In this document: positions 1 through 64,000 of the stretch, piece by piece
Numbering within the stretch: position 1 is the stretch's first letter
How the letters are laid out: each line of letters starts with the position of its first letter
Source: a virus
Taxonomy: Duplodnaviria; Caudoviricetes
Length of the DNA stretch: 64,000 nt
Virus record (IMG/VR): IMGVR_UViG_3300032307_000764
Coordinates: 184,192 to 248,191 of that record
Reading direction: 5' to 3' (one strand)
The notes under the pieces: model-generated
What the model was told of the DNA's origin: nothing
What the model saw: the letters and a program-made list of their open reading frames with translations, nothing else
Databases searched by the model: none
Position numbers and translations under genes: made by a program

Positions 1-288
1 TGTCCAGATTGCAGTGCAGCTCCAGGAGAATACCACATGGATGGATGTGACATCGAAAGATGTACTGATTGTGAGGGACAAAGATTATCTTGTAGCTGTC
101 CAGACCACGGAGATTATCAAAGAGAGAAATGGTCAGGAATAGCTTACGAGAAAGCTAGGTTAATAGCAGAAGAAAATAACCTATATGTTAAATGGAATAA
201 AGGCTGGGTTAAATGCTCCAAAGATGATGAAGGAGCATCACACGATCTTAATGAAGCTACATTTCTTTTAATGTCTGGCAAAGTTTAG
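1..288 (+). CDS. Cys-rich hypothetical protein, 5'-truncated by the window edge
   Basis: Frame is open from base 1 (CPDCSAAPGEYH-MDGCDIERCTDCEGQRLSCSC); followed by a terminator. Confidence 0.75.
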   Translation, partial: CPDCSAAPGEYHMDGCDIERCTDCEGQRLSCSCPDHGDYQREKWSGIAYEKARLIAEENNLYVKWNKGWVKCSKDDEGASHDLNEATFLLMSGKV

Positions 289-315
289 TTTTGTTTGTTT
301 AGTTTGTTTGGTTTA

Positions 316-347
316 GAGAGGGACACAATTGTCCCTCTCTTTTTTTG
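316..347 (+). terminator. Intrinsic terminator
   Basis: GAGAGGGACA-caat-TGTCCCTCTC hairpin plus T-tract. Confidence 0.8.
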
Positions 348-450
348 TGCATTCTTTTTCTGTGTAGCTATGCTGCATCATGAGGAGGTTCCCCACACCT
401 GGATACACCTGAAAACACCATAAACACCCCGGGGACACCCAGGAGGGGAC

Positions 451-474
451 TTGCGTATACGTGCGTACGTACGA
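451..474 (+). repeat. 24-nt exact direct repeat, copy 1 (TTGCGTATACGTGCGTACGTACGA)
   Basis: Identical copy at 3544-3567. Confidence 0.95.
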
Positions 475-488
475 GGGTTTTTATAGGT

Positions 489-525
489 AATCATTTTTTA
501 TAATGTAGAAAATTCCATATATTTG
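489..525 (+). promoter_or_regulatory. Bipartite early promoter AATCATTTTTT-N18-TATATTTG
   Basis: TAnnTTTG matches the Bacteroidetes sigma70 -7 element; constant 29-nt start-to-start spacing across many copies. Confidence 0.8.
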
Positions 526-550
526 TAATAACAATCTAAAACACAAACAA

Positions 551-832
551 ATGAGTGAAACAAAATCCCCTATTGGTTTAGTAGTTTATAAAGGAGACTG
601 GGAAGGAGCACAATGGACTATCACAGGAAATCCTAAGAAAGAACTAACTATTAAAGAGTTTGAATCTGCTTATGACTTCGAAGAGTTTATCCAGCAAAAG
701 GTTGACCATGTAGGAATTGAATTTGATTCAGAGTTTTGTCAGTTCTTTGCCTATGCTGAAACAGAAGGAAGAGCAATCAAGTTCCTAAGAGATATTGAAG
801 AATACTTTAAGAAAGTTCGAGATTTACTTTAG
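551..832 (+). CDS. Hypothetical early protein
   Basis: ORF downstream of promoter and A-rich leader. Confidence 0.8.
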   Translation: MSETKSPIGLVVYKGDWEGAQWTITGNPKKELTIKEFESAYDFEEFIQQKVDHVGIEFDSEFCQFFAYAETEGRAIKFLRDIEEYFKKVRDLL

Positions 833-851
833 TAAATCCATCAACATAAAA

Positions 852-876
852 AAAAGGGTCTTCGGACTCTTTTTTT
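852..876 (+). terminator. Intrinsic terminator (cUUCGg loop)
   Basis: AAAAGGGTC-TTCG-GACTCTTTT plus T-tract. Confidence 0.8.
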
Positions 877-925
877 GTGCGCTAAGGTTTTCCTGTAGCA
901 GCCACAAGAATTCGGGAGGAACCCC
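877..925 (+). repeat. About 49-nt extended junction repeat, copy 1
   Basis: GTG..CTAAGGTTTT...GTAGCAGCC.CA.GAATTC.GGAGGAACCCC; near-identical copies at 1561-1609 and 4021-4067. Confidence 0.9.
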
Positions 926-942
926 AGCGAACGAATCTTAGA

Positions 943-979
943 AATCATTTTTTATTTAGTAGAAAAATCTTTATATTTG
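943..979 (+). promoter_or_regulatory. Bipartite early promoter
   Basis: AATCATTTTTT at 943, TATATTTG at 972. Confidence 0.8.
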
Positions 980-1003
980 TATCAACCAATTAAAACAAAT
1001 ATT

Positions 1004-1195
1004 ATGTCATTAAGTCAAGAAGAAAAACAAGAGGTCCTAAAAGGAGTAGACCATGCAATTAACGCTACTGAACAAACAGTGTTGGCGTTGAAGGACACAT
1101 ACGAATTTGCTCATCTCAAAAGGATCTCAGACATCCTAGTTGCTCAAGAGCTTTCGTTGAAGGAATTAAAAGATTTACGAAACTCAATATCATAA
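1004..1195 (+). CDS. Hypothetical coiled-coil protein (start revised from 977 to ATG 1004)
   Basis: The TTG at 977 lies inside the promoter; A-rich leader precedes ATG 1004. Confidence 0.75.
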   Translation: MSLSQEEKQEVLKGVDHAINATEQTVLALKDTYEFAHLKRISDILVAQELSLKELKDLRNSIS

Positions 1196-1198
1196 GAT

Positions 1199-1420
1199 AT
1201 GAAAGCATTGTTAGGCTTAGTAGGATTGGCAATTGGAATTCTATTAATTGCTGCTTACTGTGAAAGCAAAAAGGATCCTTATGAAGAGGGTATGCACATG
1301 GACTATTCTATTGAATGTGAGAACGGTTTTGTTTACAAATCTCTAAATCATCGAAGGGGAACAATTCAAGTTCTAAACTCTGATGGAACACCTTTAAGAT
1401 GTGGAGAGAAAATACATTAA
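1199..1420 (+). CDS. Small membrane-anchored or secreted protein
   Basis: N-terminal hydrophobic segment. Confidence 0.75.
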   Translation: MKALLGLVGLAIGILLIAAYCESKKDPYEEGMHMDYSIECENGFVYKSLNHRRGTIQVLNSDGTPLRCGEKIH

Positions 1421-1530
1421 CTCATAAACGGCCAGGTTGGTAGACTGGGGGATATTCAGCGTACTATCCCAAGTCAAGGAATAATGTCTCGCCAGGCATG
1501 GAAGGCACCAAGATATAAACCGATGAGTTA
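1418..1530 (+). ncRNA. Candidate structured RNA (multi-branch) just before a terminator
   Basis: TAACTCAT/ATGAGTTA, CGG/CCG and TTGGT/ACCAA stems enclose a GACT..GGGATA/TATCCC.AGTC hairpin; GC-rich and non-coding. Confidence 0.4.
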
Positions 1531-1532
1531 TT

Positions 1533-1560
1533 AATCCCAAGAGCAATCTTGGGATTTTTT
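1533..1560 (+). terminator. Intrinsic terminator (GCAA loop); identical copy at 3991-4020
   Basis: AATCCCAAGA-GCAA-TCTTGGGATT plus T-tract. Confidence 0.85.
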
Positions 1561-1609
1561 GTGGACTAAGGTTTTCACGTAGCAGCCGCAGGAATTCTGG
1601 AGGAACCCC
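1561..1609 (+). repeat. Extended junction repeat, copy 2
   Basis: See 877-925. Confidence 0.9.
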
Positions 1610-1650
1610 CGGCGAGCTGATCAGACTAAACCTATAGGTTGATTTATAGG

Positions 1651-1687
1651 AATCATTTTTTTATTTGTAGAAAAATCTATATATTAG
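1651..1687 (+). promoter_or_regulatory. Bipartite early promoter
   Basis: AATCATTTTTT at 1651, TATATTAG at 1680. Confidence 0.75.
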
Positions 1688-1710
1688 CTTAGTAACTAAA
1701 AACAAGAACA

Positions 1711-2166
1711 ATGAATCACGATTTTATTAAAACAGTAAAAGTTATATCTGTTCAAGATTGGGACAGATTAGTTGAAAAAACCTATGGGAAAACTTATTCT
1801 TTTCAGCAACAAGATGATTGCAAAGATAGAGGTACAGAGTACATAACAGTTCCGTGTGAACCTGAAGATTATGAAAATGATACTATTCCTGAAATAATTA
1901 ATGGGGAGGAAATGGGTGTAAGTTTTAAAAGTTGGTTGGAAAGAGATCCAAAAGCTCTTTTAAACCCTTCCGCTAAAGAACTTGAGGGTTCTGATTATTA
2001 TTGGGGTAATACACCAGCTGATGAAAAAGAGTACAAAGAGAACCCAAGTAATATTAGCTTGTTCTGGGAAAGAAATTTTTATCCTCATGTAAGTATGATT
2101 GTTAATGATCTACATGCTAAAGGTATTCTTGAAGAAGGTGAGTATGGAATTGAAATTGATTGGTAA
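1711..2166 (+). CDS. Hypothetical acidic protein
   Basis: 151-aa ORF after promoter. Confidence 0.85.
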   Translation: MNHDFIKTVKVISVQDWDRLVEKTYGKTYSFQQQDDCKDRGTEYITVPCEPEDYENDTIPEIINGEEMGVSFKSWLERDPKALLNPSAKELEGSDYYWGNTPADEKEYKENPSNISLFWERNFYPHVSMIVNDLHAKGILEEGEYGIEIDW

Positions 2167-2182
2167 TTAAACAACAAGAAAG

Positions 2183-2428
2183 ATGAAAACACCAACAGCA
2201 GAAGAGTACATCAAAACAAATCTAACTGATTTTTGGGAAGGGGGTAAAGCACAGTATACAGGAGAAGATGTTGCAAAAGCAATGATTGAGTTCGCCAAGC
2301 TCCATGTAGAAGCTGCAATAAAAGCTTGTATAGAAGATGCACCTTCAGGGTCATCTACTGATACTGTAAGCCAAGAAGATGTTGTAGAAGCATTGAAAGA
2401 CAGTTATCCATTAGAAAACATTAAGTAG
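2183..2428 (+). CDS. Hypothetical protein
   Basis: ORF in operon with the previous gene. Confidence 0.8.
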   Translation: MKTPTAEEYIKTNLTDFWEGGKAQYTGEDVAKAMIEFAKLHVEAAIKACIEDAPSGSSTDTVSQEDVVEALKDSYPLENIK

Positions 2429-2443
2429 CATGGAAATTCCAAG

Positions 2444-2480
2444 AATCATTTTTTTCTTTAAGTAGAATTTTCTATATTTG
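2444..2480 (+). promoter_or_regulatory. Bipartite early promoter
   Basis: AATC at 2444, TATATTTG at 2473. Confidence 0.8.
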
Positions 2481-2507
2481 TAATGTTAATCAATTAAACA
2501 AAAACAA

Positions 2508-2645
2508 ATGGCAGAAAAAATCGTTTTAAGAGCATTTCAAGTTTGGTCAGCAACTTTAGGTTTGACAGTAGTATTTGGGATTGGTTTTGCAATCTATAGT
2601 TTAATCGTTGGTAACTATACCAGCACCGCAAGTTTTGAGTTTTAG
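2508..2645 (+). CDS. 45-aa single-TM membrane peptide (not in ORF track)
   Basis: MAEKIVLRAFQVWSATLGLTVVFGIGFAIYSLIVGNYTSTASFEF*; sits between promoter and terminator. Confidence 0.7.
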   Translation: MAEKIVLRAFQVWSATLGLTVVFGIGFAIYSLIVGNYTSTASFEF

Positions 2646-2667
2646 TTTTGTTTGTTTTGTTTTGGTT

Positions 2668-2696
2668 AAAGAGGAACTTCGGTTCCTCTTTTTTTG
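2668..2696 (+). terminator. Intrinsic terminator (UUCG loop)
   Basis: AAAGAGGAAC-TTCG-GTTCCTCTTT plus T-tract. Confidence 0.85.
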
Positions 2697-2809
2697 TGGG
2701 CTAACTTTTTCCTCCCTGCAGGGTAGGAATCTGGAGGAACCCCCGAACCCCGATTCTAGAATCATTTTTTTCTCCAGATTATAATGATTACATTGTAAGA
2801 AAAATAATA

Positions 2810-3094
2810 ATGGCCGATTGCTATAACTGTAAGTACAGAGGAGAAATTCCGGGGAGTGCACACTCATGCTGTGAAATCACAAAACATGTTCCTGCATTAA
2901 GTAAGGTTAAATCAGAATTTCTAGATATAGCTCTTATGATAGGGAAAGCTAAAATAAAAGGTAGCGATGGTACCAATGCAGTTAAACTAAATCCTGAAGG
3001 TGTTAAAAACGGATGGGCTAGTTGGCCTCTAGACTTTGACCCAGTCTGGATAACATCCTGTGAATTATTCAAAGCCAAACCCAAACGTAAATAG
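2810..3094 (+). CDS. Cys-rich hypothetical protein
   Basis: CxxC...CC...C pattern. Confidence 0.8.
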   Translation: MADCYNCKYRGEIPGSAHSCCEITKHVPALSKVKSEFLDIALMIGKAKIKGSDGTNAVKLNPEGVKNGWASWPLDFDPVWITSCELFKAKPKRK

Positions 3095-3095
3095 G

Positions 3096-3132
3096 AATCA
3101 TTTTTTTCTTTGTAGAAAATTCTATATATTTG
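3096..3132 (+). promoter_or_regulatory. Bipartite early promoter
   Basis: AATC at 3096, TATATTTG at 3125. Confidence 0.8.
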
Positions 3133-3156
3133 GTATAACCAATTAAACAAAAGGAC

Positions 3157-3387
3157 ATGCCAACTACAGACACTTTTTATGTTTCCTCTAAGGACAACAA
3201 AGTAAGAAGAACCACAGAGCCCGGAAGAGAGTACTTCATCAAAGGAGGAAAGAAAGAAGGACAAGCTAAATACTTAATCGAAGTATTTGGATACGGCCAC
3301 GAAGAAGTAGCTAAAGAAGTTAGGGACATGGTTGATAAAGGAGGAATGGACCAAAAATTATTTAGGATCAGAGTAGAGACCAGATAA
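3157..3387 (+). CDS. Hypothetical basic protein
   Basis: ORF after promoter. Confidence 0.75.
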   Translation: MPTTDTFYVSSKDNKVRRTTEPGREYFIKGGKKEGQAKYLIEVFGYGHEEVAKEVRDMVDKGGMDQKLFRIRVETR

Positions 3388-3543
3388 AGATATACAAGAA
3401 TGGAGAAAGCCTAGAGATAGGTACTTGCTAAAGTGATTAAACCTCGCTTGTATGAAATCCCAAGTTAACTCTTGGGATTTTTTGTGTGCTAAGGTTTTGT
3501 GTTAGCACATGCTATAAGCACCCGGGGTTCCCCAGGGGAGGGG

Positions 3544-3567
3544 TTGCGTATACGTGCGTACGTACGA
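3544..3567 (+). repeat. 24-nt exact direct repeat, copy 2
   Basis: Identical to 451-474. Confidence 0.95.
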
Positions 3568-3642
3568 AGGGATTTTCTTGGAATCATTTTTTTCTTTGAA
3601 GTAGGATACTTATATTTAAGATAACCAATTAAAACAAATAAC

Positions 3643-3798
3643 ATGTACTCTTTAAAATGTGATTACTACACAAAACAATTCTCAACTCTTAATCAACTCC
3701 TAGGTGACATTGCACTCTCAGGAATGGACCCAAATTATGAGATTACCTTCAATGGTAAAGGAACCGGTGAACTAGCTATTGATCTTATTCAATTTTAA
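3643..3798 (+). CDS. 51-aa hypothetical protein (not in ORF track)
   Basis: MYSLKCDYYTKQF...LIQF*; follows a promoter motif. Confidence 0.7.
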   Translation: MYSLKCDYYTKQFSTLNQLLGDIALSGMDPNYEITFNGKGTGELAIDLIQF

Positions 3799-3801
3799 AC
3801 C

Positions 3802-3954
3802 ATGTTCATAATACTCTTTATCATCTTATCATTCTTTACCTTGATATCAATAGGAGCAGCTTATGCAATTAAAGAAAGAAAAATGACTATTACAGCAATC
3901 ATTATATCCTCAGTCTGGATCCTTTCTTTATATTTAATCTTATATTTGAGGTAA
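3802..3954 (+). CDS. 50-aa two-TM membrane peptide (not in ORF track)
   Basis: MFIILFIILSFFTLISIGAAYAIKERKMTITAIIISSVWILSLYLILYLR*. Confidence 0.65.
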   Translation: MFIILFIILSFFTLISIGAAYAIKERKMTITAIIISSVWILSLYLILYLR

Positions 3955-4020
3955 GCTTTAGTTCATAGAAGCAGTAATAAATTATCACTAAATCCCAAGA
4001 GCAATCTTGGGATTTTTTTT

Positions 4021-4067
4021 GTGCTGAAGTTTTCTGGTAGCAGCCACAGGAATTCTGGAGGAACCCC
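4021..4067 (+). repeat. Extended junction repeat, copy 3
   Basis: See 877-925. Confidence 0.9.
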
Positions 4068-4216
4068 CGCTGGAAAACCCCTAAAACCCCTAAAGTCCCT
4101 CTCGGAAAAAAGTTTGAATTATTTCCAAGAAATTCCAAGAATCATTTTTTATATCGAGTAGAAGTTTCTATATTAGCTATGTTAATCAATTAAACAAAAC
4201 CAAAAAACAAAACATT

Positions 4217-4531
4217 ATGAAAACTTTAACAGCAGAACAAAAAGCAAAAAAGGCAGCTTATGACAAAGCTTACAGAGCAAAGAAAAAAGCTCAAACTCAA
4301 ATGGAAGCTTTCAAAATCCCAAGCGAAGACAAATTCGAAAAAAGCTTTGACTATCCGGTTCGACTTTACAAAAACTTGAAAATGGAGAAAACAAATTCTT
4401 ACTGTGCAGCAGCAGGAGCACTCTTAAGCTTTGTTAAAATCAAAAACGAAAACAACCAAATCGTTTTCAGAGTTAAAAGAACTGGTCGCAGAACTTTCTA
4501 TACAACTTCAAATGAACTTATCCAAAAATAA
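4217..4531 (+). CDS. Hypothetical basic protein (K/A-rich N-terminus, possibly nucleic-acid binding)
   Basis: KAKKAAYDKAYRAKKKA; ORF after promoter. Confidence 0.8.
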   Translation: MKTLTAEQKAKKAAYDKAYRAKKKAQTQMEAFKIPSEDKFEKSFDYPVRLYKNLKMEKTNSYCAAAGALLSFVKIKNENNQIVFRVKRTGRRTFYTTSNELIQK

Positions 4532-4550
4532 GAGCATCCAAAAAACAAAT

Positions 4551-4574
4551 GAGGAGACTTCGGTCTCCTTTTTT
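4551..4574 (+). terminator. Intrinsic terminator (UUCG loop)
   Basis: GGAGAC-TTCG-GTCTCC plus T-tract. Confidence 0.85.
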
Positions 4575-4686
4575 GTGACCTAAGGTTTTGCAAAAGACGT
4601 ATGCATGTAAGACGAGGGAACCTCCGAGACTTTAAGCAGCTCTAGCAAAAACTGATACATCTATCAAAAACTGATAATACATAGCT

Positions 4687-4711
4687 TTACCATAAGCTCC
4701 TGAGGAACCCC
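4687..4711 (+). repeat. 25-nt repeat TTACCATAAGCTCCTGAGGAACCCC (second junction subfamily)
   Basis: Identical copy at 7363-7387; partial copy at 7004-7026. Confidence 0.9.
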
Positions 4712-4747
4712 AGCCATTTTACTGGAGATCTTACCAGGAGTTTTTGA

Positions 4748-4815
4748 TCCTTTTCTATCCTACTTCTACCTCTTTTCTACTCTTCTTCTACAACTCCTCT
4801 ACTCTTCTTCTAATC
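4748..4815 (+). repeat. Pyrimidine-rich low-complexity tract (TTCTAC-like units)
   Basis: No G on the + strand over about 65 nt. Confidence 0.7.
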
Positions 4816-4909
4816 ACCTGAGGAACCCCAGGAACCCTAGCATTTTCTATTTGGGAATCATTTTTTTATTTGTGGAAAATTCTATACATTTATAACAAAT
4901 AAAACAAAG

Positions 4910-5101
4910 ATGAATAACTACGCTAAACTAGTTTCACCAGACGGAGAAATCGTAGGAGTACTTGAACTTGAGGCAGGAACTTTAAACGAGACCCTCGTTG
5001 TTGAAGCAGCTCTTGAATTGGGTATTAAATTAGAAGCATGCACTGAGGAAGAGTACAACAATTTTGATGGTGATGAAATCAAACCAAGTTGGATGGAATA
5101 A
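4910..5101 (+). CDS. Hypothetical acidic protein
   Basis: ORF after promoter. Confidence 0.75.
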   Translation: MNNYAKLVSPDGEIVGVLELEAGTLNETLVVEAALELGIKLEACTEEEYNNFDGDEIKPSWME

Positions 5102-5172
5102 TTTCAAAAATCATTTTTTATCTTCAGTAGATTTTTCTATATTAGCTAGGTTAATCAATATAACCACTCAAC

Positions 5173-5349
5173 ATGAAACAGGTACTTAAAGTCTTAGCAT
5201 TTCCATTCATCTTGTTATGGAGCTTATGTCAATCATTGCTAGAAATCCTTGAAGCATTATTCGCAAAGCCATTTGTGTTTCGCATGGGAAAGAACAGCAT
5301 AGAAATCGGGATCGTGCCCCTGGTACTAATCATCTGGTTAATCTGCTAG
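5173..5349 (+). CDS. 58-aa membrane peptide (not in ORF track)
   Basis: MKQVLKVLAFPFILLWSLC...IVPLVLIIWLIC*. Confidence 0.65.
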   Translation: MKQVLKVLAFPFILLWSLCQSLLEILEALFAKPFVFRMGKNSIEIGIVPLVLIIWLIC

Positions 5350-5426
5350 AAAATTTACTAAAATCATTTTTTATCTTCAGTAGATTTTTCTATATTAGCT
5401 AAGTAATCAATTAAACACAAATACAT

Positions 5427-5816
5427 ATGCGAATCTTAATTTTATCAGTGTTACTAATGGTAATTACCAGCTTCACCACAGTAACACTAGCTGCTATCCC
5501 TAGCAGCCAAGGCCTGGTTACCGATACAGTGTTAAAGAAGTATTCATACTTAGACACTTCAAAGGTAATCAACACTGAACAGCTCAAGATTGACCCAAGG
5601 TGGGTTCAAGGGCTATCTAATATTTCAAATTACAAACCCATCCTACATATTGACCCTGGCAGCCAGGACACGGTTTCTAATTATACTTTAGCTCGAATCA
5701 CAGAACCAATATTACACATCGACCCTGGCAATCAGGAATTTGGTTCTCTATACAACTATAATTCATTAGCTATTTTTAAGGAACCTGTACTACACATTGA
5801 CCCCGGTCGTGATTAA
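5427..5816 (+). CDS. Secreted protein with three P(I/V)LHIDPG repeats
   Basis: Signal-peptide-like N-terminus; three repeats, the last at the C-terminus. Confidence 0.8.
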   Translation: MRILILSVLLMVITSFTTVTLAAIPSSQGLVTDTVLKKYSYLDTSKVINTEQLKIDPRWVQGLSNISNYKPILHIDPGSQDTVSNYTLARITEPILHIDPGNQEFGSLYNYNSLAIFKEPVLHIDPGRD

Positions 5817-5831
5817 GAAATAAAAAAAAAG

Positions 5832-5856
5832 AAAAGACTCTTCGGAGTCTTTTTTT
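5832..5856 (+). terminator. Intrinsic terminator (UUCG loop)
   Basis: AAAAGACTC-TTCG-GAGTCTTTT. Confidence 0.85.
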
Positions 5857-6011
5857 GTGGCCCAAGGGTTTAAGGCAAATAAGGCAAACAAGGAAGTGCT
5901 CCTGAGGAACCCCCGTACATCTTCCATCAATCATTTTTTTATTTAGAGAAAAATCCATACATTTATACTAGCCAATTAAAAATATTATTACCTTTACCTA
6001 AACAAAAAGAC

Positions 6012-6188
6012 ATGAAAGTAAAAATAGGAGAAAAGATTTACGATTCAGAAAAAGAACCTATTATGGTGATATTATCAGATGCAGACAAAAAAAATATTCA
6101 CAATATGTTACCAACAGCAACAAAATATTGTAGTTTTCCTGATGAAATCCCAACAGAAGATATAAAAGAATTTATGAAGACCACATAA
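6012..6188 (+). CDS. 58-aa hypothetical protein (not in ORF track)
   Basis: MKVKIGEKIYDSEKEPIMVILS...FMKTT*. Confidence 0.7.
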   Translation: MKVKIGEKIYDSEKEPIMVILSDADKKNIHNMLPTATKYCSFPDEIPTEDIKEFMKTT

Positions 6189-6197
6189 TCATAATAC

Positions 6198-6297
6198 AGT
6201 CAGGTGGTGTAATTGGTAACACGGGGTTCGAGTCCCCAATCTTCTCGAAGGGAAGATAAAGGCTGGCAAGATACAGGTTCGAGCCCTGTCCTGACTA
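6198..6297 (+). tRNA. Atypical tRNA-like RNA (possible CGA anticodon, very long extra arm)
   Basis: Acceptor AGTCAGG/CCTGACT, D-arm GTGT/ACAC with GG loop, T-arm ACAGG-TTCGAGC-CCTGT; 100 nt; 4-bp GGGG/CCCC arm. Confidence 0.55.
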
Positions 6298-6362
6298 CAA
6301 AATCATTTTTTTAATTGGAAGTAATTCCTTACATTTATACTAACCAATTAAAACAAAACAAA

Positions 6363-6518
6363 ATGAAAACACACAAATTAGTTTACCCACTAGCTTACAC
6401 TTCACTCTTCACATTAGTAATAGGAGCAATCCTAATGGTAGGAGGAAATCACATAGGAGATTATATGGTTGCAGGAGGTGCAATCGTAGCAACATTACTC
6501 ATGCACAAATTAGATTGA
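6363..6518 (+). CDS. Two-TM membrane peptide (start revised from 6315)
   Basis: The track start overlaps the promoter; A-rich leader before ATG 6363. Confidence 0.7.
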   Translation: MKTHKLVYPLAYTSLFTLVIGAILMVGGNHIGDYMVAGGAIVATLLMHKLD

Positions 6519-6662
6519 GTTTGATTGGTTAACACATACAACTCAAATCAGAAAGACCAGCTTCCTCCAGCTGGTCTTTTTTTGTGGACCTTTGACAAAT
6601 CTTTAAGAAGACAACTGGAACTTAGCAGGAACCCCCGATATATAAGAGATAACAACAACATT

Positions 6663-6878
6663 ATGAAAGAGTATCTTTTATCAATCAAGAATGGTGAAAC
6701 CATCAACACAATCAAAGCACATACACTAGAAGAAGCAATTCTCTACTTTGCAAAGGTTAAAAACCTATCACAAGATTCATTATTAGACATCTATAGTGTT
6801 AATCCTAGACCATTCACAATAAACCTTGCTGATTATTGTGAAGCTCATAAAATAGATCCTTACATGCAAACTAAGTGA
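6663..6878 (+). CDS. Hypothetical protein (start revised from 6525)
   Basis: Upstream extension crosses a terminator and junction motif; GATATATAA at 6637. Confidence 0.7.
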   Translation: MKEYLLSIKNGETINTIKAHTLEEAILYFAKVKNLSQDSLLDIYSVNPRPFTINLADYCEAHKIDPYMQTK

Positions 6879-7075
6879 TAGTAAGTATTCCTTATTCCTA
6901 AGGTTTACATCCCTATTTTCCAGATAATAGTATACTAGCATAAGTCTGAGGAGGTACCCCATTCTATTTTACCATAGCTTAACATAAGGTTTACCATAGC
7001 CTAGCATAAGCTCCTGAGGAACCTCCCTAAGGATACTAAAAACAAGTAACAGGATATATACAATAAAACACAACC

Positions 7076-7303
7076 ATGGAATTACTAAGATTTGAAGATT
7101 ACATCAACGAAAATAACAACATATCTGAACAAGAAGATATGATGATTAAAAATTTTAAAACTGATGTTCAAAGAGTACTTATGCAAGACACAGTAGCTAG
7201 ACCTAACTTTGCGGAAGGAACCTTCGGGAGTAGACCAGCATCTTTACCAGAAATGATCTCTTCTCTAGAATCTATTATTGCTGATTATAAATCTAAGATG
7301 TAA
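7076..7303 (+). CDS. Hypothetical protein with MELLRFEDYINE N-terminus
   Basis: GATATATAC at 7053; N-terminus resembles the MK..F..F.NE family. Confidence 0.75.
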   Translation: MELLRFEDYINENNNISEQEDMMIKNFKTDVQRVLMQDTVARPNFAEGTFGSRPASLPEMISSLESIIADYKSKM

Positions 7304-7514
7304 AGTTAACCACATACCTACAAAAAGAGATCTTAGGATCTCTTTTTTTGTGACCATAAGACTTACCATAAGCTCCTGAGGAACCCCAGAAAAGATCAGC
7401 ATAGCTCCAGCATTATATCTTACATTAGCTGCATGGGATACTGGATCTGGGCTGATTAGAATCATTTTTTATATTGTGGAATTTTCCATACATTAGCTAA
7501 ACAAACAATTAGCT

Positions 7515-7718
7515 ATGAGTGAAAGTAACTTTGAAAAGAATCTCAAAAAGAAGAACCCTGATATTGACATTAATAGGATGCTGAATATCTTTGATGCGAA
7601 GATAGAAGAGGTACAGGCATCACAGGGACTTGAAGAGATTAGATTACCCTTAGGATGTGATCTCAATAAAGCAATCTTTGCTTCTGTGCTTTCAGAATAC
7701 TTAAACACAAAAATATAA
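7515..7718 (+). CDS. Hypothetical protein
   Basis: ORF after promoter. Confidence 0.7.
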   Translation: MSESNFEKNLKKKNPDIDINRMLNIFDAKIEEVQASQGLEEIRLPLGCDLNKAIFASVLSEYLNTKI

Positions 7719-7723
7719 CATCA

Positions 7724-7891
7724 ATGTGGGTTTTTAATATAACATCAATTGGAGTTTTTTTCATTCTATTTTTAATTCTTTGCCTAATGGCAGGTCTTGC
7801 AATTGGCTTGATCATTGGAGATAGTAGAAACAATCTACCGGGTCATAGAAACCCACCACCTCCTCCAACAAAAAAAAAGGATGAAGTTTAA
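7724..7891 (+). CDS. 55-aa membrane peptide with poly-Pro tail (not in ORF track)
   Basis: MWVFNITSIGVFFILFLILCLMAGLAIGLIIGDSRNNLPGHRNPPPPPTKKKDEV*. Confidence 0.6.
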   Translation: MWVFNITSIGVFFILFLILCLMAGLAIGLIIGDSRNNLPGHRNPPPPPTKKKDEV

Positions 7892-8144
7892 TGAGTTCTG
7901 TCATAGAATATGTGATGGTCTATATGATCCACGATTCCCTATGGAAGACCAATGCTCTGGCTATCACCAACTAAGAAACGTAGTACTTAACAAAATCCCT
8001 CCACACCCTTTAGAAATAAAAGACTGGCTGGATGATCCAGAAGCACCACCACCACAAGAAAGATATCTAAGAGCACTACACCCAAAGCTAAGAAAATTCG
8101 TTATAGATAATTGGGACAAAATAAAAGAACTAGAGGTTGATTGA
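7881..8144 (+). CDS. Hypothetical protein (start revised from 7815)
   Basis: ATG overlaps the end of the upstream peptide. Confidence 0.7.
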   Translation: MKFNEFCHRICDGLYDPRFPMEDQCSGYHQLRNVVLNKIPPHPLEIKDWLDDPEAPPPQERYLRALHPKLRKFVIDNWDKIKELEVD

Positions 8145-8353
8145 TTAACACCACATCCGCTAAAAAAAGAAAGAGACTAACTGTCTCTTTTTTTGTGACC
8201 TAATCTTACCCAAATGCTTACCAGATAATCTGCTGGGGTTCCCCAGTACATCTACCAGCATTAACTTAGGACCTCATAACATATTCCAAGAATCATTTTT
8301 TATATTGTAGAAAAATCCATACATTTACTCTATAACCAATTAAACAAAACAAA

Positions 8354-8737
8354 ATGATTATCTTCACTTCAAACATTACAAAAGTACAGGTATACCCTAA
8401 ATACAGACCAAAAATCTATGAATCATCCTTAGCATATAGAAAGGACTACAAAAAGCGAGTAGGAACCAAATTCTTGTTCTTTCCAGTCTATGAAATAGTA
8501 CCTCACGCAGTTATCCATGAAGGAGGATTATTTAATTCAACTGAAGAGTTTGAGTGTGATCTAAAAGACTTCAAAAGTGATTACTACTACTTCGAAGATG
8601 GTGTACTATATGAAAACCCACATTGCACCATCTATATGAACGATCGTTCTAGCAAAGAGGTACACTTTGAAACAGTAGACGAGCTAAATGCCTATGTAGA
8701 AGAGCTCAAATCTAAAGCCCCACATATCATTGTTTAA
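8354..8737 (+). CDS. Hypothetical protein
   Basis: ORF after promoter. Confidence 0.8.
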   Translation: MIIFTSNITKVQVYPKYRPKIYESSLAYRKDYKKRVGTKFLFFPVYEIVPHAVIHEGGLFNSTEEFECDLKDFKSDYYYFEDGVLYENPHCTIYMNDRSSKEVHFETVDELNAYVEELKSKAPHIIV

Positions 8738-9057
8738 ACCCCCCTTAAAACACACATTATATATGAAGTAACTTATCATCCATATATCACATCTAAAGGC
8801 TCTTAAACAAGCCTAAAACAACACCCAAGGTATCACTAAAATATACCCTCCCCGAAGGCCTCCCAAGAAGAGGCCTTTTTTAATGCCCCTAGGAATCCCT
8901 ACCAGCTAGGGATAAATCTGAGGGGGTTCCCCCAATTGGGACAACATTTAAAAAGCAAGGATATCAGGGTATACCCCAGTAGCATAGGCAGCATAAATGC
9001 TCCGGGGAACCCCCATTTAAAACACCTATAAAACACCTTGGAAACACCCCTGGATAG

Positions 9058-9232
9058 GCCCTTAAAATAGGGGTCCAAAATGCCTAAAAAGGACCCCTAA
9101 AATAGGGGGTAAAAACGGGGGGAGAGACCCCTAAAATAAGGGGGGCTAAAAGGGGTAAAAAGGCCCTTAAAATAGGGGGTAAAACAGGGGGCTAGGACCC
9201 TAAAAACGGGCCTTATATACGTATACTATATA
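9058..9232. repeat. About 35-nt period array of CCC(C/T)TAAAATAGGGG inverted repeats plus a TATACGTATA palindrome
   Basis: Copies near 9059, 9094, 9128, 9164, 9198; palindrome at 9216-9225. Confidence 0.85.
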
Positions 9233-9276
9233 GGGGGGGATAAAAATGTAATTGATCCCTTAGTCGGCCTGTTTCT

Positions 9277-9570
9277 AAATTTCTACGTGCGGGCCCATAC
9301 CCCCTTTTTAGGGATTCGCCTCGAAATCTTGGCTACTATCTTGGATAGATCTTGGCTACCCCCCTAAAGGGTAAATCCTGTAGGTGTTCCCATTTTAGAA
9401 ATTTGCGTGCGTATCGGAAAGGGGTGTTTTTAGGGTTCGCCTCGGGCCTTACTATGTTGATCCAGCACTACGCGCGCGAAGAAGGGGGGTAAACCCTCAA
9501 AAACCCTTGGTGTTCAGTTTTGAAAATTTTACGTGCGGGGCGGAACAGGGGTTTCCTAGGGCTCGCCTCG
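9277..9570 (+). repeat. Three ~47-nt imperfect direct repeats AAATTT..(A/G)CGTGCG-N~20-TAGGG(AT/T/C)TCGCCTCG
   Basis: 9277-9323, 9399-9444, 9523-9570 (period 121-126 nt). Confidence 0.85.
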
Positions 9571-9580
9571 ATTACTCTTT

Positions 9581-9589
9581 GATATATAG
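9581..9589 (+). promoter_or_regulatory. GATATATA(A/G) promoter-like motif (probably for a phage sigma factor, late/middle class)
   Basis: About 20 copies directly upstream of starts, e.g. 10283, 10999, 12759, 14095, 15520, 16922, 21974, 28739, 35858, 36854, 42410; minus strand at 15505, 20115, 30056. Confidence 0.75.
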
Positions 9590-9592
9590 AGT

Positions 9593-9949
9593 ATGTCTAA
9601 GATCAATCACGTATTCGGTAACATACAGGTGTTTCATGAGGATCTTCCTAGTGGTAGGGATTATAATAGATATAAATCTTTATGTTTGGCTTTAAAAGGA
9701 GATGGATGGAGAATACCTACTATACAGGAGCTTACTTATCTTTATGGTTTACATGAATTGAATATCTTAGGATTTAATCCTCATGGATCTTATTATAGTT
9801 CAACTAATCGTATTAATTCTCTTGGCCAAGTAAAGACGCATATTTTAGAATGTATTTATTTTGGAGATGGTACATTAATAGGCGGTTCCATTTTAGCATA
9901 TAAAGATGATTTTCTAGTGAGACCTGTTAGGGATATAAGTTTTTTATGA
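9593..9949 (+). CDS. DUF1566/Lcl-C-like small protein
   Basis: WRIPTIQEL...YYSST...VRPVR motifs. Confidence 0.65.
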   Translation: MSKINHVFGNIQVFHEDLPSGRDYNRYKSLCLALKGDGWRIPTIQELTYLYGLHELNILGFNPHGSYYSSTNRINSLGQVKTHILECIYFGDGTLIGGSILAYKDDFLVRPVRDISFL

Positions 9950-10272
9950 TGAGGAGTTACAATCTAGGTATAATAGAGGTTCTTGATCTTTCTGATCTTG
10001 GTGTTATGAGTTACAAAAGGGCTAGTAAGATTAAGAAGGATAGGTATGGTTATGATGGTCGTCGATGGAGATTCCCTACTATGAAAGAGATGGATTATAT
10101 TAGAAATCTGAGTAGGAGTCTTGGTGTTCATATAGCGGATTACAGATATTATTGGACTTCTACGAGTCCTTATCAGTCTTCCACTCTGGGATATCATATG
10201 GAGACAGGTACTGGTAGTTTGATTAAGGATACAACTGCGGCTTGTAAAATGATCTTGATTCGGGATTTGTAA
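9946..10272 (+). CDS. DUF1566/Lcl-C-like small protein
   Basis: WRFPTMKEM...YWTST...ILIRD motifs. Confidence 0.6.
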   Translation: MMRSYNLGIIEVLDLSDLGVMSYKRASKIKKDRYGYDGRRWRFPTMKEMDYIRNLSRSLGVHIADYRYYWTSTSPYQSSTLGYHMETGTGSLIKDTTAACKMILIRDL

Positions 10273-10291
10273 TCTTTATATAGATATATAA

Positions 10292-10849
10292 ATGAAAATG
10301 TTAAAAATGAAGCACGTTAAATTATTCGAGCAATTTATAAGTTCTGAATCAGGTATGAATCCTGTAATTCTGGCAAGAGTTGATTATTCTAAGATAACCG
10401 AGGGTGGAGAAGCTCCTCATGGTTTTTGTCAGCCGAATGCTTACTATGTTTACTATTACACAAACGGTTTACCTCCGGAGTTATCATTTTATGATGACAA
10501 GGTTAAAGAATCATCTGTTGAAGACCCAACTAGTGCTGCTGAATTAATATTAACTGCAGACCAAAATGGACTTTATATGTTACAACATAAGGGATTAGTA
10601 TTTCGTGTTGATCCTAGTTTCTCTCCTGAGGATTACAAGAATGAATTAGAAAAATTTATAACTAGCTTTAATGAAAACCCTGAGGGGTATGAAGGTGATA
10701 CGTGCTATCAATTTTTAGAAGATGAAAGAATGAAAAATATCCTTACTCCTGAATTTTTAGCACACTGTGAGGCAATTACTACGGGAAGCTCAACAAACAC
10801 AATGGAGCCAAGGATAGAATTAGTTTTCAAAGTGGATCAGTTAGATTAA
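10292..10849 (+). CDS. MKHVKLFEQF-family protein (start may be 10307)
   Basis: Conserved N-terminal motif; GATATATAA upstream. Confidence 0.85.
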   Translation: MKMLKMKHVKLFEQFISSESGMNPVILARVDYSKITEGGEAPHGFCQPNAYYVYYYTNGLPPELSFYDDKVKESSVEDPTSAAELILTADQNGLYMLQHKGLVFRVDPSFSPEDYKNELEKFITSFNENPEGYEGDTCYQFLEDERMKNILTPEFLAHCEAITTGSSTNTMEPRIELVFKVDQLD

Positions 10850-11014
10850 ATCATACCATATAAAAATCAAAAAGACCTTCGGGTCTTTTTTTGTGAGATA
10901 ATGATTTGCCCTCCGGGCCCTAGATTTTTCTACAGTTCTTAAAATCGGCCCTGGGGGCCGTGATCTTAGACTGCTTTGAATTCACTTTGATTTTCACGGA
11001 TATATAAGTAAGAT

Positions 11015-12076
11015 ATGAAACATATAAAGACTTTCGCTGCTCTAAATGAATCTTTACAAGATTCTTCTGAGATTTTAGATTTTATTAAAAACTCTCCAGA
11101 AGGAAGGGACTTACTTAAGGTTAGTAAATACCCCACGTTCGAAGAGAATTTCGAGGCCAAAAGATCCGGTAGAGTACATTGTAACGGAATAGGATCTAAG
11201 ACCTATGTAGAAAAAACACCTAGGGGATATTGCTTTCAGAGTCTTTCGAATGGTAAAATATTTGGTCAAGAATGTTACCCAACTATTGAAGAATGTATAA
11301 GAAAATTATGGTCTAATGCAGTTAGTAAATATGTGACTAATAATTACGGTGTTAAAAAACAAGAAATTAGAGATTGGGTATTAGTGAATATACCTGTAGG
11401 TAGTGAATTAGGAAATAAGGAGATATTGGATTCTTTTAGTGAAGCATCTAAAAAAGAAGCTCCAGATTTTGAAGAGATTATTAAAAAAAGCAGATCGATT
11501 AGAATTCTTGAGGATGTATTTGGAGCTAGATTCGCTCGTGCAGAAAATAAGCTAAATCCTAATGATGTCATTTACAAATCAGGACCCATTAATCTTTTTC
11601 AACCATTCGGATTAGATATTTGCGATAATGAAGAAAATCCGTATACTTTCTCTGTAGAGGTTAAGGTTAATCTATCTGGGAAAAATAAATCATCCACTGA
11701 TTATAATAATAATAATAATATAATTTTAGGTGATCCTTCTACCGCTTTAAAATATTTAGATAAAGTTATTCCACCATGGGCTTTAAAAATAGTTGAAAAT
11801 CCTAGTAAATTTATATACTATAGGACTCCTAAGACTTCTCCTGAATTAATAGAATTGTTAAGGAGTCTTTTTCTTAATAACACCGTAGGGTCAACAGTTT
11901 ATGATGCTTTAGATAATGCTTTATCAAGTATTAAATCAAGTAATCCCCTCGCATTTGAATCTGTTATAAAAAAATTAGAATCCGCTGGAGCATTTCCTGA
12001 ATTAACTAGTAAGTACAGAGAATCCGAAAGCGGTACACTAAAAGGAGCATCTATTCTAAATAGATTTGGTATTTAA
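11015..12076 (+). CDS. MKHIK-family protein ending KGASILNRFGI
   Basis: 353-aa ORF. Confidence 0.85.
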   Translation: MKHIKTFAALNESLQDSSEILDFIKNSPEGRDLLKVSKYPTFEENFEAKRSGRVHCNGIGSKTYVEKTPRGYCFQSLSNGKIFGQECYPTIEECIRKLWSNAVSKYVTNNYGVKKQEIRDWVLVNIPVGSELGNKEILDSFSEASKKEAPDFEEIIKKSRSIRILEDVFGARFARAENKLNPNDVIYKSGPINLFQPFGLDICDNEENPYTFSVEVKVNLSGKNKSSTDYNNNNNIILGDPSTALKYLDKVIPPWALKIVENPSKFIYYRTPKTSPELIELLRSLFLNNTVGSTVYDALDNALSSIKSSNPLAFESVIKKLESAGAFPELTSKYRESESGTLKGASILNRFGI

Positions 12077-12115
12077 CATATTAATTCATAATGTATAGAA
12101 CACGTTAATAAAACT

Positions 12116-12712
12116 ATGAAACACATTAAGCTATTCGAATCCTATCATAATGGTAAGTTGTTATGTTATCATGCAACAGGTAATAAAGGGGGAAACTGGA
12201 AAGATATATTTCTTGGAAATTTTAAAATAGGAGGAGGCTCTAATTTTGGACCTGGTCTTTATACTTTTTATAATCTGGAGGATCTAAATAGTGACATGGA
12301 TTGGAGTAGAGTTCCTGTTATTATCGAGTTTGAAGTTACTAACTATGACGGGTTTTATGTGGAAGTACCAGAGATAGCTGTTAAGATGTTTGGAGAGTAT
12401 AATATCAAGAATCAGGTTGATAATATCATGGGTGTAGATTGGGGTAGGAATAATCCTGATTTACTTCAAAAGATTATAGATAGCCCAGAAAGCTTTCCTA
12501 CTATTGCAAATCTTAGTAAATATAGAAGAGAGGATTCTCTTGAGGTAAAGCAAGCTAAGTGGATTTATGGTAGAGAGCTTAAAGGAAGTATTCTCAATAA
12601 TGTGGATGGAATTTTTTGCGTGATCCACGATGTGTCATTAGCTTCTCCTAAAAGATTTTCACTTGATGGTGGTAACACATGGAATACAGGTGAGGAGCTT
12701 AATAATTTTTAA
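12116..12712 (+). CDS. MKHIK-family protein with a possible ADP-ribosyltransferase-like fold
   Basis: LCYHAT...F..GGGSNFGPGLYT resembles the PARP-type YHGT...G.GIYF motif. Confidence 0.5.
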   Translation: MKHIKLFESYHNGKLLCYHATGNKGGNWKDIFLGNFKIGGGSNFGPGLYTFYNLEDLNSDMDWSRVPVIIEFEVTNYDGFYVEVPEIAVKMFGEYNIKNQVDNIMGVDWGRNNPDLLQKIIDSPESFPTIANLSKYRREDSLEVKQAKWIYGRELKGSILNNVDGIFCVIHDVSLASPKRFSLDGGNTWNTGEELNNF

Positions 12713-12783
12713 AGTATAAGATACTTAGGGGTTCTTTGAATACCCTACGATTTTCTTGGATATATAATGTGTTAATTAATACT

Positions 12784-13404
12784 ATGATCAATAAGAGAGA
12801 CTACGAAAGAATCCACGGAGCTAATCAAGATAGCTCTGAAATAGAGAGAAGATGGTTCCTATTTGAACAAGAGCAAGCAGCTTTAACTCAACAGATGTCA
12901 TTATCTGGTGCTGGTGGAGCATCCCCCTTACCTGAGCCAGAGCCAGCTCCTAGCGGGTTACTTATCACATCGGCAGACTTTGTTAGCGGTTCGGTTTTTG
13001 ATTCAGGAACAACAACCGAGTTGGGAACTAATGGTGTTGATGGATTTGAGATCACGTCTGCTGGTTCTAATCAAATGGATGAGGGATACATAGCATACGA
13101 TCTAACAACGGATCTTATTGATAGAATCACTGCTGCATATATAGAGGCTGGTCTAGATCCTACAAGCTCTGAAGGCTATGTTTGGAATGCAACTTGGGGT
13201 GCTGGTAGCACAATAACAACAGGTCTAATTAAATTTGGCTTTCAAGATAGCACACCTGCGTCTCTCTATATTCAAACAATCGACCCTGCGGATACATCTT
13301 GGGAGAATTCTGGATATGATGGAACCCCCTTGGTTGGTACATTCTTATTCCCGTTAACCATAACCATCTACACGCCTTTAACTGATAAAAATAATTGGTG
13401 CTAA
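12784..13404 (+). CDS. Hypothetical protein with Pro-rich linker, possibly virion-associated (start revised from 12736)
   Basis: PLPEPEPAP linker, G/S/T-rich C-terminal domain; promoter at 12759. Confidence 0.7.
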   Translation: MINKRDYERIHGANQDSSEIERRWFLFEQEQAALTQQMSLSGAGGASPLPEPEPAPSGLLITSADFVSGSVFDSGTTTELGTNGVDGFEITSAGSNQMDEGYIAYDLTTDLIDRITAAYIEAGLDPTSSEGYVWNATWGAGSTITTGLIKFGFQDSTPASLYIQTIDPADTSWENSGYDGTPLVGTFLFPLTITIYTPLTDKNNWC

Positions 13405-13418
13405 TCATATAGAATAAT

Positions 13419-14090
13419 ATGATTGTACATAGACCCGCGAACTCTAGAGGTAATCCTAAAAATAACTGGATAAACTCCTATAGGACATTTAGCTTTCCTG
13501 GATACTTTGATCCTAAATATAGAAACTTTGGCAACCTGAGAACAATCAACGATGATCGAGTCCAACCAGGAGGCCACGTACCAATTCACGAGCATAGGAA
13601 CATGGAGATCTTTGGTTACGTAGTGGAAGGAGCTTGTAGACACACAGACAGTCATGGAAATGTGTTTGATATTCCAGCAGGTGCAGTTCAAAGAATGAGC
13701 ACTGGTAGCGGCATCAGTCATACCGAGGGTAATGCTTCAGAAACTCCAAATAGATATCTCCAGCTTTGGATAGAGCCTAATGTTTTAGATACTGAACCTA
13801 TTCATGAGTGGCATCAGTTCACCAGAGAGGATAAGCTAAATAGATTTTGTGATATCACTGAGAAGCTTCCTATAAAACAGGACGCTAGGCTTCTTGCTGG
13901 CATATTTACCAATGATTATGAATTTGTTTTGGATAATGAGCGTAGATATTATCTATATGTTGTTCTAGGTGATCTTGAGATAAATTCGATACCTTTGATT
14001 GAAGGTGACGGGTTAAGCTTTGTTGCAGAATCTTTAATTATGATTAAAAATCCCAATAATTGCGAGGTGATACTATTTGATCTTGTCTAA
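13419..14090 (+). CDS. Pirin family protein (YhhW/quercetinase-like)
   Basis: LRTINDDRVQPG...HEHRNMEI...HTDSHGN...VQRMSTGSGISHTE...LQLWI. Confidence 0.92.
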   Translation: MIVHRPANSRGNPKNNWINSYRTFSFPGYFDPKYRNFGNLRTINDDRVQPGGHVPIHEHRNMEIFGYVVEGACRHTDSHGNVFDIPAGAVQRMSTGSGISHTEGNASETPNRYLQLWIEPNVLDTEPIHEWHQFTREDKLNRFCDITEKLPIKQDARLLAGIFTNDYEFVLDNERRYYLYVVLGDLEINSIPLIEGDGLSFVAESLIMIKNPNNCEVILFDLV

Positions 14091-14106
14091 TACTGATATA
14101 TAAGAT

Positions 14107-14925
14107 ATGAAACACATTAAGCTATTTGAATCTTTTTCAACTGAAGCTGGCAATAAGCTAAAGCATTTTATATTAGATGGTGCATCTTCCGCAGGTAAAA
14201 GCTCAGCCCTGGTTGATTTAGATTCTTCTTGGTGTGTATTAGCTGTAGACTCTTTTTACAATGTTATGTTTGAAGAATTGGGCATGGAAGATTTTGGTAA
14301 TAGTGGAAAGCCAACTATTTCAGAGATCTATCCAGGATGTCCATATAAGTATACTAGTTCAGAAGATTATCCTAATTACGATAAGGCTGCTAGATGGTAT
14401 ATGGCACAAGAAGCTATGTATGGTAAGATTTTTGAAACTGACCTAAAAGATGCTTCGGGAAATCTATTCGGTAAGCCACACGATAAGAATAAGGTGATAT
14501 ATGATGATGTTGAGGGAAGGGTGATTGATATGTTTAATGTGGAGGATAAACCAAAATGGTTACTTATCCATGCTCCTATAGATCACACTATTAAGAATGT
14601 TCAGAGAAGAGGTGACAGACCTTTGGATGGTGTTCTTAAGAATTCTTATTGCTTCAAGTACTATGCAAAGCCTATTCAGGGTGGTGTTGACCCAGATAAG
14701 TCGTGGACTGCTGATGAGATAAGATCTTTACTACCGAAGGAAGAATGGGTAGAGATATTTCTAACAAATCTTGGTATATCAGATGAGAATAGAGAATATT
14801 GGATTTACACTAAACCTCAACCACAAGGCAAATATGATGTGATTATTAACACAAGAGACAGTAGAGGAAATCAAAAGTCTATAGATCAGATTGCAAAAGA
14901 GGCTAAAATAAAATTCGAGCAGTGA
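14107..14925 (+). CDS. P-loop kinase/phosphotransferase-like protein with MKHIKLFE N-terminus
   Basis: Walker A ILDGASSAGKSS. Confidence 0.65.
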   Translation: MKHIKLFESFSTEAGNKLKHFILDGASSAGKSSALVDLDSSWCVLAVDSFYNVMFEELGMEDFGNSGKPTISEIYPGCPYKYTSSEDYPNYDKAARWYMAQEAMYGKIFETDLKDASGNLFGKPHDKNKVIYDDVEGRVIDMFNVEDKPKWLLIHAPIDHTIKNVQRRGDRPLDGVLKNSYCFKYYAKPIQGGVDPDKSWTADEIRSLLPKEEWVEIFLTNLGISDENREYWIYTKPQPQGKYDVIINTRDSRGNQKSIDQIAKEAKIKFEQ

Positions 14926-14939
14926 GACCCTTAAATTAT

Positions 14940-15500
14940 TTAGATAGATTTTAATCTATCTATTGGAAAGTTATCAACTGAATACTTAGTTACAATAGCA
15001 TTAGAATTAGTTAGTCCTTGCATTGCGTCATTGTATATGTCTGTGATGTCTGTTGTTTTTGTAATAATCATTCCTGCATCCTGAGCTTTCTTCATTATGA
15101 AGTGATTGTATATTCTTGATCTTCTATCGTCACCTAATGTTTCGGATTTAGCAACGACTATGATAGATCTTAAATTTCCACCTTTACTTCTTTCTTTAGC
15201 CCATTCCTTTACCGCCCACCATACACTTCCCATAACATCTTGCATGTTGTTTCTACCTGTTAAGGCGTCAGAATATTCGGTATCAGTAATTTCAGATTTA
15301 GACGAGAAATGTATTTCTAATGTTACTGTGTTGTCTTCCCATCTTCTTACCATGATAAAGACCTTGTATATAGCACCATCGATTTCAAATTCGTAGGTCA
15401 TATCCTCGTCCCTTGCGGGAATTCTTTTTATGACACGGAGATCTGGGATTGTGTCCCACATCTCATTAATAAATTGTGAATATCTAAATATCTTTTTCAT
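14940..15500 (-). CDS. Hypothetical protein MKKIFRYSQFINE (start revised from 15533)
   Basis: Minus-strand GATATATAA at 15505-15513, 4 nt before the ATG. Confidence 0.75.
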   Translation of the reverse strand: MKKIFRYSQFINEMWDTIPDLRVIKRIPARDEDMTYEFEIDGAIYKVFIMVRRWEDNTVTLEIHFSSKSEITDTEYSDALTGRNNMQDVMGSVWWAVKEWAKERSKGGNLRSIIVVAKSETLGDDRRSRIYNHFIMKKAQDAGMIITKTTDITDIYNDAMQGLTNSNAIVTKYSVDNFPIDRLKSI

Positions 15501-15531
15501 CCTATTATATATCTTTCGTGATATATAAGAC

Positions 15532-15972
15532 ATGATATTAGATTACGACAAATTTATACTCGAGAAAAATAATCCTTGTTGGAAAGGTTACAAGCAGATT
15601 GGAACCAAGGATAAAAACGGTAGGCCCGTTCCCAATTGTGTAAAAGAAAATTCTGAAGTAAGCGAGAAAAAAGAAACCCATCAGGAATTTGCGGAAAACA
15701 GATTAGCTGGAGCAGCAAAAATATCTAAGGCAGCAAAAGAGAAAGGCGGAGATGCTTTATTGACATATCACCATTTCCATGTTAAACTTCCATACTATCA
15801 GAAAAGTGTAGACGGTGAATTGGATATGCAGATGGTTAAGGAAGAATATGATGATCTATTAACTGATCTTTACGAAGCAACCAGAAACTCTATGAATATC
15901 ACTCAAGTTGAATTCCAAGAGCTTGTTGGTAAGATAGAGGTTCTTGGAGAACTTTTAATCGAAAACAAATGA
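15532..15972 (+). CDS. Hypothetical protein (contains CWKGYKQIG motif)
   Basis: ORF 3 nt after GATATATAA. Confidence 0.8.
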   Translation: MILDYDKFILEKNNPCWKGYKQIGTKDKNGRPVPNCVKENSEVSEKKETHQEFAENRLAGAAKISKAAKEKGGDALLTYHHFHVKLPYYQKSVDGELDMQMVKEEYDDLLTDLYEATRNSMNITQVEFQELVGKIEVLGELLIENK

Positions 15973-16637
15973 TATACACTATGAGACATATTAAATCGAG
16001 GAGTCAATTTGTAAACGAGCAGCTATTCCAAGACGCTAATAGATATGCTAAGTTAATATTAGGAGATGACTCCAAAGGAAAAGATGGAACAGGAGGTGGA
16101 AACGAAACACCTACTGGGCCGGTGGTTAATTCTAGAGATGATGAGAACAGCTGTCCTAATAATAACTGTTGGGCTCATTTCGGTAAGGAGGCTTTCTGGA
16201 ATGGTTCTAGTAAGATTAATGGTAAGACAGTGCCTAAGATCGTTATTAATAAAACAGCGAATTCTTTTAATATAAGTTATGAAGGAGCTGCTTCTGGCTT
16301 CCTTCTTAAGCATGGTAAGGGTGGTAAGGATGATACTATCCACCAATTGTTAAATGTACTAACTGCTGAAATTAATCCGTATCTTAAAGAGAATAAATTT
16401 AAGCCGGATGTGAAGGCTATTAAAATGAATATGTCCGGTAAGAAACTTTCAATATCTGTTCCTTTGCTTAAAATCAATGATGCTAACAAGTATTATGTAT
16501 TGGATAGAAGAGGTGGATTAGGACATGCTGGGGATTACAGTGATCTTGAAAAATATAGGGGTAAAGAAGGTTACGAAGAAGCTATACAAAAATCGGGAAA
16601 TCTCACTGAGAAATTTGTAACTTTCGTTAATGGATGA
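15969..16637 (+). CDS. MRHIK-family protein
   Basis: MRHIKSRSQFVNEQ N-terminus. Confidence 0.8.
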   Translation: MIYTMRHIKSRSQFVNEQLFQDANRYAKLILGDDSKGKDGTGGGNETPTGPVVNSRDDENSCPNNNCWAHFGKEAFWNGSSKINGKTVPKIVINKTANSFNISYEGAASGFLLKHGKGGKDDTIHQLLNVLTAEINPYLKENKFKPDVKAIKMNMSGKKLSISVPLLKINDANKYYVLDRRGGLGHAGDYSDLEKYRGKEGYEEAIQKSGNLTEKFVTFVNG

Positions 16638-16914
16638 TCAAACTATTAATCTTGGTATAATCGAGATCATTTTTTTAGATGGAGAATCTAGAAAAGACGA
16701 ACTTAGTTCGGTTAAGATGAGTGATTGGAGATTACCTACTGAGGCTGAAATTGAATACATCTCAGATATTTATATAGAATATAATATCGTAGGACAGCCG
16801 GGATGGTACTGGACTAACACTGGATTTCTTTATGAGCTAGACACCAAACATTCCTTTCTCGTAGTTCACGAGGACAAAGAATCAGGGAGGGTTATATTAG
16901 TTAAAGACCTCTAA
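16630..16914 (+). CDS. DUF1566/Lcl-C-like small protein
   Basis: WRLPTEAEI...YWT...VILVKD. Confidence 0.6.
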   Translation: MDDQTINLGIIEIIFLDGESRKDELSSVKMSDWRLPTEAEIEYISDIYIEYNIVGQPGWYWTNTGFLYELDTKHSFLVVHEDKESGRVILVKDL

Positions 16915-16933
16915 AATCTAAGATATATAACAT

Positions 16934-18556
16934 ATGTCAACATCAAGACCTTTCGCATATAATACTGGTGCTCCTATACCTGGAACAGAACAAGTAGGAG
17001 ATTTAGCTATTGGATTACCCACAAATGGATTTGAATCTACTGGATTGGCATGGTGGAACGGACCTGACGAGGATTTGGGATATGTTATAGCTAAAGTAAA
17101 TTCTGGTGGAAATCAACCTACACCTGTACCAGAAGATGCTCTTATATTAAGTCCAACATATAAAGGTGCGGGTATTTCTTTAAGTAATAACAATCAAACT
17201 GCTACACAGGCATTCAGTTATTCGCAATCTGTATTAAGTGATGTTAGTATAGATACCTATAATAAAGTGATGTTTAGTGTTATTTACACCTCAACCAATC
17301 CTAGTATTGGTGTTGGTACCCGTACTATAGGATTAGGTAATACATCAATGAATTATTCTGGTCCCTTTAATGGGTATCCGGGAAATGACGGTAACAGTGT
17401 AGGTTTCTCAGACGATGGAAATTATTACTATAACGGAACTGCTGTGTTAACGGGTTTACCGACGTGGACTAGTGGTGACATTATAGATATTGCTATCGAT
17501 AATGATAATGCTTATTGCTGGATTAGAGTAAATGGTGGTAGTTGGAATGGACAATCTCCATCACCCGCGGGTATAGGAGCGTCTCTTTATTCTGTGGGTG
17601 TTATTCGTGCATGCTTAAATCCTTCTACCTACGGAACAATGAAGATTTTAAACTATCCAGTATACGGAAGACCTGTGGGGTACGACTTTCTTGGAAATGT
17701 TACTGCTTCGGTTGCATTTAGTAGATCTACTCAATTAACTCAAAGTTCTTTTATTTTATTGGCTAATTCTATAGGTAACCAAGTATTTGCTAGCGGAGCT
17801 GCTGCTAAGACTTGGCTTAATAATAACGGATATTGGACTAGCTGGGAGGACGTATTGCCTATATTCTCGCTAGATGCTGGTGATGTAAATAGTTATCCAG
17901 GATCTGGAACTACTTGGACAGATACAGTCGGTGGTTTGACTTTTAGTTTAGAGAATGGTCAATCTATAGGTAACAATTCAGGACCAATTTATGACCCAAA
18001 TAATGGTGGTAGTATATACTTCGCTACTATGAATGGTGTTGGTGGCAGTGATTATGCTGAGTGTTTGACAAGTTTACCAAGTTTACCAACATTTACCGTA
18101 TCGGTTTGGATAAGATGGATGGGTACGGTAAATAGTTTGCCTGCGATTATTACAGAAATACAATCAGGCAGTGGTCCAATAAATTATAAGATAGGTAAAA
18201 TAGTTCCATCTTCAGCAGACATAGCAGCAGGTTATCGTAGTAATGGATCTTGGAGAAATACCACTACATTACCTAATAGTATTGACTATAATCAAGTTTG
18301 GTTTAATGTATTAATGACAGTTGATTCTCAACAGAATCTTAAACTATATTTAAACAACAATCTAATACAGTCAGTAACATTTACTGGAGAAATACCATCA
18401 TCATCTGGTCAAGGTATAAGATTAATGAAGAACCACGGAAATCTTGAAGAAAACACCGCTGGATATTTAGCCAAGGTAGATATTTATGATAAAGCATTGA
18501 ATTCTGTTGAAATATCAGATATATGGGATTTAAACAGAAATAGATTTGGGCTCTAA
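16934..18556 (+). CDS. SPRY-like plus LamG (ConA-like lectin) domain protein, probably virion fibre/decoration
   Basis: FSLDAGDVNSYPGSGTTW...WFNVLMT...KLYLNN...IYDKALNS; N-terminus shared with 19101-20111. Confidence 0.75.
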   Translation: MSTSRPFAYNTGAPIPGTEQVGDLAIGLPTNGFESTGLAWWNGPDEDLGYVIAKVNSGGNQPTPVPEDALILSPTYKGAGISLSNNNQTATQAFSYSQSVLSDVSIDTYNKVMFSVIYTSTNPSIGVGTRTIGLGNTSMNYSGPFNGYPGNDGNSVGFSDDGNYYYNGTAVLTGLPTWTSGDIIDIAIDNDNAYCWIRVNGGSWNGQSPSPAGIGASLYSVGVIRACLNPSTYGTMKILNYPVYGRPVGYDFLGNVTASVAFSRSTQLTQSSFILLANSIGNQVFASGAAAKTWLNNNGYWTSWEDVLPIFSLDAGDVNSYPGSGTTWTDTVGGLTFSLENGQSIGNNSGPIYDPNNGGSIYFATMNGVGGSDYAECLTSLPSLPTFTVSVWIRWMGTVNSLPAIITEIQSGSGPINYKIGKIVPSSADIAAGYRSNGSWRNTTTLPNSIDYNQVWFNVLMTVDSQQNLKLYLNNNLIQSVTFTGEIPSSSGQGIRLMKNHGNLEENTAGYLAKVDIYDKALNSVEISDIWDLNRNRFGL

Positions 18557-18654
18557 GCGATTAAATAAATTCAAATTATGAAAAATAAAGTACCGACTAT
18601 TGTTTATGTTATCCTATGGTTTATATTTATAGGAACTGTAGCATACATTTTTGG

Positions 18655-19104
18655 CTAATCTATACATCTTATAGATAAAAGATTTTTTCTGTATTCATCT
18701 GATAGTAATGATGATCCCTCTATTAAAAATCCTAAATATTCTTTAGTTGGAAAAATTCCTTCAACTATATGGTTTTCTTGTGCAATATAGGTTATACATT
18801 CGGTGGGATTTCCTTTAACCATTACTTCTATTTTTTCTCTTCTGTAATGATTAGGAGCTCCTTCGAATTTATCTAATTTTTCTAGGTCGCTTTCGGGTAT
18901 ACTAAAAACTATACCTTCTACTACCTCCCCTTCAATTTTCTCTATGTTTGCAAAAGCCCAATCACCTTTTGATGCTTTTTTGTTGAATTTTAATTTCCAT
19001 CCTTTAAGAATCCCAACTGATCCTGATAAAGGGCTTAGACCTCTTTGGATAATCCTAGGAACACTCATGTTAGATCCGTATGCGAAGTAGTTTATCATTT
19101 TCAT
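18655..19104 (-). CDS. Gamma-glutamylcyclotransferase (AIG2-like) family protein
   Basis: YFAYGSNM...VEGIVF...LDKFEGAPNHYRR. Confidence 0.9.
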   Translation of the reverse strand: MKMINYFAYGSNMSVPRIIQRGLSPLSGSVGILKGWKLKFNKKASKGDWAFANIEKIEGEVVEGIVFSIPESDLEKLDKFEGAPNHYRREKIEVMVKGNPTECITYIAQENHIVEGIFPTKEYLGFLIEGSSLLSDEYRKNLLSIRCID

Positions 19105-20111
19105 AATCCGAATCTTGATTTTTGTGAATTGAAATTCTGTAGTATCTCTGAATCTGACAAAGCAACATCATATATTAAAGCCTGTGCCATCTTTGCTGCT
19201 AAATATTCGTTGCTATATGTTTTTGCTATCTGTATATTACTATTGGTAACATTGTGTCCAGTAGGTGTATCAGATCCTATGGATACCCCGTTGACAAATA
19301 AACTTCTAACTGTTCCGTCGAATTTTGCAACAACATTTACCCATGAATTTGGATTTGCCAATGAACTGTTTGCTGTTAGATCATTTCCCCACCAATAGTG
19401 TATAATTTGATTAGTAGTGCCCGTTCGTAATGCGTTTGATTGATTACCCACTCCAAATGACCCAATACTCATAATTCCTTGTGCTGACCATACAGAATCT
19501 AAGCCAACCCAAGCACTTAGTGTATATGGTGAGTTACCTATGGGTATGTTATTTCCGTTTAATTTACTGAACCATCCATTACCCCCGATCGAAAAGTAAG
19601 ATGCTCCTCCTTGTGTCCATGCTATATTTCCAGAATTTTGCATTGTTACATCATTACCGTTCCCACTAAGATCGTACCATATTGTGTCTGTTCCTGGGTA
19701 GCTAGATGGATCTCCTGCATCTAGATATAATCGTAATCCTGTTGTTATTACATTTGGAGTATAAGAAGTCCAGTATCCATTTGTATCTAACCAGTCTAGT
19801 GCATTTTGAATGTCTCCTTGTGATATACCACTTATACGATTGACAAGCTTTATAAATGCTGAATCATTCTTGTTGCTTTTTTTAAAAAATACAGTGCCTA
19901 TATTTCCTAATGGTGTTGGCCTGTCTCCAGCAGGATAATCCTTTGCTATAATGTACTTAAGATCCTCGTCTGGTCCCATCCACCATGTTAATCCTCCAGG
20001 ATTGCTGCTATAATCTAGATCGTCATCACCAATACATAATGTTCCTATATTGGTAGTTCCAGCTATGACTGATTGTGTTGGATTATACGCGAATGGTCTA
20101 GTAGTTGCCAT
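19101..20111 (-). CDS. LamG (ConA-like) domain protein, paralog of 16934-18556
   Basis: LYLDAGDPSSYPGTDTIWYDLSGNGN...IYDVALSDSEILQNFNSQKSRFGL. Confidence 0.8.
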   Translation of the reverse strand: MATTRPFAYNPTQSVIAGTTNIGTLCIGDDDLDYSSNPGGLTWWMGPDEDLKYIIAKDYPAGDRPTPLGNIGTVFFKKSNKNDSAFIKLVNRISGISQGDIQNALDWLDTNGYWTSYTPNVITTGLRLYLDAGDPSSYPGTDTIWYDLSGNGNDVTMQNSGNIAWTQGGASYFSIGGNGWFSKLNGNNIPIGNSPYTLSAWVGLDSVWSAQGIMSIGSFGVGNQSNALRTGTTNQIIHYWWGNDLTANSSLANPNSWVNVVAKFDGTVRSLFVNGVSIGSDTPTGHNVTNSNIQIAKTYSNEYLAAKMAQALIYDVALSDSEILQNFNSQKSRFGL

Positions 20112-20171
20112 GTATTATATATCCCTTAAATTATCTCTCGTTTATTTAGAAAAATTTTAATTTTGTGTTCT

Positions 20172-20387
20172 ATGGAAAGAAGAGGTAAAGCGAATTTAAA
20201 GTATAAGGAGGGAGATATTATTGTTTTCACGGATAAAGCACCCGAGTGGGTAAAAAGAACTTATATTCCTGGTGCTAGGGGAATAGTTACTAAGTACAAG
20301 GATAAATCCTATCTTATTATGATGGAGGATTCTAAGGAAAAAATATATCTAAGAGTCGATCAAATACAAAAATGTGTGACTTTATAG
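20172..20387 (+). CDS. Small SH3/KOW-like hypothetical protein
   Basis: YKEGDIIVF...GARGIVTK. Confidence 0.55.
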   Translation: MERRGKANLKYKEGDIIVFTDKAPEWVKRTYIPGARGIVTKYKDKSYLIMMEDSKEKIYLRVDQIQKCVTL

Positions 20388-20400
20388 GAATATATAATGT

Positions 20401-20742
20401 ATGAAGGAACTGGTAATGTTTAATGTTACTAAAGATGACTATTTCAAATTTATAGTCAACTTCGGTATTGTTCCTACTCTCATATTATTAGAAAAATTTG
20501 AGAAACTAGAATTTTACGAGGAGTGCTCTAAGATAGTTAAAGCTATAGATGCAGTAAACAAGAAGGTAAAGGTTTATAAAGAGACAAGACTCACTGATAG
20601 TTTATTAAACGAGGTTATAGATGACTATAGAAAACTTGGCCTCGAGTACATGGATCGTGAAAAACTAATGGAAAGATGCGAGAGATACGCTTCTATGTTT
20701 CTATCTGAGAATTCTTACATTAAATATAGACAGTTAGCATGA
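20401..20742 (+). CDS. Hypothetical protein
   Basis: ORF 3 nt after GAATATATAA. Confidence 0.75.
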   Translation: MKELVMFNVTKDDYFKFIVNFGIVPTLILLEKFEKLEFYEECSKIVKAIDAVNKKVKVYKETRLTDSLLNEVIDDYRKLGLEYMDREKLMERCERYASMFLSENSYIKYRQLA

Positions 20743-21044
20743 GATTTGGTAATATAGAAATTTCTGATAAAAGATTCCGCGACATCACTTTTAGGAACGC
20801 TAAAAAAGCATGCGAAATTCTTGGCGATGCATGGCGTTTGCCTACTGAGTTAGAACTAGACGCATTATTTTATTTTTTAAATGAATTAGGTCCTGACAGG
20901 AGAGTTGGACAATTTGTAAAAGATGATAAGCCGGTTTTATACTGGACTGATGAGGGTTCAATAATTGATGATACTGGAAGTACCTATCGTATTATGCCTT
21001 CCTTCCTTTCTGATGTCTGTTCTATAATGGTAAGAGACATTTAA
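20739..21044 (+). CDS. DUF1566/Lcl-C-like small protein
   Basis: AKKACEILGDAWRLPTELEL...YWT...IMVRD. Confidence 0.65.
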   Translation: MRFGNIEISDKRFRDITFRNAKKACEILGDAWRLPTELELDALFYFLNELGPDRRVGQFVKDDKPVLYWTDEGSIIDDTGSTYRIMPSFLSDVCSIMVRDI

Positions 21045-21097
21045 GGAAATCTTTTTTTTTATCTATAGTATAAACTTATATTTGTAGAAAATTAAAT

Positions 21098-21469
21098 ATG
21101 AGTTTCGATTTTTATCCGGATGATATAGTATGCAGATTCTTAGGAATGAGAGAATCTCAGATTGGATATTTTTACGATGCCAAGTTAAAAACTTTAATCG
21201 TTGGAAGAATCAAGGACGGGAAACTCAAAGGAAGAGTTATACATAACGGACGTACTCAGAAAGATTTTGATGAAGGAAGATACTTTAGTGCATGGAGCAT
21301 GGGATATTCCTATTCTGACTGGGATAAACACGATTTCATATACGTTGGTAAAAAAATAAATTACACCTCGTTAAAGGGATATTTTGAATTTATCGACCAA
21401 GCTGATCTTGAATCTATAAAAGCATATTTTAAAGCTAAAGAGTTATTAAAAGATATTAATCAGATATGA
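21098..21469 (+). CDS. Hypothetical protein
   Basis: ORF after a TATATTTG element. Confidence 0.75.
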   Translation: MSFDFYPDDIVCRFLGMRESQIGYFYDAKLKTLIVGRIKDGKLKGRVIHNGRTQKDFDEGRYFSAWSMGYSYSDWDKHDFIYVGKKINYTSLKGYFEFIDQADLESIKAYFKAKELLKDINQI

Positions 21470-21622
21470 GTAAAATATTTTTGTCCTTTCTGTTAAATCG
21501 AACTAGTGGTGTTCCATCCAGGGAATGTTAAAGAATTAATTCAGGAATATAAAAAATAATTTCGGGAATCATTTTTTTCTATGTATAGTTATTTCTACAT
21601 TTGAATTATAAATTTAAACGTC

Positions 21623-21961
21623 ATGGAAAAAAAATCAGCAGAAATTCTTAACGCTATTCCAACAGGGTTGGAATTGAAAGATTATTTTAACACATTAGAC
21701 CCTTTCCAAAAAAGAGAGCTAATCAACGAACTAAAAGAAATTGCATCTTTCTGGGTTTCTAAATCTAAGAAAACTCTTCCTTTAGCAATTCTTTCTTACG
21801 TTGTTTCTTTTGTATGTTACTTTGGAACAGACCAATCTTGGGCTGGATGGTATCTTTTTGCCATCAACGTTCCTTTAACATTTATCCATATTCTCCACTA
21901 CGTTAAAGCATATCGATACACAATCGCTGCAAAGATTTTGGAGAAAGAATTATCTAAGTAA
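21623..21961 (+). CDS. Two-TM membrane protein
   Basis: Hydrophobic segments; promoter at 21567-21603. Confidence 0.75.
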   Translation: MEKKSAEILNAIPTGLELKDYFNTLDPFQKRELINELKEIASFWVSKSKKTLPLAILSYVVSFVCYFGTDQSWAGWYLFAINVPLTFIHILHYVKAYRYTIAAKILEKELSK

Positions 21962-21985
21962 TAGTTCTTACCTGATATATAAAGA

Positions 21986-22585
21986 ATGAAACATTTATCT
22001 TTATATGAAAATTTTGATCCTGGTCAATTCGATTCCGAGGGGGATTTTGAGAATTTTTTAATATCCAGTGGAATCCCAGTAGAAGAATGGGGAAAAGGAT
22101 CAGCAAAGACCGTTAATCATTTGTATAGGGAAGTATTGGATAAGGAGTCTACATTTTCTTATATTGATAATAAATTAACAAGATCTATTGAGTTTGTTAG
22201 TGCTCAGATCTTCTATGATAGTCCTAAGGGTGTTTTAAAACTAGTTGAAGAGAAACAGGTATTCAAGGACGGAAGAGTTAGATCTAGACATTTAGAAAGC
22301 TCTGTATCTGAGAAGATGAAAGCAGGAGAAGATCCAGGTGATAGTATCATAAGAGGAATAGAGGAAGAGCTTAAGATCTCGATTTCAAATGATCAGTTAA
22401 AAAAAGAAGGTGTTATAAACGAAACAGAGGAATCTAATTCCTATCCAGGTCTTACAACACATTACAAAGGTCATAAATATAAAATAGATCTAAGAACACA
22501 TCAATATAGACCAGAGGGATATGTTGAACACCAAAGAGATAAATCTACGTATTTTAAATGGGAAATATACGATTGGGATAGGTAG
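21986..22585 (+). CDS. Nudix hydrolase-like protein with MKHLSLYENF N-terminus
   Basis: EKMKAGEDPGDSIIRGIEEELKI (degenerate Nudix box). Confidence 0.65.
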   Translation: MKHLSLYENFDPGQFDSEGDFENFLISSGIPVEEWGKGSAKTVNHLYREVLDKESTFSYIDNKLTRSIEFVSAQIFYDSPKGVLKLVEEKQVFKDGRVRSRHLESSVSEKMKAGEDPGDSIIRGIEEELKISISNDQLKKEGVINETEESNSYPGLTTHYKGHKYKIDLRTHQYRPEGYVEHQRDKSTYFKWEIYDWDR

Positions 22586-22643
22586 AAAGAAACTTTTAAC
22601 GTAATCTGATATAGGATAATACACACAATCTAAAAATCTGATT

Positions 22644-22823
22644 ATGGGAATTTTTAAAAATGTATTTCTAACTCTTGGATTTAATATCAATATAGATTTT
22701 AAAAATCTTGTCCAAGTAAGAAGAGCTAAGATGATTGAAGAGGGATATGACGTATCAGGGATTAACTGGGATTTATATGCTAGGGTTTTAGAGGCTAAGC
22801 GAGAAATGTTATCAAGGGAGTAA
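22644..22823 (+). CDS. 59-aa hypothetical protein (not in ORF track)
   Basis: MGIFKNVFLTLG...REMLSRE*; followed by a terminator. Confidence 0.55.
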   Translation: MGIFKNVFLTLGFNINIDFKNLVQVRRAKMIEEGYDVSGINWDLYARVLEAKREMLSRE

Positions 22824-22895
22824 CTGGGATAATTCAAAAAATTTAAAACCTGGGTCTCCGGGTTTTTTTGTGTTTAATATTTTATTGTTATAAAT

Positions 22896-23120
22896 ATGAG
22901 TAAAAAGCAAGAAAGATTCTTTGTTGATATCCAATCTGGATTTGCAGCAATAAGGGATAGAAATGAGATCGATCCAGAAAATCCAGAAAAGGAAATGGTG
23001 GTAGAAATACTAGAAGGATCGTACATCAAAGAAAATAACAGCGTCAGATATGAGATAGACGAAAAATCTCTCAACGATCTTATAAAAAAGTGTAAGGCTC
23101 TAAATAAAACAGAATCTTAA
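22896..23120 (+). CDS. Hypothetical protein
   Basis: ORF between terminators. Confidence 0.65.
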   Translation: MSKKQERFFVDIQSGFAAIRDRNEIDPENPEKEMVVEILEGSYIKENNSVRYEIDEKSLNDLIKKCKALNKTES

Positions 23121-23228
23121 TATAATTTTTAAAACCCTAGAATTTTACAGTTCTAGGGTTTTTTGTGATATTAGATAGAAACTTAAGAGATTTTTATTGG
23201 TATAAAATTATATTAGTAAAAAAGACCT

Positions 23229-23936
23229 ATGATCAATTTTAATTTTGACGAATTTATTGCTCCTTATAAGGATGCTATAATAAAAAATGGTGTATCCAGA
23301 TACCATAACTATGAGTATGTTATCAGAAAACTTGTATCCAAGAATAAACCGATTACCATAATAGAGACAGGTACTATGTGGAGCGGTATAGAAGATAACA
23401 TGGGAGCTTTCACTCTAGTTTTCGCAGATCTTATTAAAAATTGGACTGGCGGTAAATTAATAACTATCGATATATCGGAAAAATCAATTAACAATTGTAA
23501 AGAAACAACTAAGGAATATTCGGATGTTATAGATTATGTTCTTTCTGATTCAGTTACTTATCTAAAATCAATGAGTGACGATCAAGTTAAAGAAATAGAT
23601 TACATCTATTTTGATTCATATGATCTGTTTGTTCCTGATCCTGCACCTTCCCAATTACACCATTATCGTGAATTGGACGCAGTATATTACAGATTATCTA
23701 ATGATGTTATATTATCAGTCGATGATAATTTTATGCCTAAATCTTGGGTCGAGTGGCACACTTACGATAGAGCTACTGGAGAGATCACAGATCGTACAAG
23801 ATATGATATAGGTGATAGAATTTTAGGTAAAGGTACTCTTATCGATTTATTTCTCTTACAGGAGGGATGGAAAAGATATGACGATTTTTTACATGTTGAC
23901 ACTGTTCATATACTTACATATGAAAAGGCTATCTAA
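23229..23936 (+). CDS. Class I SAM-dependent methyltransferase
   Basis: IIETGT...LITIDI...DSVTYL...IDYIYFDSYD. Confidence 0.75.
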   Translation: MINFNFDEFIAPYKDAIIKNGVSRYHNYEYVIRKLVSKNKPITIIETGTMWSGIEDNMGAFTLVFADLIKNWTGGKLITIDISEKSINNCKETTKEYSDVIDYVLSDSVTYLKSMSDDQVKEIDYIYFDSYDLFVPDPAPSQLHHYRELDAVYYRLSNDVILSVDDNFMPKSWVEWHTYDRATGEITDRTRYDIGDRILGKGTLIDLFLLQEGWKRYDDFLHVDTVHILTYEKAI

Positions 23937-24792
23937 GGAAGAAGTTTCTTCTATACTTACTGATTATTATAAAGATGTAAATTCTTATAAGGAATTTAGA
24001 CATCCCTTTGAAGCGGATTCTATTTTTAATCTGGCAAACGGGCTAGGAGATTCTCTAATTCTTTCTCCTTTCATTAATGACAAAAAAATCAACAATAATT
24101 TATTAGCTGAATTAAATAATCATATTGCCTTTTGTGAATATGAAAGATTCACTAACGAGAAAGAATTGAATATAGCCGAGATCGCTAATTATAATTGGGG
24201 TGGCGGACACTGTATACAACGAATACAAAGGGGTTTAGGCTTGCCTATTCAGGCTCGTCCATATCCTACATTAGAAAAAGATAGAAGTCCTTTTAAAGGC
24301 TATGTATTTGTTCATTTAATTACCAATACAGACTGGAAAAGAAATACTCCAAATAGTTTGGACATAGATGATCAGTATTTGATAAAAGATTTTTTTGAAA
24401 AAAATCCTAATCTTACTCCTTACTATTTTAAAAACGATCTTCCGTTACCGCTTCTTTTTTACATTATGTCTAAGTGCGAGTATTTCTTAGGTATAGATAG
24501 TGGACCTATGCACATGGCAGCAGGACTTGGATTAAAATCTATTATAGTTATAAACAATATAGGAAATAACATATACTTACCGAGAATTAAGGAATGTGAT
24601 ATACCTAATTCTGAATGGCTATATCCTCAGAACGTTCACCTTAACACGAGAGGAGAAAATCCTTTGGTTTCTTCGTTCTCTTTGGAAAATTTATCAATGG
24701 CTTTTAATGGTGAGATTTACCCTTATTTTTCAGATGAATTTCTGCCAATATATTTTGAAAATAATCTAGATTATGTCGCAAGGAGTACATAA
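23920..24792 (+). CDS. GT9-like (heptosyltransferase-fold) glycosyltransferase
   Basis: GLGDSL and CEYFLGIDSGPMHMAAGLG; start probably MKRLS. Confidence 0.75.
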   Translation: MKRLSKEEVSSILTDYYKDVNSYKEFRHPFEADSIFNLANGLGDSLILSPFINDKKINNNLLAELNNHIAFCEYERFTNEKELNIAEIANYNWGGGHCIQRIQRGLGLPIQARPYPTLEKDRSPFKGYVFVHLITNTDWKRNTPNSLDIDDQYLIKDFFEKNPNLTPYYFKNDLPLPLLFYIMSKCEYFLGIDSGPMHMAAGLGLKSIIVINNIGNNIYLPRIKECDIPNSEWLYPQNVHLNTRGENPLVSSFSLENLSMAFNGEIYPYFSDEFLPIYFENNLDYVARST

Positions 24793-25417
24793 AATAACTG
24801 CAGATTTTGAAAAAGCAGTAGGAGATTATACTGGAGCTCCTTATGTTATTGCACTAGATAACATGAGCAATGCAATTTTTTTAGCTTTGTATTACGAAAA
24901 AAACGTGAAAAAAAGCTTAGTATCGGGTAAGGTTGATTGTCCATCTAGAACCTACCCTTCAGTCCCTTGTGAAATTATTCACGCTGGATTGAACGTTAAT
25001 TTTATAAAATCCGAGGGACCTACGATTAAAGGAGCTTATCAATTGACACCAAGTAATGTTTGGGATTCAGCTTTAAGATTTACTGCTGATATGTATATCC
25101 CAGGATCTCATATGTGTCTTTCATTTACCGGACCATATAAGACCTTAAAATTAAGTAAAGGCGGTGCAATCTTAACTGACGATTACCAGGCAATGCTTTG
25201 GTTTAAAAGAGCAAGGTTTAGTGGAAGGCGAGAGTGTTCGTATCATGATGATTATTTCGATATGCTAGGGTGGAATTTTTATATGATGCCGGAGCTTGCA
25301 GCCAGAGGATTACTAATGATGTCACAGTTTTATGATTTGAACGGTAACAAAAAAAATATAGAAGATTTGGAATTGCCTTATCCTGATTTATCTAAATATG
25401 AAATTTATACTACATAA
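24773..25417 (+). CDS. DegT/DnrJ/EryC1/StrS PLP-dependent sugar aminotransferase (short form)
   Basis: FEKAVGDYTGAPYVIAL...WDSA...LSFTGPYKTLKLSKGGAILTD...GWNFYMMPELAARG. Confidence 0.85.
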   Translation: MSQGVHKITADFEKAVGDYTGAPYVIALDNMSNAIFLALYYEKNVKKSLVSGKVDCPSRTYPSVPCEIIHAGLNVNFIKSEGPTIKGAYQLTPSNVWDSALRFTADMYIPGSHMCLSFTGPYKTLKLSKGGAILTDDYQAMLWFKRARFSGRRECSYHDDYFDMLGWNFYMMPELAARGLLMMSQFYDLNGNKKNIEDLELPYPDLSKYEIYTT

Positions 25418-25973
25418 TATGTTTTATTCAAAAGATGATCTTGATAAAATAGGTTTTAAATCTATAGGTACAAACGTTTTAATATCAAATAAAGCATCAA
25501 TTTATAATGCTCAGGAAATTTCTATAGGTAATAATGTAAGAATTGACGATTATTGTGTAATAAGTGCGGGTAAAAATATTGTTATAGGAAACAATGTTCA
25601 TATAGCATGTTACTCTTCCTTAATAGGTAAATCTGAGATATTTATGGATGATTTTTCTGGATTATCATCGAGAGTTTCAATATACTCATCAAGTGATGAT
25701 TATTCCGGTGAGTTTTTAACAAATCCAACTGTCGATCCTGAATTTACTGGAATAATATCTAAGCCTGTATATTTAGGAAAGCATGTTATAATCGGGGCAG
25801 GATCTGTAATTTTACCCGGGGTTACACTTCAAAACGGTGTTGCGGTTGGTTCATTAAGTTTGGTGACTAAAAGTTTTGGAGAATATAAAATAATTGGAGG
25901 ATCACCTGCTAAATTTATTAAAGAAAGAAAAAGAAAAATAGAGGAACTTGAATGCTTGTATCTGAAAAAATAA
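25398..25973 (+). CDS. Hexapeptide-repeat O-acyltransferase
   Basis: IGNNVRIDD...VYLGKHVIIGAGSVILPGV...GGSPAKFIK. Confidence 0.88.
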   Translation: MKFILHNMFYSKDDLDKIGFKSIGTNVLISNKASIYNAQEISIGNNVRIDDYCVISAGKNIVIGNNVHIACYSSLIGKSEIFMDDFSGLSSRVSIYSSSDDYSGEFLTNPTVDPEFTGIISKPVYLGKHVIIGAGSVILPGVTLQNGVAVGSLSLVTKSFGEYKIIGGSPAKFIKERKRKIEELECLYLKK

Positions 25974-26323
25974 AGATTACTAAAGAAATGGTGATTAATT
26001 TTTCTGAATTGGTCGGGGATAAAAATCCTTTGCATTTAGATACTGAATATTGTGCTAACACTAAATTTGAAAAACCTATAGTTCCTGGTATGTTTCTATC
26101 ATCCTTTTTTTCTAAATTGATTTCGGAAAAATATCCTGGACCAGGTAGCATATATCTGAGTCAAAATTTATCCTTTATTTCTCCTTGTTTTATTAACGAT
26201 ACGGTAAATGTTGTTATTGAATTGAAAGAAAAAATAAATAACAAGTATTATCTTAAAACAATAATATATGACTTGGATGGTAATAAAATAATTGAAGGTG
26301 ATGCTTTAATTTTAAAAAAATGA
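25952..26323 (+). CDS. MaoC family dehydratase
   Basis: FSELVGDKNPLHLD...IVPGMF...PGPGSIYLSQNLSFISP. Confidence 0.9.
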   Translation: MLVSEKIKITKEMVINFSELVGDKNPLHLDTEYCANTKFEKPIVPGMFLSSFFSKLISEKYPGPGSIYLSQNLSFISPCFINDTVNVVIELKEKINNKYYLKTIIYDLDGNKIIEGDALILKK

Positions 26324-27318
26324 AAGATTTAATAATAATTGGTACATACTGCCCGGATAAGGAAAGAAAAAAACTTCTTAATGCGTGCATAGATTCTCTT
26401 TTACCTTCGAAAAAAGATTTCGATCTTTTAATTGTTAGCCATACTATAATTCCTGATTATATTTCAGAAAAGGCTGATTTCGTATTTTACGATAAGAATA
26501 ATGATTTGATTACGGATTTAAAGTATCTTAATAGGCCTTGGTTCATGCTATCTGATAATATGGCAATTTTATCTACATATATTGGATCTCATAGCACTTA
26601 TTTGGCTGTATACAGATTACTTATTGCTGGGTTAGGATTTGCAAAGATGTTCCAATACGAAAAAGCACATTATTTAGAATATGATTCAATTATGAACGAC
26701 TTATCTGAATTATATGATAATTCAAAATTATTGGACAAATATGACGGAGTAGGATTTCAAAAAGATAAAACAGATTTTGAAAATCATCTCCCTTGGCCTA
26801 TTGGTAATTTTCTTTCTTTTAAAGTTAAATCAGTCGATGAAATTTTTACTAATTATAACAAAGAAAAATTGTTAGAGATATTATTAGAAAGCCCTTTTAA
26901 AACAAACGAGAAAATTACCAATGATGTGATGCTAATGAATGGTAATACCATGTATATTAAGGATTATAGCCAGATTAAGAGTAAGGATATAAAATTTGGA
27001 TTGTCCGATAATACTTCAAAAGAAAAAATGAATTATTGGGCAGTTCCTTTTTATAATCCTGAAGAAGATAAAGTTTTTGCCGTTGTTTGGAATAATAAGG
27101 ATGACGAACCGATAAACGTTAATTTTATTATCAACGGAACAAGGATGATTAATTTTAATCAGATACAAAAATTTGACTGGAGAACTGAGGAGATTGGTGA
27201 CATTAATGATATAAATTCTATTTTAGTTTTAGTTAACAATAATATTAAAACTACCATTATTCTAAATAATGAAAATAGGGATTTATTCAAAAAAACTAAT
27301 CATTCGGTACGTACTTGA
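26320..27318 (+). CDS. Hypothetical protein, possibly glycosyltransferase-like
   Basis: Lies inside the sugar cluster; LEYDS acidic motif. Confidence 0.5.
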   Translation: MKDLIIIGTYCPDKERKKLLNACIDSLLPSKKDFDLLIVSHTIIPDYISEKADFVFYDKNNDLITDLKYLNRPWFMLSDNMAILSTYIGSHSTYLAVYRLLIAGLGFAKMFQYEKAHYLEYDSIMNDLSELYDNSKLLDKYDGVGFQKDKTDFENHLPWPIGNFLSFKVKSVDEIFTNYNKEKLLEILLESPFKTNEKITNDVMLMNGNTMYIKDYSQIKSKDIKFGLSDNTSKEKMNYWAVPFYNPEEDKVFAVVWNNKDDEPINVNFIINGTRMINFNQIQKFDWRTEEIGDINDINSILVLVNNNIKTTIILNNENRDLFKKTNHSVRT

Positions 27319-27878
27319 TTTTAAAAAATATGATAGAGAATATACATTTATGGAATGCAGATAGAGGAACTTATTTTGATAGAAATGTCAATATAATTTC
27401 TTGGAGCGATGAATATAGGATCAATGTTGGAAAGTATTGTTCGATAGGTAGAGATTGTAATTTCTTTCTACATGCTAATCATAGATCTGATTGGATTACA
27501 ACAAGTTCACAGCTGTTAGGACCGGTTACTAACGAGATTGCAGAAATGCACATGGGAATGGGTCATCCGTCTTGTAAGGGAGATATAACAATTGGAAGTG
27601 ATGTTTGGATTGGTGCAAAAGCAACAATAATGTCAGGTATTAAAATCGGACACGGAGCGATTGTTGCCGCAGGTTCTTTAGTTACAAAGGATGTTGAGCC
27701 ATATTCTGTTGTAGGAGGAAACCCAGCAAAACATTTAAAGTATAGATTTAGTGATCAACAAATCATTGACCTATTAGATATAGCTTGGTGGAATTGGGAC
27801 GAATCGAAGATAAAAGAAAATGCGATGCTGATGTGGAGCAAGGACATAAATTATTTTATTAAAAAATATAAAGGATGA
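27315..27878 (+). CDS. CatB/Vat-related O-acetyltransferase
   Basis: VGKYCSIG...KGDITIGSDVWIG...VGGNPAK...IAWWNW. Confidence 0.9.
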   Translation: MILKNMIENIHLWNADRGTYFDRNVNIISWSDEYRINVGKYCSIGRDCNFFLHANHRSDWITTSSQLLGPVTNEIAEMHMGMGHPSCKGDITIGSDVWIGAKATIMSGIKIGHGAIVAAGSLVTKDVEPYSVVGGNPAKHLKYRFSDQQIIDLLDIAWWNWDESKIKENAMLMWSKDINYFIKKYKG

Positions 27879-28717
27879 TTACCGTAATATACAACGAAGA
27901 AGGGATTAGAGTTAATGCAGACGAAATTAGCAAATACAATAAAAATACTCCCCTAAGATTAAAAATAAAAAAACATGTAAGCGGTGAGGAGCAATGGGCA
28001 ACGGATCTAAATGACAATTGGTTTGCTACTTTCCCGAACACTGAAATGTTTGATGTTGAGATATTCGATAGTAAAGATATGCTAATCTACAAAAAAGAAT
28101 GGGACATTATGGAACACGGAAACCATTTCTATAAATCGATGTTTATATTTAACAAGGGAATACTATCATCTGGTAAATTCCCAAGGGGTCTGGTTATAGG
28201 AACTCACGACGGTGAATTTGGCGAATGGGTACCAATTGTAGAAAAAAGAGAGTGTGAGGTCGTATTGGTTGAAGCTTCAGAAAAACAATTTAATAGACTA
28301 AAGAATAATTATAGAGATAATTCATTGGTTAAAACAGTTCAGCAATTAGTAACAACTAACGGTGATGATGTTGAATTTTTTGAGGGAGGAGCGGGTTATA
28401 CTAATACAATAGTAGAAAATGTTATAAGAAATTGGGAAACTGAAGAGATTAGTTCATCAAAAAGAAAATCAATTAGTATTACTGATTTAATTATAAATGA
28501 ATGTAATGGACACATAGATTGGTTACATCTAGATGTTGAAGGATTGGACGCCGAGTTAATTATGAGTATAGACGAATCTAAAATTAAATTGCCGAATCTT
28601 ATCATATTTGAGGATTATAATTTACCACAGGATAAAAAAGATGAAATTTATAATTGGTTTCATGATAGAGGATATCAAACTTATTCTAATGGAGGAATTT
28701 GTGAAGCAATTAAATAG
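27875..28717 (+). CDS. FkbM family methyltransferase
   Basis: LVIGTHDG...VLVEAS...IDWLHLDVEGLDAELI...IIFE. Confidence 0.85.
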   Translation: MITVIYNEEGIRVNADEISKYNKNTPLRLKIKKHVSGEEQWATDLNDNWFATFPNTEMFDVEIFDSKDMLIYKKEWDIMEHGNHFYKSMFIFNKGILSSGKFPRGLVIGTHDGEFGEWVPIVEKRECEVVLVEASEKQFNRLKNNYRDNSLVKTVQQLVTTNGDDVEFFEGGAGYTNTIVENVIRNWETEEISSSKRKSISITDLIINECNGHIDWLHLDVEGLDAELIMSIDESKIKLPNLIIFEDYNLPQDKKDEIYNWFHDRGYQTYSNGGICEAIK

Positions 28718-28766
28718 GATTTTTTAATATTATTTTCTGATATATAATCCTACAATATCATTTCAT

Positions 28767-28952
28767 ATGGGACAGTACGAAGATACATTTTATGAGATTT
28801 ACGAACAAGTCGAGGAAAAAGGACTTAGGGATCAATTTTATAAACAGCTGGACAAAATGAAACATCAAGATAAACATAAGTATAAAAGTGTAAAGGATCT
28901 TTGGGAATATGCCTATAGAAGGATAACCGGTCAAATCTCAACTCCTGTTTAA
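28767..28952 (+). CDS. Hypothetical protein
   Basis: ORF after GATATATAA. Confidence 0.7.
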   Translation: MGQYEDTFYEIYEQVEEKGLRDQFYKQLDKMKHQDKHKYKSVKDLWEYAYRRITGQISTPV

Positions 28953-28964
28953 TCTACTTTTATT

Positions 28965-29381
28965 ATGACAACATTTTTTTATCTAATGGCTATATTTTAC
29001 TTCTTTAGCCGCTTTTCTAAAATTTTAGATCCTTCTAGAGATATAAAGGAAATGTCTAGATTTTCTGATAAGGAATTTTTCGATAATGCTGATTCTAAAG
29101 GAAAGAGCGAAGGATGTGCTTGGGCTCTTAAAAATTTCATATTTTCTATATGGTGTATTATTGGAATAGCTTTCTCGAATGTGTGGGGAGCTTTTGCATT
29201 ATTAATGATGGTAGGTGTTGTTTCTGGCTTGTTTAAGAAGATATTAGGCAAAGATCGGGAGAAAACATTAGAAATAGTTTTAAAGGTCGTACAGCACTCT
29301 ATTTCAGCCATTATATTGCTTTACATTTTCTTTTCTTACTTCCACCCTGAAGCATCACAGTATATGAAATCCCTTATATAG
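28965..29381 (+). CDS. Multi-TM membrane protein
   Basis: 3-4 hydrophobic segments. Confidence 0.75.
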   Translation: MTTFFYLMAIFYFFSRFSKILDPSRDIKEMSRFSDKEFFDNADSKGKSEGCAWALKNFIFSIWCIIGIAFSNVWGAFALLMMVGVVSGLFKKILGKDREKTLEIVLKVVQHSISAIILLYIFFSYFHPEASQYMKSLI

Positions 29382-29438
29382 GTATCAATAAAAAAGTCCA
29401 AGTAAACCTGGACTTTTTTATTATGTGTTTAATTGGTT

Positions 29439-30035
29439 TCAGAAGTAGGTGTTCTCGAAATAAAGAACGTCCAATCTATTGTTAACATCTACTAATTCTA
29501 AGGCATTTAAGAAATCAGAATATTCTTCTACCTCTCCGTTTTGTATGTCAACATATTTTTGGATGAAATTAAAAGTTGCAGGATCCATAGAATCTAATTC
29601 TTTTTGATCCTCTGAATATTTCATTAACAAATTATATTCAAGATCGTAAGCCTTATTTATAATGTCAACAAGATTTTCAAATTTTTGTGATGTTGGAACC
29701 TGTGGTATTGCTGGCATTAAGTTCCATTGTGTTAAATAGTCTTGTATTCCTTGTGCATGTCCTAGTTCTCCTTCGGCTTCAGAATTAAAGAATGCTGCTG
29801 CTTTTTTGTAATTTGTGTTTTTACACCAATTAGCTGCATTTCTGTAGAAATAATAAGCTGTGTATTCGTCTCCAAGTCTTTCGTTAAGTATAGACTCAAC
29901 ATCAGATGAAAGAGTTTTAGGCTTAATCATTGGAGATTTTAAATCCATTACTGGTTGAGTTTCAGCAGGTAAATTTGGTGTCATCTCGTTTTGTTCTTTT
30001 AAAGATTTGCCTCTGAACTTATCAAATGTTTCCAT
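29439..30035 (-). CDS. ftn: Non-heme ferritin with N-terminal extension
   Basis: LNERLGDEYTAYYFY...AAAFFNSEAEGELGHA...EYNL...QNGEVEE ferroxidase pattern. Confidence 0.85.
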   Translation of the reverse strand: METFDKFRGKSLKEQNEMTPNLPAETQPVMDLKSPMIKPKTLSSDVESILNERLGDEYTAYYFYRNAANWCKNTNYKKAAAFFNSEAEGELGHAQGIQDYLTQWNLMPAIPQVPTSQKFENLVDIINKAYDLEYNLLMKYSEDQKELDSMDPATFNFIQKYVDIQNGEVEEYSDFLNALELVDVNNRLDVLYFENTYF

Positions 30036-30110
30036 GCAAATTGTTTTTATATCTTCTATATATCTGGAAATCGTTTTTTTATTTTATTCGTTTTTTCTAC
30101 CTTTGTATCT

Positions 30111-30482
30111 ATGCTAAAAACAAAAGTTCGGTTTAATCTATCAAGGGGAAATAACTACAAAAAATGGAAGATAACATACCCAGGTGGAAATATAGAATAT
30201 CTAGATCCGAACGAAGTAACTTTAGTTATGAATAGGTGTAAGCTTAGAAATAACAAAAAGACAGCGGAGAGAATATTCAACGGAGAAGCTAAATCTGTTT
30301 GTGCATGGATATTGTGTGAATACGTAGTTATTACTGGAAGGTCAAAAGATACTTTAGAAGAACAACAAAGACTTAGATACAATCCTAGAGTAAAACCGAA
30401 TTGGGATTTTAAAGATATTAACGTTGATGGAAAAGATTTCAAAATTATAGAGAGCAGAGGTAATAGTCTCTATGTTATTTAA
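30111..30482 (+). CDS. Hypothetical phage protein
   Basis: 123-aa ORF. Confidence 0.8.
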   Translation: MLKTKVRFNLSRGNNYKKWKITYPGGNIEYLDPNEVTLVMNRCKLRNNKKTAERIFNGEAKSVCAWILCEYVVITGRSKDTLEEQQRLRYNPRVKPNWDFKDINVDGKDFKIIESRGNSLYVI

Positions 30483-30526
30483 GGAAATCATTTTTTTATT
30501 ATTTGAGAAATTTCTAAATTTGTGAT

Positions 30527-30736
30527 ATGGAATTAAACGCTAAACAGAAAAGAGCAATCGAAGAGCATTACGATTCGATGGATCCTCGAAACATTGAATT
30601 TGAAGATGCAGTAGAGTTAGTAACAGATCATTTGATCGACGAGAATCTTGTAGATCTTTCTGAAGACGAAGATGGAGATATGCACGAAGATCTTTACAAT
30701 TCAGTTTGGGAACATTTAGAATTTTATGTGGGATGA
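30527..30736 (+). CDS. Hypothetical acidic protein
   Basis: After bipartite promoter at 30486-30522. Confidence 0.75.
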   Translation: MELNAKQKRAIEEHYDSMDPRNIEFEDAVELVTDHLIDENLVDLSEDEDGDMHEDLYNSVWEHLEFYVG

Positions 30737-31044
30737 TGGAAAAAGAAAAATTAATCAATTATTTGAAAACTGAGGGTTACTACGAAATAAGAGAGATCCC
30801 AGGAAAAGGAATCTGTGGATTGAATCAATTTGCATTCACTACTGGATTAATGATAGGAATGACAGAGATAGGATATTACGGAAGATATTGTTATTCCTTA
30901 GAATCTGAAGCTCTTGAAGCATTGAATACATGGAACGGTGAAGGAGATCCTCCAGGACCGTGGATTAAATATAAAGGATCACCTTACGAAAGAAGTAATC
31001 CTTTAATGGAGAACGGATGTTTAAATTGTAAAGCAAATGGATAA
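30733..31044 (+). CDS. Hypothetical protein (start revised from 30706)
   Basis: ATGA overlap with the upstream stop. Confidence 0.75.
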   Translation: MMEKEKLINYLKTEGYYEIREIPGKGICGLNQFAFTTGLMIGMTEIGYYGRYCYSLESEALEALNTWNGEGDPPGPWIKYKGSPYERSNPLMENGCLNCKANG

Positions 31045-31636
31045 TATACTTATACCAGAGGATCTAAAGGCTATAATTTCTAAGGATAGTGACATATTCG
31101 AATACCTTAGATCCCCTAGGCATTCCATAGTCGAGAATTGGGAGAAGAGAGAAGATTTTAGAAGCGGTACATCATGGCACATACCGACTAAAGAACTTGT
31201 AGCTTCCATGGTTGAATATTCACCTCTGGTTTCTGTAGGATCTGGATTTGCTTATACTGAAAGCTTAGCTATTAAAGAAGGAGCAGACATTATAGCTACT
31301 GACTTATCACCAGATTCAAATAACCATTGGTGTAGGGACGGAAAATTCTATTGTGATGTTGAAAAATTAAAAGCTGACGAAGCTGTTAAAAAATATAAAG
31401 ACCGTAACGTTTTTATGGCTTGGCCTCCTTATGATAATCCTATGGCAGCAGAAGTTGTCGAAGCTATGGAGGTAGGAAAATATCTAGTATTTGTTGGAGA
31501 GTATCATGGAGGATGTACTGGAGATGACAATTTCTTTGAGATCCTTTATGCTAATTTCGAAGAGGTTTCTGATCTATCAATACCAAACTGGCCGGGTATC
31601 AGAGATTCATGTATAATCTATAAAAAAATAAAATAA
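31037..31636 (+). CDS. SAM-dependent methyltransferase-like protein
   Basis: LVSVGSGFAY...IIATD...VFMAWPPY...GEYHGGCTG. Confidence 0.65.
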   Translation: MDNILIPEDLKAIISKDSDIFEYLRSPRHSIVENWEKREDFRSGTSWHIPTKELVASMVEYSPLVSVGSGFAYTESLAIKEGADIIATDLSPDSNNHWCRDGKFYCDVEKLKADEAVKKYKDRNVFMAWPPYDNPMAAEVVEAMEVGKYLVFVGEYHGGCTGDDNFFEILYANFEEVSDLSIPNWPGIRDSCIIYKKIK

Positions 31637-31995
31637 TGGCTCTAAATTACGATCTAAGAGAAATTAATGGGTATAAAAGAAGAGTATTCTCCACTGTTAA
31701 ATCAGAATCAGGAGAAATCCAATACAAAATGAAATCTGTTCCCCAGACTATCGTGTTCCTTACCATGACAGTAGGGATGAGAGAAATAACAGAAAAAAAC
31801 TGGGAGAGATTTTACAATAGGGCTCATCTTATTGAGACTATACATGGAAGTTTCTACTTCGTAACAAAAAGAGGAAAATTGGTTCCGAAATATATTTCTA
31901 AGGATGATATCAAATCTATGATAGGTCTAAAAACCAATGCTTCCGAATTAACTACGAAGCAATTTATGAAAAGATTCGATTCACACCAGATATAA
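31636..31995 (+). CDS. Hypothetical protein
   Basis: Translationally coupled ORF. Confidence 0.75.
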   Translation: MALNYDLREINGYKRRVFSTVKSESGEIQYKMKSVPQTIVFLTMTVGMREITEKNWERFYNRAHLIETIHGSFYFVTKRGKLVPKYISKDDIKSMIGLKTNASELTTKQFMKRFDSHQI

Positions 31996-31997
31996 TT

Positions 31998-32351
31998 ATG
32001 CGTAACGAGAAGGGACAATTTATTAAAGGTCTATCTCCCTGGAATAAGGGTAAAAAAGGATTTAATCCTAGCCCTGATACACAATTTACATCTGGTGATC
32101 ACCACACGGGGGAAACACACAACAGCTGGAAAGGTGGTGTTCAGGTAATGAAAAAAGACTGTGTACATCTATGGGATGGTACAGGTAAAAGAGCAAGAAG
32201 ACCAAGGGTTGTTTATGAAATGTATCATGGCCCAATCCCTAAGGGATATGTAATAATCCACAAAGACGGAGATCATCATAACGATCACCCTTCAAATTTA
32301 ATGGCTATTTCTAGATCTGAAAATCTTAAAAGAAACAGGAAAAGAATATAG
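31998..32351 (+). mobile_element. Free-standing HNH homing-endonuclease-like gene
   Basis: KGQFIKGLSPWNKGKKG (NUMOD-like) and GPIPKGYVIIHKDGDHHNDHPSNLMAISRSEN. Confidence 0.8.
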
Positions 32352-32388
32352 AATCATTTTTTTATGTAATTAGATTTTTCTAAATTTG
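32352..32388 (+). promoter_or_regulatory. Bipartite early promoter for the sigma factor gene
   Basis: AATC at 32352, TAAATTTG at 32381. Confidence 0.8.
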
Positions 32389-32414
32389 CTCACTAACATT
32401 TTAAAATCTATCAA

Positions 32415-33275
32415 ATGAGGCAATTAAAGATCACTGCATCCATAACCAGTAGAAGCGATTATTCACTCGAAAAGTATCTTAGCGATATTTCTAAAGAGGA
32501 AATGATTAATTCTGAAGAGGAGGTTAGGCTAGCAAGAAAGATTAGAGAAGGTGATCAGGCTGCACTCGATAGATTAGTTAGAGCGAATCTAAGATTCGTG
32601 GTATCCGTTTCTAAGCAGTACCAAAATCAAGGTCTACCTCTTACAGATCTGATAAGTGAGGGAAATGTAGGATTAATTAAGGCCGCAAAAAAGTTTGATG
32701 AAACGCGAGGATTCAAATTTATTTCCTATGCCGTATGGTGGATTAGACAGTCTATACTTGAAGCATTAGCTGAAAAAGCCAGAATAGTTAGATTGCCACT
32801 AAATCAGGTAGGGGTTTTAAGTAAAATTAACAAGAGCATAACTAAGCTTGAGCAGGATCTAGAAAGACTACCATCACCCGATGAAATAGCCGAAGTCCTA
32901 GATCTTTCTGCTCATAAGGTGGAAGAATCTTTAAAGTCATACAGTAAGCACGTATCTATTGATGCTCCTTTAACCAATGATTCAGACTCTGGAAATTTAG
33001 TTGACGTAATGTCCAATGATGGTCCGGATTCAGATTACCTTTCAATAGAAAGATCTCTAAAAATAGAGATTGATAGAAGCTTAGATACTCTAAGTCAAAA
33101 GGAAAGGGAGGTATTAAAGTTATTTTACGGAATAGATGCAACCAATCCTATATCTTTAGATGAGATAGGTACTAAACTTAGTATTTCTAGAGAGCGGGTT
33201 AGACAGATACGTGAAAAATCAATTAAAAAATTAAGAGCAAATACTAGAAGCGGATTACTGAAATCTTACCTGTAA
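32415..33275 (+). CDS. rpoD: RNA polymerase sigma-70 factor, Bacteroidetes RpoD-like
   Basis: MRQLKITASIT...LVRANLRFVVSVSKQYQNQG...FDETRGFKFISYAVWWIRQSI...RERVRQIREK. Confidence 0.95.
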   Translation: MRQLKITASITSRSDYSLEKYLSDISKEEMINSEEEVRLARKIREGDQAALDRLVRANLRFVVSVSKQYQNQGLPLTDLISEGNVGLIKAAKKFDETRGFKFISYAVWWIRQSILEALAEKARIVRLPLNQVGVLSKINKSITKLEQDLERLPSPDEIAEVLDLSAHKVEESLKSYSKHVSIDAPLTNDSDSGNLVDVMSNDGPDSDYLSIERSLKIEIDRSLDTLSQKEREVLKLFYGIDATNPISLDEIGTKLSISRERVRQIREKSIKKLRANTRSGLLKSYL

Positions 33276-33288
33276 AGGTAAATACAGT

Positions 33289-33498
33289 ATGAAGCATTTT
33301 CTTAAGTATCTTATTGTATGGATAAGTCAAAACTTATCCATTCCTTTTTGGATTGTTGGTCATATACATCTAAGTGTTAATGTTTATGAGGATCTATACG
33401 AAATTCTAGCATCTCTTGGAATGAACATAATAGTTGCAACAGGATTTATCATAGACTATATAGACAATAAAAAGTCCACCAAAAAAGATGATATATAG
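33289..33498 (+). CDS. Small two-TM membrane protein
   Basis: Hydrophobic segments. Confidence 0.7.
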   Translation: MKHFLKYLIVWISQNLSIPFWIVGHIHLSVNVYEDLYEILASLGMNIIVATGFIIDYIDNKKSTKKDDI

Positions 33499-33520
33499 CT
33501 TATATTATTAAAATAGAATT

Positions 33521-35152
33521 ATGAGCAATATCGAATCTTTCCAGTCTTTTCACCTTAGAAATATGGGAATAGACTATGAGGATCTTTTTTCCTTACAAGA
33601 AAATAAATCGCAAGCAAAGTATTCATTTGAGGGATTTAAAAACTATTTTTCAGGACTTCTTTTAGAAAGTGACGGATACATTGACGAATCTCTATTAGAG
33701 GATTCATTTGCCTTCTATGAATACACTATGCTGTACGAAGCAAAGTCTCATTGGTTCGAATCTGAATCAATGAATAAAGCAATGTATCTGGACTGTGATT
33801 CACATATGATGATCTTTACAGAGGGAGAGGGATTCTTAATCGAAAAAAGGACTTTTACTAAAATTAATGAGTGGCTTACTATGGATGATATAGGTAAAGC
33901 ATGGAACTCATTAAAAAGTAAAACTAAATCAGCAGTAGATAATATTAAATCAGTTGCAGGAAAAACTTGGGATTCTATATCTTATGGAGCTAAAAAAGCT
34001 TGGGAATTTGTAAAAATGTGTGCTAATGCAGTTGCAGATTTTGTTAAAGGTATGACATTCTTGGAATGGGCAGCTTTAGGTTTAAGCTTACTTTCTGCAG
34101 TTCTTGGTATAGCTGGAGCAGCAACTACTGCTGTTGGAGTTGGTCCTGCACTTACTGCGATAGGTGGTGTTTGTCAAGGTATTTCTGGTGGAATTCACAT
34201 TTACGAAGGGGTTCATAAGTATAATGGTGCTATTAAAATATTTGGTAAATCTGGGATTACTCCACAGGCAAAATTATATTCTGCAATATCCATAGCATTG
34301 CCTGAGGTTCTTACAGGAGGGGTTTTGATAGCATTAGGAATTAATGACGTTGTACAATCAGCTACTGGACTTGTAGATCCTTCATCAGGTTCAAGAAGTG
34401 TTGCTACTAGCACATCATCTAAAATAACCCTTAAAAGCTTTATAAAAAGTATATCTAAACCTGGACATGCTATAGAACATGCAATCCACGGATTAGCTGA
34501 AGGAGCACTAAAGAAAGCTGGTATAGAGGTTTCGAAGGTAGCGGGAGAAGGAGTAGCTAGGGTTGCAACAACAGTTTTTGCTACTATAGCTCCTGCAATA
34601 ATGAGTAAATTATTTGGATGGCTTTTCGAGTTTATGTTAAAAGCAGGTAAAACTGTAACCAAAGGATTCGATTACCTAATTAATATTCCTTCTAAAATAT
34701 CTTCTGCTATAGCTAGCTTCCAAAAGAATGCAGATTCTACTTTGACTAAAATATTGTCTACAGGACTAGGAAAGATAGTTAAGCCGATGACCGATGGAGC
34801 AAGTTCAATTATTAAAAAATATGTCCAGCCGAATGTAAATTTTGCTAAAATTTGGATTGATCTACAGATTAAAGGATATAACGAAAATAAGAAGATTCTC
34901 GAAGAATATAAACACGAGCTTCATACAGGTATTAAGCACGAGCATAAAAAAGAGGATAAGGTTAAACCCATTTTTAAATTAGAAAAGAAAACTGACGTCC
35001 CTAAAAGTGATGTGGATAAATTAAATAAGCTAAACGATAAATCTAAAAACCAAGACAAATCGAAGAAAGCTAAGGTAAAAGGTAAGGTAAAAGAATCTCA
35101 AGTCTGGGAAATGAAATATATAAAAGGATTCGATAACCTAAACTTTATTTAA
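33521..35152 (+). CDS. Large protein with central G/A-rich hydrophobic helices, possibly an ejected membrane-inserting protein
   Basis: 543-aa ORF; MSNIESFQSF N-terminus; MKYIKGFDN motif near the C-terminus. Confidence 0.7.
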   Translation: MSNIESFQSFHLRNMGIDYEDLFSLQENKSQAKYSFEGFKNYFSGLLLESDGYIDESLLEDSFAFYEYTMLYEAKSHWFESESMNKAMYLDCDSHMMIFTEGEGFLIEKRTFTKINEWLTMDDIGKAWNSLKSKTKSAVDNIKSVAGKTWDSISYGAKKAWEFVKMCANAVADFVKGMTFLEWAALGLSLLSAVLGIAGAATTAVGVGPALTAIGGVCQGISGGIHIYEGVHKYNGAIKIFGKSGITPQAKLYSAISIALPEVLTGGVLIALGINDVVQSATGLVDPSSGSRSVATSTSSKITLKSFIKSISKPGHAIEHAIHGLAEGALKKAGIEVSKVAGEGVARVATTVFATIAPAIMSKLFGWLFEFMLKAGKTVTKGFDYLINIPSKISSAIASFQKNADSTLTKILSTGLGKIVKPMTDGASSIIKKYVQPNVNFAKIWIDLQIKGYNENKKILEEYKHELHTGIKHEHKKEDKVKPIFKLEKKTDVPKSDVDKLNKLNDKSKNQDKSKKAKVKGKVKESQVWEMKYIKGFDNLNFI

Positions 35153-35153
35153 T

Positions 35154-35363
35154 ATGATAATTTATACCTTATCAGTAATATTAGGGACTTTAATGTTCTC
35201 TATTGGTATTATCTTTTTTATTATATCACTATTTTCCCAAAAAGTAGAAAGGCCTTTTATCTTTCTAATCGGATGTCTCTTTTGGCCTTTTAGTCTAATT
35301 ATTATCTATGTCTACATATTTGTACATAATAAGTTCTTTTCTAAAAAATCATTTTTTTCTTAA
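35154..35363 (+). CDS. Small membrane protein
   Basis: Two hydrophobic segments. Confidence 0.6.
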   Translation: MIIYTLSVILGTLMFSIGIIFFIISLFSQKVERPFIFLIGCLFWPFSLIIIYVYIFVHNKFFSKKSFFS

Positions 35364-35399
35364 GAGAATATTCTATAAATTTGTATAAAATCCAAAAAA

Positions 35400-35852
35400 A
35401 TGAATAGAAGTTCAATCTTTATCATACTACCTACATTTATTACTACTATTGTTTTAATGTCGCTTAATGCTTGTAATTCCGGAACTGAAAAAAAAGTGGA
35501 TAAGCCTGAGATTATAGAAGCTAGTCACTATGCCATTTATACTCTGGAAGGATGTGAATATATTTTAGTCGGAGTTGGTAATAATAGATGGGGATCACAC
35601 AAAGGAAATTGTTCCAATCCCATACACAAAGGTCAGCATCCTAGTCCTTACGAGCTAGAATCATATGACATAGAAAAATCATTATTAGATGAGGAAAAGC
35701 ATTTTGACTGTTACGTAAACAGTATAGATCTGGACCCTAAAGATGGAAAAAAGTATTGGGTGGAAACCGAATGTGGTATTCTTTTTCAGAGTGACAAGCC
35801 TTATAAAGTTGGGGATGTGCTTAAAAATTTCAAGTCAGAGAAGCACAAATAA
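35400..35852 (+). CDS. Putative lipoprotein
   Basis: LMSLNAC lipobox-like motif; promoter at 35347-35383. Confidence 0.75.
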   Translation: MNRSSIFIILPTFITTIVLMSLNACNSGTEKKVDKPEIIEASHYAIYTLEGCEYILVGVGNNRWGSHKGNCSNPIHKGQHPSPYELESYDIEKSLLDEEKHFDCYVNSIDLDPKDGKKYWVETECGILFQSDKPYKVGDVLKNFKSEKHK

Positions 35853-35866
35853 TCCATGATATATAA

Positions 35867-36481
35867 ATGGTGAAACACATAAAACTTTTTGAAAATTTCG
35901 ATAATGCTTATAAATGGCCGGAAGCTAAATTCTGGATTGATAAGCTAGAACCAGAGGAGATATGTTTTCTTGGTCTATATTCACTAGATTCTAAGAAAGA
36001 AAAATTATTCCAATCCGAATATGAAGGACCTGATGATGCAGAATCTGACGAAAATGGATCGGGTTCTTTAGAAATGTTTTTTCAATTTCCTATAGCTAAA
36101 GGACAGGGATATTCAACGTTGTCATGCGAAATAAGTTTCAGTGGAGATTTCACAACTTTTCATCCTGGAGATTATTATACACCTCCTGAAGGCGGTGATT
36201 ATATCTTGGAAAATATAGAGACAGAATCAGCATATTATCTAGACGAGTCTGAGGATAAAGAATACGATCTTTTAGAAATGGAATACAGATCTGAGTTTAT
36301 TAAAAAAACCGATCTGATTAATATGATCGAATATTTTGCATTAAACAATATAAGCTACGGCGAGGATGAAACTGATGTAAAGAAGCCAGAAATACCTCAA
36401 GGACTACTAGAAAAGTGTGAGAATATAAGAAACCAAAATCCTGATATGCTTAAGGGCCACGGATTATTAAACAGATTTTAA
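35867..36481 (+). CDS. MKHIK-family acidic protein ending LKGHGLLNRF (start may be GTG 35870)
   Basis: GTG AAA CAC ATA AAA lies 3 nt after GATATATAA. Confidence 0.8.
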   Translation: MVKHIKLFENFDNAYKWPEAKFWIDKLEPEEICFLGLYSLDSKKEKLFQSEYEGPDDAESDENGSGSLEMFFQFPIAKGQGYSTLSCEISFSGDFTTFHPGDYYTPPEGGDYILENIETESAYYLDESEDKEYDLLEMEYRSEFIKKTDLINMIEYFALNNISYGEDETDVKKPEIPQGLLEKCENIRNQNPDMLKGHGLLNRF

Positions 36482-36554
36482 ACATTTTTCCACTATCTTA
36501 AAATAAAAATGGAACAATCCTTATTTTTTAGTGTATAAAAAGCTAAAAGATATT

Positions 36555-36836
36555 ATGAGAATTTTACTATTTTTAATCTATTTGTCCATTTCAGTTTCTG
36601 CAATTTCACAAAGCACAATGTCTGCTGGAGGTGAAAGAATTTCTTATTACACACCAAATAGAGATACTCTATGGTTAGTAAATAAGGAAATAGGTAGACT
36701 TATTGCATCCACTTGGGAAATGAGTACAGATGTAAAAGTCAAGCCAGTGATAGTATTAGTTGAAACTCTTCCTGTCAGAAATGAGGATCTTATAGAAGCA
36801 AAATATGTGAGACCAAGAAAAAGAAAGGATCAATAA
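36555..36836 (+). CDS. Secreted hypothetical protein
   Basis: Signal-peptide-like MRILLFLIYLSISVSAISQ. Confidence 0.7.
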   Translation: MRILLFLIYLSISVSAISQSTMSAGGERISYYTPNRDTLWLVNKEIGRLIASTWEMSTDVKVKPVIVLVETLPVRNEDLIEAKYVRPRKRKDQ

Positions 36837-36874
36837 TTTTTATTTTAAACCCGGATATATAAAATAAAAAAAAG

Positions 36875-37303
36875 ATGAATCACATCAAACTTTTCGAACA
36901 ATTCAAAAACGGATTATTAAAAGAAAGCGTACAAGATAATATGGTATTCGATTGGCTTCCTTATGACGCTCAAATCGATAATCCTATTCAATCGTCCATG
37001 CCCGAATCTTTGTCTTATGACGATCTTATTAAATATTGCAACGAGAATGATTGCTCAGGAGCACAAGAGGCTGGTCTTTTTATAGCTCACGTTAAAAATA
37101 ATGACGGAGGTTTTACTAGATATATTGCCACATCTTTAATGCCTTTGAAATTTGACATTTCTACCTTTAGTAAGGATTTTGAAATGAAAAACGAAACTAA
37201 GGATGTAGATCAAGCGGATCTAGATCCTACTGCTTATAAAAAAGCATCATCTCTTTTAGGAAGATCTGGTATGTTTGATTTTAAACCTAAAGATTCGGAA
37301 TAA
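36875..37303 (+). CDS. MNHIKLFEQF-family protein
   Basis: N-terminal motif; C-terminal KKASSLLGRSG. Confidence 0.8.
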   Translation: MNHIKLFEQFKNGLLKESVQDNMVFDWLPYDAQIDNPIQSSMPESLSYDDLIKYCNENDCSGAQEAGLFIAHVKNNDGGFTRYIATSLMPLKFDISTFSKDFEMKNETKDVDQADLDPTAYKKASSLLGRSGMFDFKPKDSE

Positions 37304-37463
37304 TAGAAAAATATAGTTATTATTAAAGCCTGGACGCTAAGCGACCGGGCTTTTTTGTGCTCTGTAGAAAAATTTTCAACTTTTTTTCAAAAAACCTTAA
37401 ACTTTTTTAAAACCCCCGCATATAATATCTGTATAATATAAAAACAATTAAAAAATAAAAATT

Positions 37464-37937
37464 ATGGAAAATTTAGAAACAACGTTAACAGCAATTAGAG
37501 CTTTAAGAAATGACAAGGGTGTAAAAGCTTGGTTAGCACCCAATGAAATTCTCTTTAGAGAGAGCGAAACAAACAGTGATATGTTTCTCACCACTTATCG
37601 AATTAGAAACGCTTACGAGGAGCTTTTAAGCAAATTAAGAGTGGGCGAGGAAGTTACTGAAGAAAGAGATATCCTATTAATTCAAAGATTCTTTGATATG
37701 ACTTTCTATCCTCCAAGAAAAATGAGTCTTTCCGCTTGGAAAGAGGGAAGAGATCCTAAAGTGAGAATCGTCAGAGCTTATAAGGATAGAAGATGGAAAG
37801 GTAACAGAAGAAGACAACACGAGATTACCCTATTATTAGACGACGGGAAAACATATCAGATAAATCCTAATGATGTACTTAATAAGTTTTTGCACATTAG
37901 AGAAAACTTTGTTAGCCTCTTAGGATCTAATCTTTAA
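37464..37937 (+). CDS. Hypothetical protein
   Basis: 157-aa ORF with its own terminator. Confidence 0.8.
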   Translation: MENLETTLTAIRALRNDKGVKAWLAPNEILFRESETNSDMFLTTYRIRNAYEELLSKLRVGEEVTEERDILLIQRFFDMTFYPPRKMSLSAWKEGRDPKVRIVRAYKDRRWKGNRRRQHEITLLLDDGKTYQINPNDVLNKFLHIRENFVSLLGSNL

Positions 37938-38035
37938 TTAAGAATATTCTCCTGAAATAATAAACCGATGCTTTAGAGCATCGGTTTTTCTTTGTTTTTA
38001 TTTATTGTAAATAATTTTCGAAATATATACTTAGT

Positions 38036-38344
38036 ATGGCTAACATCAGAATAGACGGAATAGAAATAATGGAAGCAGACCTTCCAGGTAAAATGGCTTG
38101 GACCTCAGTAAGCGAGGAAATAGAAGCTCTTGGTGGAAACGGATGGAGATTACCTACTGAAAAGGAATTTGCAACTATCTATAGACTATATAAGCTAGGT
38201 ATAGGAGGGTTTAAAAAGACAAAATACTGGTCAGCATCTTCTTATCTTACTGATTCCTGGTATTTCGATTTAAGCGTAGGTTATTCACCTCATGTGACTT
38301 CACAAGAGAACCTTTTCTACGTTAGACTGGTTAGAAGCTTTTAA
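38036..38344 (+). CDS. DUF1566/Lcl-C-like small protein
   Basis: GWRLPTEKEF...YWSAS...FYVRLVRSF. Confidence 0.75.
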   Translation: MANIRIDGIEIMEADLPGKMAWTSVSEEIEALGGNGWRLPTEKEFATIYRLYKLGIGGFKKTKYWSASSYLTDSWYFDLSVGYSPHVTSQENLFYVRLVRSF

Positions 38345-38345
38345 A

Positions 38346-38558
38346 TTATTCTTCTCTTAATCTTCTAAGTGCCTTAGAGACAGCTTTATCAAGATCCTCT
38401 GTAGATTTTCTTAGACCTACATCATGAATACTAGATAATGATCTTGCAATTCTGTTCTGCTCTAATACAACCTGATAGGAGTGATCTTTTTCTTTTCTGA
38501 TGATTTCGTCTGCTATTTCTACAGCAAGCTCTTCGATGTGTTTTTCGTATGATTTCAT
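38346..38558 (-). CDS. Hypothetical protein
   Basis: 70-aa ORF. Confidence 0.7.
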   Translation of the reverse strand: MKSYEKHIEELAVEIADEIIRKEKDHSYQVVLEQNRIARSLSSIHDVGLRKSTEDLDKAVSKALRRLREE

Positions 38559-38659
38559 AATTATAATAGTTAAGATATTCTAAAATATTTCATATAACTA
38601 AAATAAAAATACCAATTGAATATAAAATGGGAAGATCCTAAGATCTTCCCATTTTTAAA

Positions 38660-39001
38660 TTACGGCTTAATCTTATTAAAAACACTTCTCCTAATGGATT
38701 TATACCCATGATCTTTGGGAAATAATCTCAGTTTCAAATACTGTTTCATATCTGAATAATAACTAAAGATAAGATTCAGATCGATATGTGAACTAGATTT
38801 TATCTCATTCTTATATTCGTACCACTTACCATCTTCATCCTTAGCAATTCTTAAAAAATTCCCGGACTCTGTCATAAATACGTGCTTTGATGTTTGCTCT
38901 AAATAGTTAAAACCGATTTTTACTTGTTCTTCTTTTGTTTTCATAATTTTTAATTTTAATTGTTGAATATAGATTTCGTTTTCTTCTTCTCTTGTTTTCA
39001 T
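38660..39001 (-). CDS. Hypothetical protein
   Basis: ORF in the minus-strand operon; duplicated MKT(R/K)EE start. Confidence 0.7.
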   Translation of the reverse strand: MKTREEENEIYIQQLKLKIMKTKEEQVKIGFNYLEQTSKHVFMTESGNFLRIAKDEDGKWYEYKNEIKSSSHIDLNLIFSYYSDMKQYLKLRLFPKDHGYKSIRRSVFNKIKP

Positions 39002-39007
39002 AATTTA

Positions 39008-39634
39008 TTATTTTTTAATCCATTGGTAGTAACCTTCCATTACTCCATTATCGTGTCTTTCAAATAGCCCAGACCTGTAAACTGCTTCCACGTTATGCAG
39101 ATTCGATCCCTGATCTTTACCTTTTTCGTCATACACCTTCCATGTATAGTAATGGTGAATGTTTGGCCTAATTGTGAGGTCATCTACTAGTTTATTCTGA
39201 AACCATGACCACCCTTTTTCTGAGTTCTCTAATGCACGTTTCTCTCCTTCCAATTGAAATCCCTTGTGCATTTCTACCGAGTGCTCATAAGATTCTTTAG
39301 CATCCTTTAGACTGTTCTCTTCCCTTTCTTTTCTTTGAGATTCAGAATATCCCAGACTAAATTTGAATTTAGAAACGACCTCTTCCCAAGTGGGAATATT
39401 GTAAGTGCTGATCATGTCAGATACGTAGTCCCATCTGTCTATGCAGTGGATATCAACTTTATTTCCTTCGGTGCTGTAAACCCAGTTACCTTCTTCATCT
39501 AGGTAACTATAAGGTCCGTCCCAATATCCTGCTTTTAATTCTGCAAATCTTGGAATACCCCCCTCCATTCTGATGTGTGCTTCTCCTGAAGGGTCTGCTT
39601 CTTGGAGCATCTTAATAAATTCACTTGTTTTCAT
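39008..39634 (-). CDS. Hypothetical protein; start overlaps the end of the PTH2-like gene
   Basis: 208-aa ORF. Confidence 0.8.
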   Translation of the reverse strand: MKTSEFIKMLQEADPSGEAHIRMEGGIPRFAELKAGYWDGPYSYLDEEGNWVYSTEGNKVDIHCIDRWDYVSDMISTYNIPTWEEVVSKFKFSLGYSESQRKEREENSLKDAKESYEHSVEMHKGFQLEGEKRALENSEKGWSWFQNKLVDDLTIRPNIHHYYTWKVYDEKGKDQGSNLHNVEAVYRSGLFERHDNGVMEGYYQWIKK

Positions 39635-39992
39635 AACTTTCTTTTTTTATTTGATTTTTAGGATTACATAGGGACAAATGAGAAAGGCCCTTACGGATAT
39701 CTGGCGATCCATAAAGGCACAATGATGTATACTCGTCTACGTCTGGCTCGAAAAACAACGATGCCTCTGTTAGACGAGAATATTTCTCATAAAGCTTTAA
39801 TAAATGTTCTTGTGATTTTGCGGAAAGACAAATTATAGAGTTTGACTCTTCTTTCCATTTTTTAAAGACCTCAGGATGCTCGTAAGCGAAGTCTGCAATT
39901 GAATGTGTGGATTGCACCACTTGATAACCTGGGTTGATGTCTTGTCTGGTTATAATGACAAGCTTCGGTTGTTGGAATTTAATCTATTTCAT
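39621..39992 (-). CDS. PTH2-family peptidyl-tRNA hydrolase-like protein with in-frame TAG at codon 3 (ATG AAA TAG ATT...)
   Basis: MK*IKFQQPKLVIITRQDINPGYQVVQSTHSIADF...WKEESNSIICL...FFEPDVDEYTSLCLYG; the track start (GTG 39920) cuts off the conserved first strand. Confidence 0.72.
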
Positions 39993-40015
39993 GGTATCTT
40001 GTTTTTAATTCTACA

Positions 40016-40023
40016 CAAATGTA
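40016..40023 (-). promoter_or_regulatory. TACATTTG (-7 element) upstream of ATG 39992
   Basis: TAnnTTTG followed by a 23-nt A-rich leader. Confidence 0.65.
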
Positions 40024-40080
40024 ATAAAAAGTTTCTAAAGTTTATCGAAAATTCTAAATTTTTTCAAAAAATATTTTACA

Positions 40081-40419
40081 CTATATTTTTAAATTCTTAT
40101 TTCTTTCTCTTTTATATTTTTCTAGAGCATCAGTACACTCCTTGTATTTCTTTATCCTTCTCTCCTCGTTCTCGTCGATAAGCTTTGGATTTTTTTTCAA
40201 TCTTTTTGCCGATTCCACTGCATCCTCAAATTTTTCGAAAAGGTGTGGCTGATGTTGATCAAAAAACTCTACTGATAGTGTCCATGTGTAATCGTATCTT
40301 TTCCACCGATTAAACAAGTTAAATTTCTTTTTTTCCCTATAGTATATGACATAGTGAGTCTTTCTCTCGCTAAAAGGCTCTACTATAATCTCTACTTCTT
40401 TACCCTCGTATTTTTTCAT
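40081..40419 (-). CDS. Hypothetical basic protein
   Basis: 112-aa ORF. Confidence 0.75.
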   Translation of the reverse strand: MKKYEGKEVEIIVEPFSERKTHYVIYYREKKKFNLFNRWKRYDYTWTLSVEFFDQHQPHLFEKFEDAVESAKRLKKNPKLIDENEERRIKKYKECTDALEKYKRERNKNLKI

Positions 40420-40554
40420 TCTCTTATTTATAATCCTCCGTATTTTTTAAAGTCCTCGTTGTAATCGTCCCATCTTCTCTTGAACCAATTAACTATTGAT
40501 TCTCCTATTTTTTCTACTACTTTCATATTATTAAGATTTTAATTCTATTTTATA

Positions 40555-41415
40555 TTACATAATTGGAGATTGGTTGTCAGGTGTACATGGCATTAAAAAA
40601 CGTAGATATCCTTTTTCTTGAGAGAATATAGGAGTCTCTAGATCAGCTTCCCATTTACTTCTTTTGTAAGATTCAATTACGCGAGTCTTTCCGTCCATGA
40701 TAGGCTCGCTCTTTTTAGGATACACATGTTCAACTTTTCGAATAAGACTACCTCTCTTTTCTCTTGGGCTATAGTCATTCCAGTTGATTCCCTTTTGAAA
40801 AATCATCTCCTGCATCTCGTCAGTCTTCTTACCATGCAATTCTTTTTGTGAATATAGACTTTGAGCAACAGAAGAAATTGAATTTCTAGTAGCATCTTGC
40901 TGTCTCCAGATAAAGTAGTTAATCACCTCTTCTTGATAAGGGATCTGAAATACACGAGCGTCAAACATTGCAAGTTTGAAGATTTCAATTTCCGTTTCTG
41001 AAATGTAACATTCATCTCTAAACTTTGGTTCAATACCAGAATTTCTAGCAAATCTTGCCATTCTCAATTGATTAAACTTTGCAGTTGCCAATGAAGCAGC
41101 GATACTCGCCATTTTCTGCAAGTTACAGTCAAACCAAGCATGAGTTGAGATGTCATCGTAATCAGTGATGAGAATTGAAATCTCATCTGATTGAACGTAT
41201 CCAAATTTTGCTCCTTGGATATTCTGACATAAGTACTCGGTTGTTTTGTTCATGTCTTCCATTAACCCGACATCGAATGGACGATTAAGTCCTTTGGTGT
41301 AAGTGTGGAATGCTTTTCCGTCAATACGGATGATCGTGTTGGTGCGACGTACCAACTTGTGTCGTGTTCGGTCTTCGTAGAAGTCCTTCATTCTGTCGCC
41401 TAGCGAATCTTTCAT
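40555..41415 (-). CDS. thg1: tRNA(His) guanylyltransferase Thg1-like protein (3'-5' polymerase)
   Basis: LGDRMK...IIRIDGKAFHTYT...YVQSDEISIL...QKMASIAASLAT...FDARVF...YFIWRQQDATRNSIS. Confidence 0.93.
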   Translation of the reverse strand: MKDSLGDRMKDFYEDRTRHKLVRRTNTIIRIDGKAFHTYTKGLNRPFDVGLMEDMNKTTEYLCQNIQGAKFGYVQSDEISILITDYDDISTHAWFDCNLQKMASIAASLATAKFNQLRMARFARNSGIEPKFRDECYISETEIEIFKLAMFDARVFQIPYQEEVINYFIWRQQDATRNSISSVAQSLYSQKELHGKKTDEMQEMIFQKGINWNDYSPREKRGSLIRKVEHVYPKKSEPIMDGKTRVIESYKRSKWEADLETPIFSQEKGYLRFLMPCTPDNQSPIM

Positions 41416-41420
41416 TTATT

Positions 41421-41921
41421 TTAATTTTCAATTACAATTTCCTCAACCTCCTCAAATATGAAATCATCATAATCTAAACCTAACCACTTAAATCTTCCTT
41501 CGTGGTTTAGATAATGATTGAATACTTTTATCATGTCATCCACCTGTGGCATGATCTCAAGAAGATTAGATGACTTGCTCTCTAATACGAATGTGAGTGG
41601 TTCTGGTCCCGTATCACTAATGTAAGTTGTAATTTTCCAATCTCCTCCATATTGCCAATAACGCCTATCGATGCAAGATTGAATGAATCTCAATGCTGAC
41701 AGGTTGTGACACTTGAAAAAGATAAGATATGGTTTGTAATTGTGGCCACAGCACGATTCATTTGTTTCAATCCCTTTAATTGAATTAAGAGTGTCACACA
41801 GGTCAACACATTCGGCGTCCATCCATCCTCTATCCTGATTGTCTTTACCCATTTGGCTTAAGATCTCGCTATTACTAAGAACCTTGTCGCCGTAATCTAC
41901 TTTGTTGTTTAATCTTTTCAT
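41421..41921 (-). CDS. Hypothetical protein, weak resemblance to the TYW3-like N-terminal motif
   Basis: D..CVDLCDTLNSIKGIETNESCCGH. Confidence 0.45.
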   Translation of the reverse strand: MKRLNNKVDYGDKVLSNSEILSQMGKDNQDRGWMDAECVDLCDTLNSIKGIETNESCCGHNYKPYLIFFKCHNLSALRFIQSCIDRRYWQYGGDWKITTYISDTGPEPLTFVLESKSSNLLEIMPQVDDMIKVFNHYLNHEGRFKWLGLDYDDFIFEEVEEIVIEN

Positions 41922-41935
41922 TCTTTATTATTTAG

Positions 41936-42018
41936 AAGTCAGGACAGGATTCGAACCTGTATTGGCTCCATCCTTAACGGATGGGTTCGGATCCCACACC
42001 TCTTTACGCCACCTGACT
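41936..42018 (-). tRNA. Atypical tRNA-like RNA (ambiguous anticodon, CCG or TTA reading)
   Basis: Acceptor AGTCAGG/CCTGACT, T-arm ACAGG-TTCGAAT-CCTGT; weak D-arm. Confidence 0.55.
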
Positions 42019-42027
42019 ATATTAATA

Positions 42028-42252
42028 CTAGTTTTCCTGTTTTGATAAACGCTCTAATAACTCTTCAGCTTCCTTGATTACTTTAGAAGTATTGTCTAGC
42101 ATTTCAGAAATTCTTTTATCCTCCCCTTTATATTTAGTAAAAAGAAGAGCTCCAATAACTTCTAAATCACAACCCATTAATCCGCCTTCTTTTAATTTTT
42201 GAGCTATTTCGTCTGCCTCTCTCTTTAGTCCTTCTAGTCTATAATTTTCCAT
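42028..42252 (-). CDS. Hypothetical protein between the two tRNA-like genes
   Basis: 74-aa ORF. Confidence 0.7.
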   Translation of the reverse strand: MENYRLEGLKREADEIAQKLKEGGLMGCDLEVIGALLFTKYKGEDKRISEMLDNTSKVIKEAEELLERLSKQEN

Positions 42253-42265
42253 TTTTAATTTTTTG

Positions 42266-42346
42266 TGGTCTTAGCAGGATTCGAACCCGATGTAATCCGT
42301 TTTAGAGGCGGACCTACCTAGCCATGGTAGTTTAAACTCTAAGACC
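42266..42346 (-). tRNA. Putative amber suppressor tRNA (anticodon CUA) with non-canonical D-region
   Basis: Acceptor GGTCTTA(G)/(C)TAAGACC, anticodon arm TCCGC-CTCTAAA-ACGGA, T-loop TTCGAAT, discriminator A. Confidence 0.62.
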
Positions 42347-42362
42347 TTTTTAATTTATAATC

Positions 42363-42399
42363 CAAATCTATAGATAATACTAAAAATAAAAAAATGATT
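42363..42399 (-). promoter_or_regulatory. Bipartite early promoter directly upstream of the CUA tRNA
   Basis: Minus strand AATCATTTTTT from 42399 and TAGATTTG from 42370 (29-nt spacing). Confidence 0.8.
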
Positions 42400-42423
42400 T
42401 CTTGATAAAGATATATAATTGTA

Positions 42424-43197
42424 ATGAAGCACATCCATACAATAGAGCAATTCAAGTCATTAAATGAACAATTATTTGCTGCAGAGATATCAAAATTCAA
42501 TAAACTTATGGGAATTTCAGTTGAAGAGACTGGAATGGAAGAACCTAATCTTTTTGCTGCTGAAAATCCTGCTGGTCTAGGGCAAGCATTAGTTCCTATT
42601 GCTAGAGTAGATGTAAACCAGATGGATTCTTACGGATCCACTGTTGGTATAGCTGATAAAAATGACAGTGCTGACATACAACAACCAGCAGCTGGGCCTA
42701 TAGGAAATATAGTTAACTCAGCTTATGCTAATCTTAATGTTTCTACAAGAAAAATACCAGGTACTGGGGGAGGTAACTTAGGATGTGCAGCAGCAGTTTC
42801 GATTATATTCTATAGAGCTACTGGTTATGCTATAGCTGGATCTGGGGCAGTAACGCTAGGAACAGGATCTCTTTGGTCGTATATGGATGCAGAGAGTAAA
42901 AAATCTAACGGGGTCTGGAGAAAGATAACTAATTGGAAAACTGAATCACAGCCGGGTGATATAATATTAACAGCTAGAGGATCTAAAGCTGGACACGTTG
43001 GTGTTGTTGTAGATGGCGGAAATATAATTTCTAATTCTTCTGGAGGATTTAAAGGAGACAAAAGAGGACAAATAGAATTGAACTATAATCTTAATAGCTG
43101 GGACAGTGTTGCTAATAGAAACCCTTCTCAAACTGCATCTTTTAGATATGTTGGTCCTTATAAGAGAACTTGGGGTCCTTCACAACCTATTGCATAA
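42424..43197 (+). CDS. MKHI-family protein with C-terminal papain-like (NlpC/P60/CHAP-type) domain
   Basis: LGCAAAVS...PGDIIL...GHVGVV (Cys/His dyad). Confidence 0.65.
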   Translation: MKHIHTIEQFKSLNEQLFAAEISKFNKLMGISVEETGMEEPNLFAAENPAGLGQALVPIARVDVNQMDSYGSTVGIADKNDSADIQQPAAGPIGNIVNSAYANLNVSTRKIPGTGGGNLGCAAAVSIIFYRATGYAIAGSGAVTLGTGSLWSYMDAESKKSNGVWRKITNWKTESQPGDIILTARGSKAGHVGVVVDGGNIISNSSGGFKGDKRGQIELNYNLNSWDSVANRNPSQTASFRYVGPYKRTWGPSQPIA

Positions 43198-43258
43198 TTT
43201 CTGAAATCATTTTTTTCTTCTAACCGAAGTTTCTATATTTGGATCTTAAAATCTAAAT

Positions 43259-43483
43259 ATGGGAGAAAAAATAATTAAAGTAAAGGACAATTTCAGGACT
43301 AACCCTGAAAGCTTAGTACCAGGGGGACACGTGGTTGAGATCTTCAATAACGATGGACTTAGACTTGTATATGACAAGATAAAAAATCCGGGAGCTTACA
43401 TAGCTAGAATCACCAAGGATCAAACCATTAAACAGGTATATGTTGACGGAGAACTTAAATTTGATAGAAATGGAGAGCAGTAA
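43259..43483 (+). CDS. Hypothetical protein
   Basis: After promoter at 43205-43241. Confidence 0.75.
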   Translation: MGEKIIKVKDNFRTNPESLVPGGHVVEIFNNDGLRLVYDKIKNPGAYIARITKDQTIKQVYVDGELKFDRNGEQ

Positions 43484-43817
43484 GAAAATGATGGATCTTG
43501 TTTATTTCGGATATGCTTACGAGAGTGATTCGAAAAAACTAGAAAATGAATTCATCGAGGAAATAAAAGTTAAATTCCCGGAATGTGATCTCAAAGATGC
43601 TTATGACGAAATCAAGGGATACAGGAGAGAGGTAATTCTTCCTGGTGAAAAGAAAGACGATTACTACTCATGGGTATTTGCTTTCGGGTGGGCAGAATGT
43701 TCACTTAGCGCCAATCTAATGATGATGGGAGATGATGCTAATTCCGCTAGAAAATACATAGCTATGGCAAAATCTCAGTACCCGGAGAATTTTAAATCTG
43801 ATGATTCTTCTATGTAA
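43470..43817 (+). CDS. Hypothetical protein
   Basis: Overlapping operon ORF. Confidence 0.75.
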   Translation: MESSKKMMDLVYFGYAYESDSKKLENEFIEEIKVKFPECDLKDAYDEIKGYRREVILPGEKKDDYYSWVFAFGWAECSLSANLMMMGDDANSARKYIAMAKSQYPENFKSDDSSM

Positions 43818-43857
43818 GAATAACCATCGATATTTTATAACACCAAAGATTAAAATA

Positions 43858-44376
43858 ATGAATTATTTAGATTACGAAGTAACAAAGAAAGAAGATTCTA
43901 TAGAAAATATTTTCTGTAAAGAGCTAGAGGCCAAGGGAAAAACTAAACCCATGAGCGAACAGGAGACGATGATATTAATGCACATTATGCTAGAGAAAGG
44001 AAAAGGTAATTCTAATTCTATAGATGATCTCTACGATAAGGTGGAAAAACAATCAGCGCCATTGCTTATCCTAAAAGATAGATTGGAGAGTCTTAAAAAA
44101 TCTTCAGATAAGGAGTCACTTATTTTGTGTTCAGTATTTTGTAGAACACCCGGAGAATGTGTTATGTATGCTAACTATATAGCTTATAAGATGAAGGAGA
44201 ATAATACCGACCATCTAACGATAGAGGATCTGTGTAGTAATATTTTTCCCTTCGGATTTTTTACAGATGAAACCCTTGAGCAATTTTGGGATTTGCAGAA
44301 AGTAAATACTGAAGGAAACTACGGAAGTGATAATTTGTTGGATTATACTTTTGCTGCTACCTCTATTATGAAATAA
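43858..44376 (+). CDS. Hypothetical protein (start revised from 43801)
   Basis: A-rich leader before MNYL. Confidence 0.75.
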   Translation: MNYLDYEVTKKEDSIENIFCKELEAKGKTKPMSEQETMILMHIMLEKGKGNSNSIDDLYDKVEKQSAPLLILKDRLESLKKSSDKESLILCSVFCRTPGECVMYANYIAYKMKENNTDHLTIEDLCSNIFPFGFFTDETLEQFWDLQKVNTEGNYGSDNLLDYTFAATSIMK

Positions 44377-44412
44377 TCTATAGATTTCTCTCTATAATAA
44401 ATAAAATAATTT

Positions 44413-44547
44413 ATGGAAGAGAATGGTCTGCTGGAATTTATTGAAGAGCTGGTGATAAAATATCCCAACGATAACGAACTAGGAAAAAAGGTAAGAGAGA
44501 TTTTCTTGTCTAAAGCCTTAGAAAAAAAGAGAGAAAATGATAATTAG
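44413..44547 (+). CDS. 44-aa hypothetical protein (not in ORF track)
   Basis: MEENGLLEFIEELVIKYPNDNELGKKVR... Confidence 0.5.
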   Translation: MEENGLLEFIEELVIKYPNDNELGKKVREIFLSKALEKKRENDN

Positions 44548-44947
44548 TGTAGATTTTGATGGAACTTGCGTGACTCACGAATTTCCATATGTTGGTAGAG
44601 ATATCGGTTCGGTTCCTGTTTTAAAAGAATTAGTAGAAAACGGCAATCAATTAATTCTTTTTACTATGAGATCCGATAATAATAAAGGTAATTTTTTAAA
44701 AGATGCTGTATCTTGGTTTAGTGAAAACGGTATCCCTCTTTACGGTATACAAACTAATCCTTCTCAATCTTCTTGGACATCTTCCCCAAAGGCATATGCT
44801 GAAATGTATATAGATGATGCTTCATTAGGATGTCCGTTGATTTATCCAGAAAATGGTGAAAGACCGTATGTTGACTGGGTAAAAGTTAGGGAAATCCTAA
44901 TAGATAAGGATATAATCAAAGAAAATGGAAACTCACAAATATCCTAA
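44537..44947 (+). CDS. HAD-superfamily hydrolase (BT0820-like)
   Basis: IISVDFDGTCV...LILFTMR...KAYAEMYIDD. Confidence 0.85.
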   Translation: MIISVDFDGTCVTHEFPYVGRDIGSVPVLKELVENGNQLILFTMRSDNNKGNFLKDAVSWFSENGIPLYGIQTNPSQSSWTSSPKAYAEMYIDDASLGCPLIYPENGERPYVDWVKVREILIDKDIIKENGNSQIS

Positions 44948-45227
44948 ATTTCAAGACTGGGAAGCTTTTGTTGAAAATGAAAATTGTGTCAATGTTAAAA
45001 TTGATGAGTCGTTAGATATAGAAGGTGCAAAAATAAAATTCCTAGGAAAGAACAGAGAGCCGTTGATCGAGATGAAGCTTAATTCTAGAGACATCCATAT
45101 CTGTCTTGCCATAGGTAATCCAATATTCGTAGAGCTTCATACGTCAGGCGGTGTATCTGTACAATATGTTAAAGGCTCCGGTAAAGAACTTTATAAATCT
45201 TTTAAGGATGAGCCAAACCAAAATTAG
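44925..45227 (+). CDS. Hypothetical protein
   Basis: Operon ORF. Confidence 0.7.
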   Translation: METHKYPKFQDWEAFVENENCVNVKIDESLDIEGAKIKFLGKNREPLIEMKLNSRDIHICLAIGNPIFVELHTSGGVSVQYVKGSGKELYKSFKDEPNQN

Positions 45228-45738
45228 ATATTACGCAGGAATAGGATCTAGAGAAACCCCTCCAGGGATTGAACCCTCGATAGAAGAAGCTGCAGGATTT
45301 TTGGGAAGGATGGGATTCGTTTTAAGATCCGGTGCGGCTCCAGGAGCAGATGCTATGTTTGAAAAATATTGCACCGGTGAAAAGGAGATCTATTTACCTT
45401 GGAGCAAATTCAACGATAGCGAATCAGATCTAATTATAGATAACATGGATCAGAACTTGGTATTCAGAGCTAGAGAAATAGCAAAGAAATATCATCCTGG
45501 TTGGTCTTACCTTTCACCAGCAGCTAGAAAATTAATGTCAAGAAACACTTTTCAAGTTCTTGGCTATGATCTTGAGACCCCATCATCATTTATTGTTTGT
45601 TGGACCCCCGGAGGTAAAATATCTGGTGGAACTGGTCAAGCACTTCGAATAGCAAAAGATCTTGGTATACCCATTTTTAATCTTTTCGATAAAGACGCAT
45701 TACATAAAATAAAAGTTTATATTACTAATCTCAAATAA
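45208..45738 (+). CDS. SLOG/DprA-like Rossmann-fold protein
   Basis: YAGIGSRETP...LRSGAAPGAD...RN..QVLG...GGTGQALRIA. Confidence 0.75.
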   Translation: MSQTKIRYYAGIGSRETPPGIEPSIEEAAGFLGRMGFVLRSGAAPGADAMFEKYCTGEKEIYLPWSKFNDSESDLIIDNMDQNLVFRAREIAKKYHPGWSYLSPAARKLMSRNTFQVLGYDLETPSSFIVCWTPGGKISGGTGQALRIAKDLGIPIFNLFDKDALHKIKVYITNLK

Positions 45739-45744
45739 AAATAA

Positions 45745-46317
45745 ATGTCAAACACATTAAATCTCCCAGGACCACATTCAAGAAATCTTTTTTTAGCTAA
45801 ACAAGTAGACCAAGATTCAATCAACTCGATCACTAAATCTATCATCGAAATAAATGAAAGCGATGAATATGTTTCTAAGATCTACGAAGCTCATGATTTG
45901 GAATATAAGCCAAAGCCAATAAAACTTTATATCGATTCTTACGGAGGTTATGTTTACCAGTGTATGGGTTTACTTAGTATTATGAAATCTAGTAAAGCTC
46001 CAGTACATACTATTGTAACTGGCTGTGCTATGTCTTGTGGATTTCTTATTTCTGTTTCAGGGCATAAGCGTTTTGGATATCCTAAAGCAACTTATATGTA
46101 CCATCAGGTATCATCAGTAGCTGTAGGAAAAGTAAAAGACCTCGAGGAAGATGTAATAGAAACAAAAAGATTACAAACTATTATTGAGGAAATTACATTA
46201 GAAAATACAAAGATTACACAGAAAAAATTGGATAAGATCTATAAAACCAAGAAAGATTGGTTTATGGATACTAACGAGGCACTTAAGTTAAAAGTAATCG
46301 ATGAGGTGATAGATTAG
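45745..46317 (+). CDS. clpP: ClpP-family protease subunit
   Basis: LYIDSYGGYV...TIVTGCAMSCG...MYHQ...DWFMDTNEALKLKVIDEV. Confidence 0.9.
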   Translation: MSNTLNLPGPHSRNLFLAKQVDQDSINSITKSIIEINESDEYVSKIYEAHDLEYKPKPIKLYIDSYGGYVYQCMGLLSIMKSSKAPVHTIVTGCAMSCGFLISVSGHKRFGYPKATYMYHQVSSVAVGKVKDLEEDVIETKRLQTIIEEITLENTKITQKKLDKIYKTKKDWFMDTNEALKLKVIDEVID

Positions 46318-46339
46318 TACTATTGAATATATAGTATTA

Positions 46340-46993
46340 ATGAGAAAAAATGTATTGCCTTTCAAAATGTTCGAGAAGAATGAATCTTTAAGATTCGAAC
46401 AGCTTTCAGAAGAAGCTAAAAAGAATGCTATAGATAAATTCAGATCTGAAATGTGGGAAGGAAAACATGGTGCAGATGATATAGCAGAATGGGTAATAGA
46501 TGACGATTATCTTTTTGAACCTACCCACAAAGAGCTGGAGGAAGTTTTTGGGTCTAGATACAATGATGATCTCAAAGATGTTCCTATGATAGGAAATACA
46601 AGAAAGGACATATCTTATATTTCTAAGGACGATCAGAACTATTACCTACATTGTGCTAAAGCTTTAGATGTAAATCACCAGGAGATGTTTTTTTCATGGC
46701 TAGGATTCTCTCTTATATTTTGGTACGATACATCTTATGAATTTTTAGACAGGGGAACTTACACTGAAATAGAATTTGAATTTTTATCTGATGAAGATGA
46801 CTTTACACCACAGCATATACAACTTTGGGAAAAAGAAGTTGAAACAGCAGAGAAAAAGTGGAAGGAGCATATGAGCGAGGTATTGGATAGGATTACTGAA
46901 AGTATAGAATCCGAATATTCTGATGAGAGAATAGAGGAAAGAATAGAATCTAACGATATTCTTTTTGACGAGGAAGGAAACACAGTGGAATAA
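46340..46993 (+). CDS. Acidic hypothetical protein
   Basis: MRKNVLPFKMFEKNES N-terminus; promoter at 46325. Confidence 0.8.
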   Translation: MRKNVLPFKMFEKNESLRFEQLSEEAKKNAIDKFRSEMWEGKHGADDIAEWVIDDDYLFEPTHKELEEVFGSRYNDDLKDVPMIGNTRKDISYISKDDQNYYLHCAKALDVNHQEMFFSWLGFSLIFWYDTSYEFLDRGTYTEIEFEFLSDEDDFTPQHIQLWEKEVETAEKKWKEHMSEVLDRITESIESEYSDERIEERIESNDILFDEEGNTVE

Positions 46994-47062
46994 TTCCTCT
47001 ATAATCATCAATCGATTTATTTATTTTGTTTTAAATTTGGGAATATTCTACAGGATTGTGTT

Positions 47063-48493
47063 ATGACAAAGATTGCTACTAAAAAATATGAGCCAACTTT
47101 TGATCTTTCTATTTTAAATGAGGATCAAAAAAAGGCTTTTGACGAATTAAGGGATTTTATATACGATGCCCATGATGATAACATATACGTTTTAAAGGGA
47201 TGGGCAGGTACAGGAAAGACATTTTGCGTCAGTCTTTTAGTTAGATACGTTCTTGATGTTATTTACCCAAGTAAAAATTGGTATAGAGTAGCAGTTACAG
47301 GTCCTACGAATAAATCTGTAAGGGTAATAAAGAAAACCACAGGAATAAAAAATGCTAGAGTTACATTCCAAACCATTCACAAACTATTAGGTTTAACTGA
47401 AAGAATAACACCAGACGGTCAGCAGGAATTTGTAAACCAAGGTGATTTCGTTCCACAGATCCAAAAGACTAAGTTATTAATCATAGACGAAGTTTCTATG
47501 CTTAACGATGAGCTATTTCACGAGATACTCAGATACAGAGACAAGGTTAAAATAATCTGTATGGGAGATCCAGCTCAGATTCCTCCAGTTGGAAAGCCTG
47601 ATTGTATTCCTTTTAGAGACGAACTTTCCGAAATGTATGGGATTAAGACAATAGATCTTAAAACCATAATGAGACAGAAAGAAAATAATCCGATAATAGA
47701 CAAATCCGTTAAGATAAGAAAAGATCTAGAAAATCCTTATGTCGATACAGGGACAGAAACAATGGTAAATGAAAACGAAGAGGGTGTTGAATTTTTAAAT
47801 CTCAATTCATCAGATATCAGAAGTACATTTCCTGATATTCTTTCAAAGTATTTTAATAGCGAAGATTTCAAAGAAGACCCGGAGTATTCTAAGATAATTG
47901 CGTGGAGGAACAAGACCGTTGAGAAAATGAATCATGTAGTTAGAAAGGTTATCTACGGTGAAGAAAACGTCGGTGAAAAAATACTAATAGGAGAAAAGCT
48001 TATAGCAAACAATCCTATCATAGAAATGAACCAGATCCTATTTAACACGAACGATGAGTTTACCGTTGATAGATTCGATATTAAATTTTGGAGGACTAGC
48101 ATAGAGGGAGAAAAATACGAACTTAAATTCTATGAGACTGGTGTTAGTTTTATCAATGACGAGGAGAAAAGAGTGGTTTATTATATAGATATTCTACACG
48201 AGGATTCTGAATCACTTTTCCATGTACTTGCTAATAGACTTAAAAAGATAGCAATAGAGAAAAGAGGAAAGGAAAAAACATGGATCAAGTATTATGATTT
48301 TCTAAGAAGATTTGCAGATGTTAGTTATGCTTATGCTATCACAGCACACAAATCACAGGGAAGTACATATACAACTGCTTTTGTTCTCGAGGATGATATA
48401 GATGTTAACCAAAATGTAGTAGAAAGAAATAGGATCAAGTACACAGCTTACACAAGATCTAGTAAGAAATTGTACGTTCTTAAGAGGTTTTGA
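47063..48493 (+). CDS. dda: Dda/RecD-like SF1B helicase
   Basis: GWAGTGKT, TIHKLL, IIDEVSM, GDPAQIPPV, YAITAHKSQGSTY, YTAYTR. Confidence 0.9.
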   Translation: MTKIATKKYEPTFDLSILNEDQKKAFDELRDFIYDAHDDNIYVLKGWAGTGKTFCVSLLVRYVLDVIYPSKNWYRVAVTGPTNKSVRVIKKTTGIKNARVTFQTIHKLLGLTERITPDGQQEFVNQGDFVPQIQKTKLLIIDEVSMLNDELFHEILRYRDKVKIICMGDPAQIPPVGKPDCIPFRDELSEMYGIKTIDLKTIMRQKENNPIIDKSVKIRKDLENPYVDTGTETMVNENEEGVEFLNLNSSDIRSTFPDILSKYFNSEDFKEDPEYSKIIAWRNKTVEKMNHVVRKVIYGEENVGEKILIGEKLIANNPIIEMNQILFNTNDEFTVDRFDIKFWRTSIEGEKYELKFYETGVSFINDEEKRVVYYIDILHEDSESLFHVLANRLKKIAIEKRGKEKTWIKYYDFLRRFADVSYAYAITAHKSQGSTYTTAFVLEDDIDVNQNVVERNRIKYTAYTRSSKKLYVLKRF

Positions 48494-48532
48494 AATATTT
48501 CTGTTATTTCTTCTACAATATAAAACATTAAA

Positions 48533-48811
48533 ATGAAAAGATATACCGTTTTATTTGTCGCTGCTGCACTTTTAACCCTTAGTGGATGTGCAGATAGTCA
48601 AAACGTAAATGAGTGCGTTAGCGGTCATTTATATGGATTCTGGGGAGGTCTATGGCATGGATTAATTGCTCCTTTTGATTTTATCGGAATGTTAATATGG
48701 GATGACGTTTGTGTATATGCTCCTAACAATAACGGGGGATGGTACGCATTTGGATTCTTGTTAGGAACCGGGGGATTTACTTTTGGAAGCTCTAAAGTGA
48801 AAAAAGGATGA
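48533..48811 (+). CDS. Membrane lipoprotein
   Basis: LTLSGC lipobox; GFWGGLWHG. Confidence 0.8.
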   Translation: MKRYTVLFVAAALLTLSGCADSQNVNECVSGHLYGFWGGLWHGLIAPFDFIGMLIWDDVCVYAPNNNGGWYAFGFLLGTGGFTFGSSKVKKG

Positions 48812-49140
48812 GCAAGAATTTCTATCTAGTATTTCTTTCAATAGCTTCTGCTGGAGAGGTAGGATGTATTCTCGGATTAAATAACGGATTAGTTGAAATA
48901 GTATATTTTTTCCTTCTCATTTATGTTATCATCAACTATATTTTTGGTAGAGTAGAACCTTGGCTTTGGAGCAAGGGATTAGTTATTATAGGACTTACTT
49001 CCCTAGCATCTTTAATACTAATGATTTTTGGCCAATATACAGGAATTTTTAAAAAAGTTGAAGCAGCAATATCATTATATGTTTGGATTAGATCTGTCAA
49101 ATATATGGCAGATTGGAAAAATAAAAATTTAGAAGAATGA
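48808..49140 (+). CDS. Multi-TM membrane protein
   Basis: Hydrophobic segments. Confidence 0.7.
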   Translation: MSKNFYLVFLSIASAGEVGCILGLNNGLVEIVYFFLLIYVIINYIFGRVEPWLWSKGLVIIGLTSLASLILMIFGQYTGIFKKVEAAISLYVWIRSVKYMADWKNKNLEE

Positions 49141-49571
49141 AGGTATCAGAAAAGTATAGACACATAGGATATTCATATCCAGGTGTTCCTAAAGGATGGC
49201 AAAAAATAGTAGAAAAAACCATTGAGGATATAGAGAAAGCCATGTGGCCTAGATGGATTCCACTATTTATAAAAAGAAAAATCCATTATCTGGCTACAGG
49301 TAATTCTGTAGTTGGTGTTAAAAGCAGATTCTGGTATAAAGTCAGAAAATTTCTAACTAAGGGGCAAATAGTAACAGATATTAAGGATAAGTATGCAACA
49401 CTTAGAATATATGGATATTTTAGTCCTGAGATAGATGAAATCATCAAAAAAGCGGAGGATCAATGCTTCGCTACCTGTGAGAGATGCGGAAGCCAGCAAA
49501 AAGTAAGAACAGTTGGTAAAAACTGGGTATATAATCTATGTAAATCATGCAGATACGGTAAGAAGAAATAG
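49137..49571 (+). CDS. Hypothetical protein with C-terminal CxxC...CxxC
   Basis: IKDKYATLRIY...TCERCG...LCKSC. Confidence 0.8.
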   Translation: MKVSEKYRHIGYSYPGVPKGWQKIVEKTIEDIEKAMWPRWIPLFIKRKIHYLATGNSVVGVKSRFWYKVRKFLTKGQIVTDIKDKYATLRIYGYFSPEIDEIIKKAEDQCFATCERCGSQQKVRTVGKNWVYNLCKSCRYGKKK

Positions 49572-49612
49572 AATCATTTTTTTATCTGCTTATTTAAAAT
49601 TAAATTTATAGT

Positions 49613-50434
49613 GTGAAAAAGATACTGACCATAGGGGATGTACATGGCCGTGATAGATGGATGTTCCATACTCACGGAAGCCCGTACGAATTTAATCATT
49701 GGATGACAATGGTGGAAAGCGGGGTTCCTGCTGATGCGGAGGATTTCTGGAATGAAATGCCTTATACACAGTACGATCAGATAGTATTTGTTGGAGATTA
49801 CGTTGATAGCTTTGATCTTAGCAACGTAGTAATACTAGACAATCTTAAAAAGATACTTTTCTTTAAAAAAGCATTACCTGATAAGGTTGTACTTCTACTT
49901 GGTAATCATGATATACAATATTTTGTTCCTAACGAGGTATGCAGCGGATATAGAGCTGAAATGAAACCGGATCTTTATCAGATTTTTGATGAGAACAAGG
50001 AGTTATTTAAAGTGGCTCATTTAATTAAGGATAACACAGGAATTAAGTATCTGTGGACCCATGCAGGGGTTACTGACAGATGGTTAAAAGACACCCGTAG
50101 GGACATTTATAATCCAAAATATAGACATTACGAAATAACTAAGGATTTCGATACTGAAGATTTAGAAAAATTTCTAAATGATCTATTTGAGCTACGCGTT
50201 GATAATATATTTAATGTTGATGCACATAGTGGCGGTTATAACTTATGGGCGGGTCCTTTTTGGGTTAGACCTATGATTCTAAATGAATTTCCTTTAGAAG
50301 GCGTCAATCAGATAGTAGGACATACACCTCAGAAAATGGTTAAAGATATTATCTGTGGAGACGTAACTCATTATTTAGTAGATTGTCTTTGGGACGATTG
50401 CGACGACGTTTTAGTATTAGATATTGAAGTATGA
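49613..50434 (+). CDS. Metallophosphoesterase (calcineurin-like)
   Basis: GDVHG, GDYVD, GNHD, THAG, GHTP. Confidence 0.92.
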   Translation: MKKILTIGDVHGRDRWMFHTHGSPYEFNHWMTMVESGVPADAEDFWNEMPYTQYDQIVFVGDYVDSFDLSNVVILDNLKKILFFKKALPDKVVLLLGNHDIQYFVPNEVCSGYRAEMKPDLYQIFDENKELFKVAHLIKDNTGIKYLWTHAGVTDRWLKDTRRDIYNPKYRHYEITKDFDTEDLEKFLNDLFELRVDNIFNVDAHSGGYNLWAGPFWVRPMILNEFPLEGVNQIVGHTPQKMVKDIICGDVTHYLVDCLWDDCDDVLVLDIEV

Positions 50435-50754
50435 TAAGAAAATTTAGATTCAATAAAGAGGAAAATAATAGATGGTTCGTAGATCTTCCTGAATGGGAGG
50501 GAGAAAAGGAAGACCTTGAAATGGTTCTAGGAGCGGATTTACTTTTGGATATATTATCAGGAAATTCTGATTATTGCTATCTTACACTTGGTGATGAACC
50601 ATTTGAAGGATGTAGTACATTAACCTATGATCATAACGAATCTACTCCAGGATATTACAACAACGATGCATGGCATGGTCCTTCTACTATTTGGCTTTGT
50701 TATGTTACAGAATTTGTCTTTGGAAGATATCCTGAGAAGATTTATTTCTCGTAA
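50431..50754 (+). CDS. Conserved hypothetical protein (DUF6717-like)
   Basis: WFVDLP...LEMVLGAD...IWLCYVTEFVFGRYPEKIY. Confidence 0.7.
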   Translation: MIRKFRFNKEENNRWFVDLPEWEGEKEDLEMVLGADLLLDILSGNSDYCYLTLGDEPFEGCSTLTYDHNESTPGYYNNDAWHGPSTIWLCYVTEFVFGRYPEKIYFS

Positions 50755-51194
50755 TATTCTATCATCTTTACTGCATTAGAGACTAGCCAAGGATCTACAC
50801 CCGGTATTTTCATTAGAAAATTGAGCTCGTATTTGTAGCAAAGAACCTCTTCCTTATTAGGATCTAATTTAGTATAAAGCTGTTTGATATAAAGGTGCAT
50901 AGATTCATGAACCAGAATAGCAGCAATGTTATAGATATTTGGATTCTTTATATCATTAACTGCTATGGTTATCATCGAATCGCCTTCAGTTGTTGAAAAT
51001 CCACCGTTCCAATATCCTATGTTCTGACAAGTTTCTAATAGAACGTCGTATTTTTCCGGATCGTATTTTTTGATGATCGATATGGCGCTATCTACTTTAT
51101 TCTTCCATCCATCACCAACATCTGCTACTTTAATCTGTCCAAATGAATATGTTATTGAGAAATAGAATAATAGTAATAACCCTATAATTTTCAT
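50742..51194 (-). CDS. Secreted HEXXH zinc-peptidase-like protein
   Basis: Signal peptide; ILVHESMH...EE. Confidence 0.65.
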   Translation of the reverse strand: MKIIGLLLLFYFSITYSFGQIKVADVGDGWKNKVDSAISIIKKYDPEKYDVLLETCQNIGYWNGGFSTTEGDSMITIAVNDIKNPNIYNIAAILVHESMHLYIKQLYTKLDPNKEEVLCYKYELNFLMKIPGVDPWLVSNAVKMIEYYEK

Positions 51195-51643
51195 AGTTTT
51201 ATTGCTGCTTCATGAATTGCTTTTTTAAGAGCAGATGATACAGTCATTTTTTCGAAGGGTATAGATCCTTCCTGTACTTCTATCATTATTGCTCTTATCT
51301 CTGTATCAGATTCACCCATTCCCTCGTATTTTTCTCCTTTGTAGTGTAATCTAACACCTACTTGAGTTATAGTATTAGTCTTTTCTATACCAACAACTCT
51401 TATAGTTGTTTTAGGCAATCCGAAGTAATAAATTTCAACCTTAATAGGAGATCCGTCATCGGACAGACAAAATTTTTGAGATAATTCCTCTTCGACTATT
51501 TGTTTTATACCGAATCTTATATCTCTAGATCCTAATTCTCTAAGTTTTGCTGTAACGTAAACAGTGTCTACTTTTACACAATCTTGTGCTTTAGCTGTTA
51601 TACAAAATAGTATAATCCCAAAAAATATGATAAGTCTTTTCAT
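51191..51643 (-). CDS. Secreted protein, CsgG-like C-terminal region
   Basis: Signal peptide; SSALKKAIHEA resembles STKKALETA of 55642-56388. Confidence 0.55.
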   Translation of the reverse strand: MKRLIIFFGIILFCITAKAQDCVKVDTVYVTAKLRELGSRDIRFGIKQIVEEELSQKFCLSDDGSPIKVEIYYFGLPKTTIRVVGIEKTNTITQVGVRLHYKGEKYEGMGESDTEIRAIMIEVQEGSIPFEKMTVSSALKKAIHEAAIKL

Positions 51644-52233
51644 TATTTAATAATGTATTTAGTGTAGTCAGTAGATGCTGGCTTTTCGTTTTTGAAATAA
51701 TATTTTTCAACCTTATTTCCATATTTTATAGTTTTAATGTAACCGTCTGGTACTGTTGCACCTGTAGGTAAAACAATAGATTTTGCCGAGAAAATACATC
51801 TAATTTCAACTGTAACAGTTTTATTAGTTTTTGCTAATTCTCTTTCTCTAACCTCAAGCAATCTCCAAGTTGTTCTGTTCAAGTTCTCCTGCTGAAGAGA
51901 GCAGTTTAGGTATGTAAAAGTTTTGTATAGTGATTCTTTTGTACAGTTAAAATCCGCTGCTGGAGCCAAATGCCCTTTATCGTATGGATTATTTTCATAA
52001 TCCTTATTATCTGATGTTAGTATCGAATCGCAAACGTAAAAGTCCATTCCTTTTCTGGGAGCAGTTCCATTTGGGCATTGAACTGTATACCTAATAAATT
52101 TAGGCTGCTGCAATTTTTCAGAATATACAATCTCAAACATAGGTGTTTTTATGTATATTGAATCCCTTAATACTTTTTGACTTAAAGAAAATAGGGGTAG
52201 TGTTAATAATAGTGCTAGAATTAATTTTTTCAT
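51643..52233 (-). CDS. Secreted DNA/RNA non-specific endonuclease (NucA/EndA type)
   Basis: YDKGHLAPAADF...TFTYLN..LQ..NLNRTTW..LE. Confidence 0.9.
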   Translation of the reverse strand: MKKLILALLLTLPLFSLSQKVLRDSIYIKTPMFEIVYSEKLQQPKFIRYTVQCPNGTAPRKGMDFYVCDSILTSDNKDYENNPYDKGHLAPAADFNCTKESLYKTFTYLNCSLQQENLNRTTWRLLEVRERELAKTNKTVTVEIRCIFSAKSIVLPTGATVPDGYIKTIKYGNKVEKYYFKNEKPASTDYTKYIIK

Positions 52234-53945
52234 TAGTTTGATTGACCTGTTTTTATTATATAAAATACCGAAGACCCACCGGCTGTCGGATTTGTTAAGG
52301 TAATACTTTGTGAACCTGGATAGGTTGGTACTAAATTAACGGATGAAGAATTTATTATTGACCATTCCTGCTGAGTAAGTATCCTATAATTAGGTACTCC
52401 TGATGGCCAAGAGCTTCCATTTATTCTCCTATATATTAAGTATATATCGTTAATAGACAGAATCGAATTGATGTTTCCGTCCATTCTATAATAGTCTATT
52501 GGTGTAAAATTCTGGGTTAAGATCTTATTAGTAAAGAAGCTTATATCTAAATTGGTTGGAGATCCTGCTGGTACATCTTCTATAACAACCTGAAAGTCAT
52601 ATTGATCTATATCTAGCTGAGTTATAATTGAGAATATACCGGATGAATTAGTAGTGTATGTTTGGAATAAAGCATATGGTGATGCTGAGGATTTCGTTTT
52701 ATATAATAATTTAATCTGTATGTTAGCTAATCCTATAGATTTAGAGTTGTATATGGTACCTGAATAAGTAAAAGGAGTTGGATAGTTTACTGTAGCAATT
52801 ACTGGGGTTCTCGTAGAGCTTACACATCCATTAGAGGAGTTACGTGCTTGTACATAATATGTTGTTGTATTGGAAATGCTAGGTGTTGTAAACGATAAAG
52901 TTCCTAATCCGCCAGATAAAACGTTACCTCCAGTTTGGTTTGCATACCAATCGGAAGTAATACCAGTTCCTGTTGTTGATGATAAATTAACTGTTCCTGC
53001 AAGAAATCTACTTCCGTTTATACCTACTGGTGCTGCTGGGGATGATGCAGGTGTACACGCAATCTGGTGAGTAACAAATCCGGTAAAGAAATTTGTAAAT
53101 GTTTGATTCGCTGGGTCAGTCCAAGTACCATATTCAATAACATATGCACAACTAAAATTATTAGGTAAGTCGTTCCATTGGGATCCATTCCATTTAGTAA
53201 CTGCGTAATGTTCACCTCCTGCATTATTTGGTTCCCCTCCAGCCCAGTTATTATATTGGCCAGCGATGTTACCTGCAAATTGACCATTTGATGTTTTAAT
53301 AAGAGTTCCATTTTCTGGGCCAGCATCTATTCTCCAATAACCTTCTTGTGCGACATCAGAAAGGGCAAACCATATGTTTGTCTGTGGTACGTTATTATAT
53401 ATGAATAGATCCTCATCCGGTGATGTTATTGTAACTAAATAACCTTGCTGTCCTTTAAATGTAGTTGCTAGTGCAGCGGATCTAGCTCCAGTATAAGTAG
53501 TGCCAGTAGAGATAGGTCTATAAAAGTGCCCATTTGATGGAAGGTAGAAATATCCAACCGGATTCTCAGTAGCAGTTACTGCAATATAAACATTACCTGG
53601 AGTAGAACCAGTGTTCAATCTTAAGGAAGCCAATACTGTATTAACATTAGACTGAGTTCCAGTAAAGCTTATTCTGGTAAAATTGGATGCGAGGTTATAT
53701 CCAGTACTTGCAGTAACCCCTGATGTTGTGTTTAATCTGAGGGTTGTTCCCGAAGGTGGATTAACAAGTCCCACTGTTATTAAAAGTGTTGATGATGGAG
53801 TAAACCCATCTACAGAAAATCCACTTACTATTTGATTAGATGTGCTTTGCGGGTATGTAGCTGCACTCGGACTCACAACACTTTGTGCATACAAAGAAGC
53901 AGATGAAAATAATATTATTGCCCAATTACTAATCTTGTACCACAT
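52233..53945 (-). CDS. Secreted multidomain protein: C-type lectin, Ig-like domain and dockerin-like C-terminus
   Basis: GYLVTITS.DE...YNNWAGGEPNN...WNDLP; YVQARN; DYYRMDGNINSILSIND. Confidence 0.75.
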   Translation of the reverse strand: MWYKISNWAIILFSSASLYAQSVVSPSAATYPQSTSNQIVSGFSVDGFTPSSTLLITVGLVNPPSGTTLRLNTTSGVTASTGYNLASNFTRISFTGTQSNVNTVLASLRLNTGSTPGNVYIAVTATENPVGYFYLPSNGHFYRPISTGTTYTGARSAALATTFKGQQGYLVTITSPDEDLFIYNNVPQTNIWFALSDVAQEGYWRIDAGPENGTLIKTSNGQFAGNIAGQYNNWAGGEPNNAGGEHYAVTKWNGSQWNDLPNNFSCAYVIEYGTWTDPANQTFTNFFTGFVTHQIACTPASSPAAPVGINGSRFLAGTVNLSSTTGTGITSDWYANQTGGNVLSGGLGTLSFTTPSISNTTTYYVQARNSSNGCVSSTRTPVIATVNYPTPFTYSGTIYNSKSIGLANIQIKLLYKTKSSASPYALFQTYTTNSSGIFSIITQLDIDQYDFQVVIEDVPAGSPTNLDISFFTNKILTQNFTPIDYYRMDGNINSILSINDIYLIYRRINGSSWPSGVPNYRILTQQEWSIINSSSVNLVPTYPGSQSITLTNPTAGGSSVFYIIKTGQSN

Positions 53946-55645
53946 GTTATAGTATAATTTAAAGCACTTGTTTTTAAATCCCAAGCACCTCCACCATTTA
54001 TGTTAAATTTAAACTTCTTAGTTATCTTAATATTTGTTCCTATGCTAGGAAGCATTACATATGGAGATTTTAAAACCACGTCATTGTAATAACTTACATA
54101 AGGAGCGTAAACGAACAAGTTCATTAGTTTTATATCAAATCTTTTACCTAATTTAAAATCGTACATAGCCCCTGCTATTAATGCAGTACCTAAAAATGAT
54201 TCTCTATATACATTTCCGTAGGAAACCGTCCCCATATATAACAGTTTAAGATTTTTAGGCTTCTTCATATTAAACATTTGTCCTGCTGCAAATGTTCCAT
54301 ATAATGATCTATTACCTTCAAAACCTATCGTTAAAGTTCCTGAAGTTAGAATTATAGACTTAGGTTTAACCCAAGCATAAAAAGCTGTTATATTCGGTCC
54401 TTTTAGTGCTGAAGTGTAATCAGCCATAGCACCGTAACTTCTTTTTCCGTCCCACCTCATCGCAGTGTATCCTCCAGTTGCTTTAGCACCTGTTTTAACT
54501 TCTGAGTTTTTAAAATTGAATCCGATGAAATCTGCGCTACCGACAACAGTTGGCTTACCCCCTTCTTTGCTAGTTGGAGTAGATTTAACTGTTGTAGAAG
54601 CACCCGCAGTTATATTTGTTTTACCTTGTCCCTGCTCTGATTGTCCTTCTTCCTGTCCATTAGAATTATTATTCCCTGAACCATTCCCACCATTCCCAGT
54701 GTTACCAGTATTCCCATTGGAATTATTATTACCAGATTCTCCATTTCCTGCTGATTGATTATTTGTTTGTTCACCTCCGGTTCCTTGATTTCCTTCAGTA
54801 GTACCAGATTGTGTATTTGTTTGTTCTCCTTGTTGTGTTGTGGTACCGTTTTCTGTAGTTTGACCAGTTTCGGAGGTACCCCCACCATTTGGATTTGCCG
54901 TACCGCTTTGAGTATTACCTGATGTATTATTACCCGTTGTTGATCCAGGATTTCCCTTAGGCTCTGTTGTGCTAGTGTTATTGTTTACAGGCGTGACAGT
55001 CTGTTGATTTCCATTTTCATTTGATCCAGTCTGAGCTGAATTTTCTCCTCCTCCTTGTTGAGTCTCTCCTCCAGTTCCTTGATTAGCTGTTCCCGTTCCT
55101 TGAGCTTGCGAGTTGCCAGTATTTTCTCCAGTATTGGTTGTACCTCCCTGGTTATTATTATTTTCTCCAGATCCATTATTTTGATTGTTTTTTTTGTTTC
55201 CTTTTCCTCCGCCAGATTCGTTACTGTTACCTGAATTAGAAACTGAGCCTATTGAACCTCCTAGTATATTTGTTGACCCTGATCCTGCTATTTCTGCTAT
55301 TGTTGATAGCGAATTTAAAATACCTATTACATTTAATGCAGTGCTTTGTGTTACATTTACTGCTGTTCCTAATCCTACAATCTCAGAACATGGACTATTT
55401 GTACCATATTGAGAAAATATGTTACTTGCCCATGATTCAAATGTACCGTTAGTAAAATCGTTGTAGCTGAATGATCCGACTTCTCCATAATATCCCACAG
55501 TGACGTTACCGTTTATAGGAACTATTATTGTTTTGTCATTACCTGTACAGGGATCTGTATAGGTGTAGTTGTAAGTCTGGGCACTTAATTTATAAGAACC
55601 GAACAGACAAACAAATAAAAGTAATATAACTGCATCTAGTCTCAA
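53915..55645 (-). CDS. Secreted protein with N/G/Q/T-rich linker and C-terminal outer-membrane beta-barrel
   Basis: Signal peptide; ~170-aa low-complexity tract; amphipathic beta-strands. Confidence 0.7.
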   Translation of the reverse strand: MRLDAVILLLFVCLFGSYKLSAQTYNYTYTDPCTGNDKTIIVPINGNVTVGYYGEVGSFSYNDFTNGTFESWASNIFSQYGTNSPCSEIVGLGTAVNVTQSTALNVIGILNSLSTIAEIAGSGSTNILGGSIGSVSNSGNSNESGGGKGNKKNNQNNGSGENNNNQGGTTNTGENTGNSQAQGTGTANQGTGGETQQGGGENSAQTGSNENGNQQTVTPVNNNTSTTEPKGNPGSTTGNNTSGNTQSGTANPNGGGTSETGQTTENGTTTQQGEQTNTQSGTTEGNQGTGGEQTNNQSAGNGESGNNNSNGNTGNTGNGGNGSGNNNSNGQEEGQSEQGQGKTNITAGASTTVKSTPTSKEGGKPTVVGSADFIGFNFKNSEVKTGAKATGGYTAMRWDGKRSYGAMADYTSALKGPNITAFYAWVKPKSIILTSGTLTIGFEGNRSLYGTFAAGQMFNMKKPKNLKLLYMGTVSYGNVYRESFLGTALIAGAMYDFKLGKRFDIKLMNLFVYAPYVSYYNDVVLKSPYVMLPSIGTNIKITKKFKFNINGGGAWDLKTSALNYTITCGTRLVIGQ

Positions 55646-56388
55646 TTCTTAAATACTCCTTTCGTGATTAGCCTGCTCACGACTCTGGATGATGCGGTTT
55701 CTAAAGCTTTCTTTGTAGATATACCTATCGTCGATTGATTAAATTTAACATCATCAGAAATATCACCTAAAATATTAGATGTTTTTACCGTGCTTGCTTC
55801 TCCCAGACCTGATCCTACAATAACTTGACTTGTCTCAGCATCTACGAATTTTATTTGTAACCCTAATCTGGTTGTTTGTGTGGTTGTTTGTTGTCCGTTG
55901 ATCTTAACAACTTCATCTTCAGAAACGCTAAAGTCATATACTTCGATGTATACGAAATATTTGGCTAGTATTACATTTCCTTTAACATCTATTTTATTAA
56001 CTGATATACCTTTATCCGAAGCTTTATCCTGAGCTATCATTCTTTGTTTGATATCTTCCTTCTCTTCAGTAAATACGAATCTACCAGTATATTCTAGATA
56101 TTCTATAACTATATTAGTTACACCTAAACCTACTCTTTTGTCTTTAAGCTCTGGATATAATTCATATAATTCTTCATTTATACCAATTTTTAAAAGTTGT
56201 ATGGGAACTTGTATTGTATCTGTATAATCAGAGACATCGTTTATGGATTGCTTTTTCTCAAACTCCGCTTGATATTGTTCAGTTTTTACAGAGCCAATGC
56301 CCCCACCATTATTTTGAGGGGGCTGGGCCTGTAAAGTTTTACAACTGAATAAGCTTAATATAGATATTATGATTATTAGATTTTTCAT
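55642..56388 (-). CDS. CsgG/HfaB family lipoprotein (start revised from 56466)
   Basis: LSLFSC lipobox; GLGVTNIVIEYL..TGRF...LQIKFVDAETSQVI. Confidence 0.75.
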   Translation of the reverse strand: MKNLIIIISILSLFSCKTLQAQPPQNNGGGIGSVKTEQYQAEFEKKQSINDVSDYTDTIQVPIQLLKIGINEELYELYPELKDKRVGLGVTNIVIEYLEYTGRFVFTEEKEDIKQRMIAQDKASDKGISVNKIDVKGNVILAKYFVYIEVYDFSVSEDEVVKINGQQTTTQTTRLGLQIKFVDAETSQVIVGSGLGEASTVKTSNILGDISDDVKFNQSTIGISTKKALETASSRVVSRLITKGVFKN

Positions 56389-56390
56389 TT

Positions 56391-57020
56391 TTATTCTTCT
56401 ATTTGGCTTCTTAGTAATCCGCAAGTTTGACATTCTTCGAAACCGTCTCCATCTGCGTCTCCCCAAATGTGCTCACAATTTCTATGCTCGAAATATTCAT
56501 CGATGTTTCCGTCACCGTCAGTATCGTATCCATCATTAATCCCGTCACCGTCCTCATCAACTTCGACTTTTTGAAGTTCCTCGATTTCAGCTTCTTCTAC
56601 AGGAGCAGAATATTCTACTACAGGTTCTTCGTAAACTTCCTCTACTACTTTAGTTTTTTTTTCAGCAGTATAAGAATCATCAGCTACGTTGGAAAGTGTT
56701 ACACCATCTTCCTCGTCAACTTTTTGAATTAACATCTTATCTCTGTCCTCAGAGTTGAACCAGTAATCTACAACTTTGTTTAAGTTACCTACAAAGGCTC
56801 CTAATAGGATTAATAACATTTCTTTCCAATCCTCCCCGATTGATTTACCTAAGAATACACCTGCATTAATACCTAGGATGATAAGGGTAAATAATCCTAG
56901 TACTATCGCTGTAATTCTCCATCTATTTGCTTGCATCTGCTGAAGCATGTAGTAGAATCTATTTTTATCCTCTACTTTCACATAATCTGTTTTACTGCTA
57001 AAGAATTTTTTCATTGACAT
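56391..57020 (-). CDS. Two-TM protein with acidic DxDGDG Ca-binding-like repeats
   Basis: LLGAFVGNLNKVVDYWF; DEDGDGINDGYDTDGDGNID; C-terminal CxxC. Confidence 0.7.
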   Translation of the reverse strand: MSMKKFFSSKTDYVKVEDKNRFYYMLQQMQANRWRITAIVLGLFTLIILGINAGVFLGKSIGEDWKEMLLILLGAFVGNLNKVVDYWFNSEDRDKMLIQKVDEEDGVTLSNVADDSYTAEKKTKVVEEVYEEPVVEYSAPVEEAEIEELQKVEVDEDGDGINDGYDTDGDGNIDEYFEHRNCEHIWGDADGDGFEECQTCGLLRSQIEE

Positions 57021-57042
57021 TTTTATATATTATTTTATTTGG

Positions 57043-57384
57043 TTACCAAGATTCCTCTTCCTCTTTTTTAGGTTTAACGGGTTCTTGTGTTGCTGCAGGT
57101 TTTTCAATAACTCTTTCACGAATTACTGTACCACCTCCGTTATTCTCAGTCTTTTGTTTGTTCTCTTGGTTTTGTTGTACGTTTAAATTAATAACCGGTT
57201 GTTGCGCAGGAGCAGCTTGTTCAGTTTTAGTTTCTTCACTGTCCTCACTACCACCACCGAACATAATAGTACTTAACCATACTCCACCACCTGCAATTAC
57301 TGTAGTTAGTGTTCCGTAAATTGTTTTTTTCAGACCAGACCAAGTTCCGTCATTGGTCTCTGGTGCATTTGTTTCTTCGCTCAT
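57043..57384 (-). CDS. Single-TM protein with low-complexity tail
   Basis: One hydrophobic segment. Confidence 0.75.
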   Translation of the reverse strand: MSEETNAPETNDGTWSGLKKTIYGTLTTVIAGGGVWLSTIMFGGGSEDSEETKTEQAAPAQQPVINLNVQQNQENKQKTENNGGGTVIRERVIEKPAATQEPVKPKKEEEESW

Positions 57385-57388
57385 TTTT

Positions 57389-59320
57389 TTATTTTATTTT
57401 AGCTATCTTCTCCACTATAGTGTTTCCGTTCTCAGTAGTTAGAGTTACGAAATATAATCCCGATTGTAATTTACCAAGATCAGTATAGTATGAGAATTGT
57501 CCTTCTGGTACTTGACCAGTTAATATTGTAGCTAGCTTTCTTCCTTGTAAATCTGATACGTATAAAGTAGCATCAGCAGTTTCTGCTAGACTAAATGTTA
57601 TTGTTACGTCCTCTTCGAATGGATTAGGATATACGAGCATAGAGTTTGCATCTATTATTTGTCCGTTAGATATCTTTAATACTTGTAGTATTCCATTTGT
57701 TGGAGTTAATGTTAAGTCTTTGGAATTAGATGCACTACCAGCAAATTTTCTAGTAGTATATAAAGGACTCTCGTCCCATTCATTTTGTGGCTGTAGTGCT
57801 ACGAATTGTAGAGTTACCACATCATCACCATCTTTAATAGAATTTGTGTTATTGGTTACATCGTAACCACCCCAATCTATTTCGCCTCCATTTGCATTAA
57901 TATAAGTTAACCATTTCATTGCAGAAGATGAAGAATAAACTCCTTTGAATGAAAGTATAGTATCGTTATATTTTAATCCAAATTGTAGAGAGCTAAGATC
58001 AATACCATTGGTTAATACTTTAACCGGTATGTTTACTAAATTGCCCTCCTGTACTGAGATGTGAGGAACGTTAACTTCTATCGAAGATGTAGGGAAATCA
58101 TATTCTACTTTAGTATCAATTACGTTGTAGATCTGACTTTCTAATCCTGGTGCAGGGCCAACTAATACCTCGATTGGAGTTACACGAGCCATATTGTAAC
58201 CTGTACCATTAGCATCCCCTGGTACAACTACGTAGTAAACTACAGAATCAGGTTGTCCTGGTAATATATCAAATGTAAAGTTAGTTGCTCCTGATATTGA
58301 TGATGTATAGTTAGTTGCAGATCCGTTGATTGTGTTATATTCGGATTCCGTGAAGAATTTAACATCTTTAGTATTGTTAGGCCATACTGAGAATCTTCCA
58401 GATATTCTACCAAATACCCCATATGCGTCAGTAATAGTTACATTATCAGATTCATTGACATCTGCTGCATAATAATCAAATCCTGACATTGTACCGTTAC
58501 CTAATACCCATTGATTAATTAATTGAGCATCAGCAGTTGAAATAACGTTACCTACTGTCATTGAATCTCCTTGTACTGCTAATCTCACGTCCCAATAAGT
58601 TGTATCTAAGGGTACAGATATAGCAAAGTCACCGTTTATATCGGTAATATAAGTTGAATGTTGTGACCAGGTGCTACCTCCCAAAGGTCTTGTTTCTAAA
58701 GCTAATGTTAAGTTTTTAGCTGGCGTACCAGTTACATTTGTAAATGTTCCATGATAGTCAAAGTTCTGGAATATGAAGTTACCACCATAACTATGTAAGT
58801 TTAAAGTTGTATCTGCGCCTTCCTGTGTAGCTGCGTATTGTTGGAATGTATTAGCTGCTGGAACAACTGACCAAGCTAAAGGCGTGATTGTTACTAAGTT
58901 GTTAAATACAGATGAAGCAGCGTGAGTAAAAGTAATCTCAAATCTTTCACCATCTGGTAACGTATAAGTTGCACTAGATCCAGTGTAAACTAGTGTCATG
59001 GTGATATAACCATTAGCAGCATTAGTTATGTACTGGAAATCTAAGTTTGTTGGAGATCCTAGAAGAGATACAGTAGCATTGGTGAATGCTATTTTATCAT
59101 AGAATACTCTGAATTGAATACCTGTATATTTTGTAAGCGTAGTATTTTTAGAAGTAATTTTTGCAGTAGTAATTCCCTGTGCAGTTGTACCTACTGTGTA
59201 ATTTGTGTCAATAATTGCCCAGATTCCTGTTGAAGGAGCGGGTGGCCCGCTTTGTGAAAATAAGTCGAGAGTTAGCGTCATAAAAAACGTTAGAACGCTC
59301 AACATTCTTAATGTCCTCAT
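57389..59320 (-). CDS. T9SS cargo with cohesin-like and dockerin-like domains
   Basis: Signal peptide; AADVNESDNVTITD; cohesin VNIPV..SLQFGLKYN; CTD VYPNPF...DLQGR...SGLYFV. Confidence 0.85.
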   Translation of the reverse strand: MRTLRMLSVLTFFMTLTLDLFSQSGPPAPSTGIWAIIDTNYTVGTTAQGITTAKITSKNTTLTKYTGIQFRVFYDKIAFTNATVSLLGSPTNLDFQYITNAANGYITMTLVYTGSSATYTLPDGERFEITFTHAASSVFNNLVTITPLAWSVVPAANTFQQYAATQEGADTTLNLHSYGGNFIFQNFDYHGTFTNVTGTPAKNLTLALETRPLGGSTWSQHSTYITDINGDFAISVPLDTTYWDVRLAVQGDSMTVGNVISTADAQLINQWVLGNGTMSGFDYYAADVNESDNVTITDAYGVFGRISGRFSVWPNNTKDVKFFTESEYNTINGSATNYTSSISGATNFTFDILPGQPDSVVYYVVVPGDANGTGYNMARVTPIEVLVGPAPGLESQIYNVIDTKVEYDFPTSSIEVNVPHISVQEGNLVNIPVKVLTNGIDLSSLQFGLKYNDTILSFKGVYSSSSAMKWLTYINANGGEIDWGGYDVTNNTNSIKDGDDVVTLQFVALQPQNEWDESPLYTTRKFAGSASNSKDLTLTPTNGILQVLKISNGQIIDANSMLVYPNPFEEDVTITFSLAETADATLYVSDLQGRKLATILTGQVPEGQFSYYTDLGKLQSGLYFVTLTTENGNTIVEKIAKIK

Positions 59321-59425
59321 TTTTTTTAGTTATTTAATTGGTTGTCTATCTATATATTTTTAGATGAGAAAAAAATGGGAACTTCCTGATAAAAAATTAA
59401 AAAATAGTTTAATCTATTTAAAATT

Positions 59426-59508
59426 AAAAAAGGGCCAAGGTGGTTGCGAATTCCTTGACCCTTAGATGATACTTTCGTAACATCACGGTCCTAAGCCGTG
59501 TAAAGTGG
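59426..59508. ncRNA. Candidate structured RNA or attenuator upstream of the T9SS operon
   Basis: Three hairpins; CTTAG/CTAAG pseudoknot potential; on the minus strand a GAAA tetraloop and a final hairpin plus U-tract. Confidence 0.5.
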
Positions 59509-59557
59509 AAATTTTTAGATCTTTTTATCTATAATAATAATACTATTTATCTAAATC

Positions 59558-59734
59558 ATGGAAGAAAATGTAAGAATTCAGCACGACAGAAAGCTAGAAG
59601 GGGAAAGACTTGAATTATTTGAGCTTTTTAGAAAAAAATATCCGAAAGGTAAAGAGGAGAGCCAGATGAATATGTGTTTACAAGTATCGGATGAAAGGAT
59701 AGCGGTATATAAAGAAATATTTACAGCTAAATAA
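59558..59734 (+). CDS. 58-aa hypothetical protein (not in ORF track)
   Basis: MEENVRIQHDRKLEG...IFTAK*. Confidence 0.6.
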   Translation: MEENVRIQHDRKLEGERLELFELFRKKYPKGKEESQMNMCLQVSDERIAVYKEIFTAK

Positions 59735-59786
59735 TGCTGTAGAAATTTCTTTTTTTTTATTAAATATAAATTTCTACATTTGCCAT

Positions 59787-60038
59787 ATGAAAAAATCTTT
59801 GTTAATATTATCTTTGATTTCTCTATTCTTTACATCTTGTTTAGAAATAAAAAAGAAAGAAGAAATTATAAAATGCGTAGTTACATCTTGTGAAGAAATA
59901 GAGGCTAGTTCTGTACACGAGGAAATGAATAGACCTCTTGGGTATAGATTAGAAACATCTTGTGGAAGATCTTTTAGAACTAAGATTAAGTACCAATCCG
60001 GAGATACTATAGAAGTTACCAAAGTTAGCTATCAATAG
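59787..60038 (+). CDS. Putative lipoprotein
   Basis: LFFTSC lipobox; TACATTTG upstream. Confidence 0.75.
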   Translation: MKKSLLILSLISLFFTSCLEIKKKEEIIKCVVTSCEEIEASSVHEEMNRPLGYRLETSCGRSFRTKIKYQSGDTIEVTKVSYQ

Positions 60039-60080
60039 TTTTATCCTAAAAAGGGAATATATAATGAAAAATATATTCCT

Positions 60081-60914
60081 ATGTTACTTAAAAATGGATC
60101 TAAGGGAGAAGATGTAAAAAAACTCCAAGAAAAATTGGGCCTTACCGCAGATGGTTCTTTCGGTCCTGGCACAGAAACAAAAGTTAAAGAATGGCAAGCA
60201 GCTAATGGACTAAAAGCCGACGGTATTGTTGGAGCCGGTACTTGGGCTAAGATGTTTGGTTCAGCACCAGTAGCAGCAGCTCCTGCATCAGCACCAGTTT
60301 CTATACCACCTTCAGCTTTCAAGCTAGAAAATTTAAAGGGACATATTCCTGATGCAGTTCTTGCACAGATCCCAGATACAGCAGCTAAATTTAATATCAC
60401 TAACACATTAAGACTTGCACACTTCTTAGCACAGTGTGGCCACGAATCTGGTGGTTTTAAAGCTGTTTCAGAAAATCTTAACTACTCTGCTGATGGCCTT
60501 AAAAAGATCTTCCCTAAATATTTCCCAGGAAATCTTAATGAGTCTTATGCAAGACAACCAGAGAAAATTGCTTCTAGAGTTTATGGAAGTAGAATGGGTA
60601 ACGGCGACGAAGCTTCTAAAGAAGGATTCAAATTTAGAGGTAGAGGTTATATCCAATTAACTGGTAAATCTAACTATGCTTCTTTCGATAAATTCGTAGA
60701 CGATGATATACTAGGAAATCCTGATCTAGTTGCTACTAAATACCCTTTAATGTCTGCAGCATTCTTCTTCAATAACAATAGCTTATGGTCAATTTGTGAC
60801 AGAGGAGCGGACGATGCTACAGTTACAGCAGTAACGAAAAGAGTAAACGGGGGAACTATTGGATTACCTGATAGAATCAAGCACTTTAAGGAGTATTATT
60901 CTTTATTAAAATAA
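60081..60914 (+). CDS. Endolysin: PG-binding domain plus GH19 chitinase/lysozyme-like domain
   Basis: GSKGEDVKKLQ..LG..ADG.FG..T; RLAHFLAQCGHESGG; FRGRGYIQLTGKSNY; TKRVNGG. Confidence 0.92.
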   Translation: MLLKNGSKGEDVKKLQEKLGLTADGSFGPGTETKVKEWQAANGLKADGIVGAGTWAKMFGSAPVAAAPASAPVSIPPSAFKLENLKGHIPDAVLAQIPDTAAKFNITNTLRLAHFLAQCGHESGGFKAVSENLNYSADGLKKIFPKYFPGNLNESYARQPEKIASRVYGSRMGNGDEASKEGFKFRGRGYIQLTGKSNYASFDKFVDDDILGNPDLVATKYPLMSAAFFFNNNSLWSICDRGADDATVTAVTKRVNGGTIGLPDRIKHFKEYYSLLK

Positions 60915-60922
60915 AAAAAGAT

Positions 60923-61444
60923 ATGAAAAAATATAATCTAGACCCGCTACATTCTGATGTAGCATTCAGAATAAAGCATTTGATGATATCGAATGTTAAT
61001 GGATTCTTCGGAAAATTTGACGCAACTATGGAATCTAGTAGTGAAGATTTCTCTGATGCTAAAATCTGGTTTCAGACTGAAGTTAATTCAATTTCAACAA
61101 ATATTACTGACAGAGATAACCATTTAAAGTCCCCAGATTTCTTTGACGTTGAAAACTTCCCACACTTAACTTTTGAATCTTCTAGTATAGAAAAAGAAGA
61201 TAATGGTTATTTAATCAAAGGTAATCTAACAATCAAGGGAGTATCCAGAGAAGTAACTATAAAAGGTAACTATAATGGTAACGACGTTGACGCATACGGG
61301 CAAACTAAATACGGGTTTGAACTAGAGGGTGTTATCAGTAGAAAAGACTGGGGTTTAACATTTAACTTAGAGGGTGGTAAAGGATCGCTTTTAATAGGAG
61401 ATGAGGTTAAACTTATGGCTAATATACAAATGTTAGAGGCGTGA
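60923..61444 (+). CDS. yceI: YceI family protein
   Basis: DPLHSDVAFRIKHLMIS.V.G.F...RDNHLKSPDFFDVENFP...GNLTIKGVS. Confidence 0.92.
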   Translation: MKKYNLDPLHSDVAFRIKHLMISNVNGFFGKFDATMESSSEDFSDAKIWFQTEVNSISTNITDRDNHLKSPDFFDVENFPHLTFESSSIEKEDNGYLIKGNLTIKGVSREVTIKGNYNGNDVDAYGQTKYGFELEGVISRKDWGLTFNLEGGKGSLLIGDEVKLMANIQMLEA

Positions 61445-62325
61445 TAATATCAACAAAAAGCAAAATAGCATTAGGGTTTGCTGGATTTTATATGCTGGTA
61501 TTCTTTATCGTTAAGACTTTTACCCTATTTGGCATATTTGAGCAGTGCTGGGCAACTAACTGGATTGAGTACGGATGTTTTATCCTATTCTGTCCTCCTG
61601 CATTTTGGTTTGTTAGAGACTTCTTAAGAGAGAAAGAGAAAATTCACCAATCAACCGTTGATCAGCTTCAATATAAAAATACCTATTTAGAGCATGCAGC
61701 TAAGATACTTAGACATGATATGCACTCAGGTATTAATGTTTACATACCTAGAGGGATTAGTTCATTAGAAAGAAGGATACCACCTGATGCTATAGAAAAG
61801 TATAATTTAGCATCTCCACTAAAACTACTTAAAGAGGGACTAACTCATACACAGAAAGTCTATAAAGGTGTATATGAATTTACAAACCTGGTAAAGCAGG
61901 GTAGTTCTTTAGAATTCAAAGATATTAAACTCGATGAATGCTTAAGGAATTATCTAGAAACTACATCATATAAGGATCAGGTTATTATTGACGTTCTTCC
62001 GACTGTAAAAATAAACGAATCCTTATTTTGTACTGCCATAGATAATTTAATAAGAAATGGTCTTAAATATAATGATTCAGAAAATAAGCTGGTAATTATC
62101 TATATGCTAGATAACGAAACTCTTGTTGTACAGGATAACGGTAGAGGCTTAACTAACGATGAATTAATAGAATACTCTAAAAAAAATAAAAGGAGAGAAA
62201 ACCAAAAGGAAGAGGGAAGTGGCCTTGGACTTGGAATTTGTATAGCAATAATAAAAGAACATCATTTCGACGTCTATGCTGAAAAAATACCACAAGGAAC
62301 ACAAATAAAAATTAAATTAAAATGA
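61441..62325 (+). CDS. Membrane sensor histidine kinase
   Basis: Two TM; H-box ILRHDMHSG; N-box DNLIRNGLKY; G1 QDNGRG; G2 GSGLGL. Confidence 0.88.
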   Translation: MIISTKSKIALGFAGFYMLVFFIVKTFTLFGIFEQCWATNWIEYGCFILFCPPAFWFVRDFLREKEKIHQSTVDQLQYKNTYLEHAAKILRHDMHSGINVYIPRGISSLERRIPPDAIEKYNLASPLKLLKEGLTHTQKVYKGVYEFTNLVKQGSSLEFKDIKLDECLRNYLETTSYKDQVIIDVLPTVKINESLFCTAIDNLIRNGLKYNDSENKLVIIYMLDNETLVVQDNGRGLTNDELIEYSKKNKRRENQKEEGSGLGLGICIAIIKEHHFDVYAEKIPQGTQIKIKLK

Positions 62326-62759
62326 TTAATTCAATAATGTTAATAGATGATGAAAATCTTTTTCATCTTGTTTTTGAAGACGCTTGTAGTCTTCTCGATA
62401 TAGCTCTTTCGTTCGAAGCTCTTTCTTCATCGGATGAAGCAGATAAACTTTTCAAAAAATGGTTTCCAGACGATCCGCATAACGAAAAACCTGATTGTGT
62501 TTTTGTAGATCTTAATATAGTAGGATCCTCTTTCGATGGTATCGAAATGATACGTAAAATTAATTTCGATTACGGCGATGGAGTTGTAGTAGGTATTATA
62601 TCATCTTCATCAGATGTTCAAGAGATAGACAAAGCAAAATCCGTAGGAGCTCAATTCTGGATTATTAAATCTGATGAAATTGAGCCTAGATTAGAGGAAT
62701 TTAAAAAAGACTACGAAGGATATCGAACTAAAAATGCTCCTTTTAAAATTTATAAGTAA
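62322..62759 (+). CDS. Single-domain response regulator (receiver)
   Basis: MLIDDE...VFVDLN...DGIE...ISSS...WIIKS. Confidence 0.88.
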   Translation: MINSIMLIDDENLFHLVFEDACSLLDIALSFEALSSSDEADKLFKKWFPDDPHNEKPDCVFVDLNIVGSSFDGIEMIRKINFDYGDGVVVGIISSSSDVQEIDKAKSVGAQFWIIKSDEIEPRLEEFKKDYEGYRTKNAPFKIYK

Positions 62760-63349
62760 TGATAGTAGACAAATCCACCAGAGATTTTTTAATTAAAGCT
62801 TTTAAGGATAATAAAATATCTCTGGAGGGAAATATATTAAAAATTATCGAGGCAGATCCAAATGATCTAGAATTTAACGAGTATATAAAAAGCTCAATAG
62901 AGAAGGATAAATCATCTAGGAGAAGGAGACTTGAAATCACGAAACAGGTCCAGAATCAGAATAAAGAACTTCTTGTATCACAGGAAGAAAATCAGAAGTT
63001 AATGAATGATTTAAAGAACGCTTTATTTCTGGCAGAAAACTCAAAAAATGAGGCTATGGAAGCTATGAAAAAAGCTGAAACAGCTAAAGAAATCGCATTA
63101 GGAGATCTTGATGTATTACAAAAAAAATCTCAAACAGAGTTAATCGGTACTATAGTCAAAGTTGCACTGTATGTAATTATTGGGGTGGGTGTTACCACTA
63201 CTGTTATGTATGGTATAGCTATAGCTTCAAATAAAGATACCCAAATTATAGGATCTACCTGGGCAAATATGTTTGGTATATTACTAACAAATGCTTTCTC
63301 CATAGTTGGTACTATAATGGGTGTAAAATACGCATCAGAAAATAAATAG
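62759..63349 (+). CDS. Coiled-coil protein with C-terminal two-TM holin-like segment
   Basis: RRRRLEITKQVQNQNKEL coiled coil; two TM helices at the C-terminus. Confidence 0.7.
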   Translation: MIVDKSTRDFLIKAFKDNKISLEGNILKIIEADPNDLEFNEYIKSSIEKDKSSRRRRLEITKQVQNQNKELLVSQEENQKLMNDLKNALFLAENSKNEAMEAMKKAETAKEIALGDLDVLQKKSQTELIGTIVKVALYVIIGVGVTTTVMYGIAIASNKDTQIIGSTWANMFGILLTNAFSIVGTIMGVKYASENK

Positions 63350-63353
63350 AATT

Positions 63354-64000
63354 ATGGAAAGACAAAGATGGAATAGCTTAGAAGAATTCGGTCAAGCAGC
63401 TTATAAAGCTGCATTAGCTAGAAAAAGTATAGGCGACATTTGTAAAGGACATTGCAGTGGAGCAGTCAAAGGAAAAGTTAGAACATCTGACCCTGAGGGA
63501 TTTACTATACATTCGATTGGTAACAATTATAGCTCAGTTGCCCAATCCTATCTTAATGATAATACCAAAATACAAAAGGTTAGTGCTACTCCTTATGCTC
63601 CATCTTCTGTTGATTGCAGGGGTAATATTACTGTTACTGAAACAATCAGCAATGTTAATTGGACATACTTTAAATATGAGGTAACAACTTCAAAAAGCAC
63701 TAGTTTTGGAATTTCAGGGGAGGGTGAATATGAAGGTGCAACTTTAAGCGGTGATTATAATCAGCAAAACGGTAAGACCACAGATAAGGTAGACGAGGGA
63801 TCTTCTTATAAAGCACAATCCATGACCATTACAATTGGACCGGATGCTGGAATTGTTGATTTTTATGTTAACAATTATATCTGTAGTGATAACCCAACAT
63901 TGGATGTTAATTATGATTTTGATACGATAAACATAAAGGCTGTTTGTACATACAAAGATAAAAATACGGGTGTCAAGTTTTTAGGAGGAAAGAAAGAGCA
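63354..64000 (+). CDS. 3'-truncated ORF with aerolysin/ETX-MTX2-like beta-pore-forming signature (not in ORF track)
   Basis: Open for 215 codons to the window end; EVTTSKSTSFGISGEGEYEGATLSGDYNQQNGKTT...SMTITIGP. Confidence 0.5.
   Translation, partial: MERQRWNSLEEFGQAAYKAALARKSIGDICKGHCSGAVKGKVRTSDPEGFTIHSIGNNYSSVAQSYLNDNTKIQKVSATPYAPSSVDCRGNITVTETISNVNWTYFKYEVTTSKSTSFGISGEGEYEGATLSGDYNQQNGKTTDKVDEGSSYKAQSMTITIGPDAGIVDFYVNNYICSDNPTLDVNYDFDTINIKAVCTYKDKNTGVKFLGGKKE

Follow-up and report, generated by a model that had tools for sequence, protein, structure and literature searches.

Self-contained early transcription units in a 32-kb jumbo phage array, with repeated elements as probable portable homology for gene turnover

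In the early region of a large phage, small genes without recognizable relatives alternate with the same few promoter and terminator sequences, which raises the question of whether these repeats only regulate the genes or also help to exchange them. The window analysed here is a stretch of 64,000 nt, positions 184,192 to 248,191 of record IMGVR_UViG_3300032307_000764 (248 kb, 85% complete), and coordinates count from its start unless given as genome positions. The source is an uncultured freshwater jumbo phage of the T4 type, a group to which it is assigned by its match to the Pfam Gp23 major capsid family (129 bits, E=1.4e-38, genome 20606-21967). Two features, an encoded Por_Secre_tail protein and a TAnnTTTG box, the promoter consensus of Bacteroidota, point to a host of the Bacteroidota type.

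The cassette array that the earlier note saw at 300-8900 is real, far above chance and bigger than claimed: it spans some 32 kb, wholly on the + strand, between window -23,040 and about +8,930; its start lies 23 kb upstream of the window, which contains its final 9 kb, the hypervariable distal third of this early-gene region (Table 1). By a genome-wide word search, the motifs are restricted to genome 160-193 kb, a confinement like that of the hyperplastic regions with PeSL (promoter-early stem-loop) cassettes. The whole array has 45 promoters and 24 intrinsic terminators. Three IMG/VR relatives share its design, as do 53 loci taken from metagenome contigs. As the earlier note had it, the units hold one to three short ORFs; these belong to no known family. 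The array genes turn over: 20 window ORFs lack a Pfam family, and homologues of the window ORFs are nearly absent from the arrays of relatives G2 and G3.

Table 1. Features of the window part of the array (TJM, terminator-junction module; P, early promoter; L and G numbers denote related contigs and genomes).
Feature	Position	Strand	TTTTTGTG terminator	Remarks
TJM 1	315..396	+	342	hairpin, T-run+GTG, inverted box
P1	489..525	+		AATCA word and -7 box 29 nt apart
ORF, 93 aa	551..832	+		no family
TJM 2	857..927	+	872	UUCG loop, exact CTAAGGTTTT, box
P2	943..979	+		
ORF, 63 aa	1004..1195	+		
ORF, 73 aa	1199..1420	+		travels with ORF 1004 as single unit in L120, L138
TJM 3	1533..1611	+	1556	GCAA loop, hairpin same as 3991
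P3	1651..1687	+		
ORF, 151 aa	1711..2166	+		PHROG 27943; 13 unrelated phage contigs carry homologues
ORF, 81 aa	2183..2428	+		
P4	2444..2480	+		no preceding terminator
ORF, 45 aa	2508..2645	+		
TJM 4	2668..2745	+	2691	common to L098 through GTGGG, then different spacer and additional cassette in L098
P5, variant	2760..2796	+		degenerate -7 box TACATTGT, kept in L098
ORF, 94 aa	2810..3094	+		
P6	3096..3132	+		left boundary of cassette missing from L098, L164, L166
ORF, 76 aa	3157..3387	+		cassette about 3096-3524 absent from 3 independent assemblies
TJM 5	3456..3536	+	3479	inverted box CCGGGGTTCCCCAG
P7	3582..3618	+		
ORF, 51 aa	3643..3798	+		tandem doublet in G3, there after ORF 4217 homologue
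ORF, 50 aa	3802..3954	+		
TJM 6	3990..4069	+	4016	GCAA loop; 435 extra bp directly past box in L164
P8	4140..4176	+		
ORF, 104 aa	4217..4531	+		belongs to multi-copy family (3 members here, 3-4 in relatives)
TJM 7	4551..4626	+	4570	UUCG loop; 3 other junctions share the 16-nt hairpin but not the spacer
Long spacer	4627..4855	+		2 additional boxes (4702, 4820)
P9	4856..4892	+		
ORF, 63 aa	4910..5101	+		in L100, cassette fused to gene 13.8 kb away here, overlap in promoter
P10	5109..5145	+		
ORF, 58 aa	5173..5349	+		
P11	5362..5398	+		near-identical to P10
ORF, 129 aa	5427..5816	+		internal 23-residue repeats
TJM 8	5832..5915	+	5852	UUCG loop, box at +52
P12	5929..5965	+		
ORF, 58 aa	6012..6188	+		
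tRNA-like gene	6198..6297	+		carried within array
P13	6301..6337	+		L098 and L164 homology restarts at first base
ORF, 51 aa	6363..6518	+		
TJM 9	6555..6637	+	6579	
Late-type word GATATATA	6637..6644	+		early promoter position
ORF, 71 aa	6663..6878	+		
Late-type word GATATATA	7053..7060	+		
ORF, 75 aa	7076..7303	+		
TJM 10	7326..7389	+	7345	box at +33
P14	7460..7496	+		
ORF, 67 aa	7515..7718	+		
ORF, 55 aa	7724..7891	+		
ORF, 87 aa	7881..8144	+		
TJM 11	8170..8246	+	8190	perfect inverted box CTGGGGTTCCCCAG
P15	8291..8327	+		
ORF, 127 aa	8354..8737	+		neighbours differ in L120, L138, L105
Final TJM	8846..8934	+		T-run without GTG, box about 45 nt downstream

Each unit would constitute a self-contained transcription unit, with a host-type promoter, a leader and its small ORFs. 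The promoters consist of the word AATCATTTTTT (48 occurrences on the + strand and one on the - strand, genome-wide) followed by a TAnnTT[T/A]G box, with exactly 29 nt from AATCA to the box in all 45 array promoters, and by a conserved, A-rich leader that often includes AACCAATTAAAAC; this promoter-plus-leader repeat occurs 45 times. A scan for sigma-70 promoters (TTGACA N17 TATAAT type) returned 25 matches against 28.9 expected, none of which coincides with the repeats; because the repeats carry TAnnTT[T/A]G instead, the array is a variant built on another host's promoter. We infer that these promoters are early and are read by the host RNA polymerase. The fixed-spacing promoter assigned by the earlier note to every unit is present 15 times between 300 and 8900 but is replaced by the late-type word at two units (ORFs 6663 and 7076).

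The terminators are less regular than originally described. A terminator was claimed for each of about 15 units; the 15 promoters stand, but only 11 terminators of the TTTTTGTG type and one without GTG (8874) were found, which makes 12 junctions, and five promoters come straight after a stop codon. Overall, an intrinsic terminator closes about half of the units, and a hairpin lies upstream of about half of the promoters, at variable distance, within a separate terminator-box composite. A generic terminator scan found 19 (7.9 +/- 2.8 expected), and TTTTTTGTG occurs genome-wide 30 times on the + strand and never on the - strand. The loops at the 12 junctions are UUCG in four and GCAA in two, as the earlier note said of all, and of other kinds in the remaining six; CTAAGGTTTT, likewise reported for each junction, is exact at four of the 12, within two mismatches at three more and missing at this level from the rest. 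The hairpins of terminators 1533 and 3991 are indeed identical, and modules 1533-1611 and 3991-4069 are 90% identical; the third junction said to be near-identical (849-927) is only 68% identical to 1533-1611. Across junctions, hairpin classes and spacer classes combine freely.

The composite of 80-90 nt opens with the hairpin, T-run and GTG, to which GCTAAGGTTTT is often added; next come a spacer that is constant in length but free in sequence and a near-palindromic 14-bp box (consensus CTGRGG-WW-CCCCNG, arms CTGGGG/CCCCAG, central dinucleotide AA 190 times and TT 23 times). The box begins 39-47 nt past the start of the TTTTTGTG word and is found at this spacing after 245 of the 314 terminators in all of the more than 50 arrays (44 +/- 3 nt from T-run/GTG to box); the distance from box to promoter ranges from 25 to 600 nt. 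All 12 window junctions have the box, three of them inverted (GGTTCC), and 14 sites in the genome agree with CTGGGGNNCCCCAG in at least 10 of its 12 positions, all within the array, compared with 0.6 expected from shuffles. Dense small early genes with near-identical host-type promoters and terminators between them also make up the host-takeover module of SPO1 and early regions of other phages that reiterate strong promoters and terminators; the SPO1 module is part of the terminal redundancy, and SPO1 is not known to have a comparable fixed-distance box.

Gene content and order vary among relatives, and breakpoints fall in the junction elements, as the earlier note predicted. At 75-97% identity, whole units are inserted, deleted, replaced, duplicated or reordered; every relative is a metagenome assembly, in which chimeras are possible at 40-70-nt repeats, and only some of the variants occur in several independent assemblies. 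The block edges sit on the first base of a promoter, on the T-run/GTG or on the 3' edge of the box. Pooling the relatives gives 58 distinct edges, of which 24 are in elements that represent 12% of the array (P=1.9e-8): four at the T-run, six at the 3' end of the box and 14 at promoters. The position of an edge at a promoter's first base is in part a sign of motif conservation and not of where the crossover took place, because alignments extend into any conserved motif. When the query is compared with relative G1 (about 80% nucleotide identity), 11 of 18 edges lie in elements (10% of the region; P=2e-7) and six lie within 4 nt of the first base of a promoter; six are within coding DNA, and one 472-bp gene-sized insertion has an element at neither end.

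Several joints are chimeric. The left part of the query module at window -6142 matches one G1 module and the right part matches the next, with the switch inside TTTTTTTGTGNGCT and the loss of one 560-bp cassette, and a contig of 95-97% identity (L096) shows three consecutive block boundaries, each at T-run/GTG. A 320-bp unit present only in the query is flanked on both sides by a promoter copy, and G1 has a single copy there. The cassette missing from three contigs has a promoter first base and a box at its edges, and the additional cassette of L098 extends from the T-run/GTG of module 2691 to promoter P5. Contig L164 covers the entire window part and differs there in five segments, by replacement or indel, L120 and L138 have the same units in different order, and duplications affect the 104-aa family and the homologue of ORF 3643. 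Furthermore, three query junctions have spacers with 92-97% identity among themselves, compared with 76-86% identity to their positional counterparts in G1: the junction spacers show concerted evolution within the genome.

The reading favoured here, with a probability of about 0.75, is that of a 32-kb early region of self-contained units whose elements serve as portable homology in a PeSL-like turnover. Elements of 20-75 nt would act in this way because they are repeated dozens of times and are common to the lineage: recombination among copies within one genome would delete, duplicate and move units, recombination between co-infecting relatives would replace them, and genes would therefore turn over while the regulatory frame is kept. 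A point against this reading is that the Pfam RecA model detects no RecA/UvsX-type gene, although the record is only 85% complete.

PeSL cassettes are known from the hyperplastic regions of the T4-type phages RB49/phi1, PST/T4 and nt-1/KVP40, where exchange has been attributed to homologous recombination between motifs and mini-circles were demonstrated by inverse PCR (Arbiol et al. 2010, PMC2839356; Comeau et al. 2014, PMC4122927). Their composite repeat places a stem-loop immediately ahead of a consensus early promoter and runs to the ribosome-binding region and start codon. The likeness extends to the T4-type head genes, the small ORFans in a variable early region, the repetition between genes of an early promoter with its leader and, ahead of about half of the promoters, a stem-loop, the indels, replacements and displacements whose ends lie within the motifs or next to them, and the chimeric motifs kept at the joints. 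The array differs in its -7 box of the Bacteroidota type, which has an invariant word 29 nt upstream and replaces the sigma-70 promoter, in a stem-loop that is not fused to the promoter but forms the front of a composite of its own, in which the palindromic box follows at a fixed distance, in the many crossovers located at T-run/GTG and box instead of the promoter, and in its larger scale.

Could the repeats be purely regulatory, so that they meet the need for promoters and terminators, selection purges the changes that cut genes or signals, and exchange is not promoted at all? Whole-unit changes alone would survive under selection by itself, which counts against the recombination reading; some events end away from any element, strong selection for consensus could imitate concerted evolution in promoters, and elements occupy 40% of the intergenic DNA, so that intergenic breakpoints often fall inside them by default. 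Nevertheless, 11 of the 12 intergenic edges between query and G1 are in elements (P=3e-4), and the homogenisation of free-sequence spacers, the change of partner within a common T-run/GTG and the indel between two promoter copies are at odds with this explanation, which appears unlikely. Still less probable is the spread of the module as a non-autonomous mobile repeat (MITE, BIME or Correia-like) through intergenic DNA, with an incidental terminator. The composite does exist in 24 genomic copies with sub-families and, like BIMEs, joins a palindromic unit to a box that likely binds protein; yet neither terminal inverted repeats nor target duplications were observed in the modules, which are limited to one region and one strand and, in relatives, occupy positionally conserved sites, always after an ORF on the coding strand. 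This explanation can be given very little credence.

Exchange from box to box by a dedicated recombinase or nuclease that targets the 14-bp box, perhaps together with the T-run/GTG 44 nt upstream, is improbable as well, more so than the regulatory explanation. It would account for the near-palindrome with an asymmetric centre, the fixed distance across a spacer of free sequence, the edges at the box and T-run, and the absence of the box from the rest of the genome. Against it, the 248-kb, 85%-complete record contains no match to Phage_integrase (tyrosine recombinases), Resolvase (serine recombinases) or GIY-YIG, its sole HNH gene lies far outside the array, promoter edges outnumber box edges, and boxes are inverted without inversion of genes. 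The analogy with integrons drawn in the earlier note fails on related grounds. Both are one-strand rows of small unrelated genes with repeated sites between them and variable content and order; an integron has IntI, attC sites and a common promoter Pc, whereas the array cassettes have their own promoter and often their own terminator, folding of the junction spacers does not exceed that of shuffled sequence (mean z -0.2) and the crossovers are divided among three different elements. Thus, the junctions are hotspots only in the weaker sense of whole-unit changes with edges at elements, and the lack of integrase and resolvase matches, the individual promoters and the spread of crossovers fit homology-driven, PeSL-like exchange, which we infer in preference to a site-specific process.

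What distinguishes the array from PeSL systems is the Bacteroidota-type promoter and the fixed-distance box. The conserved box is an addition to the PeSL-like design; that it is the site of a dimeric DNA-binding protein acting with the terminator has slightly less than even odds. It is conceivable, if rather doubtful, that the terminator-box composite is a dedicated device and not passive homology. On this view the box would be bound by a phage protein, for which two conserved 'D5-like' HTH regulators at the start of the array (genome 161,190-162,250) would be candidates, and binding would serve either to stimulate exchange at the adjacent T-run or to link termination with the shut-off of early genes. 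If so, this lytic phage would have a cassette-exchange or insulator system guided by a protein.

The genome scan and a reading of the sequence confirm that the repeats described in the earlier note are real and extend beyond the range where they were seen. The word AATCATTTTTT occurs 48 times on the plus strand and once on the minus strand, TTTTTTGTG 30 times on the plus strand only, and GGAACCCC 22 and 6 times, respectively; nearly all of these copies lie at 160–193 kb of the genome (window −24,000 to +9,000, negative positions being upstream of the window). Because the repeats span this segment, the 300–8900 region of the window is only the last quarter of an array of 32 kb. The fixed promoter spacing holds throughout: an AATCA word is followed by a TAnnTT[T/A]G (−7) box at exactly 29 nt in 45 of the 45 array promoters. 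The sigma-70 promoter scan yields no excess (25 observed versus 28.9 expected). The late-type word of this genome, GATATATA, precedes two units, at 6663 and 7076, and is otherwise absent from the plus strand of the array; the second of these ORFs starts with MELLRFEDYINE.

Terminators are over-represented as well (19 observed versus 7.9 ± 2.8 expected), and those at 1533 and 3991 are identical, as reported, within modules (terminator, spacer and the site described next) that are 90% alike. The uniformity attributed to the units is only partial. There are 12 terminator junctions for the 15 promoters of window 300–8900, rather than one per unit; four hairpins have the UUCG loop and two the GCAA loop, but the other six have different loops; and the CTAAGGTTTT core is exact in 4 of the 12 junctions but not in the other 8. 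What all 12 junctions share is a near-palindromic 14-bp site following the T-run/GTG (CTGRGG-WW-CCCCNG, hereafter the box), which is inverted in three of them. The box starts 39–47 nt (mode 44) past the start of the TTTTTGTG word, both in the genome under study (the query) and in three IMG/VR contigs of the same design (G1, G2 and G3), which were retrieved with the junction pattern, without the box as a criterion. The distance from box to promoter varies from 25 to 600 nt, and the position of the box is fixed relative to the terminator rather than to the promoter. Over 54 arrays, it is found at the terminator-fixed spacing for 245 of 314 terminators, with 240 of the 268 first boxes at 40–49 nt and a central dinucleotide that is AA in 190 cases and TT in 23.

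The spacer between terminator and box is constant in length but variable in sequence, and the junction spacer RNA folds no better than dinucleotide shuffles (mean z of −0.2); there are 14 strict box matches, none of them outside the array, compared with 0.6 expected. Given this fixed length, free sequence and lack of a fold, together with the specificity of the box to the array, the box looks like a putative DNA-level site for a dimeric protein. Reading the box as an ECF-type promoter is rejected because the box occupies the same position whichever way it is oriented, with no −10-like word at a fixed distance. A search of the repeats against Rfam returned only one tRNA, with no ribozyme or other known RNA, and no complement to the box or to GCTAAGGTTTT was found elsewhere in the genome. 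The two conserved genes that open the array have matches to PHROG 323 ‘transcriptional regulator, D5-like’ (E = 1.5e-7 and 6.8e-9), with weak Pfam HTH matches; their two products are no more than candidates for the box-binding protein. Genes farther along encode an AAA ATPase of the MoxR type and two paralogues with a VWA domain.

In the proximal half of the array there are genes that all four phages have in common, their order largely preserved apart from some translocations. The distal half, which takes in the part of the array inside the window, has nearly no genes in common with G2 or G3; none of its 20 tested ORFs belongs to a Pfam family, and ORF 8354–8737 has no relatives in IMG/VR. The fixed-distance box is strongly conserved and is kept where all the genes next to it have been exchanged. 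ORF 1711–2166 (151 aa; PHROG 27943, function unknown) has homologues with 45–73% identity (one match being partial) at 13 IMG/VR loci that lack the array, have a GC content of 31–59% and include at least two pairs that look duplicated; these matches show a gene that has travelled widely.

The positions of the breakpoints bear directly on the proposal that regulatory joints are recombination-prone and shuffle self-contained cassettes, which proves right in kind. The query and G1 are about 80% identical over 24 kb and differ by nine indel or replacement events. Of the 18 block edges, 11 fall in promoter or terminator-box elements, which make up 10% of the region (P = 2e-7); among the intergenic edges, this holds for 11 of 12, with elements accounting for 40% of the intergenic DNA (P = 3e-4). 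Six edges are within 4 nt of the first base of a promoter. At window −6142, the query has a chimeric junction made up of two that follow each other in G1, with one partner switch inside TTTTTTTGTGNGCT and a second directly after the box, and a 560-bp cassette is missing from the query at this point. A unit of 320 bp that is specific to the query has a promoter copy on both sides, where G1 has a single copy.

Gain, loss and reordering of cassettes are also seen in metagenome contigs. In L096 (95–97% identity), three successive block boundaries all coincide with the T-run/GTG. The cassette at about 3096–3524 (promoter, 76-aa ORF, terminator and spacer) is missing in three assemblies from different samples, the edges being the first base of the promoter and the box. 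L098 has an extra cassette behind terminator 2691, the switch again lying at GTGGG. L164, which covers window −54 to 9235, contains five replaced or indel segments, with most edges at a T-run, promoter start or box end. In L120 and L138, the same units are arranged differently, and the family of ORF 4217 has three copies in L138. In L100, the ORF 4910 cassette is fused, through a 72-nt overlap in the promoter, to a gene that is 13.8 kb distant in the query; being one 2.8-kb contig, this joint could be an assembly chimera. When all relatives are pooled, 24 of 58 distinct edges lie within elements, which occupy 12% of the array (P = 1.9e-8), with the caveats that conserved motifs attract alignment ends, gene-breaking events are removed by selection and metagenome assemblies may be chimeric at repeats. 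In some rearrangement events, the ends contain no element.

Exchange is also apparent within a single genome. Three query spacers share 92–97% identity among themselves and 76–86% with the spacers at the corresponding positions in G1; one 16-nt hairpin occurs with spacers of four classes, and spacers of one class occur behind four different hairpins; the post-box sequence has its own flavour in each genome. Judging from these comparisons, sequence free of consensus constraint evolves in concert, which argues for real recombination of the repeats with one another. The integron-like framing of the earlier note is not supported. Phage_integrase, Resolvase and GIY-YIG families were not found in the record, which is an estimated 85% complete, crossovers are located at three different elements, and each cassette carries its own promoter. 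RecA family proteins were not detected in the record, and its only HNH gene (HNH_3) is at about window 32,200, far from the array. The process that would best explain the shuffling of cassettes is homology-driven exchange between short stretches of shared sequence, which has been proposed, and in part demonstrated, for the promoter-early stem-loop cassettes (PeSLs) of T4-type phages (PMC2839356, PMC4122927).

Several further elements lie in the array or at its end (see the table). In the tRNA-like gene, 45 nt stand in place of the 17 in the model; with a GGGG/UUCGAGU/CCCC arm, the anticodon would be CGA (Ser), and a very long extra arm would come next. The GC-rich block at the array end, which may be an origin or regulatory hub, contains iterons and a longer repeat unit, the last copy of which is 88% identical to one in G3. 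The alternating word GCGTATACGTGCGTACGTACG also has copies, similarly placed, in G1, G2 and G3; the palindrome AACCTATAGGTT, with two copies each in G2 and G3, may be a second operator-like site.

Coordinates of features in and next to the array
Feature	Window position	Strand	Remarks
First two conserved array genes (D5-like)	−23,001 to −21,941		genome 161,190–162,250; the genes at 161,190–161,579 and 161,600–162,250
GCGTATACGTGCGTACGTACG, 21-nt word	453–475, 3546–3566; genome 177,201		strict purine/pyrimidine alternation; between box and promoter
AACCTATAGGTT, perfect 12-bp palindrome	1629–1640 and −3891		between box and promoter
tRNA-like gene, 100 nt	6198–6297	+	Rfam tRNA, 43.4 bits; missed by ARAGORN
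Late-type word GATATATA	6637–6644 and 7053–7060		replaces early promoter; 15–20 nt before start codon
GC-rich non-coding block	8880–9600		array end
CCCYTAAAATARGGG iterons	9059–9164		four, spacing of ~35 nt
55–60-nt unit with TTCGCCTCG end	9271–9570		three copies

The IMG/VR record is linear (248,191 bp, estimated completeness 85%, the window being its final 64 kb) and has genes for a major capsid protein of the T4 type (Pfam Gp23, 129 bits) and a protein carrying a type-IX-secretion sorting domain. Promoters of the TAnnTTTG kind follow what we take to be the Bacteroidota-type consensus; together with the sorting domain, they point to a host from the Bacteroidota. GenBank phages yield no DNA-level matches to the array region and, at the protein level, only a distant helicase; in an exact protein look-up for strain variants, all copies retrieved were identical and came from the same phage. 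A Logan contig from a different sample (L050, run ERR2848576) is 100% identical to window 5372–15816, that is, the same phage, and ends precisely at the early promoter P11 (5362–5398), presumably because the repeat broke the contig. The terminator-box pattern is present in more than 120 stretches of metagenome contigs among the matches listed, mostly with freshwater-looking and a few with marine names, and at least 53 metagenome loci combine at least two terminator-box modules with at least two such promoters.

The array is thus a variant of the PeSL cassettes on a Bacteroidota-type promoter: the evolutionary device is the same, but the promoter grammar is different, and the box at a fixed distance from the terminator is an addition. 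Modular shuffling of the PeSL type, described in T4-like phages of enterobacteria and Vibrio, is thereby extended to a widespread lineage of freshwater phages whose host is of the Bacteroidota type. For this uncultured phage group, the promoter now has a model that is precise and invariant (upstream word, 29 nt, −7 box), and there is a terminator model as well; both aid the annotation of early genes and the choice of likely host-takeover and anti-defence ORFans, and the fixed-distance box poses a clean, testable question.

Follow-up and report, generated by a model that had tools for sequence, protein, structure and literature searches.

An early in-frame amber codon in a phage PTH2-like gene and a linked, non-canonical CUA tRNA: a probable single-gene translational gate

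Synthesis of release factor RF2 (prfB) is autoregulated via an early in-frame UGA and a programmed frameshift, and the bar-type minigenes of phage lambda are fixed two-codon open reading frames in which a specific second codon drives the drop-off of one tRNA. Phage-encoded suppressor tRNAs are known to accompany stop-codon recoding, in which TAG is read as Gln (code 15; Borges et al., bioRxiv 10.1101/2021.08.26.457843; PMC9523058), and the same authors propose recoding as a translational timer (bioRxiv 10.1101/2021.08.26.457843). The papers on phages XacN1 (PMC5852040) and Summit (PMC9022506) state that the target gene of the suppressor tRNA was not found, and the announcement of phage pT24 (PMC5502841) names no target for its suppressor tRNA. 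tRNAs of the 8/4 type have been described in phages (Ser and His), and in Acidobacteria they may act as nonsense suppressors (Mukai et al., PMC5389517); PTH2 has been noted in jumbo phages (PMC7824862). The word "hydrolase" is absent from the text of the recoding preprint (bioRxiv 10.1101/2021.08.26.457843), and searches of the full-text literature returned no description of an amber-led PTH2.

The window, by which we mean the whole stretch of DNA analyzed, comprises the final 64 kb of one viral contig (248,191 bp, ~34% GC) that belongs to a freshwater jumbo phage. It contains a PTH2-like gene on the minus strand (39621..39992; 123 codons including an in-frame TAG as codon 3), the 5′ end of which reads ATG (39992-39990), AAA, TAG (39986-39984), ATT, AAA, TTC. 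Past the amber codon (39984..39986, read directly from the sequence) the frame meets no stop until the TGA at 39623-39621, and the earliest ATG, GTG, or TTG is GTG 39920 (codon 25), 21 codons on. The +1 frame runs into a TAA within 12 codons, and the gene goes on in the 0 frame. An A-rich leader precedes the start codon (39990..39992), and farther upstream on the same strand stands TACATTTG (40016..40023), which at 40023-40016 fits the Bacteroidota −7 promoter consensus TAnnTTTG and which we take to be a putative promoter box. The positions that the first-pass annotation gave for this box, the ATG, the TAG, GTG 39920, and the next ATG downstream all hold on the minus strand.

The 123-residue product expected from read-through matches Pfam PF01981 with an E of 2e-5 and 25.2 bits, marginally over the cut-off of 23, and the match is restricted to model positions 2-71, starting at protein residue 10; against the NCBIfam Pth2 equivalog the protein scores 25 bits, far under the cut-off of 126. 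An AF2 model based on 69 homologues (pLDDT of 88) nevertheless has the Pth2 alpha/beta fold, since each of the best 15 Foldseek matches in the PDB belongs to the Pth2 family or has a very similar fold (2zv3, 3erj, 1wn2, 1q7s, and 1xty among them; TM 0.54-0.74, E down to 2e-6). Twenty residues are invariant among the 69 sequences. The conserved Gly-Lys lysine that precedes the AQxxH helix is reportedly catalytic in Sulfolobus Pth2; an HMM alignment places an invariant tyrosine (Tyr23) opposite this lysine in the phage family. Because of the low equivalog score and the tyrosine in place of lysine, we use the label "PTH2-like"; ordinary peptidyl-tRNA might not be the substrate of this enzyme. Strand β1 of the model comprises residues 10-16 and is thus encoded downstream of the TAG but ahead of the next codon that could serve as a start. 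Initiation at GTG 39920 would therefore be predicted to destroy the fold by deleting this strand, as had been anticipated from family resemblance. Residues 1-3 of the model are disordered, for which reason any residue inserted at the TAG should be tolerated.

A scan of IMG/VR for PTH2-like homologues yielded 44 loci; the set of TAG leaders comprises 38 distinct N-termini recognized by pattern, as well as L033, L034, L048, and L049. Forty-three distinct homologues (43-96% identity), among them that of the cultured Tenacibaculum phage pT24, have an in-frame TAG as codon 3, 4, or 5, and neither TAA nor TGA ever occupies the early-stop position in these 43. The leader consists of an ATG, one to three sense codons, the TAG, and then ATT, ATA, or GTA. 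It is present in the more distant loci L008, L010, and L011; the contigs behind the closest database proteins all read ATG-AAA/AAC-TAG-ATT, and the TAG is absent only from the remotest relatives (L051-L055, 26-40% identity). With the TAG conserved and an ATG in front of it in every homologue, the comparison argues for ATG 39992 as the natural start, in agreement with the original proposal. A megablast search of the locus against phage records returned no match.

The recurrence of the TAG in other records also bears on whether the stop might be a sequencing error or a private mutation, as considered at the outset, or else the mark of a dead gene. Contig X2, from a different sample, keeps the TAG, as does X20, a 151-nt contig from a wetland metatranscriptome, with 0 differences over 39900-40005; both are assembled contigs and so speak to presence and not to expression level. 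Nothing beyond the presence of the stop codon itself points to error or decay, the fold with its invariant residues is intact, and the TAG, which recurs in 43 homologues and in independent contigs, is neither chance nor error; we give a faulty or dead gene next to no credence. As a separate observation, contigs of the X20 library cover 39676-40005 at 99-100% identity but not the neighboring genes at 40030-41850, which hints at transcription of the PTH2-like gene, contigs being no proof of it.

Database homologues with Gln at the TAG site match their own records only if TAG is translated as Gln ("with_TAG=Q"), that is, as code 15 calls. This Gln is thus a gene-calling artefact that carries no information on the inserted residue, and we rejected the identification of Gln as that residue on the basis of these proteins. 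Public collections contain family members (P0005-P0121) with Gln at position 3-5 that derive from short contigs called as code 15; other public entries of the family begin at an internal GTG, ATG, or TTG and are truncated. Gene callers truncate amber-led genes or flip whole contigs to code 15, and protein databases now carry a false Gln at the TAG site.

That gene callers picked code 15 for short contigs of the PTH2-like gene could be taken as a sign that the early TAG is a trace of, or a first step toward, reassignment of TAG, with sense TAGs left in a few genes and no regulation attached. Such a scenario would be in keeping with the CUA tRNAs of recoded phages and with the finding that standard-code relatives can gain suppressors first (bioRxiv 10.1101/2021.08.26.457843). 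The genome at hand, however, keeps to the standard code. Treating TAG as sense brings no gain in coding density (0.892, vs 0.893 under code 11); 52 of 327 greedily chosen genes (16%) stop at TAG, with back-up stops that are not unusual; and TAGs between long open frames are no commoner than TAAs or TGAs in such places. The PTH2-like gene is the sole gene in the 248-kb genome in which an ATG-x-TAG leader is followed by a long frame without a start. Flat coding density, the lack of a TAG excess, the single leader gene, and the 52 TAG stops led us to reject genome-wide recoding. The genome encodes no release-factor domain. Apparent recoding in two relatives, L013 and L035, is likewise an artefact: their TAG-rich ORFs either are out-of-frame copies of an open-ended ORF of 1033 aa or run antisense to a repeat gene. 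Moreover, the TAG is seen in two gene families only (the second is described below), at codons 3-8, with no counterpart elsewhere in the 248-kb genome, and lineages with as little as 43% identity have kept it, which is not the look of neutral scatter; reassignment, past or incipient, is accordingly a very improbable account. Look-alike early-TAG genes at 506 and 59700 of the window were discarded, as both precede the real starts and belong to promoter regions.

The CUA tRNA that the first-pass annotation had noticed some 2.3 kb upstream does exist, on the same strand as the PTH2-like gene and 2.27 kb upstream of it (42266..42346, minus strand), and it adopts a non-canonical fold that is backed by covariation. 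Sixteen nucleotides upstream of it stands TAGATTTG (42363..42370, minus strand), a box of the TAnnTTTG type with a putative function. ARAGORN makes no call at 42266-42346, and the Rfam tRNA model (RF00005) scores the sequence at 26.6 bits, under the gathering threshold of 29. We defined the structure from 14 homologues at relatives' loci. The tRNA at 42266-42346 has an 8-bp acceptor stem, a 4-bp T stem, and a 5-bp D-like hairpin, which across the 14 sequences varies between 4 and 5 bp with a loop of 4-7 nt that usually contains GG. The eighth acceptor pair is always paired (GC in nine, AU in two, GU in two, and CG in one), and so is every one of the four T-stem pairs in all 14. The anticodon stem has 5 bp with a closing pair that is mismatched in 11 of 14, the anticodon loop CUCUAAA being effectively 9 nt; the variable region measures 5-6 nt in the family, and the discriminator base is A, except for a G in 2 of the 14 aligned sequences. 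Paired cells amount to 92.8% across the homologues vs 35-45% in slid controls, changes on both sides are found in 20 of 26 pairs, none of 500 shuffles attains any of the observed pairing measures, and the MFE fold of the single CUA tRNA sequence is the same as the comparative fold. An 8-nt linker, nucleotides 10-12 of which pair with the variable region in seven base combinations, is treated as a lead only, because the registers were picked after the sequences had been viewed. Two unorthodox decoding modes were rejected: quadruplet (UAGA) decoding by the 9-nt loop, as the +1 frame closes at once, and an initiator-like role, as position 1 forms a pair with position 72 and none of the leaders lacks an upstream ATG. 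Since ARAGORN and the Rfam gathering threshold miss this structurally unusual 8/4 class, suppressor tRNAs of this kind escape standard tRNA finders and will be under-counted in phage surveys.

We asked whether TAG-bearing homologues co-occur with a CUA tRNA, as the first-pass annotation had suggested checking. They do so at ~30 of 39 distinct loci within 10 kb, mostly with the tRNA 30-700 nt upstream on the same strand. Three detection methods were pooled for this count: ARAGORN, pattern matching by regular expression, and a scanner that checks stems. On five shuffled versions of the 248-kb genome the scanner found nothing, and on the real sequence it found a single hit. Canonical as well as 8/4 CUA tRNAs are found at the relatives' loci, a mix that fits the disordered, residue-tolerant N-terminus (residues 1-3) of the structural model. 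At nine relatives' loci no CUA tRNA was found within 10 kb, and loose pattern scans of the relatives' whole records returned mostly noise. These nine loci, together with the 52 phage genes for which TAG is the normal stop and which argue against strong suppression, would be compatible with a role of the early UAG that involves no phage tRNA: the stop would keep a potentially toxic tRNA-deacylating enzyme at a very low level, a little protein would arise via basal read-through by host near-cognate tRNAs, and the CUA tRNA would serve elsewhere. We consider this unlikely, given that all of ~60 leaders in two gene families have TAG and not one has TAA or TGA, that in most cases the matching CUA tRNA comes directly before the gene, and that a weak start site would be a simpler way to cap the dose.

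The second family with such a leader encodes an HD-domain protein (~185 aa, Pfam HD) that is unrelated to PTH2. The HD gene adjoins PTH2 in relatives (for example, L013:10348-10926, L008:~11003-11590, and L042:9995-10903; also in L010, L014-L018, L020, L023, L025-L031, L036, L037, L040, and L041) and is absent from the genome of the window. All 16 distinct stand-alone copies harbor the leader ATG-N(1-6)-TAG-ATT, and at five distinct loci the HD gene and PTH2 seemingly form one fused reading frame with a lone TAG at its head (apparent fusions in L042-L047 and L050, with the open junction frame translated for L042). The same leader on an unrelated gene suggests that it is a portable signal and that the PTH2-like and HD enzymes are functionally tied. 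In pT24 (L061, LC168164.1 194083-195036) the PTH2-like gene begins ATG-AAA-TAG-ATA, and this frame encodes the PTH2-like domain and a C-terminal extension. GenBank starts the corresponding CDS (BPT24_235) at an internal ATG, the true frame start being 135 nt upstream, and an annotated tRNA-Sup is found 2.5 kb upstream of the gene.

Codons of eight kinds precede the TAG (AAC, AAG, ACT, AAA, TTG, AAT, AGC, and CTA), which speaks against the original suggestion that the leader acts as a bar-type minigene on tRNA-Lys; with a nonconserved codon before the TAG and one to three sense codons in front of it, that idea is unsupported. The codon that follows the TAG is ATT in 34, ATA in two, and GTA in two of the 38 tabulated leaders, and hence always encodes Ile or Val. 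The base 3′ of the TAG is A or G in the homologues, and A or G at this position reportedly favors amber suppression (work of Bossi and of Miller). Protein structure alone would not account for an ATT that is nearly invariant in two unrelated families, and a requirement of sequence context suggests itself. This ATT, found in 34 of 38 PTH2 and in nearly all HD leaders although the proteins are unrelated, is also what lends weight to the main alternative to suppressor gating, a start-stop minicistron in which ribosomes would terminate at the UAG and re-initiate at the adjacent AUU, with a suppressor unneeded. However, GTA (twice) and ATA also follow the TAG, and GTA is no start codon; the alternation of Ile and Val is more in line with elongation than with initiation; and the exclusive use of TAG and the linked CUA tRNA would be left unexplained. 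Re-initiation thus has only a slim chance of being the explanation.

We favor, with fair confidence, the reading that the phage CUA tRNA gates translation of the PTH2-like gene. Ribosomes would initiate at ATG 39992 and meet the UAG at codon 3; without suppression a dipeptide would be released there, and the full 123-residue protein would be made only if the CUA tRNA (42266-42346) is transcribed, matured, and charged and outcompetes RF1. We infer both the charging of this tRNA and its decoding of the PTH2-like UAG. The level of the PTH2-like enzyme should then track suppressor tRNA activity. What argues for gating is the exclusive use of TAG, the Ile or Val codon next to it with its initial A or G, the position of β1, the disordered residues 1-3, the linked CUA tRNA, the standard code of the genome, the HD leader, and pT24. 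Since more than 40 diverged phages share this layout, the enzyme is probably made only when a tRNA overrides the stop, and the tRNA and the amber-led gene appear to form a conserved cassette of large phages that otherwise use the standard code. An efficient suppressor should be costly, because 52 ordinary phage genes end in TAG; these genes and the nine loci without a nearby CUA tRNA argue against strong, constitutive suppression, and read-through may be weak or timed. As for the purpose of the gate, we prefer to think that the dose of tRNA-end-processing enzymes (the PTH2-like one here, joined by HD in relatives) is made to follow suppressor activity, perhaps in a negative feedback loop. A closed homeostat, in which the PTH2-like enzyme (with HD in relatives) would act on the 3′ end of the 8/4 CUA tRNA such that the charged suppressor drives its own discharger, is a doubtful extension of this idea; if true, UAG read-through would be held at a set low level in a phage, and in some cells, for which UAG is still a stop.

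The gate may extend to the next gene. The PTH2-like stop overlaps ATG 39634 of a 208-aa gene (39008..39634, minus strand) by 14 nt, so the overlap reported in the first-pass annotation is real, and it recurs in relatives, where the identity of the downstream gene varies by lineage. On this arrangement, the 208-aa gene may be translationally coupled to, and perhaps gated with, the PTH2-like gene. Full-length homologues with 48-81% identity are found near PTH2 in L001, L012, L018, L021, L026, L035, L036, and L046, and the genes downstream of PTH2 in L008, L010, and L011 are unrelated to it. The protein is strongly conserved, with motifs GYWDGPYSY, KGWTWFQNK, and HxYYTW, and has no Pfam, PHROG-function, NCBIfam, or PDB-fold match.

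Upstream, between the tRNAs and the PTH2-like gene, is a gene for a Thg1-like tRNA 5′-end (3′-5′) polymerase (40555..41415, minus strand; Pfam Thg1 E 1.8e-27, PHROG 4717 E 2e-88); conserved linkage of Thg1 was rejected, as among the relatives only L013 and L048 have it close to PTH2. A second tRNA-like gene with a long variable region (41936..42018, minus strand) scores 32.1 bits with the Rfam tRNA model and is called "Arg CCG" by ARAGORN. Its homologues lie directly upstream of PTH2 in L001, L004, L007, and L012, with anticodon-arm regions that are not conserved. The wider tRNA-like family includes 41936-42018 (minus strand) and 6198-6297 (plus strand) of the window, L007:819-909, L012:~9086-9156, and two copies in L024. 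Members have acceptor, D, and T arms in common (AGTCAGG...CCTGACT) and dissimilar anticodon-arm regions of 17-45 nt, and often lie between the CUA tRNA and PTH2; the copy at 6198 has a T-arm-like hairpin inside. Elsewhere in the window, an ORF with a lipoprotein signal (59787-60038, plus strand) has TACATTTG ahead of it at 59772-59779 and ends in TAG. An endolysin-like gene (60081-60914, plus strand), the product of which starts with a sequence that by eye resembles a peptidoglycan-binding domain, lies in frame 14 codons downstream, and UAG read-through would fuse the two.

Comparison with known systems brings out what is particular to this locus. As in code-15 phages, a phage CUA tRNA (42266-42346) is expected to decode an in-frame TAG in a standard-code host; unlike in those phages, the standard code is used here and 16% of genes stop at TAG, and the TAG is found in one gene (two families in relatives), always among the first few codons and with the tRNA beside the gene. 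If the gate is real, it would represent a natural single-gene translational switch made from a tRNA and a stop codon, distinct from whole-genome recoding. Like prfB, the locus has an early in-frame stop in a translation-factor-like gene, the synthesis of which would hang on how that stop is decoded; unlike in prfB, the 0 frame is open and there is no frameshift, a dedicated tRNA is expected, and feedback is conjecture only. The default product would resemble lambda bar minigenes, being a mini-ORF of two to four codons with a stop; here, in contrast, the second codon is neither conserved nor specific for Lys or Ile, and the frame runs on into a conserved enzyme. In the lengths of its acceptor stem (8 bp) and T stem (4 bp) the CUA tRNA resembles the 8/4 and 9/3 tRNAs and allo-tRNAs; it differs from them in that it has neither a long variable arm nor a long D stem with a tetraloop, and in that it has an 8-nt linker, part of which appears to pair with the variable region, and a discriminator A or G. 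The PTH2-like protein has the same fold as archaeal and eukaryotic Pth2 (PF01981; 2zv3, 1wn2, 1q7s, and 1xty), from which it is set apart by a score far under the equivalog cut-off and by the invariant Tyr in place of the Gly-Lys lysine. Finally, XacN1, Summit, and pT24 are, like this phage, standard-code phages with a CUA tRNA, and XacN1 also encodes a PTH; unlike in the XacN1 and Summit reports, a target is visible in pT24, though annotated from an internal ATG. The cassette thus offers a concrete, conserved candidate target for the orphan amber-suppressor tRNAs of standard-code phages, and pT24 a cultured system in which to test it.

Follow-up and report, generated by a model that had tools for sequence, protein, structure and literature searches.

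A tRNA-shaped RNA of a freshwater jumbo phage as a probable non-decoding member of a phage-specific family built on one tRNA frame

The locus and its partner copy

The RNA gene examined here, E2, lies in the genome of a freshwater jumbo phage represented by an IMG/VR virus record of 248,191 bp (34% G+C, ~85% complete), and the window that we analyzed is the final 64 kb of that record, a stretch that is densely coding under table 11. An alternative genetic code for the window was considered and rejected, since the coding density under table 11 is already high. A search of the whole phage genome with the Rfam tRNA model found three places only, which we call E1, E2 and E3, and recovered no ordinary tRNA genes. 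Elsewhere in the genome, beyond the window, lies the gene for a true tmRNA (G000:C1:136909-137400, plus strand; Rfam RF00023, 73.4 bits), for which ARAGORN gives the tag peptide EEAEMLLAA.

E2 is an 83-nt tRNA-shaped RNA gene on the minus strand (41936-42018), where it stands in the middle of a gene run that reads, in order, E3, ORF74, E2, ORF166 and a Thg1-like gene. At the head of the run, E3 (42266-42346, minus) is an odd-shaped CUA (amber-reading) tRNA with a different frame (Rfam tRNA 26.6 bits, loop CUCUAAA). ORF74 (42028-42252, minus; 74 aa) has its stop codon 9 nt before E2, and ORF166 (41421-41921, minus; 166 aa), which carries a conserved ESCCGH motif and a weak TYW3-like signal, starts 14 nt after it. 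The last gene of the run (40555-41415, minus) encodes a Thg1-like 3'-5' nucleotidyltransferase of the type that repairs tRNA 5' ends (Pfam PF04446, 96.3 bits; 97.7 bits in the genome search). A few kilobases from this tRNA-repair cluster, on the plus strand, lie genes for a ClpP-type protease (45745-46317; PF00574, 100.8 bits) and a Dda-like helicase (47063-48493).

The partner copy, E1, is 100 nt long and lies ~36 kb away on the opposite strand (6198-6297, plus), with the same frame and another middle that includes a second T-loop hairpin. The original prediction held that the two elements have the same acceptor and T stems and unrelated inner regions, and both parts are borne out. E1 and E2 have in common their first 10 bases and a 24-base 3' block made up of the T stem, the T loop minus two loop bases and the 3' strand of the acceptor stem; their identical parts are the 7-bp acceptor stem and the T arm, and their middles do not align beyond scattered columns. 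With up to 2 mismatches allowed, the 24-base block occurs at exactly two sites in the window (6273-6296, plus; 41937-41960, minus) and at none in 100 dinucleotide shuffles. The Rfam tRNA model scores E1 at 43.4 bits and E2 at 32.1 bits, the latter when its region is searched alone (E2 is absent from the whole-window Rfam listing), against a gathering score of 29 for this model (RF00005) and 50-78 bits for the true tRNAs of related phages. We note that E1 and E2 both start exactly 9 nt past the stop codon of a small upstream ORF, and that their A/T-rich leaders (6186-6197 and 42019-42030 of the window) are similar, ending in TAATAC and TAATAT.

On the E2 RNA, the 5' strand of the acceptor stem (AGUCAGG, RNA positions 1-7; 42012-42018, minus, as for all parts of E2) pairs with positions 76-82 (41937-41943), and this 5' strand is identical in 187 of the 218 members of the family described below, with most variants staying paired as G-U. 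The T arm (ACAGG-UUCGAAU-CCUGU, positions 59-75; 41944-41960) is a family-wide constant, found in 181 of the 218 members, and E2 matches the family acceptor AGUCAGG/CCUGACU and T arm ACAGG-UUCGANN-CCUGU with 0 mismatches. The 7-bp acceptor stem and the 5-bp T stem with a UUCRANY loop are also those of a canonical tRNA (RF00005). The D region (positions 8-21; 41998-42011) is degenerate: U8, A14 and A15 are kept, but the canonical D stem of 3-4 standard pairs is missing, two of the four pairs modelled in the Rfam alignment being non-standard and ARAGORN drawing a 3-pair stem with a mismatch. The discriminator (41936) is U, where the orthologues and 199 of the 218 family members have A, and it is followed by C with no encoded CCA.

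Two alternative folds had been proposed for the interior, and both hairpins indeed exist and exclude one another. Hairpin A (positions 22-38; 41981-41997) has a 5-bp stem and a 7-nt loop, AUCCGAA, that contains CCG; hairpin B (positions 35-51; 41968-41984) has a 5- to 6-bp stem and a loop that contains TTA, the 6-bp form leaving the loop GUUAA. The two compete for positions 35-38. The minimum free energy fold contains hairpin B together with a 4-bp helix in which positions 8-11 pair with positions 53-56 (41963-41966).

A family of RNAs on one tRNA frame

A search of viral contigs for the exact frame, defined as the shared ends with a gap of 40-70 nt between them, found it on at least 119 contigs, with 115 distinct sequences of 77-105 nt among the matches listed. 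Relaxed matching, which tolerated a few mismatches and longer gaps, recovered 239 copies (218 distinct, 71-158 nt) in 122 loci, with up to 12 in one 14-kb locus. Thirteen records that were checked whole hold 1-13 copies each, on one strand per record except in the window's own genome, and a control pattern gave no match in the whole records checked. Among 185,579 prokaryote genomes the exact frame is present on only 8 contigs, all of them MAG contigs, and no GenBank phage record was found that covers the element. The frame family is large, undescribed and probably phage-specific. The original prediction, a family in which the top half of the tRNA is constant and the inserts vary, is upheld in that the frame recurs with many different middles; these inserts are not free filler, however, being both conserved and structured.

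In 54 of the 119 loci listed, tRNA genes lie near the element, often in large arrays and on the same strand in every locus printed. The frame consists of the acceptor stem, the T arm and, in most members, a D arm of the tRNA-Leu type, the D stem being missing in 16 of the 115 exact-frame sequences listed. Among the 218 members, U8 is present in 216, A14A15 in 177, G18G19 in 201, U48 in 169 and A73 in 199, with A73 missing in 19. The base at -1 is T (U) in 109 of 130 and A73 is present in 120 of 130. After the discriminator comes a C in nearly every member, then A/T-rich sequence and never CCA, and the canonical tRNAs of the same arrays are alike in this; of 16 related records, one was found to encode a CCA-adding enzyme. 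Where the acceptor and T stems vary, the changes mostly leave G-U or compensated pairs, the T-stem forms AGAGG/CCUCU and ACAAG/CUUGU being of the compensated kind, and this argues for selection on an RNA and not on a DNA site. One contig carries two near-identical frame RNAs 435 nt apart (L004:486-577 and 921-1012, plus strand) with the compensated T stem AGAGG/CCUCT, and this pair looks like a recent tandem duplication within a 7-copy cluster.

E2 bears most of these marks, having U at -1, U8, A14A15, U48, C past the discriminator, no encoded CCA and a conserved non-canonical middle that replaces the anticodon and variable arms. It departs from the family in its U73 and in its degenerate D region, which stands in place of a tRNA-Leu-type D arm, and its charging or folding may differ from that of the rest of the family.

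A canonical and correctly placed anticodon arm (5 bp with a 7-nt loop, U33 and purine 37) is present in only 2 of the 115 exact-frame members listed. ARAGORN recognizes 29 of these 115, with scattered anticodons to which introns add only implausible ones, and an intron model was rejected, ARAGORN run with introns giving scattered, mostly implausible anticodons (AUA, AAU, AAA). Rfam tRNA scores across the family are 32-49 bits versus 50-78 bits for neighboring true tRNAs. In some members a hairpin capped by GAAA or UUCG replaces the anticodon arm, and the idea that the middles are as a rule anticodon-loop decoys was rejected because their 7-nt loops lack a U33 or purine-37 signature. An ordinary-looking tRNA-Lys(UUU) (L025:13031-13101, minus strand) and a tRNA-Ile(UAU) (a 73-nt element on L101) are built on the same acceptor stem and T arm; with the frame common to these true tRNAs and to the mimics, the frame itself is compatible with decoding. 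In one phage tRNA array, a GOLLD RNA (L105:1293-1710, plus strand; RF02032, 262 bits) precedes a frame RNA (L105:1958-2060) by ~250 nt, and GOLLD was not found in the window's own genome.

The middles recur between unrelated genomic settings. In a set of 120 pairs whose similar cores come from separate contigs, core identity reaches 93-100% in many pairs and that of the 100-nt flanks on each side is ~50-58%, the random level; identity between the members of such pairs starts at +1 and stops at the discriminator plus C. Predicted hairpins in the middles are capped by GNRA loops in 18 of 52 tetraloops, UUCG is also present and T-loops recur. The predicted folds of the cores are more stable than those of dinucleotide shuffles (mean z of -0.64, n = 186). 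The original prediction had proposed that the conserved flanks be sought in related phages and the inner arms compared for covariation, and covarying helices are present in two core types: in small alignments, in one type 3 pairs of a 7-bp helix show compensatory changes and every cell pairs, compared with 32-41% when partners are slid, and in another an H-type pseudoknot is paired in every cell, 2 of its pairs being compensated. No known Rfam families were found within the middles, the only matches being tRNA and the one GOLLD nearby. An antisense guide function against the phage genome was rejected for E1 and E2, the longest complementarity of their middles to the phage genome being 12 nt, within the 10-14 nt of shuffled sequence. 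As judged from these alignments, the middles are functional, non-decoding RNA, conserved and structured.

Orthologues of E2 and competing readings

An exact search with the E2 middle gave no match, the query having spanned what proved to be a variable apex. A search anchored on the odd D region of E2 found ~96% identical orthologues on four metagenome contigs (L220, L221, L222 and L224), one of which is also in IMG/VR. Outside the RNA these contigs have no meaningful DNA similarity to the window, only short weak matches at unrelated window positions. The E2-type alignment comprises three distinct sequences over 83 columns, of which 78 are invariant; the variable columns are 26, 28 and 34 at the apex of hairpin A, 76, where an acceptor G-C pair becomes G-U, and 83, the discriminator, which is U in E2 and A in the other sequences. 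The CCGAA of hairpin A is kept. Hairpin B and the helix 8-11/53-56 are invariant and fully paired in the orthologues, which with three distinct sequences carries no covariation weight. On this alignment, E2 is a conserved RNA with one variable spot.

A rather unlikely reading is that E2 acts solely as a processing signal, in the manner of tRNA punctuation, with RNase P and 3' trimming cutting a polycistronic mRNA at a tRNA shape whose middle has no function. The spacing of the genes is in keeping with this, given the 9 nt between the upstream stop codons and both E1 and E2 and the 14 nt from the end of E2 to the next start, and the orthologues likewise follow an ORF closely and precede a gene for an RlaP-domain protein on the same strand. 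The E2-type RNA starts 8 nt past an ORF stop in L220 and L221 and ~19 nt past it in L222, and in L224 by matching flanks, and an ORF of ~395 aa begins 27 nt downstream in L220, L221 and L222, with the same flanking sequence in L224. Punctuation needs the frame only, but conservation is equally strong in the middle and the frame; the middles are, moreover, built of tertiary-contact modules, and many family members stand in pure tRNA arrays without flanking ORFs.

Very unlikely, in our assessment, is a real though oddly built tRNA-Arg(CCG) that decodes the rare CGG codon. ARAGORN does call E2 tRNA-Arg(ccg), hairpin A has the 5 bp, the 7-nt loop, a U at the 33 position and an A at 37, the Rfam score exceeds the gathering score, the phage has 18 CGG codons, and canonical tRNAs use the same frame elsewhere. 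This anticodon arm, however, is present in E2 alone among its orthologues: the closing pair of hairpin A, 26-34, is broken in two of the three distinct E2-type sequences, and the equivalent of U33 is U, a gap or A. Because neither the would-be U33 nor the closing pair is kept, E2 would not be a tRNA-Arg(CCG). On the orthologue contigs ARAGORN finds no tRNA in three and a "Gly-CCC" in the fourth; in E2 itself it places the anticodon at 29 instead of ~34-35, a shift of ~5-6 nt toward the 5' end, and no D stem forms. The competing hairpin B is invariant and part of the lowest-energy fold, and CGG, at 18 of 61,448 codons (0.29 per thousand), is one of the two rarest codons in a phage without any other ordinary tRNA. 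An ochre suppressor was likewise rejected, since the loop CGUUAAG has G at 33 and, with a 6-bp stem, the loop is just 5 nt. The CCG and TTA (ochre-like) loops pointed out earlier belong to hairpins that exist, but neither is a conserved anticodon loop.

That E1, E2 and their relatives are repeats that act as DNA, serving gene shuffling as sites of recombination or homing and having a tRNA shape only incidentally, we regard as highly improbable. Identical 25-nt arms recur many times per genome, the same middle occurs in unrelated flanks, and phage tRNA regions often contain homing endonucleases (PMC13096335). On the other side, the stem variants are G-U or compensated, which is relevant to RNA and not to DNA; the tertiary-contact bases U8, A14, G18G19 and U48 and the U at -1 are kept, and copies follow the local transcription strand.

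The suggestion that E1 and E2 are pseudogenes left by the decay of a single phage tRNA gene, which would fit the degenerate D arm and U discriminator of E2 and the non-canonical build of both as tRNAs, is barely tenable given 0 changes over the 34 frame positions searched in the two copies, an E2 D region and middle kept with 78 of 83 positions on contigs with unrelated flanks, identical middles of family members in unrelated contexts and core helices that covary. The prospect raised with the original prediction, that the homologues would prove to be ordinary tRNAs and the two copies decaying, is thus not what was found, neither in the two canonical anticodon arms among the exact-frame members nor in the E2 orthologues. 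On these comparisons, E2 fits none of the three readings as tRNA-Arg(CCG), ochre suppressor or decaying pseudogene.

tRNA-repair neighbors, a proposed role and related systems

Genes for tRNA-repair enzymes adjoin the E2-type RNA in two gene settings. In the window, the Thg1-like gene lies downstream of E2 in the same run. On the orthologue contigs, the ~395-aa protein encoded directly downstream of the E2-type RNA (L220:1873-3063, plus strand, with the same gene in L221, L222 and L224) has an N-terminal RlaP domain (PF10127, 64.9 bits in the L220 copy), and the IMG/VR version of the contig confirmed where the L220 gene lies. RlaP extends damaged RNA 3' ends with nucleotides and, in vitro, makes damaged tRNA functional again (PMC12776372), and RlaP, Thg1, CCA-adding enzymes and peptidyl-tRNA hydrolases have been described as a jumbo-phage RNA-repair kit against host RNases (PMC7824862). 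We treat the adjacency as a lead, and the link is not general. A frame RNA and a degenerate second one stand just upstream of a Thg1-like gene on L040, but none of the other 23 Thg1 loci has a frame tRNA-like gene upstream of Thg1, so that Thg1 adjacency as a rule was rejected, holding in the window and L040 only. RlaP was found in none of the 119 family loci listed; the best cluster of shared neighbor proteins occurs in just 12 of these 119 loci, and PHROGs and Pfam searches on cluster representatives were uninformative. The degenerate element of L040 (L040:3140-3217, plus strand) has the family acceptor stem and D region and no T arm, and lies between the normal frame RNA and the Thg1-like gene.

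ORF166, between E2 and the Thg1-like gene, matches Pfam TYW3 at 20.4 bits, below the cut-off. Its ESCCGH motif is invariant across a family of at least 41 homologue clusters, with relatives in 62 viral loci, many on contigs >100 kb, and its structural model (pLDDT 84.8) has only weak fold matches, TYW3-like chains among them. A dedicated partnership with the RNA was rejected for this protein: the two are adjacent in the window, L004 and L005, but other close homologues are often without an adjacent tRNA-like gene.

Taken from sequence comparison, the most probable reading is that E2 is functional, does not decode, and belongs to a phage-specific family of tRNA-frame RNAs in which one constant upper body carries many folded middles. 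E2 would be transcribed inside the minus-strand run of E3, ORF74, E2, ORF166 and the Thg1-like gene; host RNase P would cut its 5' end, where the U at -1 stands, and its 3' end would be trimmed and then receive CCA from a host enzyme, in the same way as with the genuine tRNAs of related phages. As a side effect, the same cuts would separate ORF74 and ORF166 on the mRNA. The frame would supply processing, stability and a tRNA elbow, and the E2 middle, with its invariant 6-bp GUUAA hairpin and an apex that bears CCGAA and is its one variable spot, would be the specific working part that binds a putative partner.

Our best guess for the role of E2, offered as a lead and not as a result, is in a tRNA-damage conflict, where it might bait or inhibit a host nuclease directed at tRNAs, or serve the repair nucleotidyltransferases as substrate or cofactor; we make this guess because the E2 type adjoins tRNA-repair genes in both settings in which it was found. 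A fuller and more tentative version, possible though doubtful, is that the constant frame is a phage scaffold for exchangeable RNA modules and that the E2 type is a counter-defence tRNA look-alike, which would bait or block a host tRNA-cleaving nuclease or else prime or regulate Thg1-like and RlaP enzymes, with the variable apex as an arms-race contact surface.

Several known systems resemble the frame family in part. As in the family, the genes for the T4 rnaC and rnaD products (species 1 and 2 RNAs), which are small and stable, stand among phage tRNA genes and on the same strand as these, and rnaC has a tRNA-like T arm and closing stem around a non-tRNA interior. The T4 RNAs have no sequence relation to the frame family and fall below the Rfam tRNA threshold, and T4 has two such RNAs, without one constant frame reused with hundreds of middles in up to 13 copies per genome. 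Type II tRNA-Leu shares with most family members the D arm sequence type, U8, A14, A15-U48, A73 and the absence of an encoded CCA, and LeuRS is not known to read the anticodon; nearly all members, however, lack a Leu anticodon arm, their acceptor and T arms differ from those of the true tRNA-Leu of the same arrays, and E2 differs further in its U73 and missing D stem. The allo-tRNAs and other tRNAs of (8/4) or (9/3) architecture, with an 8- or 9-bp acceptor and a 4- or 3-bp T stem, are also tRNA-shaped but not canonical, having long extra arms and unusual anticodons, whereas E2 has a 7/5 architecture and no conserved anticodon loop.

The tRNA-like domain of tmRNA is similar to E2 in having an acceptor stem and T arm, no anticodon and a reduced D region, and the likeness extends to the interior-closing helix in which positions after the acceptor pair with positions before the T arm. 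Unlike tmRNA, E2 has no G3-U70, its position 3-70 being U-A, and at 83 nt it is far too short for threading a tag frame through the ribosome; no Rfam tmRNA match was found at E2. A mini-tmRNA with a tag ORF, for which a 7-codon GUG-to-UAA frame after AGAGG was considered, was rejected on these grounds and because the phage has a real tmRNA. Engineered "tRNA scaffold" RNAs are laboratory constructs in which the tRNA body is kept and a cargo replaces the anticodon arm, and they are processed and stabilized by cells. The frame family has the same architecture, but it is natural and its cargos are conserved.

This analysis adds the orthologues of E2, the finding that its anticodon reading fails, and a neighborhood with RlaP and Thg1. 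Annotation is affected directly, as tRNA finders miss frame RNAs or assign them arbitrary anticodons, here yielding a false tRNA-Arg and potentially a false suppressor, and such calls mislead analyses of codon usage and recoding. For engineering, the family is a natural precedent for tRNA-scaffolded RNA cargos. The T4 species 1 and 2 RNAs were reportedly sequenced in the 1970s, and the tRNA-like stable RNAs of phage tRNA clusters are said to have gone unexplained since; the frame family indicates that RNAs of this kind can form a large modular system in which one tRNA body, present in hundreds of uncultured phages, carries many conserved and folded middles, up to 13 per genome. Within it, the E2 orthologues give a testable lead, the same RNA standing beside two different tRNA-repair nucleotidyltransferases in different phages.

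Follow-up and report, generated by a model that had tools for sequence, protein, structure and literature searches.

The window analysed here, i.e. the whole 64-kb stretch of DNA, is the final part of a 248-kb jumbo-phage record from IMG/VR (freshwater; 34% G + C; CheckV completeness 85%). On its minus strand it contains an 81-nt gene for a tRNA of non-canonical build with the anticodon CUA and, 2.3 kb downstream on the same strand, a PTH2-like gene that opens ATG AAA TAG ATT. The features of the locus are as follows.

42363..42370, minus strand: TAnnTTTG (-7-like) promoter box, TAGATTTG (from the sequence; promoter function inferred)
42266..42346, minus strand, reading 42346..42266: non-canonical tRNA(CUA) gene, 81 nt (sequence, minimum-free-energy fold, Rfam tRNA score, covariation in 19 homologs)
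42346..42339 paired with 42274..42267, minus strand: acceptor stem of tRNA(CUA), 8 bp, GGUCUUAG/CUAAGACC
42338..42331, minus strand: connector of tRNA(CUA), 8 nt, AGUUUAAA (sequence)
42330..42314, minus strand: D hairpin CUACC-AUGGCUA-GGUAG, with a 5-bp stem and a 7-nt loop containing GG
42312..42296, minus strand: anticodon arm UCCGC-CUCUAAA-ACGGA, with the anticodon CUA at 42305..42303
42295..42290, minus strand: variable loop, 6 nt (sequence)
42289..42275, minus strand: T arm CGGG-UUCGAAU-CCUG, with a 4-bp stem
42266, minus strand: discriminator A (sequence)
41936..42018, minus strand: second tRNA-like RNA, of an 'AGUCAGG...CCUGACU' family, labelled Arg-CCG by ARAGORN; it belongs to the same gene string and has the same orientation
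40555..41415, minus strand: Thg1-like gene between tRNA(CUA) and the PTH2-like gene, given for context only (Pfam Thg1, E = 1.8e-27)
40016..40023, minus strand: TACATTTG box upstream of the PTH2-like gene, probably its own promoter (sequence; function inferred)
39621..39992, minus strand: PTH2-like gene with TAG as third codon (ATG 39992..39990; TAG 39986..39984; stop codon 39623..39621)

The gene string behind the tRNA (39008-42346, minus strand) comprises a 74-aa ORF, the tRNA-like RNA, a 166-aa ORF with a weak match to TYW3, the Thg1-like gene, two small ORFs and PTH2. In related jumbo phages, a Thg1-like gene is often the neighbour of a tRNA array. Boxes of the form TAnnTTTG are the promoter type of Bacteroidota. 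The TAGATTTG box ends 16 nt before the 5' end of tRNA(CUA); a first-pass annotation of the locus had located the box but placed its end 17 nt upstream, and the 'early' timing that it gave to the promoter is without evidence. The box is retained as TACGTTTG in a homologous contig (L003), and the annotated canonical tRNA-Sup of the cultured Tenacibaculum phage pT24 (NC_049383) is preceded by a TAnnTTTG box at the identical 16-nt spacing.

The 8/4 cloverleaf listed above is exactly the minimum-free-energy fold of the RNA (-24.9 kcal/mol, z = -2.2). A single G separates the D hairpin from the anticodon arm, a C.A mismatch adjoins the anticodon loop, and the connector between acceptor stem and D hairpin has 8 nt, compared with 2 nt in ordinary tRNAs. 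ARAGORN made no call at this locus or at 11 homologous loci; on the whole 248-kb record it made two calls only, a tmRNA and the 'Arg-CCG' element. The tmRNA lies outside the window (490 nt; G000:C1:136909-137398, G000 being the whole record) and has a tag ending in LAA. The Rfam tRNA model (RF00005) gave tRNA(CUA) 26.6 bits, which is below its gathering score of 29, and handled the D region as a 24-nt insert; at gathering thresholds, Rfam had no match anywhere in the window. When 5-8 connector bases were removed in silico, ARAGORN reported tRNA(cta), so the connector alone accounts for the missed call.

A near-identical copy of the gene (79 of 81 bases the same, with an acceptor U-A pair changed to U.G) is present in another phage contig with diverged flanks. 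Exact-pattern scans for the D hairpin found just one near-identical relative, and the locus had no match among GenBank phages at the DNA level. A covariance model was built from the two near-identical copies and used, without any constraint on the anticodon, to search beside PTH2-like genes in other contigs; every diverged homolog recovered in this way had CUA. More homologs were obtained by pattern scans of viral and metagenome contigs, which did demand a CUA loop. The family was aligned with covariance models; a MAFFT alignment mis-registered the 5' part.

In the alignment of 19 distinct homologs, 96.2% of the pair cells are paired, and double (both-side) changes occur at 18 of the 22 pairs, with a covariation score of 0.894 versus at most 0.17 for controls with slid partners. 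The 8-bp acceptor stem is paired in 99.3% of its cells, and seven of its eight pairs covary. Its eighth pair (column 8 with column 75) forms in all 19 homologs (GC 11, GU 6, AU 2), whereas the 49:65 pair required by a 7/5 layout is present in only two of them, which supports the 8/4 reading. The family fails the criterion of canonical 7/5 stems with a 2-nt connector (U8, N9); its connector has 6-9 nt and a near-invariant UUAA core. All 19 homologs have a variable loop of 5-6 nt, the T loop TTCRA and the 7-nt anticodon loop YUCUAAA with U33 and A37, the anticodon always being CUA. GG (G18G19) is found in every D loop, a possible sixth anticodon-stem pair (26:44) forms in 17 of the 19, and the discriminator is mostly A. 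The first bases of the connector may pair with the variable loop, as 3 nt of complementarity is present in 15 of 17 combinations, but this is suggestive only, because 48% of mismatched combinations also have it (a weak control).

Each genome searched has one copy of the family, which scores 83-91 bits, with canonical tRNAs at no more than 37 bits. Ten pattern matches were found in representative prokaryote genomes, none of which scored as a member of the family. A search for the parent isoacceptor, in which the family was compared with the 33 canonical tRNAs of a complete 373-kb relative (G010) and with the suppressor of another genome (G007), turned up no clear relative. The tRNA(CUA) gene is real and conserved.

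The cloverleaf that the first-pass annotation had drawn from the sequence alone (CTCTAAA loop, TTCGAAT T-loop, CTACC/GGTAG hairpin and long connector) was confirmed by the sequence and the minimum-free-energy fold, and the 8/4 layout, which it had mentioned as a possible drawing, is settled by the eighth acceptor pair. The suggestion that standard finders may miss the gene held for ARAGORN and for the Rfam threshold, and the homologs gave strong covariation and CUA in 19 of 19. Two likenesses held in part: that to tRNA-Pyl for the loop sequence only, and that to allo-tRNAs for the 8/4 branch, not for the short variable loop and the long connector.

Allo-tRNAs have an acceptor branch that is split 8/4 or 9/3; the (8/4) tRNAs described so far are of the Ser or His type or, having a long variable arm, resemble tRNASec (Mukai et al., Nucleic Acids Res 2016/17, PMC5389517). 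They share with the present family a 12-bp acceptor branch that is split 8/4 and not 7/5 and an occurrence in phages and bacteria, and some of them are candidate nonsense suppressors; the CUA family differs from them in its variable loop of 5-6 nt, its UUAA connector of 6-9 nt and its 5-bp D hairpin. The CUA anticodon, with the loop sequence alone, is shared with tRNA-Pyl, the extended acceptor stem with tRNA-Sec, and the possible sixth anticodon-stem pair is a further likeness. In tRNA-Pyl, the connector has 1 nt, the variable loop 3 nt and the small D loop no G18G19 (PMC7609411), unlike the window tRNA with its 8-nt connector, 6-nt variable loop and GG; the UCA anticodon, long variable arm and 6-bp D stem of tRNA-Sec are absent here. 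The same review of non-canonical tRNAs, published in 2020, mentions no tRNA with a long acceptor-D connector.

Relatives with the anticodon CCA were found by an anticodon-free pattern scan together with a further model (R2). They have the same build with discriminator G, are 79-83 nt long and lie unannotated within the tRNA arrays of other phages. The 8-bp acceptor stem, UUAA connector, D hairpin, 4-bp T stem and C.A mismatch by the loop are common to both forms. In Escherichia phage HY02 (Felixounavirus) and its relatives, the CCA element occupies the unannotated gap between tRNA-Arg and tRNA-Ser (L238:3675-3754 in HY02); it was missed by ARAGORN, and its best Rfam score was 23 bits, to tRNA-Sec. 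CCA elements also occur in ten further contigs (L226, L244, L259, L283, L272, L229, L246, L274, L224, L285). Since the CCA form sits in tRNA arrays, the build is employed at sites where one would expect a tRNA with an ordinary decoding role. Within the PTH2-linked family, CUA remains invariant despite this sister group. Because U8 is replaced and the core rearranged in this build, its fit to EF-Tu and the ribosome is an inference that rests only on conservation and on these CCA-anticodon tRNAs in coliphage arrays.

The PTH2-like gene downstream scored 25.3 bits with Pfam PTH2 (PF01981; cut-off 23; profile positions 2-71), a value that is reached only if the residues after the TAG are included. 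The first ATG, GTG or TTG after the start region is a GTG inside the conserved first strand of the domain. The profile of the family aligns to solved Pth2 chains in the PDB from residue 2 (E = 6.5e-5); a structure model was mediocre (pLDDT 67), and its top Foldseek matches were Pth2/Bit1, with weak support (E = 0.02).

The early TAG is kept in all 26 distinct homologs of the gene, down to 30% identity. Each of them opens with ATG, 2-7 codons, TAG (at codons 2-8) and a purine (22 A, 4 G); in 21 of the 22 genes with A, the post-TAG codon is ATT or ATA, and in the remaining five of the 26 it is AAC, GTT or GTA. A tRNA-CUA lies near the gene on the same strand in 23 of the 26 cases, mostly 100-300 nt upstream, and the other three lie on fragments that offer little flanking sequence. 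Both tRNA(CUA) and the PTH2-like gene are absent from two related jumbo phages of 92-100% completeness. Database proteins show a Q at the amber site; this was rejected as evidence for glutamine because gene callers had simply translated TAG as Q. Contigs of one wetland RNA library span the 5' end of PTH2 including the TAG, with one mismatch per 151 nt, which is weak evidence as DNA carry-over is possible. The one RNA-library run used (X20) had zero cover over the tRNA itself; this is uninformative, as only contigs were available and small structured RNAs are usually lost.

These starts permit another explanation, in which the ATG-N-TAG mini-ORF terminates, PTH2 synthesis begins at the adjacent AUU or AUA through reinitiation or coupling, and tRNA-CUA is linked to the gene for some other purpose. 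It is favoured by the near-cognate ATT or ATA that follows the TAG in 21 of the 26 genes, and by Mycobacterium phage Myrna, where the Shine-Dalgarno spacing suits a GTG start directly after the TAG. However, the five homologs with AAC, GTT or GTA have no start-like codon before the conserved strand, and reinitiation explains neither the near-universal neighbouring tRNA with a CUA anticodon nor the constant in-frame ATG 2-7 codons upstream with no stop in between. We regard this explanation as very unlikely, and read-through of the TAG remains the preferred reading.

The Myrna gene (NC_011273, L212; 1977-2533) encodes the PTH2-like protein gp84 and is set among tRNAs, of which gene 86 is annotated as tRNA-Ser and has the loop UUCUAAA, i.e. 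the anticodon CUA. The start region of gp84 reads GGAGG-C-GTG-TAG-GTG, with a spacing that favours the post-TAG GTG, so the TAG is perhaps not read there.

An HD-domain gene (~190 aa) that also has an early TAG follows PTH2 directly in at least 10 contigs (e.g. L003:7775-8350 and L031:4762-5346). The best matches of its product, which are weak, are to the HD region of CCA-adding and A-adding enzymes (PDB 3WFP-3WFS, TIGR02692). No HD homolog was found in the window's own genome, although the PTH2 gene is present. In the complete 373-kb relative, credible early TAGs occur only in the PTH2 and HD genes, and the 33 canonical tRNAs form an array located elsewhere in the genome. In phage pT24 (L211, about 2455-3409), PTH2 and HD are fused as a single ORF that opens ATG AAA TAG ATA; in the record, the ORF is annotated from a later start, so that the ATG-AAA-TAG leader is left out. 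Here and in other phages, the same amber-bearing genes are accompanied by canonical tRNA-CUA genes.

The PTH2 and HD leaders of one phage can be near-identical, e.g. MKEQFT*VT and MKEEFT*VT. In five contigs (L068, L191, L052, L003, L037), the leaders around the TAG are alike within a phage and different between phages. The sequence around the amber codon seems to be evolving as a cassette.

The leaders could also mean that it is the residue and not regulation that matters, the tRNA supplying a particular, maybe unusual amino acid needed near the N-terminus of the enzyme. The TAG keeps a fixed position with respect to the Ile or Val that comes next, the two leaders of one phage are near-identical, and the odd shape of the tRNA could suit a dedicated charging enzyme. 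Against this, the leader that holds the amber codon is short, variable in length, poorly conserved and outside the PTH2 fold, the surroundings of the module showed no gene for a release factor or a synthetase-like protein, no RF-1-domain gene (the release-factor variant that had been considered) was found in the whole record, and a canonical tRNA-CUA serves the same genes in other phages. A need for a special residue is therefore very unlikely to be the explanation.

Neither does a non-decoding role fit well. The element could be a tRNA-like RNA that tRNA-directed nucleases of the host, or the Thg1-like, PTH2 and HD enzymes encoded nearby, would take as a decoy or substrate, a notion favoured by its non-canonical core, by a neighbourhood rich in tRNA-handling genes and by the adjacent tRNA-like family with variable cores, some copies of which clearly lack an anticodon loop. 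The invariant 7-nt loop with U33, CUA and A37, the G18G19, the T loop and the matching TAG codons in neighbouring genes are hard to explain without decoding, and we again rate this alternative as very improbable. A decoding tRNA that reads the early TAG is thus preferred.

The phage genome is not recoded, and TAG remains an ordinary stop. Reading TAG as sense brings no gain in ORF coverage over most of the record, long ORFs are intact, and TAG is the terminal stop of 35 of the 263 called genes (13%), without any sign of TAG avoidance or of an excess of back-up stops. ORF pairs joined by TAG have their own starts a few codons past it. Cases of ATG, 1-6 codons, TAG and an ORF number 22, versus 31 with TAA and 17 with TGA, and are not enriched; none of the amber targets in this genome other than PTH2 was convincing. 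A rival view, in which the phage is partly code-15 recoded with many TAG-bearing genes and the tRNA is a general decoder, draws on the fact that public gene callers rendered TAG as Q in many homologous short contigs. It is all but excluded by the unchanged ORF coverage, by the 35 genes that end in TAG and by the restriction of credible in-frame TAGs to PTH2 (plus HD in the 373-kb relative).

Two TAG stops outside the window (G000:C1:111916 and 123062) have the ATG of the next gene in frame four codons on, with a ATATATAC-like motif ahead of that ATG; read-through would fuse the neighbouring proteins, and the arrangement was not distinguished from chance.

We consider it likely that the element is transcribed and encodes an elongator tRNA of non-canonical structure with the anticodon CUA and, jointly with this, that it is a dedicated translational gate on the PTH2-like gene, whose read-through is its sole evident job in this phage. 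The analysis establishes the structure of the tRNA and its conservation, a CUA that never varies, early TAGs retained in the target genes, the genetic linkage of these genes to the tRNA and a genome otherwise free of recoding; expression, processing, charging, suppression and regulation are inferred. In the proposed mechanism, the ribosome would start at the ATG and reach the UAG within the first 2-8 codons, where either RF1 would terminate translation or the phage tRNA(CUA) would read through; in relatives, the tRNA would also decode the early UAG of the HD gene. The output of enzymes predicted to clean tRNA 3' ends (PTH2, HD) would thus be set by the amount and the working state of the phage suppressor.

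The amber codon, which one base change would remove, is kept across very diverged homologs together with the linked tRNA, which argues that the stop is under selection, and this in turn suggests that the arrangement serves to make expression conditional or graded. Candidate variables for sensing are tRNA gene dosage over time, the charging or integrity of the tRNA, and RF1 activity; by inference, the most likely sort of regulation is a timer or dose gate, or else sensing of tRNA-pool state. Some points speak against a gate: efficient suppression would be costly to a phage with 13% of its own genes ending in TAG, and the ATT or ATA after the TAG in most homologs possibly permits reinitiation at a near-cognate start. 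As to the first-pass annotation, its rejection of global code-15 recoding held on ORF coverage and terminal TAGs, its inference of a dedicated suppressor is supported by the comparative data (expression, charging and suppression being inferred), and the search for ATG-N-TAG genes that it had suggested pointed to PTH2 in the genome of the window and HD in relatives.

The residue inserted at the amber codon can only be guessed at; glutamine or tryptophan are the leading possibilities, an inference based on the nearest structural relatives being CCA (Trp-type) tRNAs. The two anticodons differ by one transition. The amber suppressor su+7 of E. coli was derived from tRNA-Trp by a change of CCA to CUA; it is a laboratory mutant with a canonical 7/5 structure and accepts glutamine as well as tryptophan. 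The parallel lies in the nearest relatives of the CUA family, which have the loop CUCCAAA (versus CUCUAAA) and the same 31:39 mismatch; their discriminator is G, whereas that of the CUA family is mostly A.

Stop-recoded phages that use code 15 (TAG = Gln), in which suppression has been proposed as a switch for a subset of genes (bioRxiv 10.1101/2021.08.26.457843, PMC7886860, PMC10879173), likewise encode a tRNA-CUA and have a standard-code host. They have many TAGs in late and structural genes, unlike the present case, in which a single TAG within the first 8 codons is found in one or two small genes for tRNA-end processing and the suppressor tRNA is non-canonical. Autoregulation of prfB (RF2) is based on a +1 frameshift at an early in-frame UGA, which senses RF2 itself. 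By analogy, an early in-frame stop would here also tie output to termination versus alternative decoding, with the differences that read-through would need a separately encoded tRNA and that the gated products would be tRNA hydrolases. Full-text literature searches yielded no report of a suppressor tRNA that is paired with PTH2 or HD genes carrying an amber codon.

If the gate is confirmed, the phage would recode one codon in one or two genes by means of a private tRNA while TAG is still an ordinary stop, i.e. a tRNA would exert gene-specific control without a genome-wide change of code. A bolder reading would see a new structural class of decoding tRNA (8/4, with a UUAA connector that perhaps pairs with the variable loop), represented by a hidden tRNA(CCA) in FelixO1-like coliphages and by a CUA 'key' whose only role is to make PTH2 and HD production depend on the condition of the tRNA pool or of the termination machinery. 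We lean slightly against this reading in full; if true, it would describe a translational sensor circuit in the conflict of phage and host over tRNAs. As the build is missed by current finders, phage tRNA inventories are incomplete, including those of the much-studied FelixO1-like coliphages. An unusual natural suppressor with its leader context is of practical interest for the expansion of the genetic code, and the cultured phage pT24 with its Tenacibaculum host and the phages of E. coli make both parts directly testable.

The second tRNA-like RNA of the gene string (41936..42018) has, as far as shown, no part in the suppressor mechanism. Another copy of this AGUCAGG/CCUGACU family lies elsewhere in the window (6198-6297, plus strand), and further members occur in other contigs (at least 9 copies in L027; also L028, L006:12284-12355 and L029:3077-3147), frequently adjoining tRNA-CUA. 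The acceptor and T arm are constant and the cores hypervariable, with lengths of 65-121 nt, and some copies have a GNRA-type tetraloop at the position of the anticodon loop. In a freshwater metagenome (run X4), the constant 3' part of the family is covered to a very high depth (bin depth 18,566).
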